Program-made: the position numbers and the translations under genes
In this document: piece by piece, positions 1 to 64,000 of the stretch
How positions within the stretch are numbered: position 1 is the first letter of the stretch
Layout of the letters: the number at the start of each line of letters is the position of its first letter
Notes under the pieces: model-generated
What the model saw: only the letters and a program-made list of their open reading frames with translations
Database searches by the model: none
What the model was told of the DNA's origin: nothing
NCBI GenBank assembly: GCA_002269645.1
Contig: NIVC01003363.1
Coordinates: forward strand, 1-64,000
Source of the DNA: Macrostomum lignano
Taxonomy: Eukaryota
DNA length: 64,000 nucleotides
Reading direction: 5' to 3'

Positions 1-2189
1 GCTGTAGTGATGACTGCATCGCCTCATTTCGTACTTGGCTTCCTCTCCACTGTGGCGATCGCGGCTGCTCTTGGTCTTGGAGCACGGCGGCTTATGTCGT
101 GCGCCAGCTGCATACGAATGATGACTGAGCCTTGACTGTTTGCATGTGCTACGACCTGCTGCTGTGCATTCTGCAGCTGAATTTTGGTGACTGGAGAGGG
201 GTGGCCGGGGGTCAGAAAAATGTGAGCCAGCTACCATGCAGACCATTTCACTGACATTTTTTGTTTGTTAACTTCCAAATAATTAGCGATTGAGTTATTA
301 GTGAATGGTAGGGTTAAAGGAACAGATCGACTTTGTGCGAAATGAGAGCTGCTTATATCGCTTTTGAATAGAACATTTTTCAGCGTTAGAAGAATCTATC
401 ATCTGTGTTGGTTGTACCTTCATTAGTTACTATAGTTACGAGAATTACGACCGAAGAGAGTTGATAGTGAGCTGGTCTGGGAAACAATTTTCGATAACGA
501 ATTTTGATAAAAAATTGCTCTAAATTTGTCACATGTTTGGTCCCTTGATTTCTGTGCCAGCAGATGTCGAAATGCGTCGAAAATAAGGAATTTTACAATG
601 AAATCACAAAAAACGGAAATTCGACAGCACTTTTGTATTCGAAAAATGCCTAAAAGTAACTCTATAACGGTTCTTTCTAGGGAAAATGTAACCTGAATAA
701 AGCAACTGCTCAATGCAGCAAACAATATAATTTACGTTGAAGTGATTAAAATCACAGGAAATTTATTGAATAATATTTGGATTTTTGTTTAAATGCGTCA
801 ATTTTTTTCTGCCCCCTACTGTCAGTGATGTACTTGTAATTGTATTTCATTGTATGCTCACCTCAAGGACTTCAGTGGTCTTTGGCTCACCTGCACCCCA
901 GCCACTCCATCCTGGCCCAATCATGTACGTTGCGATTGCTATCGATTGCTCAGCCCCCCTCGCCCCTCACTTGACTGACGCATACTCTATATATAATATG
1001 CTTCATGATAATTTTGACCAATACAAGTTTTCTATCGACGCATGTAAATTATTAAATCTAAATACCCAATTCAATTAAGTACTTATAGAAGTACAATATT
1101 TTGTTTTTTTTGTAAATGTCTCGAAAACTTTGCATATAAACCTGCTATAGCGAAAATACTCTCATATATATATATATTGATTTACAAAAGGACACCTTAC
1201 ATGTACATGCACGGACTTTTTGAAAAATAGGGGAGCAAGAATTTTTCAAAAATTGGATAAATAAGGTACATTTGATTTTCTTAATTGAAGTTTAGGATGC
1301 CTATATTTCTGCAATGGTGGTAGCACATACTTATAGCCACATGCTTAAGTGTCATTTTGTAGAAAAAATTTTTCTGTATAATTAAAAGTAAAAACCTGAA
1401 AAAGTTGTCTTTTGTTTAAATTCACCAGTTTCGAAAATAAAGAAACTATTATCAATGTCCTGACCCTATTTTGAACCTTTAATTTAATTCAATGTTACAC
1501 ATTTCCGAGACTCTTACTTTTATCGTGTCAATTACGTTCCAGTGTATACCAGAAAAGTGTTGTGTCGTGTAACTTGACCAACTTAATGATAAAATTATTA
1601 CGCGGATATTTCTACTATAAGTATGATGTAACGTAAATGCAAACTATATTAATATTATTCTTGTCTTTTACTTATACGGCCACTTTAAGTAGAGTAGTTG
1701 ATAAATTATCTGTATAATGTATTATTAATCACGTGACATCTCTGGCTCTTTAATTTATCGATCGTGCAGTTTTTCTAGTGCGTGGATAAAATATCTATTA
1801 GGTAGTTTTCTTATGACTAAAATATAAATAAAGCACTGTGCGCACCTAGCACTTTACTTTGCAACTACAACTGGAAACTTCAAGTCTCGTCTACACAACA
1901 AAAAGCATGGAAAAGTTGAAATAAAATGTCTGTTCAATTTTTATTCTAGAAATCTACAAATTGTAGAATTTGTAAAATATTACAAATGTAACGGAAACAA
2001 AATGTAACGGATTTTGTTACATTTGAAAAACCCTAAAATATATAGTTCTTCTTAAAAATCATAAACTTTGCATAAACCTATTGAGAAAGTACTCTCATGC
2101 GCACTACATCTATCAATTATCAACTACCATTGTCATTTATTGATGGACAAAACGTCATTACATGTATGTCATTTATCAACTATCAATCG

Positions 2190-2700
2190 CCCACCGCTTC
2201 TTTTGGCCCCTTATAAAGTCGGATGTACAGCGATGGATGTAGAATGCACTGACTGCCAGACTGCCAAAATCGGTTGTCACATACATATACATGTATGTCG
2301 CCCGCTACATCAATTGCCTTCACTTTACACAGCGCTTCATCACAGTACACATTGACTTTCATGTAAGTCAGTCTGCTAACGTTACCCTATGCTATAATCG
2401 ACGCAGATCCACGGCCACTCTACGGGCCACTCTACGTGTACCTACTCATCATGGTAGATGTACACATGCTGGGTTGAGGCTGTGCCAAATTGCTGACCAT
2501 CACCATGTCAGTATGGCCGTTGTGAACCACTTGGTTTGCGCAGCTTTGGTCCGCCGCTTACGTTGATCACAGATCAAGGGCCCAATTTTGTTCAAAGCTG
2601 CATGATGGCCAATCTGGTGAACCTTCGAATTCTTGGAGTCCACTACATACGCACATCAGCCGTTTAACTCCAAGGCTAACGGTATGACTGAGAGAGTCTA
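2190..2700 (+). pseudogene. Degenerate Gypsy-type integrase fragment; partial mirror at ~63690-64000 (-)
   Basis: Frameshifted pieces read FFWPLIKSDVQRW, CTDCQTAK, RFITVHIDF, YLLIMVD, WVEAVP, TDQGPNFV, NSKANGMTER. Confidence 0.75.
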
Positions 2701-2845
2701 GTACACCGCACTTTTAAAACTAGTTTAAGTTGGTTGGTCATTGTTGGTTAACTCAGCTATACAGCTATCGCGTCTTGTTTAGCCTGCAGATCAATCCGGA
2801 CGATAATGGCTCCTCGCCGTACTAATCTGTGACTGGCGATCTCGC

Positions 2846-3305
2846 TTATCCAGCCGCTACATGTTTATATGATGACAGAGGTTACTTATCCAGCCGCCAC
2901 ATGTATATATGATGGCAGAGGTTACTTATCCAGCCGCTACATGTATATATGATGGCAGAGGTTACTTATCCAGCCGCTACATGTATATATGATGGCAGAG
3001 GTTACTTATCCAGCCGCCACATGTATATATGATGGCAGAGGTTACTTATCCAGCCGCTACATGTATATATGATGGCAGAGGTTACTTATCCAGCCGCTAC
3101 ATGTATATATGATGGCAGAGGTTACTTATCCAGCCGCTACATGTATATATGATGGCAGAGGTTACTTATCCAGCCGCTACATGTATATATGATGGCAGAG
3201 GTTACTTATCCAGCCGCTACATGTATATATGATGGCAGAGGTTACTTATCCAGCCGCTACATGTATATATGATGGCAGAGGTTACTTATCCAGCCGCTAC
3301 ATGTA
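2846..3305. repeat. 40-bp minisatellite x~11.5; mirror 63085-63546
   Basis: GATGGCAGAGGTTACTTATCCAGCCGCTACATGTATATAT units. Confidence 0.95.
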
Positions 3306-3487
3306 CAAGACAAAAGCGAAAGCTTTCTGGCATGTCAGTTGCAGTTTTGCGTATCTTCAGCAAATTTTTTATTGGAAGAATTATGAAATCGGGAAAATCA
3401 GGAACTGCACCGCTAATCTATTTACACGCGAATTCCGCACGCGCATCGGAGCCACGCGAGAAGCGGGCAGTCCGCACCGAGCGCCCG

Positions 3488-6243
3488 TCAGTCGTGCAGC
3501 GCCGCGATCACCAGGTCCATGACGTTCGTGCCCGTCAGCCCCGGCTGGAACAGCGCCGGCGGCTCGCCGCCCGCCTCAGCCAGCAGCGAGTGCGAATCGA
3601 AGCCGGCCAGGGCGGCCCGGCAGCGGCCCTCACCCAGCCGGGCGGCCGCTCTCGGCCACGTGTCCGAGTCCACCAGACCGCCAGCCGCCTCGGTCGGACC
3701 ATCGATGCCGTCGGTGCCCGCTGTCAGCACGGTGGGTCGCCAGGGCGTCCTTGGACGGTCTCTGCCGGCCAGCGGCCGAGCCGCTCAGCCAGCAGCAGCG
3801 CCAGGTGGCCGGCGCGGCCGCCGACGCCGATGACGCCGTTCAGAGCGCCGGTTGTGTCGACGGTCGGCTCACCTCCGGCCAGCAGGGCGATGCCGCCGGA
3901 GCCGCCGGCAGCGCGCCAGATAGCGACAGCCTCGGCCAGCTTCGCCGCGTCGCCTTCGCCTAGGCTTGGGAAGTCGGCGGTGTCGGCGGTGTCAGCGGCG
4001 TCGGCGCGGAGCATCAGGCGGAGCAGCGAGGCCAGCCAGGCGTGGACCCGCTCCGCCACGGCGGACACGTCACCAGCCAGCTCGGTTGTCATGACAACGG
4101 CTGCCAGGAAGCGGGTCCCGGGGCACCGGCGTCGAGCAACCGAAGTCGAGCGGCCTCCAGCGCCGTCCGGTTGTTGCCGACGATGAAATTCGCCACCGCG
4201 GGCGCTGCCACAGGCGCCGGAGCCGCAGCCTCATCAGCCTGCAGCAGCTTCAGTGCAGTTGGCGGCAGCCGGGCGTCGACGCCCCGCAGCCGCGCGGTCT
4301 CCAAGGCGGCCTGCAGAGCCGCGCCGGCCGCAGCCGGAGCCACCGGCACCGTGGGCCCGCTGGCGATCACCTCAAGCGGGTCGCCGACAACGTCGGAGAG
4401 GACGAGGCCAGCCAGCTGGCAGCCGCGCGCGCGGCACCGGAGCGCCAGACCGCCGGCCTTCACGGCATCCAGACGGGTGCGGACGGCGTTGAGCTCCGCG
4501 ATGGAGAAGCCGGCGGTGGACAGCGCCCGGGTGGCGGCCCGGTAGTCCGGCAGCGGCAGGCGGGGCCAGGCCAGCAGAGCGCTGCCGCCGCCGGTCACCA
4601 TGGCAACCAGGAGGTCGCCGGGGCCGAGGCTGTCAATCAAGTCGGACACGGCCCGGCTGCCCATCAGCACCGTCTCGTCTGGCAGGTTGTCGCGGGGACC
4701 CTCGAACACCTGCGGGTTGGCGCGGCCAGGTGCTCAGAATTTACCCGGGTTTTATCAGCTGACCAAGGCTAACTAACTAACTAAATAAGTAATAAGGCGC
4801 CTCAGCCATTGAACAGGCTCTTCCGCCACTAGAGATAAATATAGATTCCAGGTTGGGAGTGTACTAATGTACACTAAGATCCTAATTAGAGCTGAGAGGA
4901 CTGTACATCGAGCCGGGCAAGCGGCGCCAGTCAGGCCGAGAGCGGGCCCTCGACCCCCGACCCTCAGATCGTACGCCTATCCCAAACCCAATTGGCTTAT
5001 CTAAACCTCCCCGGGGGACAGCGAGGGTTCGACGTACCAGTCAGGAAGCCCGTGCCCAAAAAATCCTGGTTAGTAGACCCCATAGCCTATTAGCGTTGGT
5101 CCGAAGACCGAAGGCCGTGGCTACCCGCTGGGGCCGACCGCCCACCACCCCCCGGGTACTCTTGCCAAGACAGTCTCTTATCTTTGAAGCGGCAGGAGGG
5201 CTAATCGCCGGGACTATTTCACCCTTTGCTTCGCCAACCCACCATTTCTATAGTGACCGTGCCAACGGTCCCGTCCTGTTCAGACTCAGTCCTGGTTTTG
5301 GCACACTACAGCTTTAATAGAGTCGCTGGCTGTTCGCTCAGAGGGCACTCCGAGGGGGACCGTCAGAGCACCAACTGGAACAGGTATAGGCCTGCCTACC
5401 TATACAGCTACCCACAGCCCTTCCTGATCCACTATTACCCTCCAACCCAGCCTACTAACTCATGACAAGCTTTCGGCCTGGCAGAGACAAGTTTCACAGG
5501 GGTACTGCGGTTAGGCGTCTCTATGCGAGACAAAACCATCAGCTGACCAAGGCTCGATTCCACCCATTAGCTAAACAGCAATTACACTCTGCAACAATTC
5601 TGTCCGCCCTACAAGCTTTCCGCGCCACATTCTCTACTTTCTACTTATCAGTAGACGAACCGGCTCTGACAGCTAATTGGATATCTGAATCTCGTGACAC
5701 CTCAGTCACCCTGGCGCAACGCCCTCTCCCAATCATCGCACATGTACACTCTGGGCCTTGGGGGCTGGCCTCATGGAAGTGGATCGCATGACAACCCGGC
5801 CAACCAAGCGTCAGACGCACCCGAATGCGGCTTGCCAGGCCGCTATCGTCCGGCAGACGAAAGCCCAGCCCGGCGCTCCGTTCAGCGCGCGTCGGCGCCG
5901 GCGCCAGCACGACGCCACCCAGAAAGCGCCGGCCGAGGCGCGCCAGCGGCAGTCCGCACGCCATCCCGCCGGCAGCCTTGCCGAAGGCCACAAAGCCGAC
6001 GCCGCCTGCGACGTCAAAGTCGCGACATTCGCCGGCGCTGCTGCGGATCCGCAGGCGCAAAACTTCTCCATCCTGGACGTCGCTGAGCAGCTCGATGGAG
6101 CGGCGCACCAGCGACTCCGGGTCTACGGCGGCCACACCGGCTGCGAAGGCGTCGCAGAGGCGGCTGCCCACTGTGGAGGCTGCGGCGGCGGACATCCGGC
6201 TGAGGCCGCTAATTCGAAGCACGGCTGCTGCGGCTGTGAGCAT
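3488..6243 (-). CDS. GLYCTK: Glycerate kinase (GLYCTK/MOFRL family); exon 1 6243-5821, exon 2 4709-3488 with two apparent -1 frameshifts (~4120, ~3740)
   Basis: FGKA, R|VFEG..DNLPD, GGGSALL, LSDVVGDPLEVIASGPTV, LLAGGEPTV, GGR, GTDGIDGPTEAAG, TGTNVMD motifs; phase-0 GT-AG intron 5820-4710. May be a pseudogene or carry sequencing errors. Confidence 0.88.
4771..5537 (-). mobile_element. Non-coding retroposon (SINE-like or non-autonomous non-LTR, ~765 bp) in the GLYCTK intron; mirror copy 60859-61622 (+)
   Basis: 17-bp TSD AGCCTTGGTCAGCTGAT (4754-4770, 5538-5554) and a 3' TTATTACTTATTTAGTTAGTTAGTT tail; no long ORF. Confidence 0.8.
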
Positions 6244-6661
6244 CAGGAGAATTGGGTCGGACAGCTGTCACGTGACTGGGCTTTATCTAGCTCGTAATAG
6301 CATCCTATGACATCTGAGCTACCGGAATGCTCAATCAGCTGTCTTATCAACAGACGAAATGAAAAGCCACAGATACTGCTAACGAGGTGAAGAATCGATG
6401 AGTAGTATGCTGTTGACATTACTACATGTAGAATTTTAAAATCTTTTTAATTTTAATCTGAAAAACTGCTCGAACGCATGCTTATACAACTTTATTTTTA
6501 CTGTTTTTTGGCATTTGATTTTTAATGCAGAGCAGTCTGAGCAGTTTTTTATCAATGTACCGAGCAATTTTAAGCACTAGGCTGCTAATTTCCTCACATT
6601 CAGAACTATTGAAAAATTTTAAAGCTTTGATTTAGATGAAGTTATATTGGAAAATGTCTCA

Positions 6662-7405
6662 GGTGAAGTGTCCCAGTCTGAGGACCAATGGCGGGTGAGG
6701 TGTCCCAGTCTGAGGACCAATGGCGGGTGAAGTGTCCCAGTCTGAGGACCAATGGCGGGTGAAGTGTCCCAGTCTGAGGACCAATGGTGGGTGAAGTGTC
6801 CCAGTCTGAGGACAATGGCGGGTGAAGTGTCCCAGTCTCAGGACCAATGGCGGGTGAAGTGTCCCAGTCTCAGGACCAATGGTGGGTGAAGTGTCCCAGT
6901 CTGAGGACAATGGCGGGTGAAGTGTCCCAGTTTCAGGACCAATGGCGGGTGAAGTGTCCCAGTCTCAGGACCAATGGCGGGTGAAGTGTCCCAGTCTGAG
7001 GACAATGGCGGGTGAAGTGTCCCAGTCTCAGGACCAATGGCGGGTGAAGTGTCCCAGTCTCAGGACCAATGGCGGGTGAAGTGTCCCAGTCTGAGGACAA
7101 TGGTGGGTGAAGTGTCCCAGTCTGAGGACAATGGCGGGTGAAGTGTCCCAGTCTCAGGACCAATGGCGGGTGAAGTGTCCCAGTCTCAGGACCAATGGCG
7201 GGTGAAGTGTCCCAGTCTGAGGACAATGGCGGGTGAAGTGTCCCAGTCTCAGGACCAATGGCGGGTGAAGTGTCCCAGTCTCAGGACCAATGGCGGGTGA
7301 AGTGTCCCAGTCTCAGGACCAATGGCGGGTGAAGTGTCCCAGTCTGAGGACAATGGCGGGTGAAGTGTCCCAGTCTCAGGACCAATGGCGGGTGAAGTGT
7401 CCCAG
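6662..7405. repeat. 31-32-bp minisatellite x~23 between GMF and GLYCTK; mirror 59342-59736 has only ~12.5 copies
   Basis: GGCGGGTGAAGTGTCCCAGTCTCAGGACCAAT units. Confidence 0.95.
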
Positions 7406-8006
7406 CATTGACTACTCAGTAATTCCACAGACAAAGGTCCTAAGCAACAAAACTAAAGGCAGAGGAAAGCAGAACAGGTGTTTCTGTTGCACAGGACATC
7501 TCGTGTTGCTGATCAAAGCTAAACAGCACAAATTGATTTATTGTCAATTAGAAAAATCAGCTTTGTGGTTGTCATCGGCTTGCCAAGAATAAAAATTGAT
7601 TGATTATTCGGAAAGATCAGGTTTAATAGATAAACGGCTAAAATTTTAGACAGGCACAAATATGACAAGTCTTTATAACCATGGATTTATTAAAATTTAC
7701 ATGCTAAAAAATTAACGAAGCAGGAATACATGAGAAGCGATTTCATCCAAAGCCTTCCCAGGTGGCAGCACAATTAACAGAATTCTGTTGCAGACAGACA
7801 AAAACATGGTATAACAGCTTTGAAATTGCTGGGGTGGCATCCAGGGCGATAAGCTGAGTATAAACTGAAATCTCAGGCGAATCAAAGCATGTAAGTTATT
7901 GGCATAAATATGAATAAAATTTCTAGCCTAAAACAGCTCGCACACACCAAGCAAGTTTCAGTGGAGACAGGCAGGACATCCGGCAGCTACAAAACACAGG
8001 CCGAAG

Positions 8007-8447
8007 TCACCGGTAGAACTCCAGCTTCTGCTGCAGCCATTCCTCGTCCAGTTCGTCCGTGCTGCGAATTTCGAACACCTTGGTGAGGCCGACCACATCA
8101 ATGACGGTCTTGATGGTGCCGGTGTACAGCACCTGCAGCTCCGGGTTGCTGTCACGCGGGGTGCTGAAGATGAACATCAGCGGGTAGGTGACCCGGCCGT
8201 CAGGGTACGAGTGCACGTAGCTCAGCAGCAGGTAGCGCGGCTGGTGCTCGGACAGCTCCTCCACAATGTCCTCAATGCTGCAGTCCTGAACCTCGGTCTC
8301 CACGCAGACCTCCATCTTCTCGCGGTCGATTTTCAGCACAATGGCGGCCACATTTTTCTCCTTGCGCAGTCGGAATTTCTTCAGCTTCTGCTGCAGCTCG
8401 TCGGGCAGGCTGCACATGTAGCCCGAGGATGCGCCGGATTTGCCTGC
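8007..8447 (-). CDS. GMF: Glia maturation factor (ADF/cofilin family), single coding exon starting at an acceptor without its own first Met
   Basis: KLKKFRLRKE..AAIVLKID, QPRYLLLSY, DGRVTYPLMFIFSTP, LTKVFEIRSTDEL.EEWL..KL match GMF-beta/gamma; TTGCAG acceptor ends at 8448. Confidence 0.93.
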   Translation of the reverse strand, partial: AGKSGASSGYMCSLPDELQQKLKKFRLRKEKNVAAIVLKIDREKMEVCVETEVQDCSIEDIVEELSEHQPRYLLLSYVHSYPDGRVTYPLMFIFSTPRDSNPELQVLYTGTIKTVIDVVGLTKVFEIRSTDELDEEWLQQKLEFYR

Positions 8448-10867
8448 CTGCAAGGTCCGGGGTTCGAGTCCTAGAACATTAAATTGTAATCAAACTGGCA
8501 ATCGTTTTCTCAATTTCTCTGTAAATGTATAATTTTCCCTTTTCCAATGTATATTTACTGTTTATTATATTTTCATTTGTAAAGAATAGTTTTTATTTAA
8601 ATTGACATTTTGCATGCACATTGGCAAGTCATGGTTGTCTATGTGACTTAATTAATGTTTTGGCAAATTCAAAAAGGTAGAAGTATACTATATGTAGCAT
8701 ATATTGCAACTATAGGAGTTTTTGGCTTTCAAGATATTGTGATTTAAAAAAAAACAAATTCAGAAGCTGCAATTAAAACAAAGAATAGATTATCTAAGTT
8801 GCCAACAAGTAATTGAAGTTATTCATTGCAAATTTAGAAATCATCATATAAAATAGGCAAAAACTAAAGCATATATTAGTAATATCTTTGTGACACCATA
8901 TCAATAATGCCCTAAGTAGCTTATATAGCAATTGGCTTGCCAACTTAGCATTTAGCAACCTATGCCAATGAGACATGCCAGGTTTTCTATATCAGGTCAC
9001 AGCTGAAATTAAAACCTACACCATATAGTAGAGATGGAATAAAAATTTGGTATTCATATTTGGTATTTGGAAAGTAGGTTATTTTTTGCTATTTAATTCA
9101 TCATTGGATTCATTTAAATTTTTAACAAATATAAGAATAAAACAAAAGCAACTCCAATATTTTAAATATTTAAGTTTGTATAAGAAAAATATTAATATAT
9201 TAGTATTAGATTTGGTAGATAGCATCTACAAATGGGCTAGTGAATTAGTTTAATAGTGAGATAGTGCACTTTTCTATAATACTGTATATTCTTCTAGTAT
9301 ATTTTTGCTATGATAACAACCTATCATTTCTTAGAAAATATAATATTCAAATGTCTGCTAAAATATCTTTGTGTTAATGTTGTGATACAAAATAATTTTC
9401 TGCAAATAAATTTGTTTTAAATAGACCAGTCAACTAGTATAAATAGAAGCCCCAAGTGGGCCAAGGAAGGCAACTTGCAGAGACCTGCAAACCTGCAAAC
9501 TTGCAAGAACTTAGCTGATGGCTAAGTTTTCACTAAATCTATACGTATTTTTTATTTGGCTTCTTCAATTATTAAGAATTAAAAGCCCCAATTTGGGAGA
9601 GTTAAGATATGCTAAAAAGTAAGAATTGCCTTAGAGCAGTAGATCACCATTGGGCAATAGATTGCCTCAGAGCAGTAAAATGCCTTAGAGCAATAAATTG
9701 CCTCAGGGCAGTATAAGGCTAAGAAGCTGTGACCCTCTGATCCCAGGAATATCTAGGACTAAGAGAAGAACCCTTTAAAAGAGTAAAATAGGAGTATAAG
9801 GATAGGGTAGACAGATTTGGCAAATTTTGGCATATTTTTGTTGGTAATAAAAGCCTGTTGGCATAAATTAGTCATATAATCGCTCTTAGCCAATAGTGAC
9901 TTGCATAGGCCTATGTATATTGCCAATAGAAATGGCCAAGTGATTCCCAAGGTTGCGCATGTATGCCTTGGCAGATATATCTAGATTGGCCTATAGGATT
10001 TTTTTATTATAGCTAATTTGGTCAGAATTCTATTTAAAAGACTAGCCCCCCTAAAATGCCCATGGCAAATAAAATAAAAATATACTATAATTCTAGTTCT
10101 AGTTTATAGTCTGGGCCTATGACTGTACTTATATCCAAAAAGTTCATAGTTTCCTAGTAAATAATAAAATATTATAAAATAATATAAAATAATAAAAATG
10201 AAGGATTACAGGCCTATGCAGCTATGCTATAATCTAACCTGCCAATTTCATAATCTGGTAAAATACAAGAAAGAAAACTAGATAAATTGCAGTTAAAAAC
10301 CTATATAAATGTATTTATACTCATGTATATATTCATGTACACCTATATATATATATATATATATATATAAGTATTTCAATTATTTTTTTAATGAACTAGG
10401 CCCTATATAAGCCTGCACTGCCTCACATGCTTAAATCAATGCACAAGTTGGGGCAGAAGTCTTATTCAGCAAAGTAACTTGGGTTTGCATCAATTACTAC
10501 AACCAAAATTCCACAAACTGCCGTGGAAATAAGCAGGTATCATATCATTGACATGACAGACACCAATTACACAGGACAGTGCCATGGTGACATTTTTGTT
10601 ATTGGCGTGGGACTGTGGAAAAAAACATTGATACACATTTATTCATCATTATTTTAATAACCTACGCCTACATTGGTAATGGTATCCATCCATATACTAA
10701 GAATTATTGATCTTTTACAAGAAGTTTATAGACAGTTTGCATTACAAACAGACAGTGATGTCACCGATTCGAATGAGGCTGACGCTGTCACCGACTGACA
10801 AAATTAGACACGGAAGCATCTGAACTTGTCACCGATCTGACCAGTAGGCCTAACCGAATAAAGCATA

Positions 10868-10912
10868 CAATAATGAATAATGAATAATGAATAATGAATA
10901 ATGAATAATGAA
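10868..10912. repeat. (AATAATG)n microsatellite; mirror ~45358-45400
   Basis: Six tandem 7-mers. Confidence 0.85.
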
Positions 10913-11129
10913 AAAAAAGTTCCACATTTTCACACCAACCGCGCCAGCCAGATTTCAGTAAAGCTCGGAAGTGTTCTTTGAAAATAAAGAAATTAAATTC
11001 TATGTTGTTTTAAACAAATATTTTTGTTTTTTATTTTTTCGCACAATTTTTTCAAAGCTTTGAAATTAGCATAGTAAAAACGTTTTATTAAAAGTCGTAG
11101 TTCTTCACTAAAAGCTTTAAAATATTTGC

Positions 11130-11300
11130 ATTTATTGGACCACCCGATCGTAAATGATCGTCGCCCTTAAAATGTCACTCAAGTTGCGCACGTTAACCAT
11201 CTATTTTGTCGCTGGCCCCATAGCTGTCAACCGACTATACCCACGTTCTCTTGCTAGCTGTTAGTAGCCGTTATTCGGTTATTACCTTCCAAATTATTTG
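11130..11300. promoter_or_regulatory. Candidate bidirectional promoter between GMF (-) and KPNB1 (+); mirror ~44970-45130
   Basis: Locally CpG/GC-richer island in AT-rich DNA between head-to-head genes; inference only. Confidence 0.3.
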
Positions 11301-11560
11301 TAGTTTATTTAGGCCTGTCAGTATCAATCCTCAACTTGGTTTCTAAGTTTCTTTTAAAAGGCTGCTGGGTAAATTTTTCCTCCAGTTTAGTTTTCAATCT
11401 GGATAGAAATATTCTTCGCTAGCTAAAATATATTTCGAATCATCTAGTTAGATTATATTTAATATTTTTTTTGGTTGGAAAGTTCGATTTATACTTAAAA
11501 GATATTCTATATTTAGGCCCTATAGTAATTAAATATCTCAAAAAACAGACCAGCCCAGGC

Positions 11561-14500
11561 ATGAGCATTGTCACTGTTCTAGAAAACTCACTTTCTCAAG
11601 GTAAGAATAAGTTTGTTGATTTTTACTTTCTTATAACTATACTAGAGCTACACTTACTAGTTGACCTAGAATAAGACTAAGTAATTATTTGTTGAACAGT
11701 ATATCTTAGCTAGGCTAAGCCTACTAGTACTAGTACTAGGTCCTATTATTCAATGAAAAAATAAGACTGGTTAGGCCTATAGCTTTTTTGTTTATAGGTA
11801 TATGGCAGATTGGCAGGTGGATTACAGTTGTTTCAGTGACAAGACATTTTGGCGACAGTAATTTTAGTGACAAGCAAAAGCCAATTTGGTGACAAGAAAA
11901 ATATCCTTTGGTGATGTCCATTTTGTTTTTAAATAGTAAATTACCTTGCAAATCTTAAGAGATATTAAACCTTAACTTTTTTAATTATATTCTGTAATGG
12001 TAGAGTATTGCTTTGTTTAATTTGTTTATTTACAATTCCAGATTTGCAATCTATTGAATTTATGTTTCCAATCTAATTCCTATTGTGTCTAGTGAATCCA
12101 CATTCTAGATCATGTAGTATATGCCCAAAAATTTGGGCATGCATGGGCCTTGCATGCCAAAAGTAGACATGCACAGTTGGTGTACATCATTCCTAAAAAA
12201 TATACCTGGCATGCACTTTATTGAATCATGCAGAAGAGTTATTGTGAAATAGACAAAAAGGTAAAAAAGTTCATTTTTAAGCATTAATTTCCTTCTTTAT
12301 GGGTTTCTAGGCTCGTAAAAAGGCATTTAAACAAACCTTTGTGTGTATCAATTTTCTACTATAAATAGTATTGCCTAAAAAGTAGAAAAATTAACCAAAA
12401 TTATTTGTCAAAAAGGGTCTATTATGCAATGAAAAGAAAAAAGGTCATTTTTTGTCACAATATAATTCATAAAAAGGGTCATTTATTGTTGCAACATTGG
12501 CGGAGTTTTAAGAATAGGCATGCACTCATTCTTTTTTTCATCATGCATTTGTAACTATTGATTTTTGTTTGGGCATGCACCTGTTTTCTCTGTTTCAATA
12601 TATCTGTTTTTCCCATAGTCAGAATTTCATGAGGATTCTCTAGGTTTATGGTCTATATGTCTAAATATTCTGGGGCAATTCAAAACAATCTGCATAGAAA
12701 AAAAACCATATAATTAGTTTGATTTTTTTCCTATATACTAATCTTTCAATAGAAATTTTCAAATATGAACAAAACATAAATCTCAACCAAATAATTACAA
12801 GCTGATATTATGAAGCACCTCCTGTCACTAAAATGACTATACTTATAAATTATTTCAGTTTGTATCAAAAATGAAGTATGTCTGTAACAAAAGCAACTTG
12901 TTACCAAAACAACTATTTATCAGTAAAACATCTCACCAAAACAACTGGTACCCATGGCAGGCTACCTTTTGAATGCCATTGGCATATTTTCTTAGAGTTT
13001 GTATATTTCTACATTTTATTCATTGACATTGTTTTTTATTTCTGTATTTTTAGGCTTATAAGCTTTAAAGTCTAAAATGGCAAAGGGAAGGTAGTAATAT
13101 GTTTGTGCCAGATAATTTTATAATACATTTATAACTTAATTAAAATTGCACTTACTATTTATAGATTTGACATTAGGCCTATAAGCTCAGTTTTTGGATC
13201 CAACTAAGAACCAAGATAAGAAAGCAGCTTTTTAAATTTACAACAATAATGGCCAAGGCACTAAGATAATAAGAGGGTCAAAATGTAGCATCTATATATT
13301 AAAAATGGTTTGTTGGTAGGTAAATAGGTATTTATATAATCAATTTAAAAAAATGGCTTAACCAATATTTTAAATAATAACAACAACAACCAAAAATTAT
13401 ATAGCCTTGCAAGCAAAGTCACAAAGCAGGGTATATTGGATAGCATGTCATCACAGAGCCTAATAATAGATAAACTCTACCTTATTGGCAGTGTTAGGCA
13501 CCTTAATATTGCATAAAAGGCAGTTTACATATAGATAGGTTTGGCCTTGACCCCACCTAAAATTCTTCAAACTTGCACCATTCAATTAAAAATTTTCCTA
13601 TGATAGTACATGTGTCTTGGCCAGGCGCCACAGAACAGGGGGGGCAGGGGGGGGGCAGCTGCCCCCCTGACATTGAGTTGCAGGGGGGCATTGCCCCCCT
13701 CAAATACCATTCAATAGCATAATTTTGCTCAAATTTTTGGTCATTGTCCAAGACAGGGTCTGGGCTTGGAAACTTGGTCTTTCCAAGACCAAGACCAAGT
13801 TTTGGAAACTTGGTCTTGCCCCCCTGGCAAAAACTTGTTCCGCAGCGCCTGGTCTTGGCTAAGAAATTGCTCAATGTTAAAGGGAATAAATATTAAAAAA
13901 ACATGCTTTTTTGCAAAGGCCAAGCAAACTTGTTGACTTGAAATACATTGCAAGAATGCTAGAGAAAAAACTGATTAGCTGAATTCTAATGCTACTAAAA
14001 ATTGTATCATAATTGTGTTGTAACTTCAACTTGAATTACCTCATTGTGTTGAACAGGTTTCTAGTTCTTTTGTCTGCTGACAGCTCATTTGCTAAGTGGA
14101 CAAAAAACCTTTTTCTTTTAAAACTATTTGTCTACTGGGAAATAAGGATAGGGATGAGAATAGGGTGGGGAGCCACTTAACAATGTCTTTGTTAATAGTA
14201 TTATGTCTAAAACTAGTATAGATTGTCATGTTCAAAGATACCAACCCCTGCAACAAATTGGACCACATTTAGCATGGTTAACTATATAAGCAAATGAATT
14301 AAAAAATATTTTAAAAAATCAAAACAAATTTAAATTTTGTTTTGCAAACCTCTTTTCTAAAGTTTATGTATTAGTCAATCAAAGTTGGTATAATGTGCCG
14401 ATTTTGAAATATCAATTTGGTATATCAACATGGTATATCAAGATTAATAAGCATTAATTTGAATGCTAGAATTTTTTGTATAATTGGATATGTTTAATTG

Positions 14501-17500
14501 ATTTCATCATTTTGACTATACTTTATGAAGCAATTAATGAGAGGACTAAATTTGAAAAATTAGAAAACTTAAAAAATTCTCTTTTTAAATATATATAACT
14601 TTTGGCTTATTATGTCTTTGCTTATAATATCCATGAGTATAAAATAAAAATATATATATTTAAAATGAAATTTTTAACATTTATAGGCTTTCAAAATATC
14701 GCTAAGGTTCCTACTATTGGTTTGTAAGATAATTTAGAGGAAAGTAGATAATCTTTCAGTTTTAGTCTATTAATACCATGGTTAGGAGTAGTCAAAGTAA
14801 TTCTTTGCTATTGCTCTGGCCTCTGTGTGTACCATCTATATGCCAGAACTTTAGGGTCCTACATTTTTGTGTGCAAAACAAGACACATTAAAACAATAAT
14901 ACAGGCATGGTAAGTAGTAAGTAGTATTTGCTAATAATTGCTTGTATGGTTCTCAATTGTATTAAAAGGTCAATGGGCTAATTACATTTAATTTGTATGC
15001 AATTCCTAAGTTTCTCATTCAACCACTGTTGTAGACAAGGCCCAGCGCGAGACTGCGCTCAACTTTCTGCAAGATGCAGCCAACCAGAATCTGGTGAGTT
15101 ATTGGTGTGTGCAGCCGTGCTAATTATCCTGCCATTAGCAGCTGGATAAAACCCCGGTGGGCCTCCCTGTTCTAGGTGCAGTTCCTACGCCAGCTGTCCG
15201 AGATCCTGCGCGATGTTAACAACACCACCTTCGTCAGGATGCAGGCCGGCCTGCAGCTCAAGAACCAGCTGTACTCCAAGAATAGCTCAGTCAGGATGCA
15301 GCTGGGCCAACAGTGGCTCACCATTCCGGAGGCTGACAGGAGCTACATTAAAGAGAATGTAAGCTGTCATTCTTAAACTCTATTTGAATTATCCTGTTTG
15401 TCCATTGTCCTGTTTGATTGGGGCACAGCAGCTCAGCGGTAAACCCATGAGGAAGTTGTCGCACAGAGAGTGTACACGCCCGGCTATAAGAAAGTCGGGG
15501 CCACTGTACACCCTGATTGAGCGTGAGCGTGTCGTACAGCATGAGTGCGTGCCTGCTTACAATATTGTCGCGTTTGTATGTGCTCAGGAGCCAGCGGAAT
15601 GGAGAATTGCCTCAGCGCTGGAAGTAACCTTGGCGCTGAAGTCACCTGTAAAAGATTTTCTAAGAAACGAAAAGCCGAGTATCTGATGTGTAAAATGTAA
15701 ACCTTGGCGCTGAAGTCACCTGTAAAAGATTTTCTAAGAAACGAAAAGCCGAGTATCTGATGTGTAAAATGTAAACCCTGGCGCTGAAGTCTCCTGTAAA
15801 AGATTTTCTAAGAAACGAAAAGCCGAGTATCTGATGTTTAAAATGTAAACCTTGGCGCTGAAGTCACATGTAAAATATTTTCTAAGAAACGAAAAGCCGA
15901 GTATCTGATGTGTAAAATGTAAACCTTGGCGCTGAAGTCACCTGTAAAAGATTTTCTAAGAAACGAAAAGCCGAGTATCTGATGTTTAAAATGTAAACCC
16001 TGGCGCTGAAGTCACCTGTAAAATATTTTCTAAGAAACGAAAAGCCGAGTATCTGATGTGTAAAATGTAAACCTTGGCGCTGAAGTCACCTGTAAAAGAT
16101 TTTCTAAGAAACGAAAAGCCGAGTATCTGATGTGTAAAATGTAAACCCTGGCGCTGAAGTCACCTGTAAAAGATTTTCTAAGAAACGAAAAGCCGAGTAT
16201 CTGATGTTTAAAATGTAAACCTTGGCGCTGAAGTCACATGTAAAATATTTTCTAAGAAACGAAAAGCCGAGTATCTGATGTGTAAAATGTAAACCTTGGC
16301 GCTGAAGTCACCTGTAAAAGATTTTCTAAGAAACGAAAAGCCGAGTATCTGATGTGTAAAATGTAAACCTTGGCGCTGAAGTCACCTGTAAAAGATTTTC
16401 TAAGAAACGAAAAGCCGAGTATCTGATGTGTAAAATGTAAACCCTGGCGCTGAAGTCACCTGTAAAAGATTTTCTAAGAAACGAAAAGCCGAGTATCTGA
16501 TGTGTAAAATGTAAACCCTGGCGCTGAAGTCACCTGTAAAAGATTTTCTAAGAAACGAAAAGCCGAGTATCTGATGTGTAAAATGTAAACCCTGGCGCTG
16601 AAGTCACATGTAAAAGATTTTCTAAGAAACGAAAAGCCGAGTATCTGATGTGTAAAATGTAAACCCTGGCGCTGAAGTCTCCTGTAAAAGATTTTCTAAG
16701 AAACGAAAAGCCGAGTATCTGATGTGTAAAATGTAAAAAGCCTGTTTCATCTGCCATGTTGCTATGACATGTAAATTAAAATGCAATTGCGCGTCGCGTC
16801 TGAGGGCTGTGTGAGTTTTTTGCATAAACTGCCAGCGATGTAAGTTAAGCATATTTGATTGTGGTTAGAACGCAACTAAATAGGCTTATGTCACCCCTTC
16901 AGTAGAGCCCCAAATTGAACCTTGACCCCCCGCAGTGCCTGCTCACCCTGGGCACGGAGGTGCAGAGCTCCGCCGCCCAGGCGGTGGCCTACATCGCCGT
17001 GATCGAGCTGCCGGCCGGCCAGTGGGCCAACCTCATGCAGGTGCTGGTTGCTAACGTTGTGGACCAGGCCAGCACTCCGCTGAAGAAGCAGGCCACTCTA
17101 CAGGCCATTGGCTACATCTGCCAGGATATTGTGAGTTGTTTGTCATGTTTTTATGCTTACTGACATTTTTGCTACTTCAAGTTCGTCTCGATTGTAACCA
17201 TCATTTTCAGGTAATTTAAATATGTCAATTACATGTATGCTAGATTGAAAATCATATCATTATTCTCTAATATCGTTTTTCTATCTAAAACATATTTCTC
17301 GAATATCATAATTCTCGAGTGTCATGATCTCGAATGTCATAATCATACATGCGCAACCCCCCCCCCCTGATTTACACTGGCCGTGTGACTTACGAGTACT
17401 GTTTGACCAAAAATGCAACTTACCTGTGAAAGAAACCCTAGAGCAAAAATTAACGCAATTGTGGGTAAATGGCAGAAGTAACTATAATTGTCTTATTAAG

Positions 17501-20500
17501 GCTGAATACCTCGTCATCTAATTAGTACTACGCCAGTCGGCCATGTGTTGCGCATGTATGGTCATAATTCTTATAAGTATCACAATTCTCTATTATTACA
17601 TTTTTTGAATGTCATAATTGTGAAGTTTCATGCCAGGTAAGTCACATTTGTTATTGAACTGCAGTCTACATCAGATTCCACCTGCTAAACGCCGCCCATC
17701 TCCCTCTGCCTCCCCGCCCCCGCTCGCCGCCCTGCACTCGTCAAGATGGTAAGCTGCGGCTCTGTTAGGATTCTTCCTCTCCTTGCCCTTTGTTATCACA
17801 ATATTGACATTTTATTTGCTTTCGATGGCTTGCAGTTTCAATAATTGATGCATTTACCTGTCAATCACTGCGTGCTTGCTGGCCAGTTGACCAACTGCCA
17901 GCTGTAGTTTGGTAGCAGCTTAACAGTTAATCTCTAATCCCCAATTATGGCTATCCGACTTAAATCCCTTTCTCATTGCCGGCTGCAGTTTGCCTAATCT
18001 GACTGAATTGGCTTGCAATTTGTTTATTAATTATCATAATTCGGTTGCGTAGTGATCCGATATCTGCTGATATTTATTTCTACTGCTGACTGCATACTCT
18101 GGTTCATTAAATCGGCCAGCTTATTCCAATATTAATCAATTATGTTGTCAACGGTCTTAGAAATTGTCTCATTAGACTAGTTTTCATACTGTTTATTTAG
18201 CAATTTTACACAGCTATTTTTTGCATTGCCTTGCTGTTGTGCCTACCTGTCTGCTGCATCTACCTGTCTGGGTGTGTCTGCCTGTCCACCTTAATTTAGA
18301 CTGTCTACCCGCAGGAATCGCCCTCCCCCACCAGGTTCTCTCATCCTTCATCAGATCCTCCCCCATGGGAATCCCCCCGATCCTCCTTATGGGAATCCCC
18401 CTCGATCCTCCCCATGGGAATCCCCCCGATCCTCCCCATGGGAATCCCCCCGATCCTCCTCATGGGAATCCCCCGATCCTTCTCATGGGAATCCCCCCGA
18501 TCCTCCTCATGGGAATCCCCCTGATCCTCCCCATGGGAATCCCCGATCCTCCTCATGGGAATCCCCCCGATCCTCCCCATGGGAATCCCCCCGATCCTCC
18601 TCATGGGAATCCTCCCGATCCTCCCCATGGAAATCCCCCGATCCTCCCCATGGGAATCCCCCGATCCTCCTCATGGGAATCCTCCCGATCCTCCCCATGA
18701 GAATCCCCCGATCCTCCCCATGGGAATCCCCCGATCCTCATGGGAATCCCCCGATCCTCCCCATAGGAATCCCCAAGATCCGATCCTCCCATGGAATCGC
18801 CCCTTAACAGATCCAACATGTGATCGACCCCTCCAACAGATCTTCCACATGGAATCGCCCAGTATCCCAGCTCCATCAAGCCGCCCCCGCACCCCAGGAC
18901 CCGAACTTCCTGTCGGCGCAGAGCAACGAGATCCTCACGGCCATCGTGAACGGCATGAAGAAGGAGGAGCAGAACAGCAACGTGCGGCTGGCGGCCACGC
19001 AGGCCCTGCTCAACAGCCTGGAGTTCACCAAGCAGAACTTCGACATTGACGCGGAGCGGCACTACATCATGCAGGTGGTGTGCGAGGCCACCCAGTGCGC
19101 CGAGACCGGCATCAAAGTGGCCGCCCTGCAGTGCCTGGTCAAGATTATGAATCTGTATTATCAGTACATGGAGACCTATATGAACCAGGCCTTGTTTGCC
19201 GTGAGTACATTGGCTGCAATTATCTTAGCCGTATTCTTCTACTTATAGTAAGTAGTATTGCAATACAGTAAAATGTCATTTTGCAATCGGAGACTAAAAG
19301 AAGTGCCCCAGCCACCCGAGCAGTGCATCTGCGGCGCATGAAACCTGTCTCCTACATTAAAGCCATTTTGCTGCTTCTGCAGGCTGAGAACAACGGGGTT
19401 TTCCGCTGAGACTCTCATTTGTTATTCCCCGCTACTCTGACCTGCTACACGTTTTATTGTATTCGTGTTTTATCTTTAAATTGCTAACATTCGCTTATCA
19501 CATGGACTCTAAAAATCTGTCATTTTAAATTTTTAATTCAAACTCCAGTCTCAATTGAATATCCAGGGTCCAGTCCCAATTGAATATCCAGGGTCCAGTC
19601 CCAATTGAATATCCAGGGTCCAGTTTCAATTGAATATCCAGGGTCCAGTTTCAATTGAATATCCAGGGTCCAGTCCCAATTGAATATCCAGGGTCCAGTC
19701 CCAATTGAATATCCAGGGTCCAGTCCCAATTGAATATCCAGGGTCCAGTCCCAATTGAATATCCAGGGTCCAGTCCCAATTGAATATCCAGGGTCCAGTT
19801 TCAATTGAATATCCAGGGTCCAGTCCCAATTGAATATCCAGGGTCCAGTCCCAATTGAATATCCAGGGTCCAGTCCAATTGAATATCCAGGGTCCAGTCC
19901 CAATTGAATATCCAGGGTCCAGTTTCAATTGAATATCCAGGGTCCAGTTTCAATTGAATATCCAGGGTCCAGTTTCAATTGAATATCCAGGGTCCAGTCC
20001 CAATTAAACATCCAGGGTCCAAACCAATCGCTAAATCCCCCACACCTCAGATCACCTACGAGGCGATGAAGAGCGAGGTGGAAGAGGTGGCCCTGCAGGG
20101 CATCGAGTTCTGGTCCACCGTGTGCGAGGAGGAGATCGACCTGGCCATCGACGAGCAGGAGAGCGAGGAGAAGGGCCTGCCGCCCACCGTCAGCAGCAAG
20201 CACTACGCCCGCGGCGCCCTGCCCTACCTGGTGCCCATTCTCACCGCCACCCTCACCAGGCAGGAGGAGCAGGACGACGAGGACGACTGGGGCCCGTGCA
20301 AGGCGGCCACGGTCTGCCTCATGCTGCTGGCCCAGTGCGCCGGCGATGCCATCGTGGGCGCCGTGTTGCCCTTCGTCAACGACCACATCCGGTCCGAGAA
20401 CTGGCGCTTCCGGTGCGTGGCCTCCAGATGATCCTTGTGGACTAGGGATAATCCCTGTGTTCTAGTGGGTATTCAGTGTGGTGTTGGGTTAATCCATGTT

Positions 20501-23500
20501 AGCTGGGGATTGTTGGTGGGGCATAGGGATAATCCATGTGGATTGGGGATTGTTGGTGGGGCATGGGGATAATCCATGTGGATTGGGGATTGTTGGTGGG
20601 GCATGGGGATAATACATGTGGGTTGGGGATTGTTGGTGGGGCATGGGGATAATCCATGTGGGTTGGGGATTGTTGGTGGGGCATGGGGATAATACATGTG
20701 GGTTGGGGATTGTTGGTGTGGCATGGGGATAATACATGTGGGTTGGGGATTGTTGGTGTGGCATGGGGATAATCCATGTGGGTTGGGGATTGTTAGCGGG
20801 GCATGGGGATAATCCATGTGGGTTGGGGATTGTTGGTGGGGCATGGGGATAATCCACGTGGGTTGGGGATTGTTAGCGGGGCATGGGGATAATCCATGTG
20901 GGTTGGGGATTGTTAGCGGGGCATGGGGATAATCCACGTGGGTTGGAGATTGTTGGTGGGGCATGGGGATAATCCATGTGGGTTGGGGATTGTTAGCGGG
21001 GCATGGGGATAATCCATGTGGGTTGGGGATTGTTAGCGGGGCATAGGGATAATCCACGTGGGTTGGAGATTGTTGGTGGGGCATGGGGATAATCCATGTG
21101 GGTTGGGGATTGTTAGCGGGGCATGGGGATAATCCATGTGGGTTGGGGATTGTTAGCGGGGCATAGGGATAATCCACGTGGGTTGGAGATTGTTGGTGGG
21201 GCATGGGGATAATCCATGTGGGTTGGGGATTGTTAGAGCGGCATGGGGATAATCCATGTGGGTTGGGGATTGTTGGTGGGGCATGGGGATAATCCATGTG
21301 GGTTGGGGATTGTTAGCGGGGCATGGGGATAATCCATGTGGTTTGGGGATTGTTGGTGTGGCATGGGGATAATCCATGTGGGTTGGAGATTGTTGGTGGG
21401 GCATGGGGATAATCCATGTGGGTTGGAGATTGTTGGTGGGGCATGGGGATAATCCATGTGGGTTGGAGATTGTTGGTGTGGCATGGGGATAATCCATGTG
21501 GGTTGGGGATTGTTAGCGGGGCATGGGGATAATCCATGTGGTTTGGGGATTGAAGCGGGGCATGGGGATAATCCATGTGGGTTGGAGATTGTTGGTGGGG
21601 CATGGGGATAATCCATGTGGGTTGGAGATTGTTGGTGTGGCATGGGGATAATCCATGTGGGTTGGGGATTGTTGGTGGGGCATGGGGATAATCCATGTGG
21701 TTTGGGGATTGTTAGCGGGGCATGGGGATAATACATGTGGTTTGGGGATTGTTAGCGGGGCATGGGGATAATCCATGTGGGTTGGGGATTGTTAGCGGGG
21801 CATGGGGATAATCCACGTGGGTTGGAGATTGTTGGTGGGGCATGGGGATAATCCATGTGGGTTGGAGATTGTTGGTGTGGCATGGGAATAATTCATGTGG
21901 GTTGGGGATTGTTGGTGGGGCATGGGGATAATCCATGTGGGTTGCATATTGTTAGCGGGGCATGGGGATAATCCATGTGGGTTGGAGATTGTTGGTGTGG
22001 CATGGGGATAATCCATGTGGGTTGGGGATTGTTGGTGGGGCATGGGGATAATCCATGTGGTTTGGGGATTGTTAGCGGGGCATGGGGATAATACATGTGG
22101 TTTGGGGATTGTTAGCGGGGCATGGGGATAATCCATGTGGGTTGGAGATTGTTGGGGCATGGGGATAATCCATGTGGTTTGGGGATTGTTAGCGGGGCAT
22201 GGGATAATACATGTGGGTTGGGGAGTTTTTGAGGGGCATGGGGATAATCCATGTGGGTTGGGGATTGTTGGTGGGGCATGGGGATAATCCATGTGGGTTG
22301 GGGATTGTTGGTGGGGCATGGGGATAATCCATGTGGATTGGGGATTGTTAGCGGGCATGGGGATAATCCATGTGGGTTGGGGATTGTTGGTGGGGCATGG
22401 GGATAATCCATGTGGATTGGGGATTGTTAGCGGGGCATGGGGATAATCCATGTGGATTGGGGATTGTAAGCCAGGCATGGGGATAATCCATGTTTGCTTT
22501 GGATTCTTAGAGCTCTCCACGCCGACACCACTATTTTACAGCGACGCCGCCGTGATGTCGTTCGGCTGCATCCTGGAGGGCCCGGACCCGACAACCTGCG
22601 CAGCCTGGTTGAGAACGCCCTGCCCGTCATCATCGAGCTGCTGCGCGATCCGTCAAATGTTGTCCGCGACACCTCGGCCTGGACCATCGGCCGCGTGCTG
22701 GACACCCTGCCTGGCCTGGTGGTGCAGGAGAAGTTCCTCAACCCGCTGCTGCACGGCCTGGTGGAGGGCCTCGGAGCCGAGCCGCGGGTGGCTGCCAACG
22801 TCTGCTGGGCCTTCAGCAGCCTCGCCTCCGCCGCCTACGACCAGGCAGTCAGCCAGGTGAAGCGGCCCTGCTTGACTGAACCTCATTGTTTGCCACAATT
22901 CTCCCTCTGAATCTCACAGTTTGCCACAAATCTCCCCCTGAATCTCACTGTTTGCCACAAATCTCCCCCTGAATCTCACAGTTTGCCACAAACGCCACCT
23001 GAATCTCACTGTTTGCCACAAACGCCACCTGAATCTCACTGTTTGCCACAAACGCCACCTGAATCTCACTGTTTGCCACAAACGCCACCTGAATCTCACT
23101 GTTTGCCACAAACGCCACCTGAATCTCACTGTTTGCCACAAACGCCACCTGAATCTCACTGTTTGCCACAAACGCCACCTGAATCTCACCACCAGGCCGG
23201 CACGTCGGACAACCGCAGCGCCCAGGTGGAGACCTACTGCCTGAGCGGCTTCTTCGAGCCGATCGTCGGCAAGCTGCTGGAGACGACGGACCGGCAGGAG
23301 GCAGGGCAGCACAACCTGCGCAACGCGGCCTACCACGCGCTGATGGAGATGCTGAAGCACTCGCCCAGGGACTGCTACGCCACCCTGCAGAAAACCACGC
23401 TTATTGTGATGCAGCGGCTCAAGAGCATTCAGGCAAGGCCAGCGAACATGATTAGCCCAGTGGCGGATCTAGAGTTTCATTTTGGGGGGGGCGGTCCAAG

Positions 23501-26500
23501 TTTGGGGCGCCAACACGAGTGTAAGGGGCGCCAATTTTTAAGCTAGGGGGCGCAAAAAATGCTTTTGGGGCGAAAAATCAAGCTTAGGGGCGCAAAAAAG
23601 GCGTTTGGGGGCAAAGAATCAAGTTTAGGGGGCACAATATGTTCGGTCAAGCTATTATTGGGGGGGGGCGGTCGCCCCCCCCCCTAAATCCGCCCCTGAG
23701 TATGCTGTGTTGCCCGTTGCAAACGTTATTGTGCCAGCAGTCGCTAAAGAGTCATTGCAAACTAACCACTGACTCTAGCGACTCTGGTACGACTCGTGTG
23801 ACTTTCCAACGACTCAAACGACTGGTAATATGATGGAGATGCGACTGTTGAGTCAGGAGCGCATCAACGTGCTGAACTTTCTACTAACTCAAGTAGAATA
23901 AATAGAGTTGTTCATTAAGTGCCGCAGATGCGCTTTAGACACAATTCAGTGATTCTACGGCGACTCTGGCTCGCCTCAGATACGACTCCACGGCCCCAGA
24001 GTCATTACAACAGTATCGCCCCAGAGTCACTTGCGTCGCCATGACGACTTTTTGGCTCTTTTTACCGTGACGTTTTAGAGTCGTCAAGAGTCACTTCTTT
24101 TCTATTCACCCGCAACGATTCTGAAAGGACTCTGGGCGAAGCAGGTGACCCTGGCAAATTTCTTGGCCTAGTTACCGTTTGCATCGGGTTGACTGGGTTC
24201 TGGGGAAAACAATTTCGCCGCGCTGCAAGTCCCAAACTGAGTGTTAGTCTGTTAAATTAAAATCGACTTGCATGTCGGAGTTTGTCTACTGATACGAGGT
24301 GAGTAGCAAGTATAGAGCGTGGCGCAAAAATCTTGCATGGCGGACAAAAAATTCTGTTCAGTCTAGCTAATGCTTGAAATTGGAATCTATATTAGGACAG
24401 AAAATGGTCCTGGCAGTGTCAACCGGGTTCGACTCCACTTTTGGCACACGGATAAACTTATTCAGCTTGAACCCAATCACCAACTACTTCAAGTAGCCAA
24501 TCCAGTAGCAGCTATAAATATCATTGAATTGTGATTTTTCTCCAACCATCCGTATAGGACGTGGCCGACAAGCTGCAGACCTCGCACGACCGGGCCCAGC
24601 TGAACGAGCTGCAGAGCATGCTGTGCGCCACCCTGCAGTCCGTGCTGCACAAGATCGACCGCAACGATGCGCCCAACATTGCCGACGCTGTCATGGAGCT
24701 GCTGCTCCGGATGCTCACCCAGCAGCAGGTGCAGCAGCACCAGCCCGCCGACGATGAGGCTGAGCAGCAGAGCGGCGTGCAGGAGGACGCCCTGCTGGCC
24801 ATGGCCGCCCTGGTGGACTGCCTTGGCGAGGACTTCATCAAGTACATGGAGGTCTTCAAGCCGGTGCTGCTCTCCTGCCTGCGCTCCGTTACTGAAACCC
24901 AGGTAGACGATTCAGCTCCCGTTTCTTGTGGCTTGCTGGCCAGTCAGCTGTGGAACTGCCAGTCTCCCAGATCCTCAGTTGCTGGGCCAGCCTCCCAGAT
25001 CCTCAGTTGCTAGGCCAGCCTCCCAGATCCTCAGTTGCTAGGCCAGCCTCCCAGATCCTCAGTTACTGGGCCAGGCTCCCAGATCCTCAGTTGCTGGGCC
25101 AGCCTCCCATATCCTCAGCTGCTAGGCCAGGCTCCCAGATCATCAGTTGCTGGGCCACCAGCCTCCCATATCCTCAGTTGCTAGGCCAGCCTCCCAGATC
25201 CTCAGTTGCTAGGCCAGCCTCCCAGATCCTCAGTTGCTAGGCCAGCCTCCCATATCCTCAGCTGCTAGGCCAGCCTCCCAGATCCTCAGTTGCCAGGCCA
25301 GCCTCCCAGATCCTCAGTTGCTGGGCCAGCCTCCCAGAGTGTCAGTTGCTGGGCCAGCCTCCCAGAACCTTAGTTGCTGGGCCAGCCTCCCATATCCTCA
25401 GTTGCTGGGCCACCAGCCTCCCAGAACCTTAGTTGCTGGGCCAGCCTCCCAGATCCTCAGTTGCTGGGCCAGCCTCCCATATCCTCAGTTGCTGGGCCAC
25501 CAGCCTCCCAGAACCTTAGTTGCTGGGCCAGCCTCCCAGATCCTCAGTTGCTGGGCCACCAGCCTCCCAGATCCTCAGTTGCTGGGCCAGTCTCCCAGAT
25601 CCTCAGTTGCTGGGCCAGCCTCCCAGATCCTCAGTTGCTAGGCCAGTCTCCCAGATCCTCAGTTGCCAGGCCAGCCTCCCATATCCTCAGCTGCTAGGCC
25701 AGCCTCCCAGATCATCAGTTGCTGGGCCACCAGCCTCCCATATCCTCAGTTGCTAGGCCAGCCTCCCAGATCCTCAGTTGCTAGGCCAGCCTCCCATATC
25801 CTCAGCTGCTGGGCCAGCCTCCCAGATCCTTAGTTGCTAGGCCAGCCTCCCATATCCTCAGTTGCTGGGCCAGCCTCCCAGAACCTTAGTTGCTGGGCCA
25901 GCCTCCCAGATCCTCAGTTGCTAGGCCAGTCTCCCAGATCCTCAGTTGCTAGGCCAGCCTCCCAGATCCTCAGTTGCTAGGCCAGCCTCCCAGATCCTCA
26001 GTTTCCAGGCCAGCCTCCCATATCCTCAGCTGCTAGGCCAGCCTCCCAGATCATCAGTTGCTGGGCCACCAGCCTCCCATATCCTCAGTTGCTAGGCCAG
26101 CCTCCCAGATCCTCAGTTGCTAGGCCAGCCTCCCAGATCCTCAGTTGCTAGGCCAGCCTCCCAGATCCTCAGTTGCCAGGCCAGCCTCCCATATCCTCAG
26201 CTGCTAGGCCAGCCTCCCAGATCATCAGTTGCTGGGCCACCAGCCTCCCATATCCTCAGTTGCTAGGCCAGCCTCCCAGATCCTCAGTTGCTAGGCCAGC
26301 CTCCCAGATCCTCAGCTGCTGGGCCAGCCTCCCAGATCCTTAGTTGCTAGGCCAGCCTCCCATATCCTCAGTTGCTGGGCCAGCCTCCCAGAACCTTAGT
26401 TGCTGGGCCAGCCTCCCAGATCCTCAGTTGCTAGGCCAGTCTCCCAGATCCTCAGTTGCTAGGCCAGCCTCCCAGATCCTCAGTTGCTAGGCCAGCCTCC

Positions 26501-28428
26501 CAGATCCTCAGTTGCCAGGCCAGCCTCCCATATCCTCAGCTGCTAGGCCAGCCTCCCAGATCATCAGTTGCTGGGCCACCAGCCTCCCATATCCTCAGTT
26601 GCTAGGCCAGCCTCCCAGATCCTCAGTTGCTAGGCCAGCCTCCCATATCCTCAGCTGCTAGGCCAGCCTCCCAGATCCTCAGTTGCCAGGCCAGCCTCCC
26701 ATATCCTCAGTTGCTAGGCCAGTCTCCCAGATCCTCAGTTGCTGGGCCAGCCTCCCATATCCTCAGTTGCTGGGCCAGTCTCCCAGATCCTCAGTTGCTA
26801 GGCCAGTCTCCCAGATCCTCAGTTGCTAGGCCAGCCTCCCATATCCTCAGTTGCTGGGCCAGCCTCCCAGATCCTTAGTTGCTAGGCCAGCCTCCCATAT
26901 CCTCAGTTGCTGGGCCAGCCTCCCAGAACCTTAGTTGCTGGGCCAGCCTCCCAGATCCTCAGTCGCTGGGCCACCAGCCTCCCAGAACCTTAGTTGCTGG
27001 GCCAGCCTCCTAAATCCTCATTTACTAGTCAATCTGAGTCACTTACTCGTGGATTAATGCTCTAAAGCTTAGTCCTGTAACGCATCTTTCGGGGGGGGGG
27101 CGTAGCCTAGTTGTCTAGCGTGGCATTCTGGTGTGCCAGCGTCCCAGGCTCGATTCCAAGTGCAGTCATTAATTTGGGGCTAAATTTGAATCCCAAGGCA
27201 CAATAAAGTGTACATACCTAACGACAAATAAAGTTACGGCCGCTGTACACTCATGTGAGTGCGTGCCTGTGCGTATCCGCGCACTTGTGTGCCTGCTCAG
27301 GGGAGTCGGTAGAATGGGCAGTAATGCCTCTCGCCGGCTGTGTCCTGTGTGACAATGTCGCTTAAAGAATGCACCTCCCGTCGCTGCCAGATCTGCATGA
27401 ACGCAGTCGGCCTGCTTGGCGACCTCTGCCGCGCCCTCGGCGAGCGCATCGCTCCCTACACTGACGAGATCTTCGTCATCCTGGTGGAGCTGCTCAGCTC
27501 GCAGGCCGTCGACCAGAGCGTGAAGCCCAGCGTGATCAGCGCCTTCTCCGACTTCTCCCTGGCTCTGGGCCCGGGCTTCTTCAAGTTCCTGGAGATCGTC
27601 ATCAACACCCTGCAGCAGGCCAGCCAGGCCCAGGTGGACGTGAGCAACCCGGACCAGGTGGACTACCTGAACGAGCTGCGCGAGGCCTGCCTGGAGGCCT
27701 ACACCGGCATTGTGCAGGGCCTGAAGGGCAACGGGCCGACTCCGCACACTCAGGAGCTGCGCTCCATCCAGCCGGCTGTGCAGCCCATGCTGCACTTCAT
27801 TGCCATGGTTGCCCGCGACCCCGTCTCCACTGACGAGGTGCTCGGCTGCGCCTGCGGCCTGCTGGGGTGAGACTTGAGCTGTTGAGAAATTTCCTGTTGG
27901 ATAGAGGGGCTCTGTTCTGTCAGTTTCCTGACCTATATCTGGATCTCAGTAGATAAGCTAATATTGCCAGTAGATATTGCTCAGATTGTCAGTAGATAAG
28001 CTCAGATTGTCAGTAGATAAGCTCAGATTGTCAGTAGATAATCTCAGAGGCACATTGTCAGTAGATAAGCTTATATTGCCAGTAGGTAAGCTCATATTGC
28101 CAGTAGATAAGCTCATATTGCCAGTAGATAAGCTCAGATTGTCAGTAGGTAAGCTCAGCTTGTTTACACAGATAAGCTTGATTACACAGAAGATAAGCTG
28201 GTTTACTTTGCAACTCAGCGGCTGGTCTCAGTGAGCCTCAACTCCCCTGTCCGCCATCGCAGCGACCTGGTGACCGCCTACGGCGCCGACCTGCTGCCCG
28301 CCGTCAGCGAGGACGTTTTCAGCGCCATGCTGCAGAAGTGCCGCCGCAGCAAGGTGTCAAAGGCGAAGACCCTGGCCGTGTGGACCACCAAGGAGATTCG
28401 CAAGCTGAAGAACCTGCAGACGGCCTGA
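11561..28428 (+). CDS. KPNB1: Importin subunit beta-1, complete, 11 coding exons: 11561-11600, 15035-15093, 15176-15358, 16936-17130, 18898-19200, 20051-20412, 22542-22856, 23196-23432, 24558-24902, 27391-27866, 28263-28428 (~893 aa once a 1-nt deletion in exon 7 is corrected)
   Basis: Exons translate colinearly to importin-beta motifs ([23 protein letters not shown]-like [85 protein letters not shown]). Phase-compatible GT/AG boundaries plus one GC donor. CCC vs CCCC at ~22583 (right arm has CCCC) explains the frameshift. AATAAA at 28438. Confidence 0.96.
13622..13851. mobile_element. hAT-type MITE (230 bp) in KPNB1 intron 1; mirror copy 42467-42695
   Basis: Imperfect TIR CAGGCGCCACAGAAC/CAGGCGCTGCGGAAC; 8-bp TSD GTCTTGGC. 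Confidence 0.85.
15625..16737. repeat. 74-bp minisatellite x~15 (KPNB1 intron 3); mirror 39655-40693 x~14
   Basis: TGTAAAAGATTTTCTAAGAAACGAAAAGCCGAGTATCTGATG.. units. Confidence 0.95.
17344..17560. mobile_element. MITE (217 bp) in KPNB1 intron 4; mirror copy 38833-39049
   Basis: 14-bp perfect TIR CATACATGCGCAAC; 8-bp TSD GTCATAAT. Confidence 0.85.
18352..18790. repeat. ~20-22-bp C-rich minisatellite (intron 4); mirror ~37600-38040
   Basis: CCCGATCCTCCCCATGGGAATCC variants. Confidence 0.92.
19551..20020. repeat. 25-bp minisatellite x~19 (intron 5); mirror 36366-36838
   Basis: CAATTGAATATCCAGGGTCCAGTCC units. Confidence 0.95.
20445..22492. repeat. 40-bp G-rich minisatellite x~50 filling intron 6; mirror 33703-35941 x~55
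   Basis: GGGTTGGGGATTGTTGGTGGGGCATGGGGATAATCCATGT units. Confidence 0.95.
22884..23190. repeat. 30-bp minisatellite x~10 (intron 7); mirror 33005-33310
   Basis: GAATCTCACTGTTTGCCACAAACGCCACCT units. Confidence 0.95.
23458..23698. mobile_element. hAT-like MITE (241 bp) in KPNB1 intron 8; mirror copy 32496-32737
   Basis: TIR CAGTGGCGGATCTAG / CAGGGGCGGATTTAG, internal GGGGCG motifs; TSD not preserved. Confidence 0.65.
24960..27010. repeat. ~28-32-bp minisatellite x~70 (intron 9); mirror 30040-31247 truncated by the gap
   Basis: GGCCAGCCTCCCAGATCCTCAGTTGCTA variants. Confidence 0.95.
27095..27168 (+). other. tRNA-like sequence (tRNA pseudogene or SINE head) in KPNB1 intron 9
   Basis: A-box-like TAGCCTAGTTG, B-box-like GGCTCGATTCC, TGGCA/TGCCA stem; the acceptor stem does not pair, so not a functional tRNA. 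Confidence 0.5.
27944..28200. repeat. 21-bp degenerate minisatellite (intron 10)
   Basis: GTCAGTAGATAAGCTCAGATT variants. Confidence 0.85.
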
Positions 28429-28437
28429 GCGCAGTTC

Positions 28438-28443
28438 AATAAA
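28438..28443 (+). terminator. Candidate poly(A) signal of KPNB1
   Basis: AATAAA 10 nt after the stop codon. Confidence 0.5.
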
Positions 28444-29233
28444 AGTTCCTTTCGCACCCGACTTCAGTTAGCAGTGACTGCTCAGTCCAAGCCTTCCCGC
28501 TCGCGTCAGCCCCGTCTCCACCCGCTGCTCACTCAGTTATGCACCCGTTTAGCTGCTCTACAGTCTGAAAGCTTCCATTCACTGTTTCTGTCCCTGTCTG
28601 TGTCTGGTCTGCCTGTCCGTCTGTCTGCATTTATTACTGACTCAATTAGCGGCCCGTAGCCCCGCTGCCTGCCTGCCTGTGTGGCCACCGTTCATCGCTC
28701 CGCCGCCCCCGCCTTTGCCGGCCAAGCACATTTTCTCTCTCTGAAAATGCCCATCTACTGGTTTATTTTTATTTTCCGAGTTTGCGTCTTCGTTATTTTC
28801 TCGGTTTTTAGTACCCCGTTATTATTATATTATTAGTATAAATTGTTAGAAATCAGAAATAATTTTTCAATTCTGTTCTCTACTTCGAATCGAATCCAAT
28901 TTGTCCTGAGCCGTCAGCACCGAATCCAGCTCGAATTTGCTGCGCCCTTGGTCTCTGCAAAACTGAATAATAAATATAATTGCCTCCGCTTCTAATCAAT
29001 AACAAATATTTAAGCGCGTATTTTGCTACAAAAATTAAAGTAACATCTCGTCATTCCCCAATTGAACTCCAGCTGCCTTGTGCGTGTCTGTTCAATTTTC
29101 CAGCTTTTCAACTTCGCAGTCTTTTAATAAGCAGTTCTGCGCGCTCCGCTGGCTCCTGAGCACACGCGCCAATACTGTATACAGGCATGTACTCATGCAC
29201 ACGCTCACTCAGGGTGTACAGCAGCCCTGACTT

Positions 29234-30039
29234 NNNNNNNNNNNNNNNNNNNNNNNNNNNNNNNNNNNNNNNNNNNNNNNNNNNNNNNNNNNNNNNNNNN
29301 NNNNNNNNNNNNNNNNNNNNNNNNNNNNNNNNNNNNNNNNNNNNNNNNNNNNNNNNNNNNNNNNNNNNNNNNNNNNNNNNNNNNNNNNNNNNNNNNNNNN
29401 NNNNNNNNNNNNNNNNNNNNNNNNNNNNNNNNNNNNNNNNNNNNNNNNNNNNNNNNNNNNNNNNNNNNNNNNNNNNNNNNNNNNNNNNNNNNNNNNNNNN
29501 NNNNNNNNNNNNNNNNNNNNNNNNNNNNNNNNNNNNNNNNNNNNNNNNNNNNNNNNNNNNNNNNNNNNNNNNNNNNNNNNNNNNNNNNNNNNNNNNNNNN
29601 NNNNNNNNNNNNNNNNNNNNNNNNNNNNNNNNNNNNNNNNNNNNNNNNNNNNNNNNNNNNNNNNNNNNNNNNNNNNNNNNNNNNNNNNNNNNNNNNNNNN
29701 NNNNNNNNNNNNNNNNNNNNNNNNNNNNNNNNNNNNNNNNNNNNNNNNNNNNNNNNNNNNNNNNNNNNNNNNNNNNNNNNNNNNNNNNNNNNNNNNNNNN
29801 NNNNNNNNNNNNNNNNNNNNNNNNNNNNNNNNNNNNNNNNNNNNNNNNNNNNNNNNNNNNNNNNNNNNNNNNNNNNNNNNNNNNNNNNNNNNNNNNNNNN
29901 NNNNNNNNNNNNNNNNNNNNNNNNNNNNNNNNNNNNNNNNNNNNNNNNNNNNNNNNNNNNNNNNNNNNNNNNNNNNNNNNNNNNNNNNNNNNNNNNNNNN
30001 NNNNNNNNNNNNNNNNNNNNNNNNNNNNNNNNNNNNNNN
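29234..30039. other. Assembly gap (806 N)
   Basis: Run of N directly visible; lies at the junction of the two inverted arms. Confidence 1.
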
Positions 30040-31293
30040 CTGGGAGGCTGGCCTAGCAACTGAGGATCTGGGAGGCTGGCCTAGCAACTGAGGATCTGGG
30101 AGGCTGGCCTAGCAACTGAGGATATGGGAGGCTGGTGGCCAGCAACTGATGATCTGGGAGGCTGGCCTAGCAGCTGAGGATATGGGAGGCTGGCCTGGAA
30201 ACTGAGGATCTGGGAGGCTGGCCTAGCAACTGAGGATCTGGGAGGCTGGCCTAGCAACTGAGGATCTGGAGACTGGCCTAGCAACTGAGGATCTGGGAGG
30301 CTGCCCAGCAACTAAGGTTCTGGGAGGCTGGCCCAGCAACTGAGGATATGGGAGGCTGGCCTAGCAACTAAGGATCTGGGAGGCTGGCCCAGCAGCTGAG
30401 GATATGGGAGGCTGGCCTAGCAACTGAGGATCTGGGAGGCTGGCCTAGCAACTGAGGATATGGAGGCTGGTGGCCCAGCAACTGATGATCTGGGAGGCTG
30501 GCCTAGCAGCTGAGGATATGGGAGGCTGGCCTGGCAACTGAGGATCTGGGAGACTGGCCTAGCAACTGAGGATCTGGGAGGCTGGCCCAGCAACTGAGGA
30601 TCTGGGAGACTGGCCCAGCAACTGAGGATCTGGGAGGCTGGTGGCCAGCAACTGAGGATCTGGGAGGCTGGCCCAGCAACTAAGGTTCTGGAAGGCTGGT
30701 GGCCCAGCAACTGAGGATATGGGAGGCTGGCCCAGCAACTGAGGATCTGGGAGGCTGGCCAGCAACTAAGGTTCTGGGAGGCTGGTGGCCCAGCAACTGA
30801 GGATATGGGAGGCTGGCCCAGCAACTAAGGTTCTGGGAGCTGGCCCAGCAACTGACACTCTGGGAGGCTGGCCAGCAACTGAGGATCTGGAGGCTGGCCT
30901 GGCAACTGAGGATCTGGGAGGCTGGCCTAGCAGCTGAGGATATGGGAGGCTGGCCTAGCAACTGAGGATCTGGGAGGCTGGCCCTAGCAACTGAGGATCT
31001 GGGAGGCTGGCCTAGCAACTGAGGATATGGGAGGCTGGTGGCCCAGCAACTGATGATCTGGGAGCCTGGCCTAGCAGCTGAGGATATGGGAGGCTGGCCC
31101 AGCAACTGAGGATCTGGGAGCCTGGCCCAGTAACTGAGGATCTGGGAGGCTGGCCTAGCAACTGAGGATCTGGGAGGCTGGCCTAGCAACTGAGGATCTG
31201 GGAGGCTGGCCCAGCAACTGAGGATCTGGGAGACTGGCAGTTCCACAGCTGACTGGCCAGCAAGCCACAAGAAACGGGAGCTGAATCGTCTAC

Positions 31294-34200
31294 CTGGGTT
31301 TCAGTAACGGAGCGCAGGCAGGAGAGCAGCACCGGCTTGAAGACCTCCATGTACTTGATGAAGTCCTCGCCAAGGCAATCCACCAGGGCGGCCATGGCCA
31401 GCAGGGCGTCCTCCTGCACGCCGCTCTGCTGCTCAGCCTCATCGTCGGCGGGCTGGCTGCTGCCTGCTGCTGCTGGGTGAGCATCCGGAGCAGCAGCTCC
31501 ATGACAGCGTCGGCAATGTTGGGCGCATCGTTGCGGTCGATCTTGTGCAGCACGGACTGCAGGGTGGCGCACAGCATGCTCTGCAGCTCGTTCAGCTGGG
31601 CCCGGTCGTGCGAGGTCTGCAGCTTGTCGGCCACGTCCTATACGGATGGTTGGAGAAAAATCACAATTCAATGATATTTATAGCTGCTACTGGATTGGCT
31701 ACTTGAAGTAGTTGGTGATTGGGTTCAAGCTGAATAAGTTTATCCGTGTGCCAAAAGTGGAGTCGAACCCGGTTGACACTGCCAGGACCATTTTCTGTCC
31801 TAATATAGATTCCAATTTCAAGCATTAGCTAGACTGAACAGAATTTTTTGTCCGCCATGCAAGATTTTTGCGCCACGCTCTATACTTGCTACTCACCTCG
31901 TATCAGTAGACAAACTCCGACATGCAAGTCGATTTTAATTTAACAGACTAACACTCAGTTTGGGACTTGCAGCGCGGCGAAATTGTTTTCCCCAGAACCC
32001 AGTCAACCCGATGCAAACGGTAACTAGGCCAAGAAATTTGCCAGGGTCACCTGCTTCGCCCAGAGTCCTTTCAGAATCGTTGCGGGTGAATAGAAAAGAA
32101 GTGACTCTTGACGACTCTAAAACGTCACGGTAAAAAGAGCCAAAAAGTCGTCATGGCGACGCAAGTGACTCTGGGGCGATACTGTTGTAATGACTCTGGG
32201 CCGTGGAGTCGTATCTGAGGCGAGCCAGAGTCGCCGTAGAATCACTGAATTGTGTCTAAAGCGCATCTGCGGCACTTAATGAACAACTCTATTTATTCTA
32301 CTTGAGTTAGTAGAAAGTTCAGCACGTTGATGCGCTCCTGACTCAACAGTCGCATCTCCATCATATTACCAGTCGTTTGAGTCGTTGGAAAGTCACACGA
32401 GTCGTACCAGAGTCGCTAGAGTCAGTGGTTAGTTTGCAATGACTCTTTAGCGACTGCTGGCACAATAACGTTTGCAACGGGCAACACAGCATACTCAGGG
32501 CGGATTTAGGGGGGGGGGGCGACCGCCCCCCCCCAATAATAGCTTGACCGAACATATTGTGCCCCCTAAACTTGATTCTTTGCCCCCAAACGCCTTTTTT
32601 GCGCCCCTAAGCTTGATTTTTCGCCCCCAAAAGCATTTTTTGCGCCCCCTAGCTTAAAAATTGGCGCCCCTTACACTCGTGTTGGCGCCCCAAACTTGGA
32701 CCGCCCCCCCCAAAATGAAACTCTAGATCCGCCACTGGGCTAATCATGTTCGCTGGCCTTGCCTGAATGCTCTTGAGCCGCTGCATCACAATAAGCGTGG
32801 TTTTCTGCAGGGTGGCGTAGCAGTCCCTGGGCGAGTGCTTCAGCATCTCCATCAGCGCGTGGTAGGCCGCGTTGCGCAGGTTGTGCTGCCCTGCCTCCTG
32901 CCGGTCCGTCGTCTCCAGCAGCTTGCCGACGATCGGCTCGAAGAAGCCGCTCAGGCAGTAGGTCTCCACCTGGGCGCTGCGGTTGTCCGACGTGCCGGCC
33001 TGGTGGTGAGATTCAGGTGGCGTTTGTGGCAAACAGTGAGATTCAGGTGGCGTTTGTGGCAAACAGTGAGATTCAGGTGGCGTTTGTGGCAAACAGTGAG
33101 ATTCAGGTGGCGTTTGTGGCAAACAGTGAGATTCAGGTGGCGTTTGTGGCAAACAGTGAGATTCAGGTGGCGTTTGTGGCAAACAGTGAGATTCAGGTGG
33201 CGTTTGTGGCAAACTGTGAGATTCAGGGGAGATTTGTGGCAAACAGTGAGATTCAGGGGGAGATTTGTGGCAAACTGTGAGATTCAGAGGGAGAATTGTG
33301 GCAAACAATGAGGTTCAGTCAAGCAGGGCCGCTTCACCTGGCTGACTGCCTGGTCGTAGGCGGCGGAGGCGAGGCTGCTGAAGGCCCAGCAGACGTTGGC
33401 AGCCACCCGCGGCTCGGCTCCGAGGCCCTCCACCAGGCCGTGCAGCAGCGGGTTGAGGAACTTCTCCTGCACCACCAGGCCAGGCAGGGTGTCCAGCACG
33501 CGGCCGATGGTCCAGGCCGAGGTGTCGCGGACAACATTTGACGGATCGCGCAGCAGCTCGATGATGACGGGCAGGGCGTTCTCAACCAGGCTGCGCAGGT
33601 TGTCGGGGTCCGGGCCCTCCAGGATGCAGCCGAACGACATCACGGCGGCGTCGCTGTAAAATAGTGGTGTCGGCGTGGAGAGCTCTAAGAATCCAAAGCA
33701 AACATGGATTATCCCCATGCCTGGCTTACAATCCCCAATCCACATGGATTATCCCCATGCCCCGCTAACAATCCCCAATCCACATGGATTATCCCCATGC
33801 CCCACCAACAATCCCCAACCCACATGGATTATCCCCATGCCCCGCTAACAATCCCCAATCCACATGGATTATCCCCATGCCCCACCAACAATCCCCAACC
33901 CACATGGATTATCCCCATGCCCCACCAACAATCCCCAACCCACATGGATTATCCCCATGCCCCTCAAAAACTCCCCAACCCACATGTATTATCTCCATGC
34001 CCCGCTAACAATCCCCAAACCACATGGATTATCCCCATGCCCCAACAATCTCCAACCCACATGGATTATCCCCATGCCCCGCTAACAATCCCCAAACCAC
34101 ATGTATTATCCCCATGCCCCGCTAACAATCCCCAAACCACATGGATTATCCCCATGCCCCACCAACAATCCCCAACCCACATGGATTATCCCCATGCCAC

Positions 34201-37200
34201 ACCAACAATCTCCAACCCACATGGATTATCCCCATGCCCCACCAACAATCTCCAACCCACATGGATTATCCCCATGCCCCGCTTCAATCCCCAAACCACA
34301 TGGATTATCCCCATGCCCCGCTAACAATCCCCAACCCACATGGATTATCCCCATGCCACACCAACAATCTCCAACCCACATGGATTATCCCCATGCCCCG
34401 CTAACAATCCCCAAACCACATGGATTATCCCCATGCCCGCTAACAATATGCAACCCACATGGATTATCCCCATGCCCACCAACAATCCCCAACCCACATG
34501 AATTATTCCCATGCCACACCAACAATCTCCAACCCACATGGATTATCCCCATGCCCCACCAACAATCTCCAACCCACGTGGATTATCCCCATGCCCCGCT
34601 AACAATCCCCAACCCACATGGATTATCCCCATGCCCGCTAACAATCCCCAAACCACATGTATTATCCCCATGCCCCGCTAACAATCCCCAAACCACATGG
34701 ATTATCCCCATGCCCACCAACAATCCCCAACCCACATGGATTATCCCCATGCCACACCAACAATCTCCAACCCACATGGATTATCCCCATGCCCCACCAA
34801 CAATCTCCAACCCACATGGATTATCCCCATGCCCCGCTTCAATCCCCAAACCACATGGATTATCCCCATGCCCCGCTAACAATCCCCAACCCACATGGAT
34901 TATCCCCATGCCACACCAACAATCTCCAACCCACATGGATTATCCCCATGCCCACCAACAATCTCCAACCCACATGGATTATCCCCATGCCCCACCAACA
35001 ATCTCCAACCCACATGGATTATCCCCATGCCACACCAACAATCCCCAAACCACATGGATTATCCCCATGCCCCGCTAACAATATGCAACCCACATGGATT
35101 ATCCCCATGCCCCACCAACAATCCCCAACCCACATGGATTATCCCCATGCCGCTCTAACAATCCCCAACCCACATGGATTATCCCCATGCCCCACCAACA
35201 ATCTCCAACCCACGTGGATTATCCCTATGCCCCGCTAACAATCCCCAACCCACATGGATTATCCCCATGCCCCGCTAACAATCCCCAACCCACATGGATT
35301 ATCCCATGCCCCACCAACAATCTCCAACCCACGTGGATTATCCCTATGCCCCGCTAACAATCCCCAACCCACATGGATTATCCCCATGCCCCGCTAACAA
35401 TCCCCAACCCACATGGATTATCCCCATGCCCACCAACAATCTCCAACCCACGTGGATTATCCCCATGCCCCGCTAACAATCCCCAACCCACATGGATTAT
35501 CCCCATGCCCCGCTAACAATCCCCAACCCACGTGGATTATCCCCATGCCCCACCAACAATCCCCAACCCACATGATTATCCCCATGCCCCGCTAACAATC
35601 CCCAACCCACATGGATTATCCCCATGCCCACCAACAATCCCCAACCCACATGTATTATCCCCATGCCACACCAACAATCCCCAACCCACATGTATTATCC
35701 CCATGCCCCACCAACAATCCCCAACCCACATGGATTATCCCCATGCCCCACCAACAATCCCCAACCCACATGTATTATCCCCATGCCCCACCAACAATCC
35801 CCAATCCACATGGATTATCCCCATGCCCCACCAACAATCCCCAATCCACATGGATTATCCCTATGCCCCACCAACAATCCCCAGCTAACATGGATTAACC
35901 CAACACCACACTGAATACCCACTAGAACACAGGGATTATCCCTAGTCCACAAGGATCATCTGGAGGCCACGCACCGGAAGCGCCAGTTCTCGGACCGGAT
36001 GTGGTCGTTGACGAAGGGCAACACGGCGCCCACGATGGCATCGCCGGCGCACTGGGCCAGCAGCATGAGGCAGACCGTGGCCGCCTTGCACGGGCCCCAG
36101 TCGTCCTCGTCGTCCTGCTCCTCCTGCCTGGTGAGGGTGGCGGTGAGAATGGGCACCAGGTAGGGCAGGGCGCCGCGGGCGTAGTGCTTGCTGCTGACGG
36201 TGGGCGGCAGGCCCTTCTCCTCGCTCTCCTGCTCGTCGATGGCCAGGTCGATCTCTTCCTCGCACACGGTGGACCAGAACTCGATGCCCTGCAGGGCCAC
36301 CTCTTCCACCTCGCTCTTCATCGCCTCGTAGGTGATCTGAGGTGTGGGGGATTTAGCGATTGGTTTGGACCCTGGATGTTTAATTGGGACTGGACCCTGG
36401 ATATTCAATTGAAACTGGACCCTGGATATTCAATTGAAACTGGACCCTGGATATTCAATTGAAACTGGACCCTGGATATTCAATTGGGACTGGACCCTGG
36501 ATATTCAATTGGAACTGGACCCTGGATATTCAATTGGGACTGGACCCTGGATATTCAATTGGGACTGGACCCTGGATATTCAATTGAAACTGGACCCTGG
36601 ATATTCAATTGGGACTGGACCCTGGATATTCAATTGGGACTGGACCCTGGATATTCAATTGGGACTGGACCCTGGATATTCAATTGGGACTGGACCCTGG
36701 ATATTCAATTGGGACTGGACCCTGGATATTCAATTGAAACTGGACCCTGGATATTCAATTGAAACTGGACCCTGGATATTCAATTGGGACTGGACCCTGG
36801 ATATTCAATTGGGACTGGACCCTGGATATTCAATTGAGACTGGAGTTTGAATTAAAAATTTAAAATGACAGATTTTTAGAGTCCATGTGATAAGCGAATG
36901 TTAGCAATTTAAAGATAAAACACGAATACAATAAAACGTGTAGCAGGTCAGAGTAGCGGGGAATAACAAATGAGAGTCTCAGCGGAAAACCCCGTTGTTC
37001 TCAGCCTGCAGAAGCAGCAAAATGGCTTTAATGTAGGAGACAGGTTTCATGCGCCGCAGATGCACTGCTCGGGTGGCTGGGGCACTTCTTTTAGTCTCCG
37101 ATTGCAAAATGACATTTTACTGTATTGCAATACTACTTACTATAAGTAGAAGAATACGGCTAAGATAATTGCAGCCAATGTACTCACGGCAAACAAGGCC

Positions 37201-40200
37201 TGGTTCATATAGGTCTCCATGTACTGATAATACAGATTCATAATCTTGACCAGGCACTGCAGGGCGGCCACTTTGATGCCGGTCTCGGCGCACTGGGTGG
37301 CCTCGCACACCACCTGCATGATGTAGTGCCGCTCCGCGTCAATGTCGAAGTTCTGCTTGGTGAACTCCAGGCTGTTGAGCAGGGCCTGCGTGGCCGCCAG
37401 CCGCACGTTGCTGTTCTGCTCCTCCTTCTTCATGCCGTTCACGATGGCCGTGAGGATCTCGTTGCTCTGCGCCGACAGGAAGTTCGGGTCCTGGGGGTGC
37501 GGGGGCGGCTTGATGGAGCTGGGATACTGGGCGATTCCATGTGGAAGATCTGTTGGAGGGGTCGATCACATGTTGGATCTGTTAAGGGGCGATTCCATGG
37601 GAGGATCGGATCTTGGGGATTCCTATGGGGAGGATCGGGGGGATTCCCATGAGGATCGGGGGATTCCCATGGGGAGGATCGGGGGATTCTCATGGGGAGG
37701 ATCGGGAGGATTCCCATGAGGAGGATCGGGGGATTCCCATGGGGAGGATCGGGGGATTTCCATGGGGAGGATCGGGAGGATTCCCATGAGGAGGATCGGG
37801 GGGATTCCCATGGGGAGGATCGGGGGGATTCCCATGAGGAGGATCGGGGGATTCCCATGGGGAGGATCAGGGGGATTCCCATGAGGAGGATCGGGGGGAT
37901 TCCCATGAGAAGGATCGGGGGATTCCCATGAGGAGGATCGGGGGGGATTCCCATGGGGAGGATCGGGGGGATTCCCATGGGGAGGATCGAGGGGGATTCC
38001 CATAAGGAGGATCGGGGGGATTCCCATGGGGGAGGATCTGATGAAGGATGAGAGAACCTGGTGGGGGAGGGCGATTCCTGCGGGTAGACAGTCTAAATTA
38101 AGGTGGACAGGCAGACACACCCAGACAGGTAGATGCAGCAGACAGGTAGGCACAACAGCAAGGCAATGCAAAAAATAGCTGTGTAAAATTGCTAAATAAA
38201 CAGTATGAAAACTAGTCTAATGAGACAATTTCTAAGACCGTTGACAACATAATTGATTAATATTGGAATAAGCTGGCCGATTTAATGAACCAGAGTATGC
38301 AGTCAGCAGTAGAAATAAATATCAGCAGATATCGGATCACTACGCAACCGAATTATGATAATTAATAAACAAATTGCAAGCCAATTCAGTCAGATTAGGC
38401 AAACTGCAGCCGGCAATGAGAAAGGGATTTAAGTCGGATAGCCATAATTGGGGATTAGAGATTAACTGTTAAGCTGCTACCAAACTACAGCTGGCAGTTG
38501 GTCAACTGGCCAGCAAGCACGCAGTGATTGACAGGTAAATGCATCAATTATTGAAACTGCAAGCCATCGAAAGCAAATAAAATGTCAATATTGTGATAAC
38601 AAAGGGCAAGGAGAGGAAGAATCCTAACAGAGCCGCAGCTTACCATCTTGACGAGTGCAGGGCGGCGAGCGGGGGCGGGGAGGCAGAGGGAGATGGGCGG
38701 CGTTTAGCAGGTGGAATCTGATGTAGACTGCAGTTCAATAACAAATGCTGACTTACCTGGCATGAAACTTCACAATTATGACATTCAAAAAATGTAATAA
38801 TAGAGAATTGTGATACTTATAAGAATTATGACCATACATGCGCAACACATGGCCGACTGGCGTAGTACTAATTAGATGACGAGGTATTCAGCCTTAATAA
38901 GACAATTATAGTTACTTCTGCCATTTACCCACAATTGCGTTAATTTTTGCTCTAGGGTTTCTTTCACAGGTAAGTTGCATTTTTGGTCAAACAGTACTCG
39001 TAAGTCACACGGCCAGTGTAAATCAGGGGGGGGGGGTTGCGCATGTATGATTATGACATTCGAGATCATGACACTCGAGAATTATGATATTCGAGAAATA
39101 TGTTTTAGATAGAAAAACGATATTAGAGAATAATGATATGATTTTCAATCTAGCATACATGTAATTGACATATTTAAATTACCTGAAAATGATGGTTACA
39201 ATCGAGACGAACTTGAAGTAGCAAAAATGTCAGTAAGCATAAAAACATGACAAACAACTCACAATATCCTGGCAGATGTAGCCAATGGCCTGTAGAGTGG
39301 CCTGCTTCTTCAGCGGAGTGCTGGCCTGGTCCACAACGTTAGCAACCAGCACCTGCATGAGGTTGGCCCACTGGCCGGCCGGCAGCTCGATCACGGCGAT
39401 GTAGGCCACCGCCTGGGCGGCGGAGCTCTGCACCTCCGTGCCCAGGGTGAGCAGGCACTGCGGGGGTCAAGGTTCAATTTGGGGCTCTACTGAAGGGGTG
39501 ACATAAGCCTATTTAGTTGCGTTCTAACCACAATCAAATATGCTTAACTTACATCGCTGGCAGTTTATGCAAAAAACTCACACAGCCCTCAGACGCGACG
39601 CGCAATTGCATTTTAATTTACATGTCATAGCAACATGGCAGATGAAACAGGCTTTTTACATTTTACACATCAGATACTCGGCTTTTCGTTTCTTAGAAAA
39701 TCTTTTACAGGAGACTTCAGCGCCAGGGTTTACATTTTACACATCAGATACTCGGCTTTTCGTTTCTTAGAAAATCTTTTACATGTGACTTCAGCGCCAG
39801 GGTTTACATTTTACACATCAGATACTCGGCTTTTCGTTTCTTAGAAAATCTTTTACAGGTGACTTCAGCGCCAGGGTTTACATTTTACACATCAGATACT
39901 CGGCTTTTCGTTTCTTAGAAAATCTTTTACAGGTGACTTCAGCGCCAGGGTTTACATTTTACACATCAGATACTCGGCTTTTCGTTTCTTAGAAAATCTT
40001 TTACAGGTGACTTCAGCGCCAGGGTTTACATTTTACACATCAGATACTCGGCTTTTCGTTTCTTAGAAAATCTTTTACAGGTGACTTCAGCGCCAAGGTT
40101 TACATTTTACACATCAGATACTCGGCTTTTCGTTTCTTAGAAAATATTTTACATGTGACTTCAGCGCCAAGGTTTACATTTTAAACATCAGATACTCGGC

Positions 40201-43200
40201 TTTTCGTTTCTTAGAAAATCTTTTACAGGTGACTTCAGCGCCAGGGTTTACATTTTACACATCAGATACTCGGCTTTTCGTTTCTTAGAAAATCTTTTAC
40301 AGGTGACTTCAGCGCCAGGGTTTACATTTTAAACATCAGATACTCGGCTTTTCGTTTCTTAGAAAATCTTTTACAGGTGACTTCAGCGCCAAGGTTTACA
40401 TTTTACACATCAGATACTCGGCTTTTCGTTTCTTAGAAAATATTTTACATGTGACTTCAGCGCCAAGGTTTACATTTTAAACATCAGATACTCGGCTTTT
40501 CGTTTCTTAGAAAATCTTTTACAGGAGACTTCAGCGCCAGGGTTTACATTTTACACATCAGATACTCGGCTTTTCGTTTCTTAGAAAATCTTTTACAGGT
40601 GACTTCAGCGCCAAGGTTTACATTTTACACATCAGATACTCGGCTTTTCGTTTCTTAGAAAATCTTTTACAGGTGACTTCAGCGCCAAGGTTACTTCCAG
40701 CGCTGAGGCAATTCTCCATTCCGCTGGCTCCTGAGCACATACAAACGCGACAATATTGTAAGCAGGCACGCACTCATGCTGTACGACACGCTCACGCTCA
40801 ATCAGGGTGTACAGTGGCCCCGACTTTCTTATAGCCGGGCGTGTACACTCTCTGTGCGACAACTTCCTCATGGGTTTACCGCTGAGCTGCTGTGCCCCAA
40901 TCAAACAGGACAATGGACAAACAGGATAATTCAAATAGAGTTTAAGAATGACAGCTTACATTCTCTTTAATGTAGCTCCTGTCAGCCTCCGGAATGGTGA
41001 GCCACTGTTGGCCCAGCTGCATCCTGACTGAGCTATTCTTGGAGTACAGCTGGTTCTTGAGCTGCAGGCCGGCCTGCATCCTGACGAAGGTGGTGTTGTT
41101 AACATCGCGCAGGATCTCGGACAGCTGGCGTAGGAACTGCACCTAGAACAGGGAGGCCCACCGGGGTTTTATCCAGCTGCTAATGGCAGGATAATTAGCA
41201 CGGCTGCACACACCAATAACTCACCAGATTCTGGTTGGCTGCATCTTGCAGAAAGTTGAGCGCAGTCTCGCGCTGGGCCTTGTCTACAACAGTGGTTGAA
41301 TGAGAAACTTAGGAATTGCATACAAATTAAATGTAATTAGCCCATTGACCTTTTAATACAATTGAGAACCATACAAGCAATTATTAGCAAATACTACTTA
41401 CTACTTACCATGCCTGTATTATTGTTTTAATGTGTCTTGTTTTGCACACAAAAATGTAGGACCCTAAAGTTCTGGCATATAGATGGTACACACAGAGGCC
41501 AGAGCAATAGCAAAGAATTACTTTGACTACTCCTAACCATGGTATTAATAGACTAAAACTGAAAGATTATCTACTTTCCTCTAAATTATCTTACAAACCA
41601 ATAGTAGGAACCTTAGCGATATTTTGAAAGCCTATAAATGTTAAAAATTTCATTTTAAATATATATATTTTTATTTTATACTCATGGATATTATAAGCAA
41701 AGACATAATAAGCCAAAAGTTATATATATTTAAAAAGAGAATTTTTTAAGTTTTCTAATTTTTCAAATTTAGTCCTCTCATTAATTGCTTCATAAAGTAT
41801 AGTCAAAATGATGAAATCAATTAAACATATCCAATTATACAAAAAATTCTAGCATTCAAATTAATGCTTATTAATCTTGATATACCATGTTGATATACCA
41901 AATTGATATTTCAAAATCGGCACATTATACCAACTTTGATTGACTAATACATAAACTTTAGAAAAGAGGTTTGCAAAACACAATTTAAATTTGTTTTGAT
42001 TTTTTAAAATATTTTTTAATTCTTTTGCTTATATAGTTAACCATGCTAAATGTGGTCCAATTTGTTGCAGGGGTTGGTATCTTTGAACATGACAATCTAT
42101 ACTAGTTTTAGACATAATACTATTAACAAAGACATTGTTAAGTGGCTCCCCACCCTATTCTCATCCCTATCCTTATTTCCCAGTAGACAAATAGTTTTAA
42201 AAGAAAAAGGTTTTTTGTCCACTTAGCAAATGAGCTGTCAGCAGACAAAAGAACTAGAAACCTGTTCAACACAATGAGGTAATTCAAGTTGAAGTTACAA
42301 CACAATTATGATACAATTTTTAGTAGCATTAGAATTCAGCTAATCAGTTTTTTCTCTAGCATTCTTGCAATGTATTTCAAGTCAACAAGTTTGCTTGGCC
42401 TTTGCAAAAAAGCATGTTTTTTTAATATTTATTCCCTTTAACATTGAGCAATTTCTTAGCCAAGACCAGGCGCTGCGGAACAAGTTTTTGCCAGGGGGGC
42501 AAGACCAAGTTTCCAAAACTTGGTCTTGGTCTTGGAAAGACCAAGTTTCCAAGCCCAGACCCTGTCTTGGACAATGACCAAAAATTTGAGCAAAATTATG
42601 CTATTGAATGGTATTTGAGGGGGCAATGCCCCCCTGCAACTCAATGTCAGGGGGGCAGCTGCCCCCCCCCTGCCCCCCCTGTTCTGTGGCGCCTGGCCAA
42701 GACACATGTACTATCATAGGAAAATTTTTAATTGAATGGTGCAAGTTTGAAGAATTTTAGGTGGGGTCAAGGCCAAACCTATCTATATGTAAACTGCCTT
42801 TTATGCAATATTAAGGTGCCTAACACTGCCAATAAGGTAGAGTTTATCTATTATTAGGCTCTGTGATGACATGCTATCCAATATACCCTGCTTTGTGACT
42901 TTGCTTGCAAGGCTATATAATTTTTGGTTGTTGTTGTTATTATTTAAAATATTGGTTAAGCCATTTTTTTAAGCCATTTTGACCCTCTTATTATCTTAGT
43001 GCCTTGGCCATTATTGTTGTAAATTTAAAAAGCTGCTTTCTTATCTTGGTTCTTAGTTGGATCCAAAAACTGAGCTTATAGGCCTAATGTCAAATCTATA
43101 AATAGTAAGTGCAATTTTAATTAAGTTATAAATGTATTATAAAATTATCTGGCACAAACATATTACTACCTTCCCTTTGCCATTTTAGACTTTAAAGCTT

Positions 43201-44705
43201 ATAAGCCTAAAAATACAGAAATAAAAAACAATGTCAATGAATAAAATGTAGAAATATACAAACTCTAAGAAAATATGCCAATGGCATTCAAAAGGTAGCC
43301 TGCCATGGGTACCAGTTGTTTTGGTGAGATGTTTTACTGATAAATAGTTGTTTTGGTAACAAGTTGCTTTTGTTACAGACATACTTCATTTTTGATACAA
43401 ACTGAAATAATTTATAAGTATAGTCATTTTAGTGACAGGAGGTGCTTTATAATATCAGCTTGTAATTATTTGGTTGAGATTTATGTTTTGTTCATATTTG
43501 AAAATTTCTATTGAAAGATTAGTATATACGAAAAAAATCAAACTAATTATATGGTTTTTTTTCTATGCAGATTGTTTTGAATTGCCCCAGAATATTTAGA
43601 CATATAGACCATAAACCTAGAGAATCCTCATGAAATTCTGACTATAGGAAAAACAGATATATTGAAACAGAGAAAACAGGTGCATGCCCAAACAAAAATC
43701 AATAGTTACAAATGCATGATGAAAAAAAGTATCAGTGCATGCCTATTCTTAAAACTCCGCCAATGTTGCAACAATAAATGACCCTTTTTATGAATTATAT
43801 TGTGACAAAAAATGACCTTTTTTCTTTTCATTGCATAATAGACCCTTTTTGACAAATAATTTTGGTTAATTTTTCTACTTTTTAGGCAATACTATTTATA
43901 GTAGAAAATTGATACACACAAAGGTTTGTTTAAATGCCTTTTTACGAGCCTAGAAACCCATAAAGAAGGAAATTAATGCTTAAAAATGAACTTTTTTTAC
44001 CTTTTTGTCTATTTCACAATAACTCTTCTGCATGATTCAATAAAGTGCATGCCAGGTATATTTTTTAGGAATGATGTACAGTACACCAACTGTGCATGTC
44101 TACTTTTGGCATGCAAGGCCCATGCATGCCCAAATTTTTGGGCATATACTACATGATCTAGAATGTGGATTCACTAGACACAATAGGAATTAGATTGGAA
44201 ACATAAATTCAATAGATTGCAACTCTGGAATTGTAAATAAACAAATTAAACAAAGCAATACTCTACCATTACAGAATATAATTAAAAAAGTTAAGGTTTA
44301 ATATCTTTTAAGATTTGCAAGGTAATTTACTATTTAAAAACAAAATGGACATCACCAAAGTATATTTTTCTTGTCACCAAATTGGCTTTTGCTTGTCACT
44401 AAAATTACTGTCGCCAAAATGTCTTGTCACTGAAACAACTGTAATCCACCTGCCAATCTGCCATATACCTATAAACAAAAAAGCTATAGGCCTAACCAGT
44501 CTTATTTTTTCATTGAATAATAGGACCTAGTACTAGTACTAGTAGGCTTAGCCTAGCTAAGATATACTGTTCAACAAATAATTACTTAGTCTTATTCTAG
44601 GTCAACTAGTAAGTGTAGCTCTAGTATAGTTATAAGAAAGTAAAAATCAACAAACTTATTCTTACCTTGAGAAAGTGAGTTTTCTAGAACAGTGACAATG
44701 CTCAT
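31294..44705 (-). CDS. KPNB1: Importin beta-1, second copy, exons 1-9 only: 44705-44666, 41283-41225, 41142-40960, 39457-39263, 37490-37188, 36336-35975, 33653-33338, 32999-32763, 31637-31294; exons 10-11 not present before the gap
   Basis: Reverse-complement of the left copy with the same splice sites. Exon 7 is intact (316 nt); exon 9 is 1 nt short (344 nt, CAG-repeat region scrambled). The sequence breaks off in the intron-9 array at the gap. Confidence 0.92.
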
Positions 44706-45931
44706 GCCTGGGCTGGTCTGTTTTTTGAGATATTTAATTACTATAGGGCCTAAATATAGAATATCTTTTAAGTATAAATCGAACTTTCCAACCAAAAAAA
44801 AAATATTAAATATAATCTAACTAGATGATTCGAAATATATTTTAGCTAGCGAAGAATATTTCTATCCAGATTGAAAACTAAACTGGAGGAAAAATTTACC
44901 CAGCAGCCTTTTAAAAGAAACTTAGAAACCAAGTTGAGGATTGATACTGACAGGCCTAAATAAACTACAAATAATTTGGAAGGTAATAACCGAATAACGG
45001 CTACTAACAGCTAGCAAGAGAACGTGGGTATAGTCGGTTGACAGCTATGGGGCCAGCGACAAAATAGATGGTTAACGTGCGCAACTTGAGTGACATTTTA
45101 AGGGCGACGATCATTTACGATCGGGTGGTCCAATAAATGCAAATATTTTAAAGCTTTTAGTGAAGAACTACGACTTTTAATAAAACGTTTTTACTATGCT
45201 AATTTCAAAGCTTTGAAAAAATTGTGCGAAAAAATAAAAAACAAAAATATTTGTTTAAAACAACATAGAATTTAATTTCTTTATTTTCAAAGAACACTTC
45301 CGAGCTTTACTGAAATCTGGCTGGCGCGGTGGGTGTGAAAATGTGGAACTTTTTTTTCATTATTCATTATTCATTATTCATTATTCATTATTCATTATTG
45401 TATGCTTTATTCGGTTAGGCCTACTGGTCAGATCGGTGACAAGTTCAGATGCTTCCGTGTCTAATTTTGTCAGTCGGTGACAGCGTCAGCCTCATTCGAA
45501 TCGGTGACATCACTGTCTGTTTGTAATGCAAACTGTCTATAAACTTCTTGTAAAAGATCAATAATTCTTAGTATATGGATGGATACCATTACCAATGTAG
45601 GCGTAGGTTATTAAAATAATGATAAATAAATGTGTATCAATGTTTTTTTCCACAGTCCCACGCCAATAACAAAAATGTCACCATGGCACTGTCCTGTGTA
45701 ATTGGTGTCTGTCATGTCAATGATATGATACCTGCTTATTTCCACGGCAGTTTGTGGAATTTTGGTTGTAGTAATTGATGCAAACCCAAGTTACTTTGCT
45801 GAATAAGACTTCTGCCCCAACTTGTGCATTGATTTAAGCATGTGAGGCAGTGCAGGCTTATATAGGGCCTAGTTCATTAAAAAAATAATTGAAATACTTA
45901 TATATATATATATAAAAAAATAATTGAAATA

Positions 45932-45977
<46 letters not shown>

Positions 45978-46153
45978 ATCCCCCTTCCTCGCTGGCACGG
46001 CCGGGTTGGGCGACGGGTAGCGGTGTCGGGGTTCGGGTACTAGACTGCCCAGGGCTTACGAGCTCGATCGGCGACCCCGAGGCGTACGGACACTTCGGGG
46101 GGAGGTCAAGGTTGAGAAGTCGAGAGAGAGGGGAGGGGCGGCTGTGGGCGGGC

Positions 46154-46350
46154 GGCCACTCGACAGCCTGGTGAGTCAAGGAAGAGAGAGAGGGCTGCGG
46201 GCGGTCGGCCACTCGACAGCCTGGTGAGTCAAGGAAAAGAGAGAGGGCTGTGGGCGGGCGGCCACTCGACAGCCTGGTGAGTCAAGGAAGAGAGAGAGGG
46301 CTGCGGGCGGTCGGCCACTCGACAGCCTGGTGAGTCAAGGAAAAGAGAGA
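46154..46350. repeat. 53-bp x4 repeat inside the LTR (also 54065-54260), each with TGAGTCA / CTG|GTGAGT
   Basis: GGCCACTCGACAGCCTGGTGAGTCAAGGAA.. repeated 4 times in each LTR. Confidence 0.9.
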
Positions 46351-46460
46351 GTGAGAGAGAGAGAGAGATCAGGAGAGCGACCCCGAGGAACACAGGCAAT
46401 TGTCTCGACAGCTTACCGGGCCGGGTCGATTATAGCACTCATACACGGGAAGGCCGATCG

Positions 46461-46506
46461 ATTGCAATAAATTGAGTCTTCGCAGTAAGAGACCGTCTCT
46501 ACGGTT
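46461..46506 (-). other. Spliced-leader-like 46-mer in the 3' LTR
   Basis: Identical copy of 54372-54417. Confidence 0.75.
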
Positions 46507-46936
46507 GATCGCTGGTCACGTTCGTTTATTTATCGCGGTGGGCGCAAATGGGCGCAGGCACGGTGAGAAAAGGGGCGGGGTCTGAGCGTCGCCTTAAATA
46601 ACGAGTAAAAAGGGGCAGGGGCGCAAACAAGGGGGGGAGAAAGGGCTTAAACAATGGAGCTGATTGACAGCTGATTGGCTGCGGCGAGGGGAGGGTGGAA
46701 GCGCGCACGGCCAGGGAGAGGGAGAGAGAGCAGAGGCCCAGCCAATCAGCACGGCTAGCCAAAGGGCTAAACAGCCAAGGCGAGAGAGAGAGAGAAAGAG
46801 AGCAGAGGCTCAGCCAAAGGGCTCATAGCTCCAGACTGGCTTGAGCCGGGGGGGGGGTAACAATAATCAACTACCAAAGTCAACAACTATCAAAGTGCAC
46901 TTGCACCAGGGGAGCACTGTGACACAGGTCACAACA

Positions 46937-46948
46937 CCCTCCCCCCTA
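46937..46948 (-). other. Polypurine tract
   Basis: AGGGGGGAGGG on the element strand, immediately before the 3' LTR. Confidence 0.9.
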
Positions 46949-47039
46949 AAAAAAAGAAAACGACGCGCTTTGACTGAATGAAAATGAAAAAAAAATGTAA
47001 TGAAATGAAACTGAATGAAAGAGACCAAGAGTGTCAGGC

Positions 47040-47501
47040 AGCGGCCGAGAGCGCAGGACAGGGGCCGAGGATGTCGGACAGGCCGAGAACACCGGGCACG
47101 GCCGAGAATGCCGGACTGTGGCCGAAAACGCCGGGCATGGCCGAGAATGCCGGACAGCGACCGAGAATGCCGGGCAGCGGCCGAGAACGCCTGGCATGGC
47201 CGAGAATGCCGGACAGCGGCCGCGAATGCCGGGCAGCGACCGAGAACGCCGGGCATGGCCGAGAACGCCGGGCATGGCCGAGAGTGCCGGACAGCGGCCG
47301 AGAATGCCGGGCAGCGGCCGAGAATGCCGGGCAGCGACCGAGAACGCCGGGCATGGCCGAGAGTGCCGGACAGCGGCCGAGAATGCCGGGCAGCGGCCGA
47401 GAATGCCGGGCATGGCCGAGAACGCCGGGCATGGCCGAGAGTGCCGGACAGCGGCCGAGAATGCCGGGCAGCGGCCGAGAGCGCCGGGCATGGCCGAGAG
47501 T
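47040..47501. repeat. GC-rich ~19-20-bp tandem array (GGCCGAGAATGCCGGGCAGC variants) in the element's 3' untranslated region
   Basis: Directly visible, roughly 20+ variant units. Confidence 0.9.
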
Positions 47502-47632
47502 GTTCCCCGCCCTTCCTTCGGGGCCGCTCCCAGTGCCAAACAGAGGGATCACAACGACGATCAGAGGAGAGATGGGATGAAATGAAGGAGTGAAGGTCTC
47601 TTGCCCGCCCTGGCATCCTGCCCCAGAACCCC

Positions 47633-48514
47633 CTAGACCGCCACCTCCGCCGCCCGGCGCAACAACCCCAACACGCGTCCTCCGTCGATTAGTTCAAACT
47701 GAGGGATCGCAACACTCATGACGAACCGAGTGCTTCGCTTGAAGGCAGGCCGCCGCCAGACACGCCGAGCATGACCCCGACACTTGGCGCTGATGTCACG
47801 GAGAATGAACTTGACAGTCTGAGCCAAAAGCTCGGCGATTTCGCGTCGATGATCCAGCCGCTCGCTGCCGCACAGTCCCACCATTTCAGTCAAAAGCCGG
47901 AACATCGCAGCTGGACTCCCCGACAACAAAGCGTGCCGAAGCTCCGACCGGATTCGAGCTCTTCGCTGCGTTGCCTCCCCGCTCCAGGTGTATTCCACCT
48001 CGGTACTCGGCTCGCTCCTCATCAGCCACGCTGGCGACTCCCGTTGGTCGATGACGAGCTCCGGTTCGTCTTCTGACATCGAAGTTTCGCCGTCGGATTC
48101 ATTCAAGAGCTCTTCTTCCTCTGACTGCGTGATTTCACAGCAGCTCTGAGCAGTCTCCTCGCCGCCGCAACCACCACGCTCGCTTCCTTCCGACTCCCTG
48201 TCCTCGTCTGACTCTTCTGTTTCGTCTTCAATCGTTACGACAAACTCCTCCGGGACGCACATCCCATCCGGCGGGACAAAATACCGGGCGCACTCGAGCG
48301 GGTTGCTAACGGCATCCTGCCCGAACCGGTCGTACAGCGCTCGTCGAAACGGACACAGCAGGACCGCACTCGCATGCTGCAGCCTCTGGAAATTCTCCGT
48401 TCCACCGGGTCCACACTTGTCGGGGTGCCGTCGCAGGCTCTCACGGCGGTACGCACGTCGCAGCTCCTCCTCCGTCGCGAAGGGGCTGACACCAAACTCG
48501 GCGTAGAGGTCCAT
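47633..48514 (-). CDS. ORF3 of the LTR element: DnaJ/Hsp40 J-domain protein (293 aa from the ATG at 48514), acidic linker, unknown helical/basic C-terminal domain
   Basis: DLYAEFGVSPFATEEELRRAYRRESLRRHPDK..GTENFQRLQHASAVL....RRALYDRFG is a complete J-domain with HPD (48427-48419); GGCATGG Kozak context; lies between the pol stop and the PPT on the same strand. Confidence 0.88.
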   Translation of the reverse strand: MDLYAEFGVSPFATEEELRRAYRRESLRRHPDKCGPGGTENFQRLQHASAVLLCPFRRALYDRFGQDAVSNPLECARYFVPPDGMCVPEEFVVTIEDETEESDEDRESEGSERGGCGGEETAQSCCEITQSEEEELLNESDGETSMSEDEPELVIDQRESPAWLMRSEPSTEVEYTWSGEATQRRARIRSELRHALLSGSPAAMFRLLTEMVGLCGSERLDHRREIAELLAQTVKFILRDISAKCRGHARRVWRRPAFKRSTRFVMSVAIPQFELIDGGRVLGLLRRAAEVAV

Positions 48515-48715
48515 GCCCGGAAAGCAGTGCCTGCAACAACCACGACTCACTTTTGAGAGCAGGGCAATGGTTCCTTCGAGCCTCTTTGGGGCGCCGATCC
48601 TTCATCCCTGATGGCAGGGTTGGGCAGGTGGGACCTCCACTGACGGGCCTTAAGAGGGGAAATATATATTTTTGTTTGTGAAGCAGAGGCAATAACACGA
48701 GCCCAGTTTTCAATA

Positions 48716-48908
48716 ACGCGGGTGATGACGCAGACGATGCTTCGAACCAAATGTTGATGACGCAGGTGATGACGCGGATGATGCTTCGAACCAAATGTTG
48801 ATGACGCAGGTGATGACGCGGATGATGCTTCGAACCAAATGTTGATGACGCAGGTGATGACGCGGATGATGCTTCGAACCAATTATTTATGACGCAGGAG
48901 ATGACGCG
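48716..48908. repeat. 44-bp tandem array (~4 copies) rich in TGACG between pol and ORF3
   Basis: GATGACGCAGGTGATGACGCGGATGATGCTTCGAACCAAATGTT units. Confidence 0.9.
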
Positions 48909-48935
48909 ACATTGCGCACGCACTCACGTCCGCTC

Positions 48936-51900
48936 TTAATAATAAACGGGCGTTCCATAACGCTGCGGAACCCTTCGATCCCTCTGGGGTCGACCTTCGA
49001 TGACTTCAACTGGCGCTTCCGGCTGCGGCTGCACTCCTGGCTGCTGCACATCCATTGGTTCTCCCTCCTCTCGAACCCGCCCGGAATGTCGCCACCATCG
49101 CTCCTCATCCTCATCGTCCGATTCCTGCGAGTCCTCCCTGACGGATTCCGTCTCTTGAGCAGGACCTGGGTGGTACCTCCTTGGTGCAGGACGCCGAGGG
49201 CCACCGGTGCCGTCGACCGGGTACTTCCGGTACCGAGGCAGGAGGTTGTTAAAGTGCACCACCTTGATCGGCTTCCGTCGACCTTCCTGTCGAATCCTAT
49301 AGCGCGTCTCCGACAGCTTCTCGAGAACTACGGCAGGTCCGGTCCAGGGTGAGTGGAGCTTCGCTTTGGCACCGGCCTTCAACACGGGGTTGTAGACGAA
49401 CACCTCGTCGCCAGCCACGAATTCTCGACCCTTCACCTTCCGGTCGTACCAGTCTTTCTGCACTCGTTGATATGACGTTATTCTCTCACGCACCACCCGA
49501 TGGGCTTCCACGAGCGTCTCCCGCAGGTTCTGGACTTCCTCGCAGTACGGTTCGATGTCCAGTGGGCGCGCCACTCCCAAGTCAACTGGCAGAGACATCT
49601 CGCGACCATGCAGAAGGAAGAAGGGTGAGTAGCCGGTGCCGCGGTGCACACTGGAGCGATACGCCATGAGCGCCGGGGCAACGAATTCGTCCCACCGCCT
49701 CTGATCCGGCTCCTTCACCAGGTGCGCCCGGATCACTGCAGTCAGCGTCTTATTGAAGCTTTCCACTTGGCCGTTTCCAGAGGGGTGATAGGCGGTCGTA
49801 CGCGTCTTTCGGATATTCAGACTTTCGCACAGCTGGCCGATCAATTGCGACTCGAAATTGGCTCCCTGATCCGAGTGGATTGTTCCTGGGGCTCCGTAGT
49901 GACAGACCCACTCCTCGAGCATTGCCCTTGCACAGGTGCTGGCCGTCTGATCTGGCACCGGTACTGCCACTGGCCACTTACTGAACGCGTCCTGCATCGT
50001 CAGTATGTATTTGTTGCCTCGGACGCTGGTTGGCAGTGGTCCAATCAAATCCACCATCACTCTTTCAAACACATGGCTGCTGGGAATCGGCTCCAATGGG
50101 GCCTTCCGCCGCATCCCGGGCTTGCTCCGGTTACAGTCGTCACACCTTCGCACAAACTCCTCGACCTCTCGCTTCAAGCCGGGTCTCCAGAATCGGTTCC
50201 TGACTTTCTCCAGAGTCTTTGCTACGCCGAAGTGTCCACCTCCTGGTCCAGAGTGCAGCGTCTGCAGAGCGTCGGGGATCAATTTCTTCGGGAGAACAGC
50301 CCGCGGTGGGTGACGTCCCAGATCCTTGATGACGAGGGTGTTGTCCACAATTTCCAGCCGAGGCTTTTGTGCCCAGATGGCTCGGGTCGTTGGTGACGCA
50401 CCCCGAGGTGGCTCTTCGTTTGCTCGGCCGGCGTGCATCGACTGGTAAACTGGAGCGATGTCGTTGTCCACAGCTTGTGCTGCTGCCAGCTCATCTCGGC
50501 TGAGCAACCCGAGCAGCGTCGTTACCCTGACCCCGGGGAGGTCATCAGTCCGGCACGACGGGCAGTTATCCATTTCGGGATGTCGTCGCGTCGGCTTGCG
50601 TGACAGCGCGTCCGCATTCTGATGACGCGCCCCTGGCCGATGCTCCACTGCGAAGTCGAATGGCGCCAACCTCTCCATCCACCGAGCCAACTGGCCTTCC
50701 GGCTGCCTCATACTTCGGAGCCACTGCAGACTTGCGTGGTCGGTGCGCACCCGGAACCTCCGGCCAAGTAGATAGTACCGGAACCTCTCTGCGAATGTCA
50801 CCAGCGCCAGGAGCTCGATTCGTGTCGTGCAATAGTTGAATTCGGCCCCTTGCAGACGCCGACTCCCGTACGCAATAACCCGCTCTGACCCGTCTTCTTG
50901 TACCTGCGACAAGACTGCTCCGAGACCCTGTCGGGTACTTCCATCGGTATCCAAGATGAACTCACCAGCCGTGGGGTCGAAGTTCGGGTAGGCCATCACG
51001 CGGCAACCGGTCAATTCTTCTTTCAGCTTTTTGAAGGCCTCATCGTGTTCCTCTCTCCAACTGAACGGCTTGTCTTTCTTTGTCAGATCAAAAAGTGGTG
51101 CAGCGACTATCGAGAATTCTGGTATGAAGTTTCGGTAGTAACCAGCCAGACCCAGGAACGACTGAAGGTCTTTTGCATTTCTTGGAATGCTCCAGTCACG
51201 GACTTCCTTGATCTTCTCCGGGTCGACATCGATTCCGTCCTTTGACACGACGTGGCCAAGGAATTTGACCTCATCGGCCAGGAATCTGCACTTAGATGGC
51301 TTTAGCCTCAAGTTGGCTGCGCGCAGGCGCTGGAATACCGCCTCGAGATTCGTTAGATGCTCGCTGACAGTTCGGGACCAAATGATGATATCGTCGATGT
51401 AGACGAGCGCCATTTTCCACAGAAGGTCGTGTAGTACCATATTCATCAACCTTGTGAATGTCGCCGGCGCATTGGTCAATCCGAAGGGCAGCACCTTGAA
51501 CGCGAATTGCCCCCGATGCGGAATGACAAAAGCAGTCTTTTCTTGATCCTCCCTTTTGACCTTAACTTGCCAATAGCCGGAGCAAAGGTCGAGCGTCGAA
51601 AATACAGCCGCACCTCCGAGCGCTTCAAGTGCGTCATCGACACGCGGGATTGCTATGGCGTCCTTGACAGTTCGTTGATTCAACTCTCTGTAGTCGACAC
51701 ACAGTCGCAGTTCCCCATTCTTCTTACGGACACAGACCACTGGCGAACTCCACGGCGATTGGGTCGGTTCAATCATCTTCGTTGCCAAAAGCTCGTCGAT
51801 TTGTCGGTCGACTTCGCCGCGCCAATGTGGCGGTAGCCGTCGCGGAGGCTGTTTTACGGCTGTTCCGGTGGTCTCAATTTCATGCTGCACGATGTCCGTC

Positions 51901-52913
51901 GTCCCGAGGCGCGCTGTACTCTCTGCGAAAACATCTGCGTATCGATTCACCAATCTTAGGAAACTCGCTTTGTCTGCCCCCGTGAGCTGCTTGGAGCCGT
52001 GCTGGTTCAGTGCCGCCTCTGGGTCCCATGGATCGCAGCTGGGTCGTAAAACCGACGCTTGCTCTTCGATGCTGGCTACCAGAACCTCTTGAGCCGGATC
52101 TGATGGTCGAAACCAGCCGATGACAGCTCCCTTCCGCAGCCGCAGCTCGGAGTCCGTGACATTCGCGAAGTGAACTGGTAGGGTGTTGCCCTGCTGGATG
52201 AGGCAGACGCTCCTGGCTAGCATTGGTCTCTCATCGCTCTTCAGTTTTTCGTCTGGCTCGGCGACGCCGAGCACTCCGGAATTCTGTGTCGCTGTTCTCC
52301 GAATCCTGGCTGAGACGGTCCGTTCGTGATTGGCCGGAATGATCAAGTTTTCGTTCAGGTACAACCGGCAGACGACTGGTTTGTGCTTGGTCTCTCGGAT
52401 TGGCACACGTGAACCGTTCACGCGGAAAACTCCTCCGGCGAAATCGATTTGGCACCGGTGGCGGCGTAAGAAGTCGGTGCCTAGCAACAGTTCGTAGCCG
52501 ACCCCTTGGACCACCGCAATTGGCGTCTGTAAAGTTTCTGATCCGAACTGTAGGGGAAGCGACGCGCATCCTAACACATTCATGGGAGTTCCGTTCGCTG
52601 AGATCAGGTGGGTTTCCGAAGGGCTGAGTTCAACTCGAACCGACTTGCTCAACTGCCGCCAGGTCCTCTCGTTCACCAGCGACATGACCGAGCCCGAATC
52701 CAACAGACACGGCAACTCAATCTCGCCAATTTTTACCGACACGTAGATTGACACGGGATTAAAAGCTGTTGCAGGTTGATCTCTATCTCTTGAGCAGTCC
52801 GCCGGACATCCTGCTGCACGTCGCTCCGGGGCTGCATCTTCGTCTCGGGTTGGGGCCTCTACTGTCTCGGCGGAACTCCCTCGCCCCTGCGGAAGTTCCC
52901 CTTGCCGTTTCCC
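48936..52913 (-). CDS. pol: Pol polyprotein (PR-RT-RNaseH-INT), -1 frame to gag, open from the slippery site; no chromodomain
   Basis: LLDSGS, LCVDYRELN, PFGLTNAPATF, YIDD, ILDTDGS, H..GHFG..C..C, DLIGP, SDQG, HPSGNGQVE, GPY/F-like tail; no stops in 1272+ aa. Confidence 0.96.
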   Translation of the reverse strand, partial: GKRQGELPQGRGSSAETVEAPTRDEDAAPERRAAGCPADCSRDRDQPATAFNPVSIYVSVKIGEIELPCLLDSGSVMSLVNERTWRQLSKSVRVELSPSETHLISANGTPMNVLGCASLPLQFGSETLQTPIAVVQGVGYELLLGTDFLRRHRCQIDFAGGVFRVNGSRVPIRETKHKPVVCRLYLNENLIIPANHERTVSARIRRTATQNSGVLGVAEPDEKLKSDERPMLARSVCLIQQGNTLPVHFANVTDSELRLRKGAVIGWFRPSDPAQEVLVASIEEQASVLRPSCDPWDPEAALNQHGSKQLTGADKASFLRLVNRYADVFAESTARLGTTDIVQHEIETTGTAVKQPPRRLPPHWRGEVDRQIDELLATKMIEPTQSPWSSPVVCVRKKNGELRLCVDYRELNQRTVKDAIAIPRVDDALEALGGAAVFSTLDLCSGYWQVKVKREDQEKTAFVIPHRGQFAFKVLPFGLTNAPATFTRLMNMVLHDLLWKMALVYIDDIIIWSRTVSEHLTNLEAVFQRLRAANLRLKPSKCRFLADEVKFLGHVVSKDGIDVDPEKIKEVRDWSIPRNAKDLQSFLGLAGYYRNFIPEFSIVAAPLFDLTKKDKPFSWREEHDEAFKKLKEELTGCRVMAYPNFDPTAGEFILDTDGSTRQGLGAVLSQVQEDGSERVIAYGSRRLQGAEFNYCTTRIELLALVTFAERFRYYLLGRRFRVRTDHASLQWLRSMRQPEGQLARWMERLAPFDFAVEHRPGARHQNADALSRKPTRRHPEMDNCPSCRTDDLPGVRVTTLLGLLSRDELAAAQAVDNDIAPVYQSMHAGRANEEPPRGASPTTRAIWAQKPRLEIVDNTLVIKDLGRHPPRAVLPKKLIPDALQTLHSGPGGGHFGVAKTLEKVRNRFWRPGLKREVEEFVRRCDDCNRSKPGMRRKAPLEPIPSSHVFERVMVDLIGPLPTSVRGNKYILTMQDAFSKWPVAVPVPDQTASTCARAMLEEWVCHYGAPGTIHSDQGANFESQLIGQLCESLNIRKTRTTAYHPSGNGQVESFNKTLTAVIRAHLVKEPDQRRWDEFVAPALMAYRSSVHRGTGYSPFFLLHGREMSLPVDLGVARPLDIEPYCEEVQNLRETLVEAHRVVRERITSYQRVQKDWYDRKVKGREFVAGDEVFVYNPVLKAGAKAKLHSPWTGPAVVLEKLSETRYRIRQEGRRKPIKVVHFNNLLPRYRKYPVDGTGGPRRPAPRRYHPGPAQETESVREDSQESDDEDEERWWRHSGRVREEGEPMDVQQPGVQPQPEAPVEVIEGRPQRDRRVPQRYGTPVYY

Positions 52914-53839
52914 TGTTGCTGACGGGTTGGGCAGTTAGTCGCGATGTGCCCTGGCTTGTTGCAGAAGAAGCAGCGAATTCCTCCCGTTCGTCGAGGCTTC
53001 TGATGGTCGCCTTCGTCGGAGTCGGTCGGTCGAGCTGCGGCGCTGCTATGCGGTTCCGCTCTCAGCGACTCGAGCTGAACCACTTTGCCTTGAAGCTGCC
53101 TCACCAGTTTCTTCAACTCCTCGAGCTCTTTGTCCTTTTCTTGGGAGTAGGCTCCATCCTCCCGAGGCACAGATTCCGCCGCGCCGCTCACCACGAAGAC
53201 TCCTCGGTGGCCGCTGCCAGTTGCTCCAGCCGATCTCGGTCCCTTCGCCGCCTTGGACGCCGCCTCGAGCTGCCTCACCGCGCGTTGTGCTGCCACCAGA
53301 CCTTCGGGCTGCTGCAGGTAGAGCTTCTCTCGCTGGAGGTCGGAGAGTCTCACCCCTTGCATGAAGCGATCCTTCGCGAGGTCGTCCTGCAGCTCGGCAG
53401 TTGCCGCCGGGTAGGCACAGCGCACCAGTTCAAGGAGAGCATCTGCGTAGGCCTCCAACGACTCGCCATCCTTCTGATCTCGGGTTTTTAGCTCGACCTT
53501 GCTGTCCTGCTCTGTCCGGTACCGGGAGAAGCGAGCCTCCAACCGGGCGGTGAATCCCTCGTAGTCCAGCGGATCCACAGGATCGTCGGGTCCCGGCAGG
53601 TTCAGATTATCGACCGCAGCGTACGCCGTAGCGAGATCCAGCATGCTCATCAAGTGCTCGCGGCGATGCTCCTCGTCAATCTCGGCGGAGTCGCAATAAG
53701 CGTTGAAAGAGCGCAGCCAGAGTCGAAAATTCATGCTTGACGTGTACTTCACGGGCTTCGGGAGTCTCGGTGGCTGGGCTGGTCCATCCGCTCGCAGACG
53801 CTCGGCTAGCAGCCGAATCAGTTCGTCCACATTCGCCAT
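52859..53839 (-). CDS. gag: Retrotransposon Gag (326 aa) with CCHC zinc knuckle
   Basis: ATG 25 nt after the PBS; CFFCNKPGHIATNC knuckle; Q..GESLEAY..L capsid-like motif. Confidence 0.92.
   Translation of the reverse strand: MANVDELIRLLAERLRADGPAQPPRLPKPVKYTSSMNFRLWLRSFNAYCDSAEIDEEHRREHLMSMLDLATAYAAVDNLNLPGPDDPVDPLDYEGFTARLEARFSRYRTEQDSKVELKTRDQKDGESLEAYADALLELVRCAYPAATAELQDDLAKDRFMQGVRLSDLQREKLYLQQPEGLVAAQRAVRQLEAASKAAKGPRSAGATGSGHRGVFVVSGAAESVPREDGAYSQEKDKELEELKKLVRQLQGKVVQLESLRAEPHSSAAARPTDSDEGDHQKPRRTGGIRCFFCNKPGHIATNCPTRQQQGNGKGNFRRGEGVPPRQ
52874..52913 (-). promoter_or_regulatory. -1 ribosomal frameshift signal (G GGA AAC + 7-nt spacer + 9-bp stem, possible pseudoknot)
   Basis: Heptamer at 52913-52907 is in gag phase; pol is open in the -1 frame; stem GGAACTTCC/GGGAGTTCC; loop GGGGC can pair with a downstream GCCCC. 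Confidence 0.75.
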
Positions 53840-53863
53840 GACAGCTCACAAGCAAACTGAGCA

Positions 53864-53881
53864 GTCCCTGTTCGGGCGCCA
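53864..53881 (-). other. Primer binding site, tRNA-Lys(UUU)
   Basis: TGGCGCCCGAACAGGGAC, 1 nt after the 5' LTR; the canonical 18-nt tRNA-Lys3 PBS. Confidence 0.93.
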
Positions 53882-54371
53882 ATGTTGTATCCCCCTTCCT
53901 CGCTGGCACGGCCGGGTTGGGCGACGGGTAGCGGTGTCGGGGTTCGGGTACTAGACTGCCCAGGGCTTACGAGCTCGATCGGCGACCCCGAGGCGTACGG
54001 ACACTTCGGGGGGAGGTCAAGGTTGAGAAGTCGAGAGAGAGGGGAGGGGCGGCTGTGGGCGGGCGGCCACTCGACAGCCTGGTGAGTCAAGGAAGAGAGA
54101 GAGGGCTGCGGGCGGTCGGCCACTCGACAGCCTGGTGAGTCAAGGAAAAGAGAGAGGGCTGTGGGCGGGCGGCCACTCGACAGCCTGGTGAGTCAAGGAA
54201 GAGAGAGAGGGCTGCGGGCGGTCGGCCACTCGACAGCCTGGTGAGTCAAGGAAAAGAGAGAGTGAGAGAGAGAGAGAGATCAGGAGAGCGACCCCGAGGA
54301 ACACAGGCAATTGTCTCGACAGCTTACCGGGCCGGGTCGATTATAGCACTCATACACGGGAAGGCCGATCG

Positions 54372-54417
54372 ATTGCAATAAATTGAGTCTTCGCAGTAAG
54401 AGACCGTCTCTACGGTT
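54372..54417 (-). other. Spliced-leader-like 46-mer in the 5' LTR
   Basis: AACCGTAGAGACGGTCTCTTACTGCGAAGACTCAATTTATTGCAAT; resembles flatworm SL exons (AACCG start, AACCGT/ACGGT stem, ATTT.TTGCA end) but lacks the terminal ATG. Confidence 0.75.
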
Positions 54418-54435
54418 GATCGCTGGTCACGTTCG

Positions 54436-54444
54436 TTTATTTAT
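54436..54444 (-). promoter_or_regulatory. Overlapping TATA-like (ATAAATA) and poly(A) signal (AATAAA) of the LTR
   Basis: GATAAATAAAC starts ~27 nt upstream of the SL-like sequence; same motif at 46525-46533 in the 3' LTR. Confidence 0.55.
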
Positions 54445-55054
54445 CGCGGTGGGCGCAAATGGGCGCAGGCACGGTGAGAAAAGGGGCGGGGTCTGAGCGT
54501 CGCCTTAAATAACGAGTAAAAAGGGGCAGGGGCGCAAACAAGGGGGGGGAGAAAGGGCTTAAACAATGGAGCTGATTGACAGCTGATTGGCTGCGGCGAG
54601 GGGAGGGTGGAAGCGCGCACGGCCAGGGAGAGGGAGAGAGAGCAGAGGCCCAGCCAATCAGCACGGCTAGCCAAAGGGCTAAACAGCCAAGGCGAGAGAG
54701 AGAGAGAAAGAGAGCAGAGGCTCAGCCAAAGGGCTCATAGCTCCAGACTGGCTTGAGCCGGGGGGGGGGGGTAACAATAATCAACTACCAAAGTCAACAA
54801 CTATCAAAGTGCACTTGCACCAGGGGAGCACTGTGACACAGGTCACAACACATGAATATATACATGAGTATGAATACATTTATATAGGTATTTTAACTGC
54901 AATTTATCTAGTTTTCTTTCTTGTATTTTACCAGATTATGAAATTGGCAGGTTAGATTATAGCATAGCTGCATAGGCCTGTAATCCTTCATTTTTATTAT
55001 TTTATATTATTTTATAATATTTTATTATTTACTAGGAAACTATGAACTTTTTGG

Positions 55055-56603
55055 CAGTGTTGGGCAAGTTACTCAAAAAAAGTAACTTGCGTTACTGTAA
55101 CTTAAGTTACCAATTTTTAAAAAGTAACTTACGTTAGCCTAGTAACTTTAGACAAAAACCTGGTAACTTTTAAGTTACTGTCCGTTACTCACTTCCGTTA
55201 CCCATGTTATTAACAAAATTTTCTGCTTTTTTCACATTGCACATTTTTTCACATTGTTGTTACCGAAATTTGCCATTGGGCATTGGGATTAACCGATTAA
55301 CAGACAGAGACAGGAATTGGCGACACGATGTGAGGCAAGTAGAAGGACCAATGGGCAATGGCAATCAATAATTAAAATTATAAATGATAAAATAAACGAA
55401 TATCAAAAATTCAATAGAGTAAAATAAATAGAACTGTATAAAATGGTCTAGTGTACTGCACAAGGACGACTTAAGTAGAAGGACGGGAAACCTCGTTTCC
55501 TAGAAAAGTTCTGAAGGCACTTTTTCCCGAAAAAATACACTACGGAGATAGGAAGTTTTCATTTTTTCAGCACAAAAATTGTTATTGCGTTTGATAGGAG
55601 GCAGATCCAGTGTTCATCTTTTGATATGTTGTGCCTTTTTTATTGCTCTATCGATATTTTTAAAGCTTTTCGTTCAGAAAATTAGGATTCTATGTTAATT
55701 TTTTATTCTACGTATATTTCCTGTATCTAAAAATCACAAAAATGCATGACACAGCTCCAATATTTGGTTTTATGAACCTATTTTATCATCTCTGTTACAA
55801 ATATTTGCTACACAGTCGGGTAAGAATTATAAAAAAGACTCATGAAGCTAAAGAGCCGAGCCGTGGCATTCTAATGTATTTCAAGCACAAGACACGCGAA
55901 AATATACGTAGAATAAAAAATTAACATAGAATCCTAATTTTCTGAACGAAAAGCTTTATAAATATCGATAGAGCAATAAAAAAGGTACAACATATCAAAA
56001 GATGAACACTGGATCTGCCTCCTATCAAACGCAATAACAATTTTTGTGCTGAAAAAATGAAAACTTCCTATCTCCGTAGTGTATTTTTTCGGGAAAAAGT
56101 GCCTTCAAAACTTTTCTAAGAAACGAGGTTTCCCGTCCTTCTACTTAAGTCGTCCTTGGTACTGCAGTGCCAGTGGAGGGACTTGTGGAGGCTACAGATG
56201 AATTTCTTTCTTTGGTTTTTTGTTTGAATCAAACCTAGAAAATTTTTAGTAACGATCGAAAATGAAAGGCGAAAATATTTTACGGAAATTAACAAAGTAA
56301 AACATGTTTCAAGTATTTCTTCAATAATTAAGCGCAATACCATATGATACTATTACTTAATTTTGAATTTAGGAATGAAAAATGCAAAAACATGTGACAA
56401 CCGGCGTACTAGCTAAGAATTTCAGTTTTAAATTTAAATATGGCGATTGTTGAAAAGTAACTGTAACGGACTTCCGAAATTTGAGTAACTTACCGTTACT
56501 CCGTTACTAAAATAAAAAAGTAACTTGCGTAAGGAACGCTTTACGAAAAAGTAACTTGCGTTACCATTTGCAAGTTACTCGGTAACGGAAGTGCCCAACA
56601 CTG
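55055..56603. mobile_element. Non-autonomous hAT-like DNA transposon (1549 bp), right arm only
   Basis: 12-bp TIR CAGTGTTGGGCA; 8-bp TSD CTTTTTGG (55047-55054, 56604-56611); single copy of the site at 10135-10142 in the left arm; many subterminal GTAAC/GTTAC motifs; no ORF. Confidence 0.92.
55461..56158. mobile_element. Nested foldback MITE (698 bp) with ~260-bp TIRs, possibly P/Galileo-like
   Basis: CAAGGACGAC.. / ..GTCGTCCTTG termini, long near-perfect inverted arms (55461-~55719 vs ~55900-56158), 8-bp TSD GTACTGCA (55453-55460, 56159-56166). Confidence 0.88.
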
Positions 56604-58299
56604 CTTTTTGGATATAAGTACAGTCATAGGCCCAGACTATAAACTAGAACTAGAATTATAGTATATTTTTATTTTATTTGCCATGGGCATTTTAGGGGGG
56701 CTAGTCTTTTAAATAGAATTCTGACCAAATTAGCTATAATAAAAAAATCCTATAGGCCAATCTAGATATATCTGCCAAGGCATACATGCGCAACCTTGGG
56801 AATCACTTGGCCATTTCTATTGGCAATATACATAGGCCTATGCAAGTCACTATTGGCTAAGAGCGATTATATGACTAATTTATGCCAACAGGCTTTTATT
56901 ACCAACAAAAATATGCCAAAATTTGCCAAATCTGTCTACCCTATCCTTATACTCCTATTTTACTCTTTTAAAGGGTTCTTCTCTTAGTCCTAGATATTCC
57001 TGGGATCAGAGGGTCACAGCTTCTTAGCCTTATACTGCCCTGAGGCAATTTATTGCTCTAAGGCATTTTACTGCTCTGAGGCAATCTATTGCCCAATGGT
57101 GATCTACTGCTCTAAGGCAATTCTCACTTTTTAGCATATCTTAACTCTCCCAAATTGGGGCTTTTAATTCTTAATAATTGAAGAAGCCAAATAAAAAAAT
57201 ACGTATAGATTTAGTGAAAACTTAGCCATCAGCTAAGTTCTTGCAAGTTTGCAGGTTTGCAGGTCTCTGCAAGTTGCCTTCCTTGGCCCACTTGGGGCTT
57301 CTATTTATACTAGTTGACTGGTCTATTTAAAACAAATTTATTTGCAGAAAATTATTTTGTATCACAACATTAACACAAAGATATTTTAGCAGACATTTGA
57401 ATATTATATTTTCTAAGAAATGATAGGTTGTTATCATAGCAAAAATATACTAGAAGAATATACAGTATTATAGAAAAGTGCACTATCTCACTATTAAACT
57501 AATTCACTAGCCCATTTGTAGATGCTATCTACCAAATCTAATACTAATATATTAATATTTTTCTTATACAAACTTAAATATTTAAAATATTGGAGTTGCT
57601 TTTGTTTTATTCTTATATTTGTTAAAAATTTAAATGAATCCAATGATGAATTAAATAGCAAAAAATAACCTACTTTCCAAATACCAAATATGAATACCAA
57701 ATTTTTATTCCATCTCTACTATATGGTGTAGGTTTTAATTTCAGCTGTGACCTGATATAGAAAACCTGGCATGTCTCATTGGCATAGGTTGCTAAATGCT
57801 AAGTTGGCAAGCCAATTGCTATATAAGCTACTTAGGGCATTATTGATGTGGTGTCACAAAGATATTACTAATATATGCTTTAGTTTTTGCCTATTTTATA
57901 TGATGATTTCTAAATTTGCAATGAATAACTTCAATTACTTGTTGGCAACTTAGATAATCTATTCTTTGTTTTAATTGCAGCTTCTGAATTTGTTTTTTTT
58001 TAAATCACAATATCTTGAAAGCCAAAAACTCCTATAGTTGCAATATATGCTACATATAGTATACTTCTACCTTTTTGAATTTGCCAAAACATTAATTAAG
58101 TCACATAGACAACCATGACTTGCCAATGTGCATGCAAAATGTCAATTTGAATAAAAACTATTCTTTACAAATGAAAATATAAAAAACAGTAAATATACAT
58201 TGGAAAAGGGAAAATTATACATTTACAGAGAAATTGAGAAAACGATTGCCAGTTTGATTACAATTTAATGTTCTAGGACTCGAACCCCGGACCTTGCAG

Positions 58300-58740
58300 G
58301 CGGGCAAATCCGGCGCATCCTCGGGCTACATGTGCAGCCTGCCCGACGAGCTGCAGCAGAAGCTGAAGAAATTCCGACTGCGCAAGGAGAAAAATGTGGC
58401 CGCCATTGTGCTGAAAATCGACCGCGAGAAGATGGAGGTCTGCGTGGAGACCGAGGTTCAGGACTGCAGCATCGAGGACATTGTGGAGGAGCTGTCCGAG
58501 CACCAGCCGCGCTACCTGCTGCTGAGCTACGTGCACTCGTACCCTGACGGCCGGGTCACCTACCCGCTGATGTTCATCTTCAGCACCCCGCGTGACAGCA
58601 ACCCGGAGCTGCAGGTGCTGTACACCGGCACCATCAAGACCGTCATTGATGTGGTCGGCCTCACCAAGGTGTTCGAAATTCGCAGCACGGACGAACTGGA
58701 CGAGGAATGGCTGCAGCAGAAGCTGGAGTTCTACCGGTGA
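58300..58740 (+). CDS. GMF: Glia maturation factor, second copy
   Basis: Identical 146-aa translation to the left copy; differs by synonymous GCA/GCG and ATT/ATC. Confidence 0.93.
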   Translation, partial: AGKSGASSGYMCSLPDELQQKLKKFRLRKEKNVAAIVLKIDREKMEVCVETEVQDCSIEDIVEELSEHQPRYLLLSYVHSYPDGRVTYPLMFIFSTPRDSNPELQVLYTGTIKTVIDVVGLTKVFEIRSTDELDEEWLQQKLEFYR

Positions 58741-60155
58741 CTTCGGCCTGTGTTTTGTAGCTGCCGGATGTCCTGCCTGTCTCCACTGGAACTTGCTTGG
58801 TGTGTGCGAGCTGTTTTAGGCTAGAAATTTTATTCATATTTATGCCAATAACTTACATGCTTTGATTCGCCTGAGATTTCAGTTTATACTCAGCTTATCG
58901 CCCTGGATGCCACCCCAGCAATTTCAAAGCTGTTATACCATGTTTTTGTTTGTCTGAAACAGAATTCTGTTAATTGTGCTGCCACCTGGGAAGGCTTTGG
59001 ATGAAATCGCTTCTCATGTATTCCTGCTTCGTTAATTCTTTAGCATGTAAATTTTAATAAATCCATGGTTATGCAGACTTGTCATATTTGTGCCTGTCTA
59101 AAATTTTAGCCGTTTATCTATTAAACCTGATCTTTCCGAATAATCAATCAATTTTTATTCTTGGCAAGCCGATGACAACCACAAAGCTGATTTTTCTAAT
59201 TGACAATAAATCAATTTGTGCTGTTTAGCTTTGATCAGCAACACGAGATGTCCTGTGCAACAGAAACACCTGTTCTGCTTTCCTCTGCCTTTAGTTTTGT
59301 TGCTTAGGACCTTTGTCTGTGGAATTACTGAGTAGTCAATGCTGGGACACTTCACCCGCCATTGGTCCTGAGACTGGGACACTTCACCCGCCATTGGTCC
59401 TGAGACTGGGACACTTCACCCGCCATTGTCCTCAGACTGGGACACTTCACCCACCATTGGTCCTCAGACTGGGACACTTCACCCGCCATTGGTCCTCAGA
59501 CTGGGACACTTCACCCGCCATTGTCCTCAGACTGGGACACTTCACCCGCCATTGGTCCTCAGACTGGGACACTTCACCCGCCATTGGTCCTCAGACTGGG
59601 ACACCTCACCCGCCATTGGTCCTCAGACTGGGACACCTCACCCTCCATTGTCTTCAGACTGGGACACTTCACCCGCCATTGTCCTCAGACTGGGACACTT
59701 CACCCGCCATTGTCCTCAGACTGGGACACTTCACCTGAGACATTTTCCAATATAACTTCATCTAAATCAAAGCTTTAAAATTTTTCAATAGTTCTGAATG
59801 TGAGGAAATTAGCAGCCTAGTGCTTAAAATTGCTCGGTACATTGATAAAAAACTGCTCAGACGCTCTGCATTAAAAATCAAATGCCAAAAAACAGTAAAA
59901 ATAAAGTTGTATAAGCATGCGTTCGAGCAGTTTTTCAGATTAAAATTAAAAAGATTTTAAAATTCTACATGTAGTAATGTCAACAGCATACTACTCATCG
60001 ATTCTTCACCTCGTTAGCAGTATCTGTGGCTTTTCATTTCGTCTGTTGATAAGACAGCTGATTGAGCATTCCGGTAGCTCAGATGTCATAGGATGCTATT
60101 ACGAGCTAGATAAAGCCCAGTCACGTGACAGCTGTCCGACCCAATTCTCCTGCAG

Positions 60156-62905
60156 CTCACAGCCGCAGCAGCCGTGCTTCGAATTAGCGGCCTCAGCCGG
60201 ATGTCCGCCGCCGCAGCCTCCACAGTGGGCAGCCGCCTCTGCGACGCCTTCGCAGCCGGTGTGGCCGCCGTAGACCCGGAGTCGCTGGTGCGCCGCTCCA
60301 TCGAGCTGCTCAGCGACGTCCAGGATGGAGAAGTTTTGCGCCTGCGGATCCGCAGCAGCGCCGGCGAATGTCGCGACTTTGACGTCGCAGGCGGCGTCGG
60401 CTTTGTGGCCTTCGGCAAGGCTGCCGGCGGGATGGCGTGCGGACTGCCGCTGGCGCGCCTCGGCCGGCGCTTTCTGGGTGGCGTCGTGCTGGCGCCGGCG
60501 CCGACGCGCGCTGAACGGAGCGCCGGGCTGGGCTTTCGTCTGCCGGACGATAGCGGCCTGGCAAGCCGCATTCGGGTGCGTCTGACGCTTGGTTGGCCGG
60601 GTTGTCATGCGATCCACTTCCATGAGGCCAGCCCCCAAGGCCCAGAGTGTACATGTGCGATGATTGGGAGAGGGCGTTGCGCCAGGGTGACTGAGGTGTC
60701 ACGAGATTCAGATATCCAATTAGCTGTCAGAGCCGGTTCGTCTACTGATAAGTAGAAAGTAGAGAATGTGGCGCGGAAAGCTTGTAGGGCGGACAGAATT
60801 GTTGCAGAGTGTAATTGCTGTTTAGCTAATGGGTGGAATCGAGCCTTGGTCAGCTGATGGTTTTGTCTCGCATAGAGACGCCTAACCGCAGTACCCCTGT
60901 GAAACTTGTCTCTGCCAGGCCGAAAGCTTGTCATGAGTTAGTAGGCTGGGTTGGAGGGTAATAGTGGATCAGGAAGGGCTGTGGTAGCTGTATAGGTAGG
61001 CAGGCCTATACCTGTTCCAGTTGGTGCTCTGACGGTCCCCCTCGGAGTGCCCTCTGAGCGAACAGCCAGCGACTCTATTAAAGCTGTAGTGTGCCAAAAC
61101 CAGGACTGAGTCTGAACAGGACGGGACCGTTGACACGGTCACTATAGAAATGGTGGGTTGGCGAAGCAAAGGGTGAAATAGTCCCGGCGATTAGCCCTCC
61201 TGCCGCTTCAAAGATAAGAGACTGTCTTGGCAAGAGTACCCGGGGGTGGTGGGCGGTCGGCCCCAGCGGGTAGCCACGGCCTTCGGTCTTCGGACCAACG
61301 CTAATAGGCTATGGGGTCTACTAACCAGGATTTTTTGGGCACGGGCTTCCTGACTGGTACGTCGAACCCTCGCTGTCCCCGGGGAGGTTTAGATAAGCCA
61401 AATGGGTTTGGGATAGGCGTACGATCTGAGGGTCGGGGGTCGAGGGCCCGCTCTCGGCCTGACTGGCGCCGCTTGCCCGGCTCGATGTACAGTCCTCTCA
61501 GCTCTAATTAGGATCTTAGTGTACATTAGTACACTCCCAACCTGGAATCTATATTTATCTCTAGTGGCGGAAGAGCCTGTTCAATGGCTGAGGCGCCTTA
61601 TTACTTATTTAGTTAGTTAGTTAGCCTTGGTCAGCTGATAAAACCCGGGTAAATTCTGAGCACCTGGCCGCGCCAACCCGCAGGTGTTCGAGGGTCCCCG
61701 CGACAACCTGCCAGACGAGACGGTGCTGATGGGCAGCCGGGCCGTGTCCGACTTGATTGACAGCCTCGGCCCCGGCGACCTCCTGGTTGCCATGGTGACC
61801 GGCGGCGGCAGCGCTCTGCTGGCCTGGCCCCGCCTGCCGCTGCCGGACTACCGGGCCGCCACCCGGGCGCTGTCCACCGCCGGCTTCTCCATCGCGGAGC
61901 TCAACGCCGTCCGCGCCCGTCTGGATGCCGTGAAGGCCGGCGGTCTGGCGCTCCGGTGCCGCGCGCGCGGCTGCCAGCTGGCTGGCCTCGTCCTCTCCGA
62001 CGTTGTCGGCGACCCGCTTGAGGTGATCGCCAGCGGGCCCACGGTGCCGGTGGCTCCGGCTGCGGCCGGCGCGGCTCTGCAGGCCGCCTTGGAGACCGCG
62101 CGGCTGCGGGGCGTCGACGCCCGGCTGCCGCCAACTGCACTGAAGCTGCTGCAGGCTGATGAGGCTGCGGCTCCGGCGCCTGTGGCAGCGCCCGCGGTGG
62201 CGAATTTCATCGTCGGCAACAACCGGACGGCGTTGGAGGCCGCTCGACTTCGGTTGCTCGACGCCGGTGCCCCGGGACCCGCTTCCTGGCAGCCGTTGTC
62301 ATGACAACCGAGCTGGCTGGTGACGTGTCCGCCGTGGCGGAGCGGGTCCACGCCTGGCTGGCCTCGCTGCTCCGCCTGATGCTCCGCGCCGACGCCGCTG
62401 ACACCGCCGACACCGCCGACTTCCCAAGCCTAGGCGAAGGCGACGCGGCGAAGCTGGCCGAGGCTGTCGCTATCTGGCGCGCTGCCGGCGGCTCCGGCGG
62501 CATCGCCCTGCTGGCCGGAGGTGAGCCGACCGTCGACACAACCGGCGCTCTGAACGGCGTCATCGGCGTCGGCGGCCGCGCCGGCCACCTGGCGCTGCTG
62601 CTGGCTGAGCGGCTCGGCCGCTGGCCGGCAGAGACCGTCCAAGGACGCCCTGGCGACCCACCGTGCTGACAGCGGGCACCGACGGCATCGATGGTCCGAC
62701 CGAGGCGGCTGGCGGTCTGGTGGACTCGGACACGTGGCCGAGAGCGGCCGCCCGGCTGGGTGAGGGCCGCTGCCGGGCCGCCCTGGCCGCTTCGATTCGC
62801 ACTCGCTGCTGGCTGAGGCGGGCGGCGAGCCGCCGGCGCTGTTCCAGCCGGGGCTGACGGGCACGAACGTCATGGACCTGGTGATCGCGGCGCTGCACGA
62901 CTGAC
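60156..62905 (+). CDS. GLYCTK: Glycerate kinase, second copy; exon 1 60156(or ATG 60201)-60575, exon 2 61684-62905 with the same two frameshifts plus one extra 1-nt deletion at ~62790
   Basis: Mirror of the left copy; the first ATG is replaced by CAG (60153-60155). Confidence 0.86.
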
Positions 62906-64000
62906 GGGCGCTCGGTGCGGACTGCCCGCTTCTCGCGTGGCTCCGATGCGCGTGCGGAATTCGCGTGTAAATAGATTAGCGGTGCAGTTCCTGATTTTCC
63001 CGATTTCATAATTCTTCCAATAAAAATTTGCTGAAGATACGCAAAACTGCAACTGACATGCCAGAAAGCTTTCGCTTTTGTCTTGTACATGTAGCGGCTG
63101 GATAAGTAACCTCTGCCATCATATATACATGTAGCGGCTGGATAAGTAACCTCTGCCATCATATATACATGTAGCGGCTGGATAAGTAACCTCTGCCATC
63201 ATATATACATGTAGCGGCTGGATAAGTAACCTCTGCCATCATATATACATGTAGCGGCTGGATAAGTAACCTCTGCCATCATATATACATGTAGCGGCTG
63301 GATAAGTAACCTCTGCCATCATATATACATGTAGCGGCTGGATAAGTAACCTCTGCCATCATATATACATGTGGCGGCTGGATAAGTAACCTCTGCCATC
63401 ATATATACATGTAGCGGCTGGATAAGTAACCTCTGCCATCATATATACATGTAGCGGCTGGATAAGTAACCTCTGCCATCATATATACATGTGGCGGCTG
63501 GATAAGTAACCTCTGTCATCATATAAACATGTAGCGGCTGGATAAGCGAGATCGCCAGTCACAGATTAGTACGGCGAGGAGCCATTATCGTCCGGATTGA
63601 TCTGCAGGCTAAACAAGACGCGATAGCTGTATAGCTGAGTTAACCAACAATGACCAACCAACTTAAACTAGTTTTAAAAGTGCGGTGTACTAGACTCTCT
63701 CAGTCATACCGTTAGCCTTGGAGTTAAACGGCTGATGTGCGTATGTAGTGGACTCCAAGAATTCGAAGGTTCACCAGATTGGCCATCATGCAGCTTTGAA
63801 CAAAATTGGGCCCCTTGATCTGTGATCAACGTAAGCGGCGGACCAAAGCTGCGCAAACCAAGTGGTTCACAACGGCCATACTGACATGGTGATGGTCAGC
63901 AATTTGGCACAGCCTCAACCCAGCATGTGTACATCTACCATGATGAGTAGGTACACGTAGAGTGGCCCGTAGAGTGGCCGTGGATCTGCGTCGATTATAG

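What the first reader, a model, noticed from the sequence alone, without database searches (positions are those of the whole stretch)
47633..48514. Gypsy retrotransposon carrying a DnaJ (J-domain, HPD) gene in the env position
Seen: an uninterrupted 293-aa ORF on the element strand between the pol stop and the PPT, with a complete J-domain (helices I-IV, intact HPDK), an acidic linker and an unassigned C-terminal domain, inside a young element with near-identical LTRs. Established: J-domains recruit and activate Hsp70 through HPD; polyomavirus T antigens and some other viruses use their own J-domain; retroelement capsid assembly depends on chaperones. Inference: the element encodes its own Hsp70 co-chaperone (for Gag folding/VLP assembly, uncoating, or to counter host silencing). 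I know of no described Gypsy lineage with a J-protein ORF3.
Basis: partly seen in the sequence, partly recalled or inferred. Interest (0 to 1): 0.92.

Follow-up and report, generated by a model that had tools for sequence, protein, structure and literature searches.

The report
Flatworm retrotransposon encoding a J-domain co-chaperone
A young, intact Ty3/Gypsy retrotransposon of the flatworm Macrostomum lignano carries, between pol and its 3' LTR, a third gene for a J-domain (Hsp70 co-chaperone) protein with a new helical domain. The same gene sits in the same place in several very divergent related elements, so it is a long-kept accessory gene and not a stray piece of a host gene.

Summary
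Window 45972-54850 (minus strand) is an 8.9-kb Ty3/Gypsy element with LTRs that differ only in three poly-C run lengths, a PBS, a PPT, and intact gag (CCHC) and pol (PR-RT-RNaseH-IN). A 293-aa ORF3 (47633-48514) matches Pfam DnaJ over the whole profile (E 1.2e-12) and has an HPD motif. The host is Macrostomum lignano.

ORF3 homologues (27-39% identity) lie directly downstream of pol in every related element examined:
- two further M. lignano families;
- two complete gag-pol-ORF3 elements from a brackish-mat metagenome, where ORF3 is followed by a PPT and LTR;
- short contigs from sequencing-run assemblies.

gag and pol have diverged in step (43-46%). Synonymous sites are saturated while pN is 0.32-0.49. 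HPD is present in every intact J domain of the clade.

The protein has three parts: a J domain, a strongly acidic disordered linker, and an Arg-rich five-helix domain with no sequence or fold relative. It has no membrane segment, so it is not an env. A pyrimidine-rich YAG acceptor-like motif precedes the start codon in 7/7 loci, which suggests a spliced or trans-spliced mRNA.

No paper in the library searched describes such a gene. Function, expression and client were not tested.

The parts
45972..54850 (-). Complete Ty3/Gypsy LTR retrotransposon (8879 bp): LTR-PBS-gag-pol-ORF3-PPT-LTR
   Evidence: LTR alignment, ORFs, Pfam domains. It is absent from the otherwise 98-100% identical inverted copy of this region in the left half of the window.
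53883..54850 (-). 5' LTR (968 nt, TGTTGT...ACAACA), containing a 53-bp x4 tandem repeat
45972..46936 (-). 3' LTR (965 nt). It differs from the 5' LTR only in the length of three poly-C runs.
53864..53881 (-). Primer-binding site (18 nt, starts TGG, one base after the 5' LTR). The same 18 nt follow the LTR in metagenome element L005.
   Evidence: The tRNA it pairs with was not identified.
46937..46947 (-). Polypurine tract abutting the 3' LTR. Similar tracts precede the LTR in L004 and L005.
52859..53839 (-). gag, 326 aa, intact, with one CCHC zinc knuckle
   Evidence: zf-CCHC E 3.3e-5; weak PNMA and Retrotrans_gag matches
48936..52934 (-). pol, intact: protease, RT, RNase H, integrase (H2C2, core, p58 C-terminal domain). 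The frame is open from 52934 and overlaps the end of gag by 76 nt in the -1 frame.
   Evidence: 100% identical to M. lignano protein P0002.
48716..48908 (-). 44-bp tandem array (4.4 copies) between the pol stop and ORF3
   Evidence: A 35-bp array sits at the same place in L007.
48531..48536 (-). Splice-acceptor-like TTGCAG after a pyrimidine-rich run, 16 nt upstream of the ORF3 ATG
   Evidence: A YAG lies 0-16 nt upstream of the start codon in 7/7 loci. It fits the [T/C]TNCAG trans-splice acceptor motif reported for M. lignano (PMC8629364). Its use is inferred.
47633..48514 (-). ORF3, 293 aa, intact: J-domain protein
48305..48514 (-). J domain (residues 1-70) with the HPD motif and an Arg-rich helix II
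   Evidence: Pfam DnaJ E 1.2e-12; PDB J domains; AlphaFold pLDDT about 90
47999..48232 (-). Acidic, predicted-disordered linker (residues about 95-172; 37% Asp+Glu, net charge -25)
   Evidence: (pLDDT below 50)
47639..47980 (-). C-terminal Arg-rich five-helix domain (residues 179-292, net charge +11). It is specific to this family, with no known relative.
   Evidence: eight invariant columns in eight sequences; no match
47037..47499 (-). GC-rich tandem array of 20/39-bp period between the ORF3 stop and the PPT
   Evidence: Arrays of 20/32/40-bp period lie at the same place in L007 and short arrays in L002.
54372..54406 (-). Copy of the M. lignano spliced-leader exon inside the 5' LTR (33 of 35 nt). 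The same copy is in the 3' LTR at 46461-46495.
   Evidence: 0 expected by chance. Absent from L007 and L008.
54323..54328 (-). Splice-donor-like GGTAAG in the 5' LTR, downstream of the spliced-leader copy. A second donor-like GTGAGC lies at 53844-53849, just before the gag ATG.
   Evidence: They are candidates only.
10330..10345 (+). Empty insertion site of the element, in the inverted duplicate of this region
   Evidence: The flank matches up to the base next to the 5' LTR. Six bases present here are absent from the filled site, and there is no target-site duplication.

Best explanation
ORF3 is an accessory gene of a clade of flatworm Ty3/Gypsy retrotransposons. It encodes a class-C-type J-domain protein. 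The N-terminal J domain (HPD motif, basic helix II) would dock on host Hsp70 and trigger its ATPase. The Arg-rich five-helix C-terminal domain, tethered by a long acidic disordered linker, would choose the client.

The most likely client is a component of the element's own particle (Gag, the Gag-RNA complex or integrase). Host Hsp70 would then be brought to particle assembly, remodelling or uncoating.

The protein is probably made from a separate mRNA. This mRNA would arise by splicing, or by spliced-leader trans-splicing, at the conserved acceptor-like site just upstream of the start codon.

What is shown: the gene lies inside the element, it is conserved in position and in domain layout across very divergent elements, it is under purifying selection, HPD is retained, and it has no env features.

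What is inferred: Hsp70 stimulation, the identity of the client, and the mode of expression.
For: - Position: ORF3 lies inside an element with nearly identical LTRs, between pol and the PPT. The element is present in one copy of a duplicated region and absent from the other, so it inserted recently and ORF3 moved with it.
- J domain: full-length DnaJ match with HPD. The nearest solved structures are DNAJB1 and Sis1 J domains.
- Same architecture elsewhere: L004 has gag-pol-J ORF-PPT-LTR start. L005 has gag-pol-J ORF, then PPT and LTR. L007 is a second M. lignano family. L001 and L002 have the integrase C-terminus followed by ORF3. P0124 and P0126 are M. lignano gene models joining the integrase C-terminus to the J ORF.
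- Co-divergence: gag 44-46%, pol 43%, ORF3 27-30% overall, J domain 48%, C-terminal domain 35%.
- Selection: pN 0.32-0.49 is below pS 0.66-0.80 in 10 of 10 pairs.
- HPD is present in all intact J domains of the clade.
- Single origin: the motif after helix III occurs only in element-linked proteins among the 150 best hits. The elements with a J domain form one clade in a pol tree.
- The C-terminal domain is confidently folded (pLDDT 89.5, pTM 0.82) and conserved.
- An acceptor-like YAG precedes the ATG in 7 of 7 loci. 30% of M. lignano genes are trans-spliced at such sites (PMC8629364).
Against: - No transcript, peptide or activity data were available.
- The client is a guess. The C-terminal domain has no relative that hints at a partner. 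Its high Arg content would fit RNA binding as well.
- A sister family (L008) keeps an intact 520-aa ORF3 with the C-terminal domain but has lost HPD. Hsp70 stimulation is therefore not indispensable for every lineage.
- dS is saturated, so the dN/dS values are only rough.
- The pol tree is neighbour-joining without support values.
- The structure models rest on only 6-8 sequences.
- The organisms behind the metagenome and sequencing-run contigs are unknown.
- Only 4 of the 7 acceptor-like sites fit the published motif exactly.
- Joining the spliced leader at the window's site would place the leader's AUG out of frame with ORF3 (my own reading).
Confidence: 0.6

Rival explanations
1. ORF3 is an element gene, but it acts on the host and not on the element's own particle. 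It would use Hsp70 to disable, relocate or degrade a host restriction or silencing factor. Alternatively it would draw Hsp70 away from stress-response control, so that element expression follows cellular stress.
For: Viral J domains often act on host targets; this rests on established knowledge of polyomavirus T antigens and was not tested here. M. lignano LTR retrotransposons of several clades exploit the heat-shock response (PMC12801592). The C-terminal domain evolves faster than gag and pol (35% against 43-46% identity), as might be expected for a domain tracking a host target.
Against: No heat-shock element occurs anywhere in the window, including the LTRs. No host partner is indicated by any search. 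Nothing here separates this rival from the main explanation.
Confidence: 0.2
2. The J-like fold serves as a structural or adaptor module that does not need Hsp70. The conserved part that matters is the Arg-rich helical domain, for example as an RNA-binding or packaging factor.
For: The sister family L008 has lost HPD yet keeps an intact ORF and the helical domain, inside an element whose LTRs are 98-100% identical. The C-terminal domain is 17% Arg with net charge +11. There is a weak, sub-threshold hint of an RNA-binding helix (E 0.0055, below the cut-off).
Against: HPD and the basic helix II are kept in every intact J domain of the main clade, although synonymous sites are saturated. The J domain is the best-conserved part of the protein (48% against 35%).
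Confidence: 0.13
3. ORF3 is a passenger. It would be a host DNAJ gene fragment transduced recently by this one element, or a host gene that happens to lie next to the element, with no role for the element.
For: Automatic annotation calls the chimeric gene models simply 'J domain-containing protein'. LTR elements do sometimes transduce host sequence (general knowledge).
Against: The gene lies inside the LTR pair and is missing from the empty site together with the element. Homologues occupy the same position in elements whose pol is only 43-46% identical. pN is below pS. No cellular protein among 1.84 billion representatives shares the C-terminal domain. Eighty generic J-domain loci from metagenomes have no gag, pol or C-terminal domain nearby.
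Confidence: 0.03

Closest known systems
Ty3/mdg4 (Gypsy) LTR retrotransposons of Macrostomum lignano and other flatworms (Mag, CsRN1, Gmr1/Osvaldo clades; PMC12801592)
   Same: LTRs with TG...CA ends, PBS and PPT, gag with CCHC, pol in the order PR-RT-RNaseH-IN, no chromodomain. The closest named pol relatives are M. lignano and trematode elements.
   Different: This element carries a third gene for a J-domain protein. The published survey of 137 M. lignano families does not mention DnaJ, a J domain, a chaperone or an ORF3. I did not test which GyDB clade this element belongs to. The standard CCHC knuckle argues against CsRN1, but that argument rests on memory.
Gypsy-type elements with a third ORF in the env position (errantiviruses and other env-bearing lineages; plant elements with additional ORFs or domains, e.g. 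the orchid Ty3/Gypsy demethylase domain, PMC9289625)
   Same: An extra reading frame lies between pol and the 3' LTR. An acceptor-like site upstream suggests expression from a spliced subgenomic RNA.
   Different: There is no signal peptide or membrane segment (maximum hydropathy 1.09) and no env-like domain. The product looks like a soluble cytosolic or nuclear co-chaperone.
Virus-encoded J-domain proteins (polyomavirus T antigens; DnaJ proteins of giant viruses and phages)
   Same: A mobile genetic parasite encodes its own N-terminal J domain with HPD, fused to an unrelated domain that chooses the target. Structural matches to giant-virus and phage DnaJ proteins cover the J domain.
   Different: No retro-transcribing virus or retroelement appears among the matches. 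No T antigen came back as a hit in the PDB or BFVD searches. The C-terminal domain is unrelated to any of them.
Cellular class C J-domain proteins (a J domain plus a private client-binding domain)
   Same: Same domain logic. The J domain is most like those of DNAJB1 and Sis1 in sequence.
   Different: It lacks the G/F region, the zinc-finger domain and the C-terminal beta-sandwich domains of classes A and B. The helical domain is found only next to retroelement pol.

Membership tests
Ty3/Gypsy (Metaviridae-like) LTR retrotransposon | Two direct LTRs ending TG...CA, with a PBS after the 5' LTR and a PPT before the 3' LTR | tested here: met
Ty3/Gypsy (Metaviridae-like) LTR retrotransposon | pol domain order protease - RT - RNase H - integrase | tested here: met
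   Pfam coordinates along the 1272-aa ORF
Ty3/Gypsy (Metaviridae-like) LTR retrotransposon | gag with a nucleocapsid zinc knuckle | tested here: met
   zf-CCHC E 3.3e-5
Ty3/Gypsy (Metaviridae-like) LTR retrotransposon | Target-site duplication of 4-6 bp | tested here: not met
   Comparing the filled and empty sites shows no duplication, and six bases of the empty site are missing from the filled site. The site borders a (TA)n microsatellite, so a later change cannot be excluded.
J-domain protein (Hsp40/DnaJ superfamily) | J-domain fold of about 70 residues (helices I-IV) | tested here: met
   PF00226 over 63/63 profile positions, E 1.2e-12. The AlphaFold model is helical with pLDDT about 90. 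PDB J domains match.
J-domain protein (Hsp40/DnaJ superfamily) | His-Pro-Asp motif in the loop between helices II and III | tested here: met
   Present in the window ORF3 and in every intact J domain of the clade. Lost in the sister family L008.
J-domain protein (Hsp40/DnaJ superfamily) | Stimulates the ATPase of an Hsp70 partner | not testable with these tools
   This is a biochemical property and is inferred from HPD only.
Class A or class B J-domain proteins (DNAJA/DNAJB) | G/F-rich region, then C-terminal beta-sandwich domains (plus a zinc-finger domain in class A) | tested here: not met
   No DnaJ_C or DnaJ_CXXCXGXG match. The linker is acidic and not G/F-rich. The C-terminal domain is all-helical.
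Retroviral or errantiviral env | Signal peptide, membrane anchor, and fusion or surface glycoprotein domains | tested here: not met
   Maximum 19-residue hydropathy is 1.09. No env family in Pfam. No env-like structure match.
Named Gypsy clade (Mag, CsRN1, Gmr1/Osvaldo, Mdg3) | Placement in an RT phylogeny with GyDB reference elements | not tested
   No reference set was available. Only a neighbour-joining tree of database pol hits was made.

The most novel reading that the evidence does not exclude
A whole clade of flatworm Ty3/Gypsy retrotransposons has long carried its own Hsp70 co-chaperone gene: a J domain fused to a new Arg-rich five-helix client-binding domain. It would be expressed as a separate message through a splice or spliced-leader acceptor. 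This would be the first retroelement lineage known to encode a chaperone-recruiting accessory protein. In this family the LTR has also taken up a copy of the host spliced-leader exon, so the element may imitate, or derive from, trans-spliced host mRNA.
Probability: 0.5. Interest if true: 0.88.

Novelty: new variant of a known kind. Interest (0 to 1): 0.8.

Why it matters
LTR retrotransposons rarely fix new protein-coding genes beyond gag, pol and sometimes env. A conserved J-domain gene would show that a retroelement can bring its own adaptor for the host Hsp70 machine instead of depending on host J-proteins, a strategy previously known from DNA viruses.

It offers a compact natural system for asking which step of a retroelement's cycle is limited by chaperones. 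It adds a new, confidently folded helical domain of unknown partner. It also connects with the recent finding that M. lignano retrotransposons exploit the heat-shock response.

The spliced-leader copy in the LTR and the acceptor-like site before ORF3 raise a further possibility: that trans-splicing, which is common in this animal, is used by or has shaped a retroelement.

Tried and rejected
- Exact-sequence look-up of ORF3 (293 aa and 305 aa) found no record.
- The word-indexed protein search with ORF3 alone gave one weak bacterial DnaJ. With the family alignment it gave one family member plus generic J proteins. The exhaustive representative search was what found the family.
- No other copy of the element lies in the window.
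- No tRNA gene and no Rfam family occur in the window.
- The canonical heat-shock element is absent from the whole window. A direct link with the heat-activated families of PMC12801592 is therefore not supported for this element.
- The search for related loci with the six-sequence alignment failed for lack of a conserved stretch. With a closer three-sequence alignment it returned 80 metagenome loci. All were generic J-domain genes with no C-terminal domain, gag or pol, so they add nothing except a negative control.
- Fold and sequence searches with the C-terminal domain returned only non-significant helical bundles, many of them designed proteins. One sub-threshold Pfam hint (PolyA_pol_RNAbd) was not relied on.
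- A recent host transduction was considered and rejected on divergence, position and the empty site.
- An env function was rejected because the protein has no membrane segment.
- I considered whether the spliced leader's own AUG could start ORF3. It is in frame in L007 but out of frame in the window and in L004, so I dropped the idea.
- Literature searches for a J domain or DnaJ in LTR retrotransposons found nothing relevant. The library does not hold Repbase or most subscription journals.

Full report
**1. The observation**

The window carries, on its minus strand, an uninterrupted ORF at 47633-48514 (293 aa from the ATG). Pfam's DnaJ model matches residues 2-62 over the whole profile (positions 1-63 of 63), with E 1.2e-12 and 48.2 bits against a curated cut-off of 27.8. 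The HPD tripeptide is present and helix II is rich in Arg. Against the sequences of solved structures, only residues 1-70 match. The best matches are the J domains of human Hsp40/DNAJB1 (E 1.4e-12) and yeast Sis1.

**2. The element**

Aligning the two repeat regions shows LTRs of 965 nt (45972-46936) and 968 nt (53883-54850). They start TGTTGT and end ACAACA, and differ only in the length of three poly-C runs.
- An 18-nt primer-binding site starting TGG follows the 5' LTR after one base.
- A polypurine tract abuts the 3' LTR.
- gag (52859-53839, 326 aa) has a CCHC knuckle.
- pol (48936-52934) has protease, RT, RNase H and integrase in the Gypsy order. It overlaps the end of gag by 76 nt in the -1 frame.
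- None of the three genes has an internal stop or frameshift.
- Between pol and ORF3 lies a 44-bp tandem array. Between ORF3 and the PPT lies a GC-rich array of 20/39-bp period.

No target-site duplication is visible.

**3. Host and age**

The pol protein is 100% identical to a Macrostomum lignano protein (P0002). A chimeric UniRef gene model of that species (P0003, A0A1I8H0P8) contains gag, pol and this J ORF.

The window itself is a near-perfect inverted duplication, with arms of roughly 2.4-27 kb and 30-64 kb at 98-100% identity. The left arm holds the empty site of the element (around 10337/10338). The flank matches up to the base next to the 5' LTR. The element is therefore present in one copy of the region and absent from the other. 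Together with the nearly identical LTRs, this marks a very recent insertion that carried ORF3 with it. I cannot tell whether the palindrome is real or an assembly join of two haplotypes.

**4. Relatives of ORF3**

The word-indexed search found almost nothing. The exhaustive search of 1.84 billion representatives found 6225 J-domain proteins, but only a handful that match beyond the J domain.
- P0123, P0125 and P0127 match over their full length at 33-37% identity.
- P0126 is a 3375-aa chimeric model in which the match follows an integrase C-terminus.
- P0124 has an integrase C-terminus followed by a J domain.
- P0178 has the C-terminal domain only.
- P0124 and P0126 are M. lignano entries, named only 'J domain-containing protein'.

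Their genomic contexts:
- L004, from the DNA co-assembly of brackish microbial mats at Etang de Berre (PMC8605020), reads gag, pol, J ORF, and then a PPT with the first bases of an LTR at the contig end.
- L005, from the same assembly, reads gag, pol, J ORF. Its start repeats the ORF3 tail, followed by a PPT, an LTR and the same 18-nt PBS as the window.
- L007, from the M. lignano assembly GCA_002269645.1, holds a second family. Its pol is 46% identical, a 35-bp array follows, then the J ORF at 30% identity, then arrays of 20/32/40-bp period.
- L001 and L002, from sequencing-run assemblies, have an integrase C-terminus followed by ORF3.
- In L002, ORF3 is broken by a frameshift (one apparent). 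An intact 336-aa version of the same family exists (P0282).
- L008 is a third M. lignano family and the sister of the others in the pol tree. Its LTRs are 98-100% identical and it has an intact 520-aa ORF3. This aligns with the family over the J-like and helical domains (hhalign probability 96%, E 4.8e-9). It lacks HPD and the acidic linker, and adds about 265 residues.
- L006 has a pol equally distant (46%), but only about 115 bp lie between the pol stop and the 3' LTR, and it has no ORF3.

In a neighbour-joining pol tree the elements with a J ORF form one clade, L008 is their sister, and L006 falls in the next clade. That tree has no support values.

**5. Is it selected?**

- Between the window, L004 and L005, gag is 44-46% identical and pol 43%. 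ORF3 is 27-30% identical overall, with the J domain at 48% and the helical domain at 35%. ORF3 has diverged along with the rest of the element.
- In all ten pairwise codon comparisons, pN (0.32-0.49) is below pS (0.66-0.80). Synonymous sites are saturated, so the nominal dN/dS of 0.16-0.47 is only rough.
- Five independently sampled reading frames are open despite this saturation.
- HPD is present in every intact J domain of the clade.
- A Cys-Pro-aromatic-(Arg/Trp)-Arg motif after helix III occurs in the window, in L005 and in four of the 150 best hits. All of these are element-linked, and none of the other 146 hits has it. This argues for a single capture.

**6. The protein**

- AlphaFold with the family alignment gives a confident J domain (pLDDT about 90) and a disordered segment at about residues 101-173 (pLDDT below 50).
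- The C-terminal domain is a five-helix bundle. Modelled alone it has pLDDT 89.5 and pTM 0.82.
- The linker has net charge -25. The helical domain has net charge +11 and is 17% Arg. The highest 19-residue hydropathy is 1.09, so there is no membrane segment.
- The helical domain has no significant match in Pfam. A profile search of PDB sequences returned only designed bundles, with E of 0.004 or more. Foldseek gave a best E of 0.43 against the PDB and 0.56 against viral models.
- The full model matches viral proteins only through the J domain. These are giant-virus and phage DnaJ proteins, and no retro-transcribing virus is among them.

The protein therefore has the layout of a class C J-domain protein: a J domain plus a private domain that presumably binds the client.

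**7. Expression**

In all seven loci where the sequence upstream of the start codon can be read, a pyrimidine-rich run ending in YAG lies 0-16 nt before the ATG. Four of the seven, including both M. lignano elements examined (the window and L007), fit the [T/C]TNCAG motif reported for spliced-leader trans-splice acceptors in M. lignano, where 30% of genes are trans-spliced (PMC8629364).

Donor-like sites lie in the 5' LTR (54323-54328) and just before the gag ATG (53844-53849). A separate ORF3 mRNA made by cis- or trans-splicing is the simplest reading. No RNA data were available, so this is inference.

**8. Mechanism and rivals**

Most likely (about 0.6): ORF3 is an element-encoded Hsp70 co-chaperone. 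Its J domain activates host Hsp70 on a client held by the helical domain, and the client is most plausibly a component of the element's own particle.

Rivals:
- It targets a host factor or the stress response (about 0.2). No heat-shock element is present in the window.
- It is a module that does not need Hsp70 (about 0.13). L008 suggests this, but the conservation of HPD in the main clade argues against it.
- It is a passenger fragment of a host gene (about 0.03). Position, divergence and the empty site contradict this.

**9. Comparison with what is known**

- The element is an ordinary Ty3/Gypsy retrotransposon in every tested respect except the missing target-site duplication.
- The survey of 137 M. 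lignano LTR-retrotransposon families does not mention DnaJ, a J domain, a chaperone or an ORF3 (PMC12801592).
- Five literature searches found no retroelement with a J-domain gene.
- Fixation of additional domains in LTR elements is described as rare (PMC9289625).
- The closest functional analogues are virus-encoded J proteins. Polyomavirus T antigens were what I had in mind, and none came back as a hit.

I rate the finding as a new variant of a known kind.

**10. Limits**

- There are no expression or biochemical data.
- The organisms behind the metagenome and sequencing-run contigs are unknown.
- dS is saturated.
- The alignments behind the structure models are shallow.
- The GyDB clade is not assigned.
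- Repbase and much of the subscription literature were not searchable.

Noticed in passing
window 46461-46495 (-) and 54372-54406 (-): Both LTRs contain a copy of the M. lignano spliced-leader exon. The first 33 of its 35 nt, as printed in PMC8629364, are identical, and 0 matches are expected by chance. The copy starts 29 nt after an ATAAATAAA (TATA-like and/or AATAAA signal) and lies about 45 nt upstream of a GGTAAG donor-like site. One possible origin, which is inference only, is reverse transcription of a trans-spliced element RNA. The copy is absent from the two other M. lignano families examined (L007, L008).
   Followed up: partly
window about 2400-27000 versus about 30000-64000: The whole window is a near-perfect inverted duplication (98-100% identity). 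The arms differ by the LTR element, by a second insertion and by minisatellite copy numbers. It could be a real palindrome or an assembly join of two haplotypes or homeologues. Either way it supplies the empty site of the element (around 10337/10338).
   Followed up: partly
window 55055-56603: A 1549-bp element with terminal inverted repeats (starting CAGTGTTGGGCA) and an 8-bp target-site duplication (CCAAAAAG) lies 200 bp from the LTR element. It is absent from the left arm, which has a single CCAAAAAG at about 10137-10144. It looks like a non-autonomous hAT-type transposon and is a second recent insertion.
   Followed up: partly
L008:9943-11505 (M. lignano NIVC01000514.1): A sister Gypsy family has a 520-aa ORF3 in which the J-like domain has lost HPD. 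The acidic linker is missing, the helical domain is kept, and about 265 residues of unknown nature are added. Its LTRs are 98-100% identical.
   Followed up: partly
window 47037-47499 and 48716-48908; L007:5671-5753 and 7093-7508; L002:2108-2422: Tandem arrays flank ORF3 on both sides in the window and in L007. L002 has arrays downstream of ORF3. A GC-rich array of about 20-bp period between ORF3 and the PPT recurs in two families whose unit sequences are not alike. In L007 the ORF3 frame runs on into the array.
   Followed up: no
window 53864-53881; L005:975-992: The 18-nt primer-binding site is identical in the window element and in the metagenome element L005, although their pol proteins are only 43% identical. 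The primer tRNA was not identified.
   Followed up: no
window 5641-6243 (-), 61684-62304 (+), 32649-33308 (-): Host gene fragments lie in the GC-rich blocks: exons similar to DUF4147 (glycerate-kinase type), one in each arm of the palindrome, and an importin-beta-like TPR segment. The background between GC-rich blocks is about 30-35% G+C.
   Followed up: no
window 15478-16887, 20341-22500, 24872-27000, 33595-35900, 36266-36944, 39507-40842, 62966-63666: There are many long GC-rich minisatellites (periods of 74, 40, 28, 25 and 32 bp). They produce long spurious ORFs on both strands.
   Followed up: no
L007:484-1911: In this M. lignano copy, the 1.4 kb upstream of pol, where gag would be expected, is filled by a 30-bp tandem array carrying a long ORF. 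I did not check whether a gag remains.
   Followed up: no

Follow-up and report, generated by a model that had tools for sequence, protein, structure and literature searches.

A complete spliced-leader exon within both LTRs of a Macrostomum lignano Ty3/gypsy element, probably a relic of trans-spliced and reverse-transcribed element RNA

Introduction

Retroelements and spliced leaders (SLs) have been found in association before, in several different arrangements. SLACS, CZAR and NeSL-1 are non-LTR elements that insert into SL RNA genes. In Caenorhabditis elegans, the Ty3/gypsy element Cer1 makes a subgenomic RNA that is trans-spliced to SL1; an SL acceptor lies near the 5' end of the element, the leader is carried by the subgenomic RNA only and not by the 8-kb genomic RNA, which escapes trans-splicing, and that study reported no copy of SL1 in the DNA of the LTR (PMC3315495). 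In parasitic flatworms, 597 SL-like loci within LTR and LINE elements have been noted, and the same origin as the one favoured here was proposed for them (Mol Biol Evol 2025, PMC12582326). Relic SLs in the retrogenes of dinoflagellates arose likewise, as trans-splicing followed by reverse transcription and integration yields a DNA-encoded SL as the mark of an RNA stage (PMC12014239, PMC6050394).

In this study, we analysed a stretch of 64,000 nucleotides from Macrostomum lignano, a flatworm that is free-living (contig NIVC01003363.1, positions 1 to 64,000; referred to as “the window”), in which both LTRs of an apparently intact and recent retrotransposon contain a copy of the whole 45-nt SL exon, with an acceptor and a flanking duplication still visible. 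Like the loci of parasitic flatworms, this is a DNA-encoded SL in a flatworm retroelement without any other SL-RNA feature, but those loci, which were discarded and were dealt with in a passing remark without junction analysis, come from parasitic species and hold partial leaders (PMC12582326). The dinoflagellate relics stem from host genes retroposed in trans and lie at the 5' end of a gene, whereas the presumed relic of M. lignano sits in the element's own terminal repeat and is propagated by the element itself. The arrangement also differs from that of SLACS, CZAR and NeSL-1, as the SL exon is inside the element and the flanks of the element are not SL genes. As with Cer1, the host is an animal that uses SL trans-splicing, although in Cer1 the leader is known from RNA and not from the LTR. 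No SL copy in an LTR is mentioned in the M. lignano literature that we examined, and a paper on a heat-shock LTR retrotransposon of this species mentions neither SL, nor trans-splicing, nor DnaJ (PMC12801592). SL relics in retroelements are thus known, while a member from M. lignano with visible junctions appears to be undescribed.

Results

The retrotransposon and its surroundings

The element, an LTR retrotransposon of ~8.9 kb, lies on the minus strand at 45971..54851 (all features of the element given below are on this strand) and consists of a 5' LTR, PBS, gag, pol, ORF3, a repeat region, a PPT and a 3' LTR. The 5' LTR (53882..54851) is 970 nt long with the termini (G)TGTTG...CAACA(T), and the 3' LTR (45971..46937) is 967 nt long; over 967 aligned nucleotides the two show no substitutions and two small indels. 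The PBS of 18 nt (53864..53881) follows directly 3' of the 5' LTR, and the polypurine tract (46938..46960) adjoins the 3' LTR. Searches against Pfam identified a CCHC zinc knuckle in gag (52859..53839, 326 aa) and, in the pol ORF (48936..52754, 1272 aa), protease, RT, RNase H and integrase in the Ty3/gypsy order; the element belongs to the LTR retrotransposons of the Ty3/gypsy type. Its pol shows 100% identity to BOX15_Mlig001877g1 (GCA_002269645.1), and no exact record of the gag in the window was found. ORF3 (47633..48514) begins with an N-terminal J (DnaJ) domain, an accessory gene that is unusual in a Ty3/gypsy lineage. Neither stops nor frameshifts were seen in gag, pol and ORF3, and their lengths resemble those in the nearest relative, L005, which is described below.

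Several parts of the element are repetitive. The U5 part of the LTR carries 53-nt tandem repeats (53991..54262, and 46080-46351 in the other LTR), the interval from the end of pol to ORF3 contains 44-nt repeats (48713-48908), and 39- and 20-nt repeats are found downstream of ORF3 (47080-47530). As the latter open all six frames, the open frame “ORF4” (46867-47616) provides no evidence of a gene.

Almost all of the window (2578-63813, with its centre near 28100) is one large inverted duplication with arms that are 99-100% identical; for example, 13684-16663 pairs with 39655-42634, and 7351-9553 with 57194-59396. As the arms differ by two mobile-element insertions, the structure could be a real palindrome, or alleles or paralogues that the assembler joined head to head. 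One of these insertions is the retrotransposon, whose empty site is found in the other arm (10135..10600, compared with 45668-45967 and 54850-55054), and two near-identical copies of the locus therefore differ in the presence of the element, the insertion being polymorphic. The lack of substitutions between the LTRs is in agreement with this, and the element is apparently young, or recently inserted. No target-site duplication was seen in comparison with the empty arm, and one junction lacks ~12 nt of the target beside a (TA)n tract. The other insertion, also in the right arm only (55055-56603, 1549 nt, AT-rich), is bounded by terminal inverted repeats of 12-13 nt (CAGTGTTGGGCA...), and 8 bp of the target, CTTTTTGG, are duplicated around it (55047-55054 and 56604-56611); it resembles a non-autonomous DNA transposon of the hAT type. 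Satellite arrays with periods of 74, 40 and 28 nt (15478-16887 plus 39507-40842; 20341-about 22500 plus 33595-about 35900; 24872-about 27000) are mirrored in both arms and contain spurious long ORFs without a Pfam match.

A second copy of the family and its relatives

A second copy of the family, L001, is present at a different locus (contig NIVC01003073.1) and is 99.69% identical to the copy in the window over 5506 nt of the internal region. Its LTR has two more of the 53-nt units (106 nt; the array lies at about 8218-8535). Beyond this, the search for gag homologues returned only three relatives, at 44-45% identity, and the search with ORF3 none at E <= 1e-6. The nearest relative is L005, a 7-kb metagenome contig that has a gag of 44% identity, a pol, a J-domain ORF3 and the same 18-nt PBS; its ORF3 (5865-6659) shows 32% identity to that in the window and shares a C-terminal block. 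The PBS, which looks like a tRNA-Lys-type site, is identical in L005 (821-838) and in another contig, L006 (123-140), and so is shared by families in which gag is only 44% identical. No tRNA gene matching it was found by ARAGORN in the window and six loci.

Both LTRs contain the SL exon

The initial annotation of this DNA had pointed to a 46-nt stretch in both LTRs as a copy of the flatworm SL. The 46-mer has exactly two occurrences in the 64-kb window, at 54372-54417 and 46461-46506, both on the minus strand and at equivalent positions of the two LTRs, as had been claimed. None would be expected by chance (n=100 shuffles), and a chance origin of the SL match was rejected. The SL-exon copy proper comprises 45 nt (54372..54416 in the 5' LTR, with an identical copy at 46461..46505 in the 3' LTR); it occupies LTR positions 436-480, starting 435 nt inside the repeat. 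When compared with the published M. lignano SL, which is 44 nt long (PMC5173321), the copy is identical at 42/44 positions, so that the identification of the motif as the SL of this very species is correct. Its differences from the 45-nt SL exon are an A for G at nt 1, a G for A at nt 7, and AT for TG at nt 44-45. Owing to the last of these, the terminal CATG of the SL reads CAAT in the LTR, and the loss of the terminal AUG, also part of the initial annotation, is real. The presence of an SL copy in both LTRs is thereby confirmed. Apart from these two sites, neither a search allowing <=3 mismatches nor short-word BLAST detected further SL-like stretches in the window, the remaining matches being at chance level (10-14 nt), and no Rfam family matched any part of the window at the gathering thresholds.

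The 5' LTR of L001 reads CCAG-CGATCA-GCCGTAAAG...TTGCAAT-CGATCGG over the same region. Since L001 has the bases of the true SL at both nt 1 and nt 7, the A and the G found at these positions in the window are derived, while CAAT, being common to the two copies, is older. An assembly artefact was rejected, as the block occurs with sequence variants at two different loci. In the LTR of L005, the SL is absent, and three other gypsy families of M. lignano (L002-L004) as well as two relatives taken from ENA assemblies (L014 and L015) likewise have no SL-like stretch. The block is therefore a derived peculiarity of one family.

The block is the exon alone and not an SL RNA gene

For comparison with genuine SL sequences, metagenome contigs were scanned with the SL core, the letters of which were taken from the window. 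Five metatranscriptome contigs (L008-L011 and L013) start with an SL that ends in CATG and continue into five different mRNAs, while a genomic metagenome contig, L012, contains a complete SL RNA gene of the Macrostomum type (615-723, 109 nt). Macrostomid flatworm sequence is thus present in public metagenomes, L012 coming from one sample and the five SL-mRNA contigs from another. No viral contig was recovered with the SL core.

In the gene of L012, a 45-nt exon starting with G precedes GTAAG, which is followed by a hairpin, the Sm-like AUUUUUAG and a final hairpin. The Macrostomum SL RNA gene (PMC8629364; L012) and the LTRs share the same 45-nt exon, of which nt 1-43 are without mismatch between the gene in L012 and the copy in L001; the gene has a GTAAG donor, hairpins, an Sm-like site and a significant fold, whereas the LTR has none of these. 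When the 109 nt were folded and compared with shuffled sequences, z was -3.3 for the gene in L012 and +0.7 for the equivalent stretch of the LTR. Similarity between the two is confined to the exon, which ends in ...GCAAT|CGATCG in the LTR and in ...GCATG|GTAAG in the real gene, and no donor, Sm site, SL-RNA intron or SL-RNA fold follows the SL copy in the LTR. As the similarity stops at the end of the exon, what the LTR contains is only the spliced exon, in its full extent from first base to last position.

These comparisons also bear on the idea that the block represents a gene or pseudogene for SL RNA, or that SL RNA genes are targeted by the element as they are by SLACS, CZAR and NeSL-1. 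Such an idea would explain the presence of the exon sequence. It is opposed by the lack of a donor, an Sm site, an SL-RNA fold, similarity in the flanks and a match in Rfam, by the position of the block 435 nt inside both LTRs, and by the flanks of the element, which at two unrelated loci are AT-rich and are not SL repeats. Both an SL RNA gene or pseudogene and SL-gene targeting were rejected on these grounds, and we consider this explanation to have a negligible probability.

The junctions point to capture from a trans-spliced RNA

The sequence that flanks the SL copy is informative about its origin. Immediately upstream is CCAG (54426-54423), which includes an acceptor-like CAG, followed by CGATCA (54422-54417); immediately downstream is a second version of this repeat, CGATCG, followed by GCC (54363..54371). 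The order is thus CCAG-CGATCA-[SL]-CGATCG-GCC, and the bases 3' of the SL copy are the bases found 3' of the CAG just upstream. When the upstream CGATCA plus SL nt 1-3 (GCC in L001) is compared with the 9 nt that follow the insert, 8 positions match. The chance of finding a 5-nt flanking repeat together with a CAG is of the order of 1e-4 (calculated by hand and post hoc). The published splice motifs are GT[G/A]AG for the donor and [T/C]TNCAG for the acceptor (PMC8629364); the CAG at the junction is a weak acceptor, preceded by a purine-rich stretch without a pyrimidine tract, and it does not fit the full [T/C]TNCAG.

While the anatomy of the junctions can be read directly, we infer from it a trans-splicing event and a jump at a microhomology. 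The ancestral LTR would have read ...AATAAACGAACGTGACCAG|CGATCGGCCTTCC..., the junction being GACCAG|CGATCGGCCTTCC; this is a reconstruction from the duplication alone, and the unoccupied form of the LTR would be expected to read ...CCAGCGATCGGCC.... One RNA of the element would have been SL trans-spliced at the CAG, giving an RNA that starts with SL-CGATCGGCC... and continues through U5 to the PBS. During reverse transcription of this RNA, minus-strand strong-stop DNA would have extended to the first base of the SL, and its tip, without the normal R homology, would then have made an aberrant first jump, in which the complement of SL nt 1-3 (GCC) may have paired with the GCC after CGATCG near the 3' end of the RNA. 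The LTR rebuilt by such a jump would contain the entire SL exon between two copies of CGATC(G). Since each cycle forms the LTRs anew from R and U5, the block would be inherited by all descendants in both LTRs. The model needs three substitutions after the capture, of which two affect SL nt 44-45 and the third the base that precedes SL nt 1.

Thus, the data agree with the proposal that reverse transcription of a trans-spliced RNA led to the capture of the leader: the exon is whole, no intron is present, CGATC(A/G) is duplicated, and CCAG precedes the insert. We regard the capture origin as well supported. For the fuller statement that the block is a relic of a trans-spliced and reverse-transcribed RNA of the element, and that it is today an internal passenger, we consider the evidence to be favourable on balance. 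The block would now most likely be a passenger in the 5' untranslated region, and no role as a leader is needed.

Two other routes for the insertion of the exon should be considered here. One is a template switch of the reverse transcriptase from the element RNA to a free SL exon, a splicing intermediate, or to the 5' end of a co-packaged trans-spliced host mRNA, which would have been copied to its end before a jump back to the element RNA. A full-length exon without its intron, the GCC microhomology at the upstream junction and the substitutions beside the junctions are all compatible with such an excursion. It would, however, require two jumps instead of one, a host mRNA as donor should have left host exon sequence after the SL, and the identity of the bases after the SL with those after the upstream CAG acceptor would be left unaccounted for; we therefore consider template switching to be unlikely. 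The other route is a DNA-level insertion, by LINE machinery for instance, of a separate SL retro-copy into an ancestral LTR, with CGATC as the target-site duplication. Direct repeats do flank the insert, but there is no A-rich tail at its 3' end, a free exon of 45 nt is an unlikely template for a LINE, and the CAG directly before the repeat would have to be a coincidence, all of which makes a DNA-level insertion very improbable.

Position of the block relative to transcription start and poly(A) signals

The initial annotation had placed the SL copy at the predicted transcription start of the element, downstream of an ATAAATA box. According to this explanation, ATAAATA would be a TATA box and the RNAs would start at the SL copy; selection would keep the SL-like leader for the resemblance it gives to trans-spliced host mRNAs, with effects on translation, stability or evasion, and the AUG would have been removed to avoid an upstream start. 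The box is indeed located as described: it starts 27 nt 5' of the 46-mer, a spacing compatible with a TATA box, and the copy reaches the first base of the SL, as would be expected of a former RNA 5' end. That the family was recently active, as judged by the identical LTRs and the empty other arm, is also in keeping with it.

However, the box (ATAAATAAA, 54436..54444) contains an AATAAA (54441-54436) that occurs nowhere else in the LTR and ends 19 nt upstream of the SL copy. The 970-nt LTR contains no ATTAAA, and neither AATAAA nor ATTAAA is present downstream to close an R region starting at the SL. As it holds the only AATAAA, 19 nt before the SL, the box is more likely a polyadenylation signal, and the start site of an LTR must lie upstream of its poly(A) signal. 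Some 70 nt farther upstream is a candidate TATA box, the block TATTTAAGG...CTCAG...CCCC (54483..54511), which includes TATTTAA, has 24/29 positions in common with L005, and is the only promoter-like stretch shared with that relative. A global alignment of the LTR in the window with that of L005 was uninformative; local BLAST recovered only this TATA-like block and the PBS. Similarly, in L003, another M. lignano family, TATTTAA is followed about 100 nt later by AATAAACG.

The conserved TATTTAA, the AATAAA box and the layout of L003 together suggest that the RNA start is more likely near 54480, a position for which we have a modest preference. With a start near 54480, R would be about 65 nt long and the SL would lie about 65 nt inside the RNA. 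Cleavage may then occur at the CA within CGATCA, some 19 nt downstream of AATAAA, and the SL copy would come first in U5, at the R/U5 border. Both the start and the poly(A) site are predictions from sequence signals. L005 has no AATAAA-like hexamer at all, and canonical signals are therefore not obligatory in this lineage. Taken together, the position of the AATAAA and the conserved block upstream speak against the SL copy being at the transcription start.

Substitutions within the block and loss of its ATG

Besides homopolymer indels and the two extra 53-nt units, 4-6 substitutions in about 966 nt distinguish the LTR of the window copy from that of L001. The 46-nt block contains two of them (SL nt 1 and nt 7), the divergence elsewhere being 0.31%; for the two copies compared, the Poisson probability of at least two substitutions in the block is about 0.009 (calculated by hand). 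If anything, the block changes faster than its flanks, and it does so in the most recently inserted lineage. The SL copy is thus not better conserved than the LTR around it, which counts against selection for an SL-like leader, as does the fact that the closest relatives do without an SL.

Purging of an upstream AUG fits the SL itself but not the leader as a whole. Both of the old differences hit the last two bases of the SL and remove its ATG, an outcome with a probability of about 0.003 (3/990 pairs; calculated by hand and post hoc), and the loss of the terminal ATG is non-random. It is plausible that there was selection against the SL's own AUG, so that the block may not be entirely neutral. 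The loss counts in favour of an SL-like leader at the RNA start. In contrast, the leader from 54417 to the gag ATG contains one ATG where 2.9 would be expected, and 160/1000 dinucleotide shuffles have as few; purging of ATG from the leader as a whole was rejected, as the depletion is not significant. The one ATG between the SL copy and the start of gag (54351..54353) persists 20 nt after the SL; it opens a 9-codon uORF and is in the frame that the SL's own ATG would have had.

Splicing signals elsewhere in the element

A GTAAG in the leader (54323..54327) resembles a 5' splice donor and agrees with the donor motif GT[G/A]AG (PMC8629364). Directly before ORF3 is an acceptor, ttgttgcag| in the window (ending at 48531) and cctgcag| in L005, and both fit [T/C]TNCAG (PMC8629364). 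The acceptors of ORF3 and the GTAAG in the leader suggest that ORF3 is probably expressed from a subgenomic RNA that is spliced or trans-spliced, as Cer1 does with SL1 (PMC3315495), and elements of this kind do come into contact with the splicing machinery.

Discussion

The reading of the SL block as a host-mRNA mimic at the start of the element's transcripts is not supported by our results and is somewhat contradicted by them. About 30% of M. lignano mRNAs carry the SL. The hypermodified (TMG) cap, by which genuine SL mRNAs are distinguished, is acquired on the SL RNA particle, and a leader encoded in the DNA would carry an ordinary m7G cap. With the only AATAAA within the presumed TATA box, a conserved promoter-like block 70 nt farther upstream, and a block that has itself accumulated substitutions, we consider it improbable that transcripts start at the SL copy and that selection maintains it there, in spite of the suggestive spacing and the lost ATG. 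It is similarly doubtful that a leader, once captured, was co-opted, with the RNA start at or near the SL and with the AUG-less leader altering translation, stability or recognition. A leader that proved to be conserved and to form the 5' end of the RNA would make this one of the rare mobile elements to have adopted a tag of host mRNAs, but the evidence leans against this.

The relic explanation, which we favour, has more general implications. When trans-splicing or SL RNA genes are called by pipelines on the basis of SL-containing reads or BLAST hits, these LTRs will be picked up as well. Within Macrostomum, the SL block can serve as a lineage marker for dating and tracing the family. Most likely, these LTRs are a natural record of an LTR retrotransposon RNA that was trans-spliced near its 5' end and was still copied back into DNA, and the junction, with its acceptor CAG and a duplication of 5-9 nt, would show how the first strand transfer was rescued.

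What the first reader, a model, noticed from the sequence alone, without database searches (positions are those of the whole stretch)
60140..60203. GLYCTK start: CAG acceptor in one arm, ATG at the same three bases in the other
Seen: right arm TTCTCCTG-CAG-CTCACAGCC (60153-60155); left arm TTCTCCTG-ATG-CTCACAGCC (6243-6241). The sequence after CAG is in frame with the kinase. Established: the flatworm SL ends in AUG and can supply the initiator Met. Inference: the CAG is a trans-splice acceptor whose SL AUG starts the protein. The ATG version is either a real allele that hard-wired the start codon or an artefact of polishing with SL-containing RNA reads; either way it points to SL-donated initiation here.
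Basis: partly seen in the sequence, partly recalled or inferred. Interest (0 to 1): 0.7.

Follow-up and report, generated by a model that had tools for sequence, protein, structure and literature searches.

The report
Trans-splice acceptor versus polished-in ATG
In the flatworm Macrostomum lignano the glycerate kinase gene starts at a spliced-leader acceptor whose leader can supply the start codon (a known flatworm mechanism), and the ATG at that spot in the other copy is more likely leader sequence written into the assembly by RNA-based polishing than a real allele.

Summary
Window 60153-60155 reads CAG and the mirror site 6243-6241 (minus strand) reads ATG, with identical flanks. The window is Macrostomum lignano scaffold NIVC01003363.1 (assembly Mlig_3_7). 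Its "palindrome" is two haplotype contigs joined head-to-head across an N gap. A third copy on another contig also reads ATG. It is the same haplotype as the left arm, so ATG stands for one haplotype assembled twice.

CTGCAG|CTC fits the published SL acceptor motif. The annotated 5'-partial CDS starts 3 nt after it, and the SL's AUG is in frame. That adds 16 residues (MLTAAAAVLRISGLSR) laid out like the N-terminal extensions of other animal GLYCTKs. SL-donated initiation is plausible but unproven: an in-frame, open AUG is expected 26% of the time by chance, and a genomic AUG follows at codon 17.

ATG is probably an artefact (about 0.65).
- Mlig_3_7 was Pilon-polished with RNA-seq.
- Four gene models from the ML2 assembly, built from the same PacBio reads, all read CAG.
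- ATG copies have transcript starts inside exon 1.
- Two other genes carry 7-8 nt SL tails in the genome sequence.

A real allele (about 0.28) is not excluded: the swap is cleanly haplotype-linked, and the neighbouring GMF acceptor is intact in all copies. DNA reads would settle it.

The parts
60153..60155 (+). CAG of the likely SL trans-splice acceptor of GLYCTK copy g1 (haplotype B); junction at 60155|60156
   Evidence: The sequence is CTGCAG|CTC, which fits the [T/C]TNCAG motif of PMC8629364. The annotated 5'-partial CDS PAA51763.1 begins at 60159.
60140..60152 (+). 3' end of the outron (CCCAATTCTCCTG), moderately pyrimidine-rich; 60138-60146 GACCCAATT matches the SL's GACTCAATT at 8 of 9 positions, in register
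   Evidence: position-by-position comparison with the SL.
60156..60200 (+). 45-nt leader of exon 1, open and in frame with the SL AUG; it encodes LTAAAAVLRISGLSR
   Evidence: With the SL Met, the 16 residues hold 2 Arg and no Asp or Glu. The layout matches the N-terminal extensions of other animal GLYCTKs.
60201..60203 (+). First genomic in-frame ATG in haplotype B (codon 17 counted from the SL AUG); the alternative start site
   Evidence: It aligns with the internal Met that precedes the first conserved helix in orthologues.
60156..60575 (+). GLYCTK exon 1, right arm
   Evidence: tblastn of the g3 protein and inspection of the junction. The donor is GTGCGT at 60576.
60576..61683 (+). Intron 1 (GT...CAG)
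61684..62904 (+). GLYCTK exon 2 up to the TGA stop; it carries three 1-bp homopolymer deletions (about 62269, 62647 and 62788) that break the frame in this copy
   Evidence: The g3 copy has the extra bases and an intact 543-aa product with DUF4147 and MOFRL domains.
6241..6243 (-). ATG at the position of the acceptor CAG in copy g2 (haplotype A, left arm)
   Evidence: The same is seen in g3 at L001 9986-9988.
5821..6240 (-). GLYCTK exon 1, left arm; the annotated CDS of g2 starts only at 6228, 12 nt after the junction
60126..60131 (+). In-frame TGA stop (60126-60128) followed directly by a second CAG (60129-60131); possible alternative upstream acceptor, also in frame with the SL AUG
   Evidence: The ML2-based UniProt models A0A1I8GFF3 and A0A1I8H6Z2 begin exactly at 60132 (LSDPILLQL...).
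58297..58299 (+). CAG of the SL acceptor of the upstream GMF (cofilin/ADF-fold) gene; used as a matched control, and intact in all three copies
   Evidence: A fourth copy's protein starts at junction+0 (AGKSG...). Pfam Cofilin_ADF.
29234..30039 (.). Scaffolding gap (806 N) that joins the two haplotype contigs head-to-head

Best explanation
The window is M. lignano scaffold NIVC01003363.1. It consists of two allelic contigs (haplotype A on the left, inverted; haplotype B on the right) joined across a gap. CAG at 60153-60155 is the spliced-leader acceptor of the glycerate kinase gene. In the mature mRNA the 35-nt SL (...TTGCATG) is joined to CTCACAGCC, so the SL's terminal AUG lies in frame, 16 codons ahead of the first genomic AUG. 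Translation from the SL AUG would add MLTAAAAVLRISGLSR, a short, basic, acid-free extension of the kind other animal GLYCTKs carry. Leaky scanning to the AUG at 60201 would give the short form (inferred). The ATG that replaces CAG in the left arm and in the third copy is most likely not in the animal's DNA. It would be the last bases of the SL, copied from SL-bearing RNA-seq reads into the consensus when the Canu contigs were polished with Pilon. This probably succeeded only on haplotype A because that haplotype was assembled twice, which would halve its vote from DNA reads (inferred). Shown: the sequence facts, the haplotype structure, the polishing method and the annotation offsets. Inferred: use of the junction, use of the SL AUG, and the artefact mechanism.
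For: Identity and gene: 98% identity to M. lignano A0A1I8GFF3, and the window equals NIVC01003363.1 positions 1-64000. Domains are DUF4147 and MOFRL.

Acceptor: motif match and SL sequence. The 5'-partial CDS starts at junction+3 in g1, and at junction+0 or +3 at the GMF acceptor.

SL AUG: it is in frame and open. Orthologues show an N-terminal extension followed by an internal Met. The flatworm SL AUG is known to initiate translation (citing Cheng et al. 2006).

Artefact:
(b) The changed bases are exactly the SL's terminal bases.
(c) All four gene models from the ML2 assembly read LLQL, that is CAG. Mlig_3_7 reassembled the same PacBio accession; that this accession is the ML2 dataset is my own knowledge, supported by PMC8629364's citation of it as Wasik et al.'s data.
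(d) The two ATG copies have annotated starts 12 nt inside exon 1 and no cut at the junction. The intact acceptors (g1, GMF, dNK) have starts at +0 to +3. I read this as no RNA reads bridging outron-ATG-exon.
(e) Among 14 independent gene 5' ends sampled from the same assembly, Tom22 has ATTGCATG (8 nt of SL) in the genome 11 nt before its 5'-partial CDS. An AMPK-CBM gene has TTGCATG 45 nt before its ATG. The background is P(>=7 nt) = 0.0034 per 64-nt window, so two in 14 has a probability of about 1e-3.
(f) g3's exon 2 is free of homopolymer errors while its intron keeps at least 3, the signature of RNA-driven polishing.
(g) With end-to-end mapping, read support for SL bases falls with distance from the junction. 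A weakly expressed gene can therefore have only positions -3 and -2 flipped.
Against: No reads were available, so neither the SL junction nor the absence of ATG from DNA was seen directly. ATG is perfectly haplotype-linked: it is one of 25 substitutions that the left arm and g3 share against the right arm, which is just what a real variant looks like. The GMF acceptor lies 1.9 kb upstream on the same three contigs and is unchanged in every copy. The left arm still carries three uncorrected homopolymer errors in exon 2 and the 3' UTR, so RNA polishing was weak there, yet it has ATG. A clean 2-base change therefore needs a low mismatch cap, reads trimmed so that ATG remained, or a finely placed threshold. 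For initiation at the SL AUG: in-frame and open is expected by chance at 0.26, and a genomic AUG is available at codon 17.
Confidence: 0.55

Rival explanations
1. Real allele. Haplotype A truly carries CA->AT. The change destroys the AG acceptor and places a genomic ATG exactly where the SL's AUG sits in the mature mRNA of haplotype B. The start codon is then 'hard-wired', and the mRNA would be capped from its own start site or trans-spliced at the upstream CAG (60129-60131), which is also in frame.
For: ATG travels with 24 other haplotype-A substitutions and appears in both independently assembled A contigs. The matched GMF acceptor on the same contigs was not altered. The left arm shows little sign of RNA polishing yet has ATG. 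Exactly two bases changed and none further upstream, which simple read-mapping models do not predict easily. An in-frame upstream acceptor exists that would keep the allele functional. Full-length SL sequence does occur in M. lignano genomic DNA elsewhere: in the LTRs in this window and at the gene 5' end reported in PMC8629364.
Against: A neutral tandem substitution that gives exactly AT at exactly this dinucleotide is very improbable, about 1e-5 per site. All four ML2 gene models read CAG. The ATG copies are annotated with transcript starts inside exon 1, not with transcripts that read through the ATG, although such an allele could not be trans-spliced here. SL tails of 7-8 nt at two other gene 5' ends in the same RNA-polished assembly point to a systematic process.
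Confidence: 0.28
2. The acceptor is real but the SL AUG is not the working start codon. GLYCTK is translated from the genomic AUG at 60201-60203, and the in-frame, open 45-nt leader is coincidence. This rival concerns translation only and is compatible with either origin of the ATG.
For: In frame and stop-free over 15 GC-rich codons has a chance probability of 0.26. In S. mansoni the SL AUG is in frame in 28% of trans-spliced mRNAs, about chance level. The SL AUG has a weak context (U at -3, C at +4; read from the sequences). The Met at 60201 aligns with the internal Met just before the first conserved helix of orthologues, and some orthologue isoforms start there (P0002). The neighbouring GMF gene shows the same in-frame leader, so the pattern is common.
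Against: A scanning ribosome meets the SL AUG first. The 16 residues have the make-up of a targeting presequence (2 Arg, no acidic residues). Most orthologues carry a comparable extension. The divergent paralogue A0A1I8I6I4 keeps all 15 leader codons unchanged although it differs further downstream.
Confidence: 0.35
3. The SL junction is at a different AG: either the upstream CAG at 60129-60131 (junction 60131|60132) or one of the downstream AGs (60161-62, 60167-68, 60170-71). In that case the CAG at 60153-60155 is ordinary outron or leader sequence.
For: The ML2-based models A0A1I8GFF3 and A0A1I8H6Z2 begin exactly at 60132, right after that CAG and one codon after the TGA stop. Annotated starts are not exact: they fall at +0, +3 and +12 at different copies.
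Against: The upstream site lacks the YT of the motif and has a poor pyrimidine tract (GTGACAG). The three downstream AGs would all put the SL AUG out of frame and open a uORF across the main AUG (my reading). g1's start at 60159 fits 60155|60156 with the same +3 offset as GMF. The SL-like ATG sits exactly at 60153-60155 in the other copies.
Confidence: 0.15

Closest known systems
[quoted passage not shown] 2006, J Biol Chem; 'slORFs', PMC9851317)
   Same: The SL ends in AUG. The acceptor is followed by an open, in-frame leader, and no genomic ATG precedes the leader in haplotype B. The predicted product is extended at the N-terminus.
   Different: The SL AUG is not strictly required here, because a genomic AUG lies 16 codons downstream. 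No read, ribosome or protein evidence was available. M. lignano papers note the terminal ATG as a likely start codon (PMC10468722), but I found no gene-level study.
Consensus errors introduced by polishing a genome with RNA-seq reads (Pilon fed with STAR alignments, as in Mlig_3_7, PMC5730564)
   Same: The altered bases equal the transcript-only sequence (the SL tail) at an RNA processing junction. They are found only in the RNA-polished assembly and not in models from the other assembly. Comparable SL tails sit at other gene 5' ends (Tom22, AMPK-CBM).
   Different: I found no published description of SL 'burn-in' in this assembly. The change is only 2 bases, is haplotype-linked, and is absent at the neighbouring GMF acceptor, so the case is not proven.
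Relict spliced leaders in genomic DNA from recycled (retroposed) trans-spliced mRNAs, described in dinoflagellates (Slamovits and Keeling 2008; from my own knowledge, not checked here)
   Same: SL-derived bases lie in the genome directly upstream of the coding sequence.
   Different: Those relicts are whole or tandem SLs on intron-poor retrocopies. Here only 3 nt are SL-like, the 1.1-kb intron is kept, and the bases further upstream are ordinary outron sequence.
Vertebrate GLYCTK with long and short N-terminal forms
   Same: Same family (DUF4147 + MOFRL, 35-38% identity). The N-terminal extension is followed by an internal Met before the first conserved helix.
   Different: In vertebrates both start codons are genomic. 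In M. lignano haplotype B the upstream one would come from the SL. Reports of separate cytosolic and mitochondrial human isoforms are from my memory, not tested here.

Membership tests
SL trans-splice acceptor site of M. lignano | AG preceded by the enriched motif [T/C]TNCAG at the exon boundary | tested here: met
   CTGCAG|CTC at 60150-60155; motif from PMC8629364.
SL trans-splice acceptor site of M. lignano | The mature mRNA 5' end coincides with the site (SL-trimmed read peak, TBONE cut) | tested here: met
   Indirect. The deposited 5'-partial CDS PAA51763.1 starts at 60159 = junction+3. The GMF acceptor shows the same offset, and junction+0 in a fourth copy.
SL trans-splice acceptor site of M. 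lignano | RNA reads in which ...TTATTGCATG is joined to CTCACAGCC | not testable with these tools
   No read archives were reachable. The protein search with exon 1 returned nothing, and no transcript-derived proteins of this gene are in the collection.
SL-AUG-initiated ORF (slORF) | The SL ends in AUG, and that AUG is in frame with the main ORF with no intervening stop | tested here: met
   SL = CGGTCTCTTACTGCGAAGACTCAATTTATTGCATG. There are 15 open codons to the ATG at 60201. The chance expectation is 0.26.
SL-AUG-initiated ORF (slORF) | The ORF needs the SL AUG (no usable genomic AUG at the start of the conserved protein) | tested here: not met
   A genomic in-frame ATG at 60201-60203 precedes the first conserved helix. 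The SL AUG would only add an extension.
SL-AUG-initiated ORF (slORF) | Initiating ribosomes or N-terminal peptides at the SL AUG | not testable with these tools
   No ribosome-profiling or proteomic data were available.
RNA-polishing artefact (SL bases written into the consensus) | The assembly was polished with RNA-seq alignments | tested here: met
   PMC5730564 methods: Pilon 1.20 with Bowtie2 DNA alignments and STAR RNA-seq alignments.
RNA-polishing artefact (SL bases written into the consensus) | The altered bases equal the SL's 3' end, at the junction | tested here: met
   CAG->ATG at -3 to -1. Bases -4 to -9 are unchanged.
RNA-polishing artefact (SL bases written into the consensus) | The variant is absent from an assembly of the same DNA reads made without RNA | tested here: inconclusive
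   Four ML2-derived UniProt models (A0A1I8GFF3, A0A1I8H6Z2 x2, A0A1I8I6I4) all read LLQL = CAG.
RNA-polishing artefact (SL bases written into the consensus) | It recurs at other SL sites of the same assembly | tested here: inconclusive
   Tom22 has 8 nt and AMPK-CBM 7 nt of SL tail at their gene 5' ends among 14 genes, P about 1e-3. The GMF, dNK and g1 acceptors are intact. The original sequence at Tom22 is unknown.
RNA-polishing artefact (SL bases written into the consensus) | Genomic DNA reads lack the variant | not testable with these tools
   No access to SRX1063031 or the Illumina DNA libraries.
Glycerate kinase GLYCTK (DUF4147 + MOFRL) | Both Pfam domains present, and orthology to animal GLYCTK | tested here: met
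   PF13660 at 2e-46 and PF05161 at 3.7e-22 on PAA74505.1. Identity to vertebrate and insect GLYCTK is 35-38% over more than 93% of the query.

The most novel reading that the evidence does not exclude
Haplotype A carries a real CA->AT change that both kills the SL acceptor and installs a genomic ATG at the exact position the SL's AUG occupies in the mature mRNA of haplotype B. That would be a segregating allele caught converting an SL-donated start codon into a hard-wired one. It could have arisen by selection on a two-step path (CAG->AAG->ATG) or by short-patch repair templated by the trans-spliced mRNA.
Probability: 0.28. Interest if true: 0.6.

Novelty: new member of a known kind. Interest (0 to 1): 0.25.

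Why it matters
If the ATG is an artefact, the lesson is practical. Mlig_3_7 is the reference genome of a regeneration and transgenesis model. It may carry SL-derived bases at trans-splice acceptors, most of all in regions assembled twice. That would erase acceptors, create false start codons, shift annotated 5' ends (as in g2, g3 and Tom22) and mislead promoter and 5'-UTR design. A genome-wide audit would be simple to run.

The biological part adds one gene to a known class. GLYCTK is a candidate for an SL-donated AUG that appends a presequence-like extension, which could allow two isoforms from one mRNA. If the ATG is real, it would be a rare view of how a lineage swaps an SL-supplied start codon for a genomic one.

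Tried and rejected
1. Transcript-derived evidence through the protein collection. A search with exon 1 alone returned nothing, not even the known protein, probably because of the composition filter. The full-length search found only six M. lignano entries, none from RNA assemblies.

2. Reading Wasik et al. 2015 for the ML2 methods: the paper is not held.

3. Supplementary junction tables of PMC8629364: none held.

4. Random sampling of Mlig_3_7 through gypsy pol copies. The loci were gene-poor: 14 independent gene starts in about 420 kb. That was enough to find Tom22 and AMPK-CBM but too few to measure a rate.

I did not pursue it by other means.

6. Metagenome scan for the junction 39-mer: no match.

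7. Retrocopy origin for Tom22's SL tail: rejected. There is no poly(A) tract after the gene, only a tandem repeat.

8. tRNA or SINE at the GMF 5' end, suggested by a T-arm-like GGACTCGAACCCC: ARAGORN found nothing.

9. A second spliced leader ending in CTACGAATG: two gene starts share this 10-mer, but I found nothing in the literature and no SL-RNA-like gene. Left unexplained.

10. Deriving the exact rule for annotated start offsets (+0, +3, +12): no single offset rule fits all genes. I use only the contrast between intact and SL-like sites.
Full report
**What is there.** The right arm has ...CCCAATTCTCCTG CAG CTCACAGCC, with CAG at 60153-60155. The left arm, read on the minus strand, has the same flanks with ATG at 6243-6241. 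The flanks match because the window is a large inverted duplication. Left arm about 2392-26164 pairs with right arm 30040-64000 at 97.6-99.5% identity, around a run of 806 N at 29234-30039. Between 59862 and 60982, CA->AT is the only difference between the arms. Across about 17 kb of cleanly aligned arms there are 46 single substitutions, 28 indel events and two credible adjacent-base substitutions, of which this is one.

**Where it comes from.** The encoded protein is 98% identical to Macrostomum lignano glycerate kinase A0A1I8GFF3, and 35-38% identical to vertebrate and insect GLYCTK. It has the DUF4147 and MOFRL domains. The window equals positions 1-64000 of NIVC01003363.1 in GCA_002269645.1, the Mlig_3_7 assembly. 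NCBI annotates three copies:
- g1, right arm, PAA51763.1
- g2, left arm, PAA51759.1
- g3, PAA74505.1, on the 318-kb contig NIVC01000944.1

I fetched g3, and it also reads CTGATGCTC.

A three-way alignment over 7.4 kb shows 25 substitutions shared by the left arm and g3 against the right arm. CA->AT is among them. One substitution is private to the left arm and none is private to g3. So the left arm and g3 are the same haplotype (A) assembled twice, and the right arm is haplotype B. The right arm also carries a 10.6-kb Ty3/gypsy insertion that A lacks. The 'palindrome' is therefore best read as two allelic contigs joined head-to-head by the scaffolder, not as a biological inverted repeat.

**Gene model.**
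- Right arm: exon 1 is 60156-60575, the intron is 60576-61683 (GTGCGT...CAG), and exon 2 is 61684-62904.
- Both window copies carry 1-bp homopolymer deletions in exon 2 that break the frame: about 62269 and 62647 in both arms, and 62788 in the right arm only.
- g3 has the missing bases and an intact 543-aa product.

**Is CAG a trans-splice acceptor?**
- M. lignano has one reported SL, CGGTCTCTTACTGCGAAGACTCAATTTATTGCATG. The top motif at its acceptors is [T/C]TNCAG (PMC8629364), and CTGCAG fits it.
- In the Mlig_3_7 annotation, transcript 5' ends of trans-spliced genes were cut at peaks of SL-trimmed reads (PMC5730564).
- g1 is a 5'-partial CDS that starts at 60159, 3 nt after the CAG.
- The GMF (cofilin-fold) gene, whose acceptor lies 1.9 kb upstream, behaves alike. 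Its 5'-partial CDS starts 3 nt after TTGCAG| in two copies, and exactly at the junction in a fourth copy.

I take this as good indirect evidence for an SL junction at 60155|60156. I could not see reads. One caveat: the ML2-derived UniProt models start at 60132, right after another in-frame CAG (60129-60131) that itself follows a TGA stop. A second, upstream acceptor is therefore possible.

**Does the SL AUG start the protein?** The junction puts the SL AUG in frame, with 15 open codons before the genomic ATG at 60201. It would add MLTAAAAVLRISGLSR.
- With the base composition of exon 1, 'in frame and open' happens by chance 26% of the time. In Schistosoma mansoni the SL AUG is in frame in 28% of trans-spliced mRNAs.
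- Two things favour use of the SL AUG. The 16 residues hold two Arg and no acidic residue. Most animal orthologues also have an Arg/Ser-rich extension followed by an internal Met just before the first conserved helix, which is the same layout.
- A divergent paralogue keeps the leader codons unchanged.

SL-donated initiation, probably alongside initiation at 60201, is plausible and of a known kind (Cheng et al. 2006, as cited). It is not demonstrated.

**What is the ATG? The case for an artefact.**
- The Canu contigs were polished with Pilon using Illumina DNA and RNA-seq mapped by STAR.
- The changed bases are exactly the SL's last bases.
- The PacBio accession reassembled for Mlig_3_7 is, to my knowledge, the dataset behind ML2. 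All four ML2 gene models (A0A1I8GFF3, A0A1I8H6Z2 with two identical entries, and the divergent A0A1I8I6I4) read LLQL, that is CAG.
- The two ATG copies are annotated with CDS starts 12 nt inside exon 1 and no cut at the junction. Intact acceptors (g1, GMF, and a dNK gene after TTTCAG|) have starts at +0 to +3. My reading is that no RNA reads bridge outron-ATG-exon on those copies. That is odd for a real allele that cannot be trans-spliced there, and expected if true pre-mRNA reads carry CAG.
- In about 420 kb sampled from the same assembly, with 14 independent gene 5' ends, Tom22 has ATTGCATG (8 nt of SL tail) in the genome 11 nt before its 5'-partial CDS. An AMPK-CBM gene has TTGCATG 45 nt before its ATG. 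Random 64-nt windows reach 7 nt or more with P = 0.0034.
- Tom22 shows no retrocopy signature.
- g3's exon 2 is error-free while its intron keeps at least three homopolymer deletions, which is what RNA-driven polishing would leave.

A mechanism that fits is end-to-end mapping, which forces SL bases onto the outron. Support for SL bases then falls with distance from the junction, so a weakly expressed gene flips only -3 and -2. Haplotype A, assembled twice, would get half the vote from DNA reads (inferred).

**The case against an artefact.**
- ATG is cleanly haplotype-linked.
- The GMF acceptor on the same contigs is untouched in all copies.
- The left arm keeps three uncorrected exon errors and so saw little RNA polishing, yet it has ATG.
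- STAR's default local mode would clip all SL bases but the G. With the default mismatch cap, support at -4 is almost as high as at -3. A clean two-base change then needs a low cap, reads trimmed so that ATG remained (a practice documented for other Macrostomum genomes), or a finely placed threshold.

Set against this is the very low prior that a neutral tandem substitution lands on exactly this dinucleotide and gives exactly AT. I put the artefact at about 0.65, a real allele at about 0.28, and anything else at the remainder.

**Comparison with what is known, and novelty.** The working part is an SL acceptor with an in-frame SL AUG, a known flatworm mechanism. GLYCTK would be one more member, and one where the SL AUG adds an extension rather than being indispensable. 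The eye-catching part, the CAG/ATG swap, is more likely an assembly artefact. That matters mainly as a quality warning for a widely used reference genome. The reading that would be new, a segregating allele that hard-wires an SL-donated start codon, remains open and can be tested directly by counting three k-mers in the public DNA and RNA reads.

**Things seen in passing.** The most notable concerns the haplotype-B gypsy element. Both of its LTRs carry the first 33 nt of the 35-nt SL on the element's sense strand, about 30 nt downstream of a GATAAATAAA box, with a GTAAG 47 nt further on. Other gypsy families sampled lack it. Rfam has no match, and a recent paper on M. lignano LTR elements does not mention it. 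Two unrelated genes start with the same 10-mer, CTACGA|ATGC, which I could not explain.

Noticed in passing
window 54372-54406 and 46461-46495 (minus strand), inside LTRs 53882-54769 and 45971-46857: Both LTRs of the haplotype-B-specific Ty3/gypsy element contain CGGTCTCTTACTGCGAAGACTCAATTTATTGCAAT. That is the first 33 nt of the 35-nt spliced leader, in the element's sense orientation. It lies about 30 nt after a GATAAATAAA (TATA-like) box, and a GTAAG follows 47 nt downstream. Element transcripts may begin with an SL look-alike, or the LTR may have captured an SL or SL-RNA gene piece. It is not present in the other gypsy families sampled, has no Rfam hit, and is not mentioned in PMC12801592. 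It could also confuse pipelines that detect SL-bearing reads.
   Followed up: partly
L017 21242-21249 (minus strand; Tom22 gene 20791-21237) and L015 about 6181 (minus strand; AMPK-CBM gene 81-6135): The Mlig_3_7 genome sequence carries ATTGCATG (8 nt of SL tail) 11 nt before the 5'-partial CDS of Tom22, and TTGCATG 45 nt before the ATG of an AMPK-CBM gene. No AG acceptor is present at either spot. Two such cases in 14 gene 5' ends has a probability of about 1e-3 by chance. All three annotated Tom22 copies start inside the exon (AVMSG or VMSG).
   Followed up: partly
L005 19321-19329 and L010 20946-20954 (minus strand): Two unrelated genes, an Ig-like_KY protein and a Rab-GDI-like protein, have the identical 10-mer CTACGA|ATGC at their annotated start codon. 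CTACGAATG occurs nowhere else in about 345 kb, and the flanks are unrelated. In the GDI gene the natural-looking Met is 5 codons further on. Unexplained.
   Followed up: partly
window 1-29233 against 30040-64000; N run 29234-30039: The 'palindrome' is two allelic contigs (haplotypes A and B, about 0.3-1% apart, with a haplotype-specific TE insertion) joined head-to-head by scaffolding. Haplotype A is also present a second time at the end of contig NIVC01000944.1, with 1 substitution in the 7.4 kb compared base by base and otherwise homopolymer indels.
   Followed up: yes
window about 62269, 62647, 62788 (right arm); about 4124, 3746 (left arm): Uncorrected 1-bp homopolymer deletions break the GLYCTK reading frame in both window copies, which is why g1 and g2 are annotated as truncated 345- and 342-aa proteins. 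The g3 copy is intact. g3's intron, by contrast, keeps at least 3 private homopolymer deletions.
   Followed up: yes
window 58297-58737 (+); mirror at about 8447-8007 (-): A GMF-like (Cofilin_ADF) single-exon gene ends 1.4 kb upstream of GLYCTK on the same strand, so the two may form an operon. Its SL acceptor TTGCAG| also puts the SL AUG in frame (M-A-G-K-S-G-A-S-S-G-Y-M...). The gene is annotated in the left arm and at the g3 locus but not in the right arm.
   Followed up: partly
window 47633-48550 (minus strand); L016 11363-12349: A DnaJ-domain ORF lies inside the gypsy element, 3' of pol. A DnaJ+chromo ORF sits next to an integrase fragment in another locus. The ML2 model A0A1I8H0P8 fuses DnaJ with TE domains. 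The family may carry a J-domain gene, which is curious given the reported heat activation of M. lignano LTR elements.
   Followed up: no
window 60138-60146: The outron sequence GACCCAATT matches the SL's GACTCAATT at 8 of 9 positions, in the same register relative to the junction (-18 to -10). This may be chance (roughly P = 0.003-0.02). It may also explain why one ML2 gene model (A0A1I8I6I4) starts exactly at GAC.
   Followed up: no
L001 19411-19421 (minus strand) and L016 11355-11365: Two genes, one LRAT-like and one DnaJ/chromo, have their genomic ATG directly after a consensus acceptor (CTGCAG|ATG and TTACAG|ATG). Trans-splicing there would give two AUGs in tandem.
   Followed up: no
window 59341-59711 (mirror 6662-7405); 15626-16737 and 39655-40692; 20486-22493 and 33702-35901; 24958-27020: There are several tandem-repeat arrays, with periods of about 32, 74, 40 and 56 nt. 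Copy number differs between the haplotypes. The 32-nt array lies between GMF and GLYCTK.
   Followed up: no
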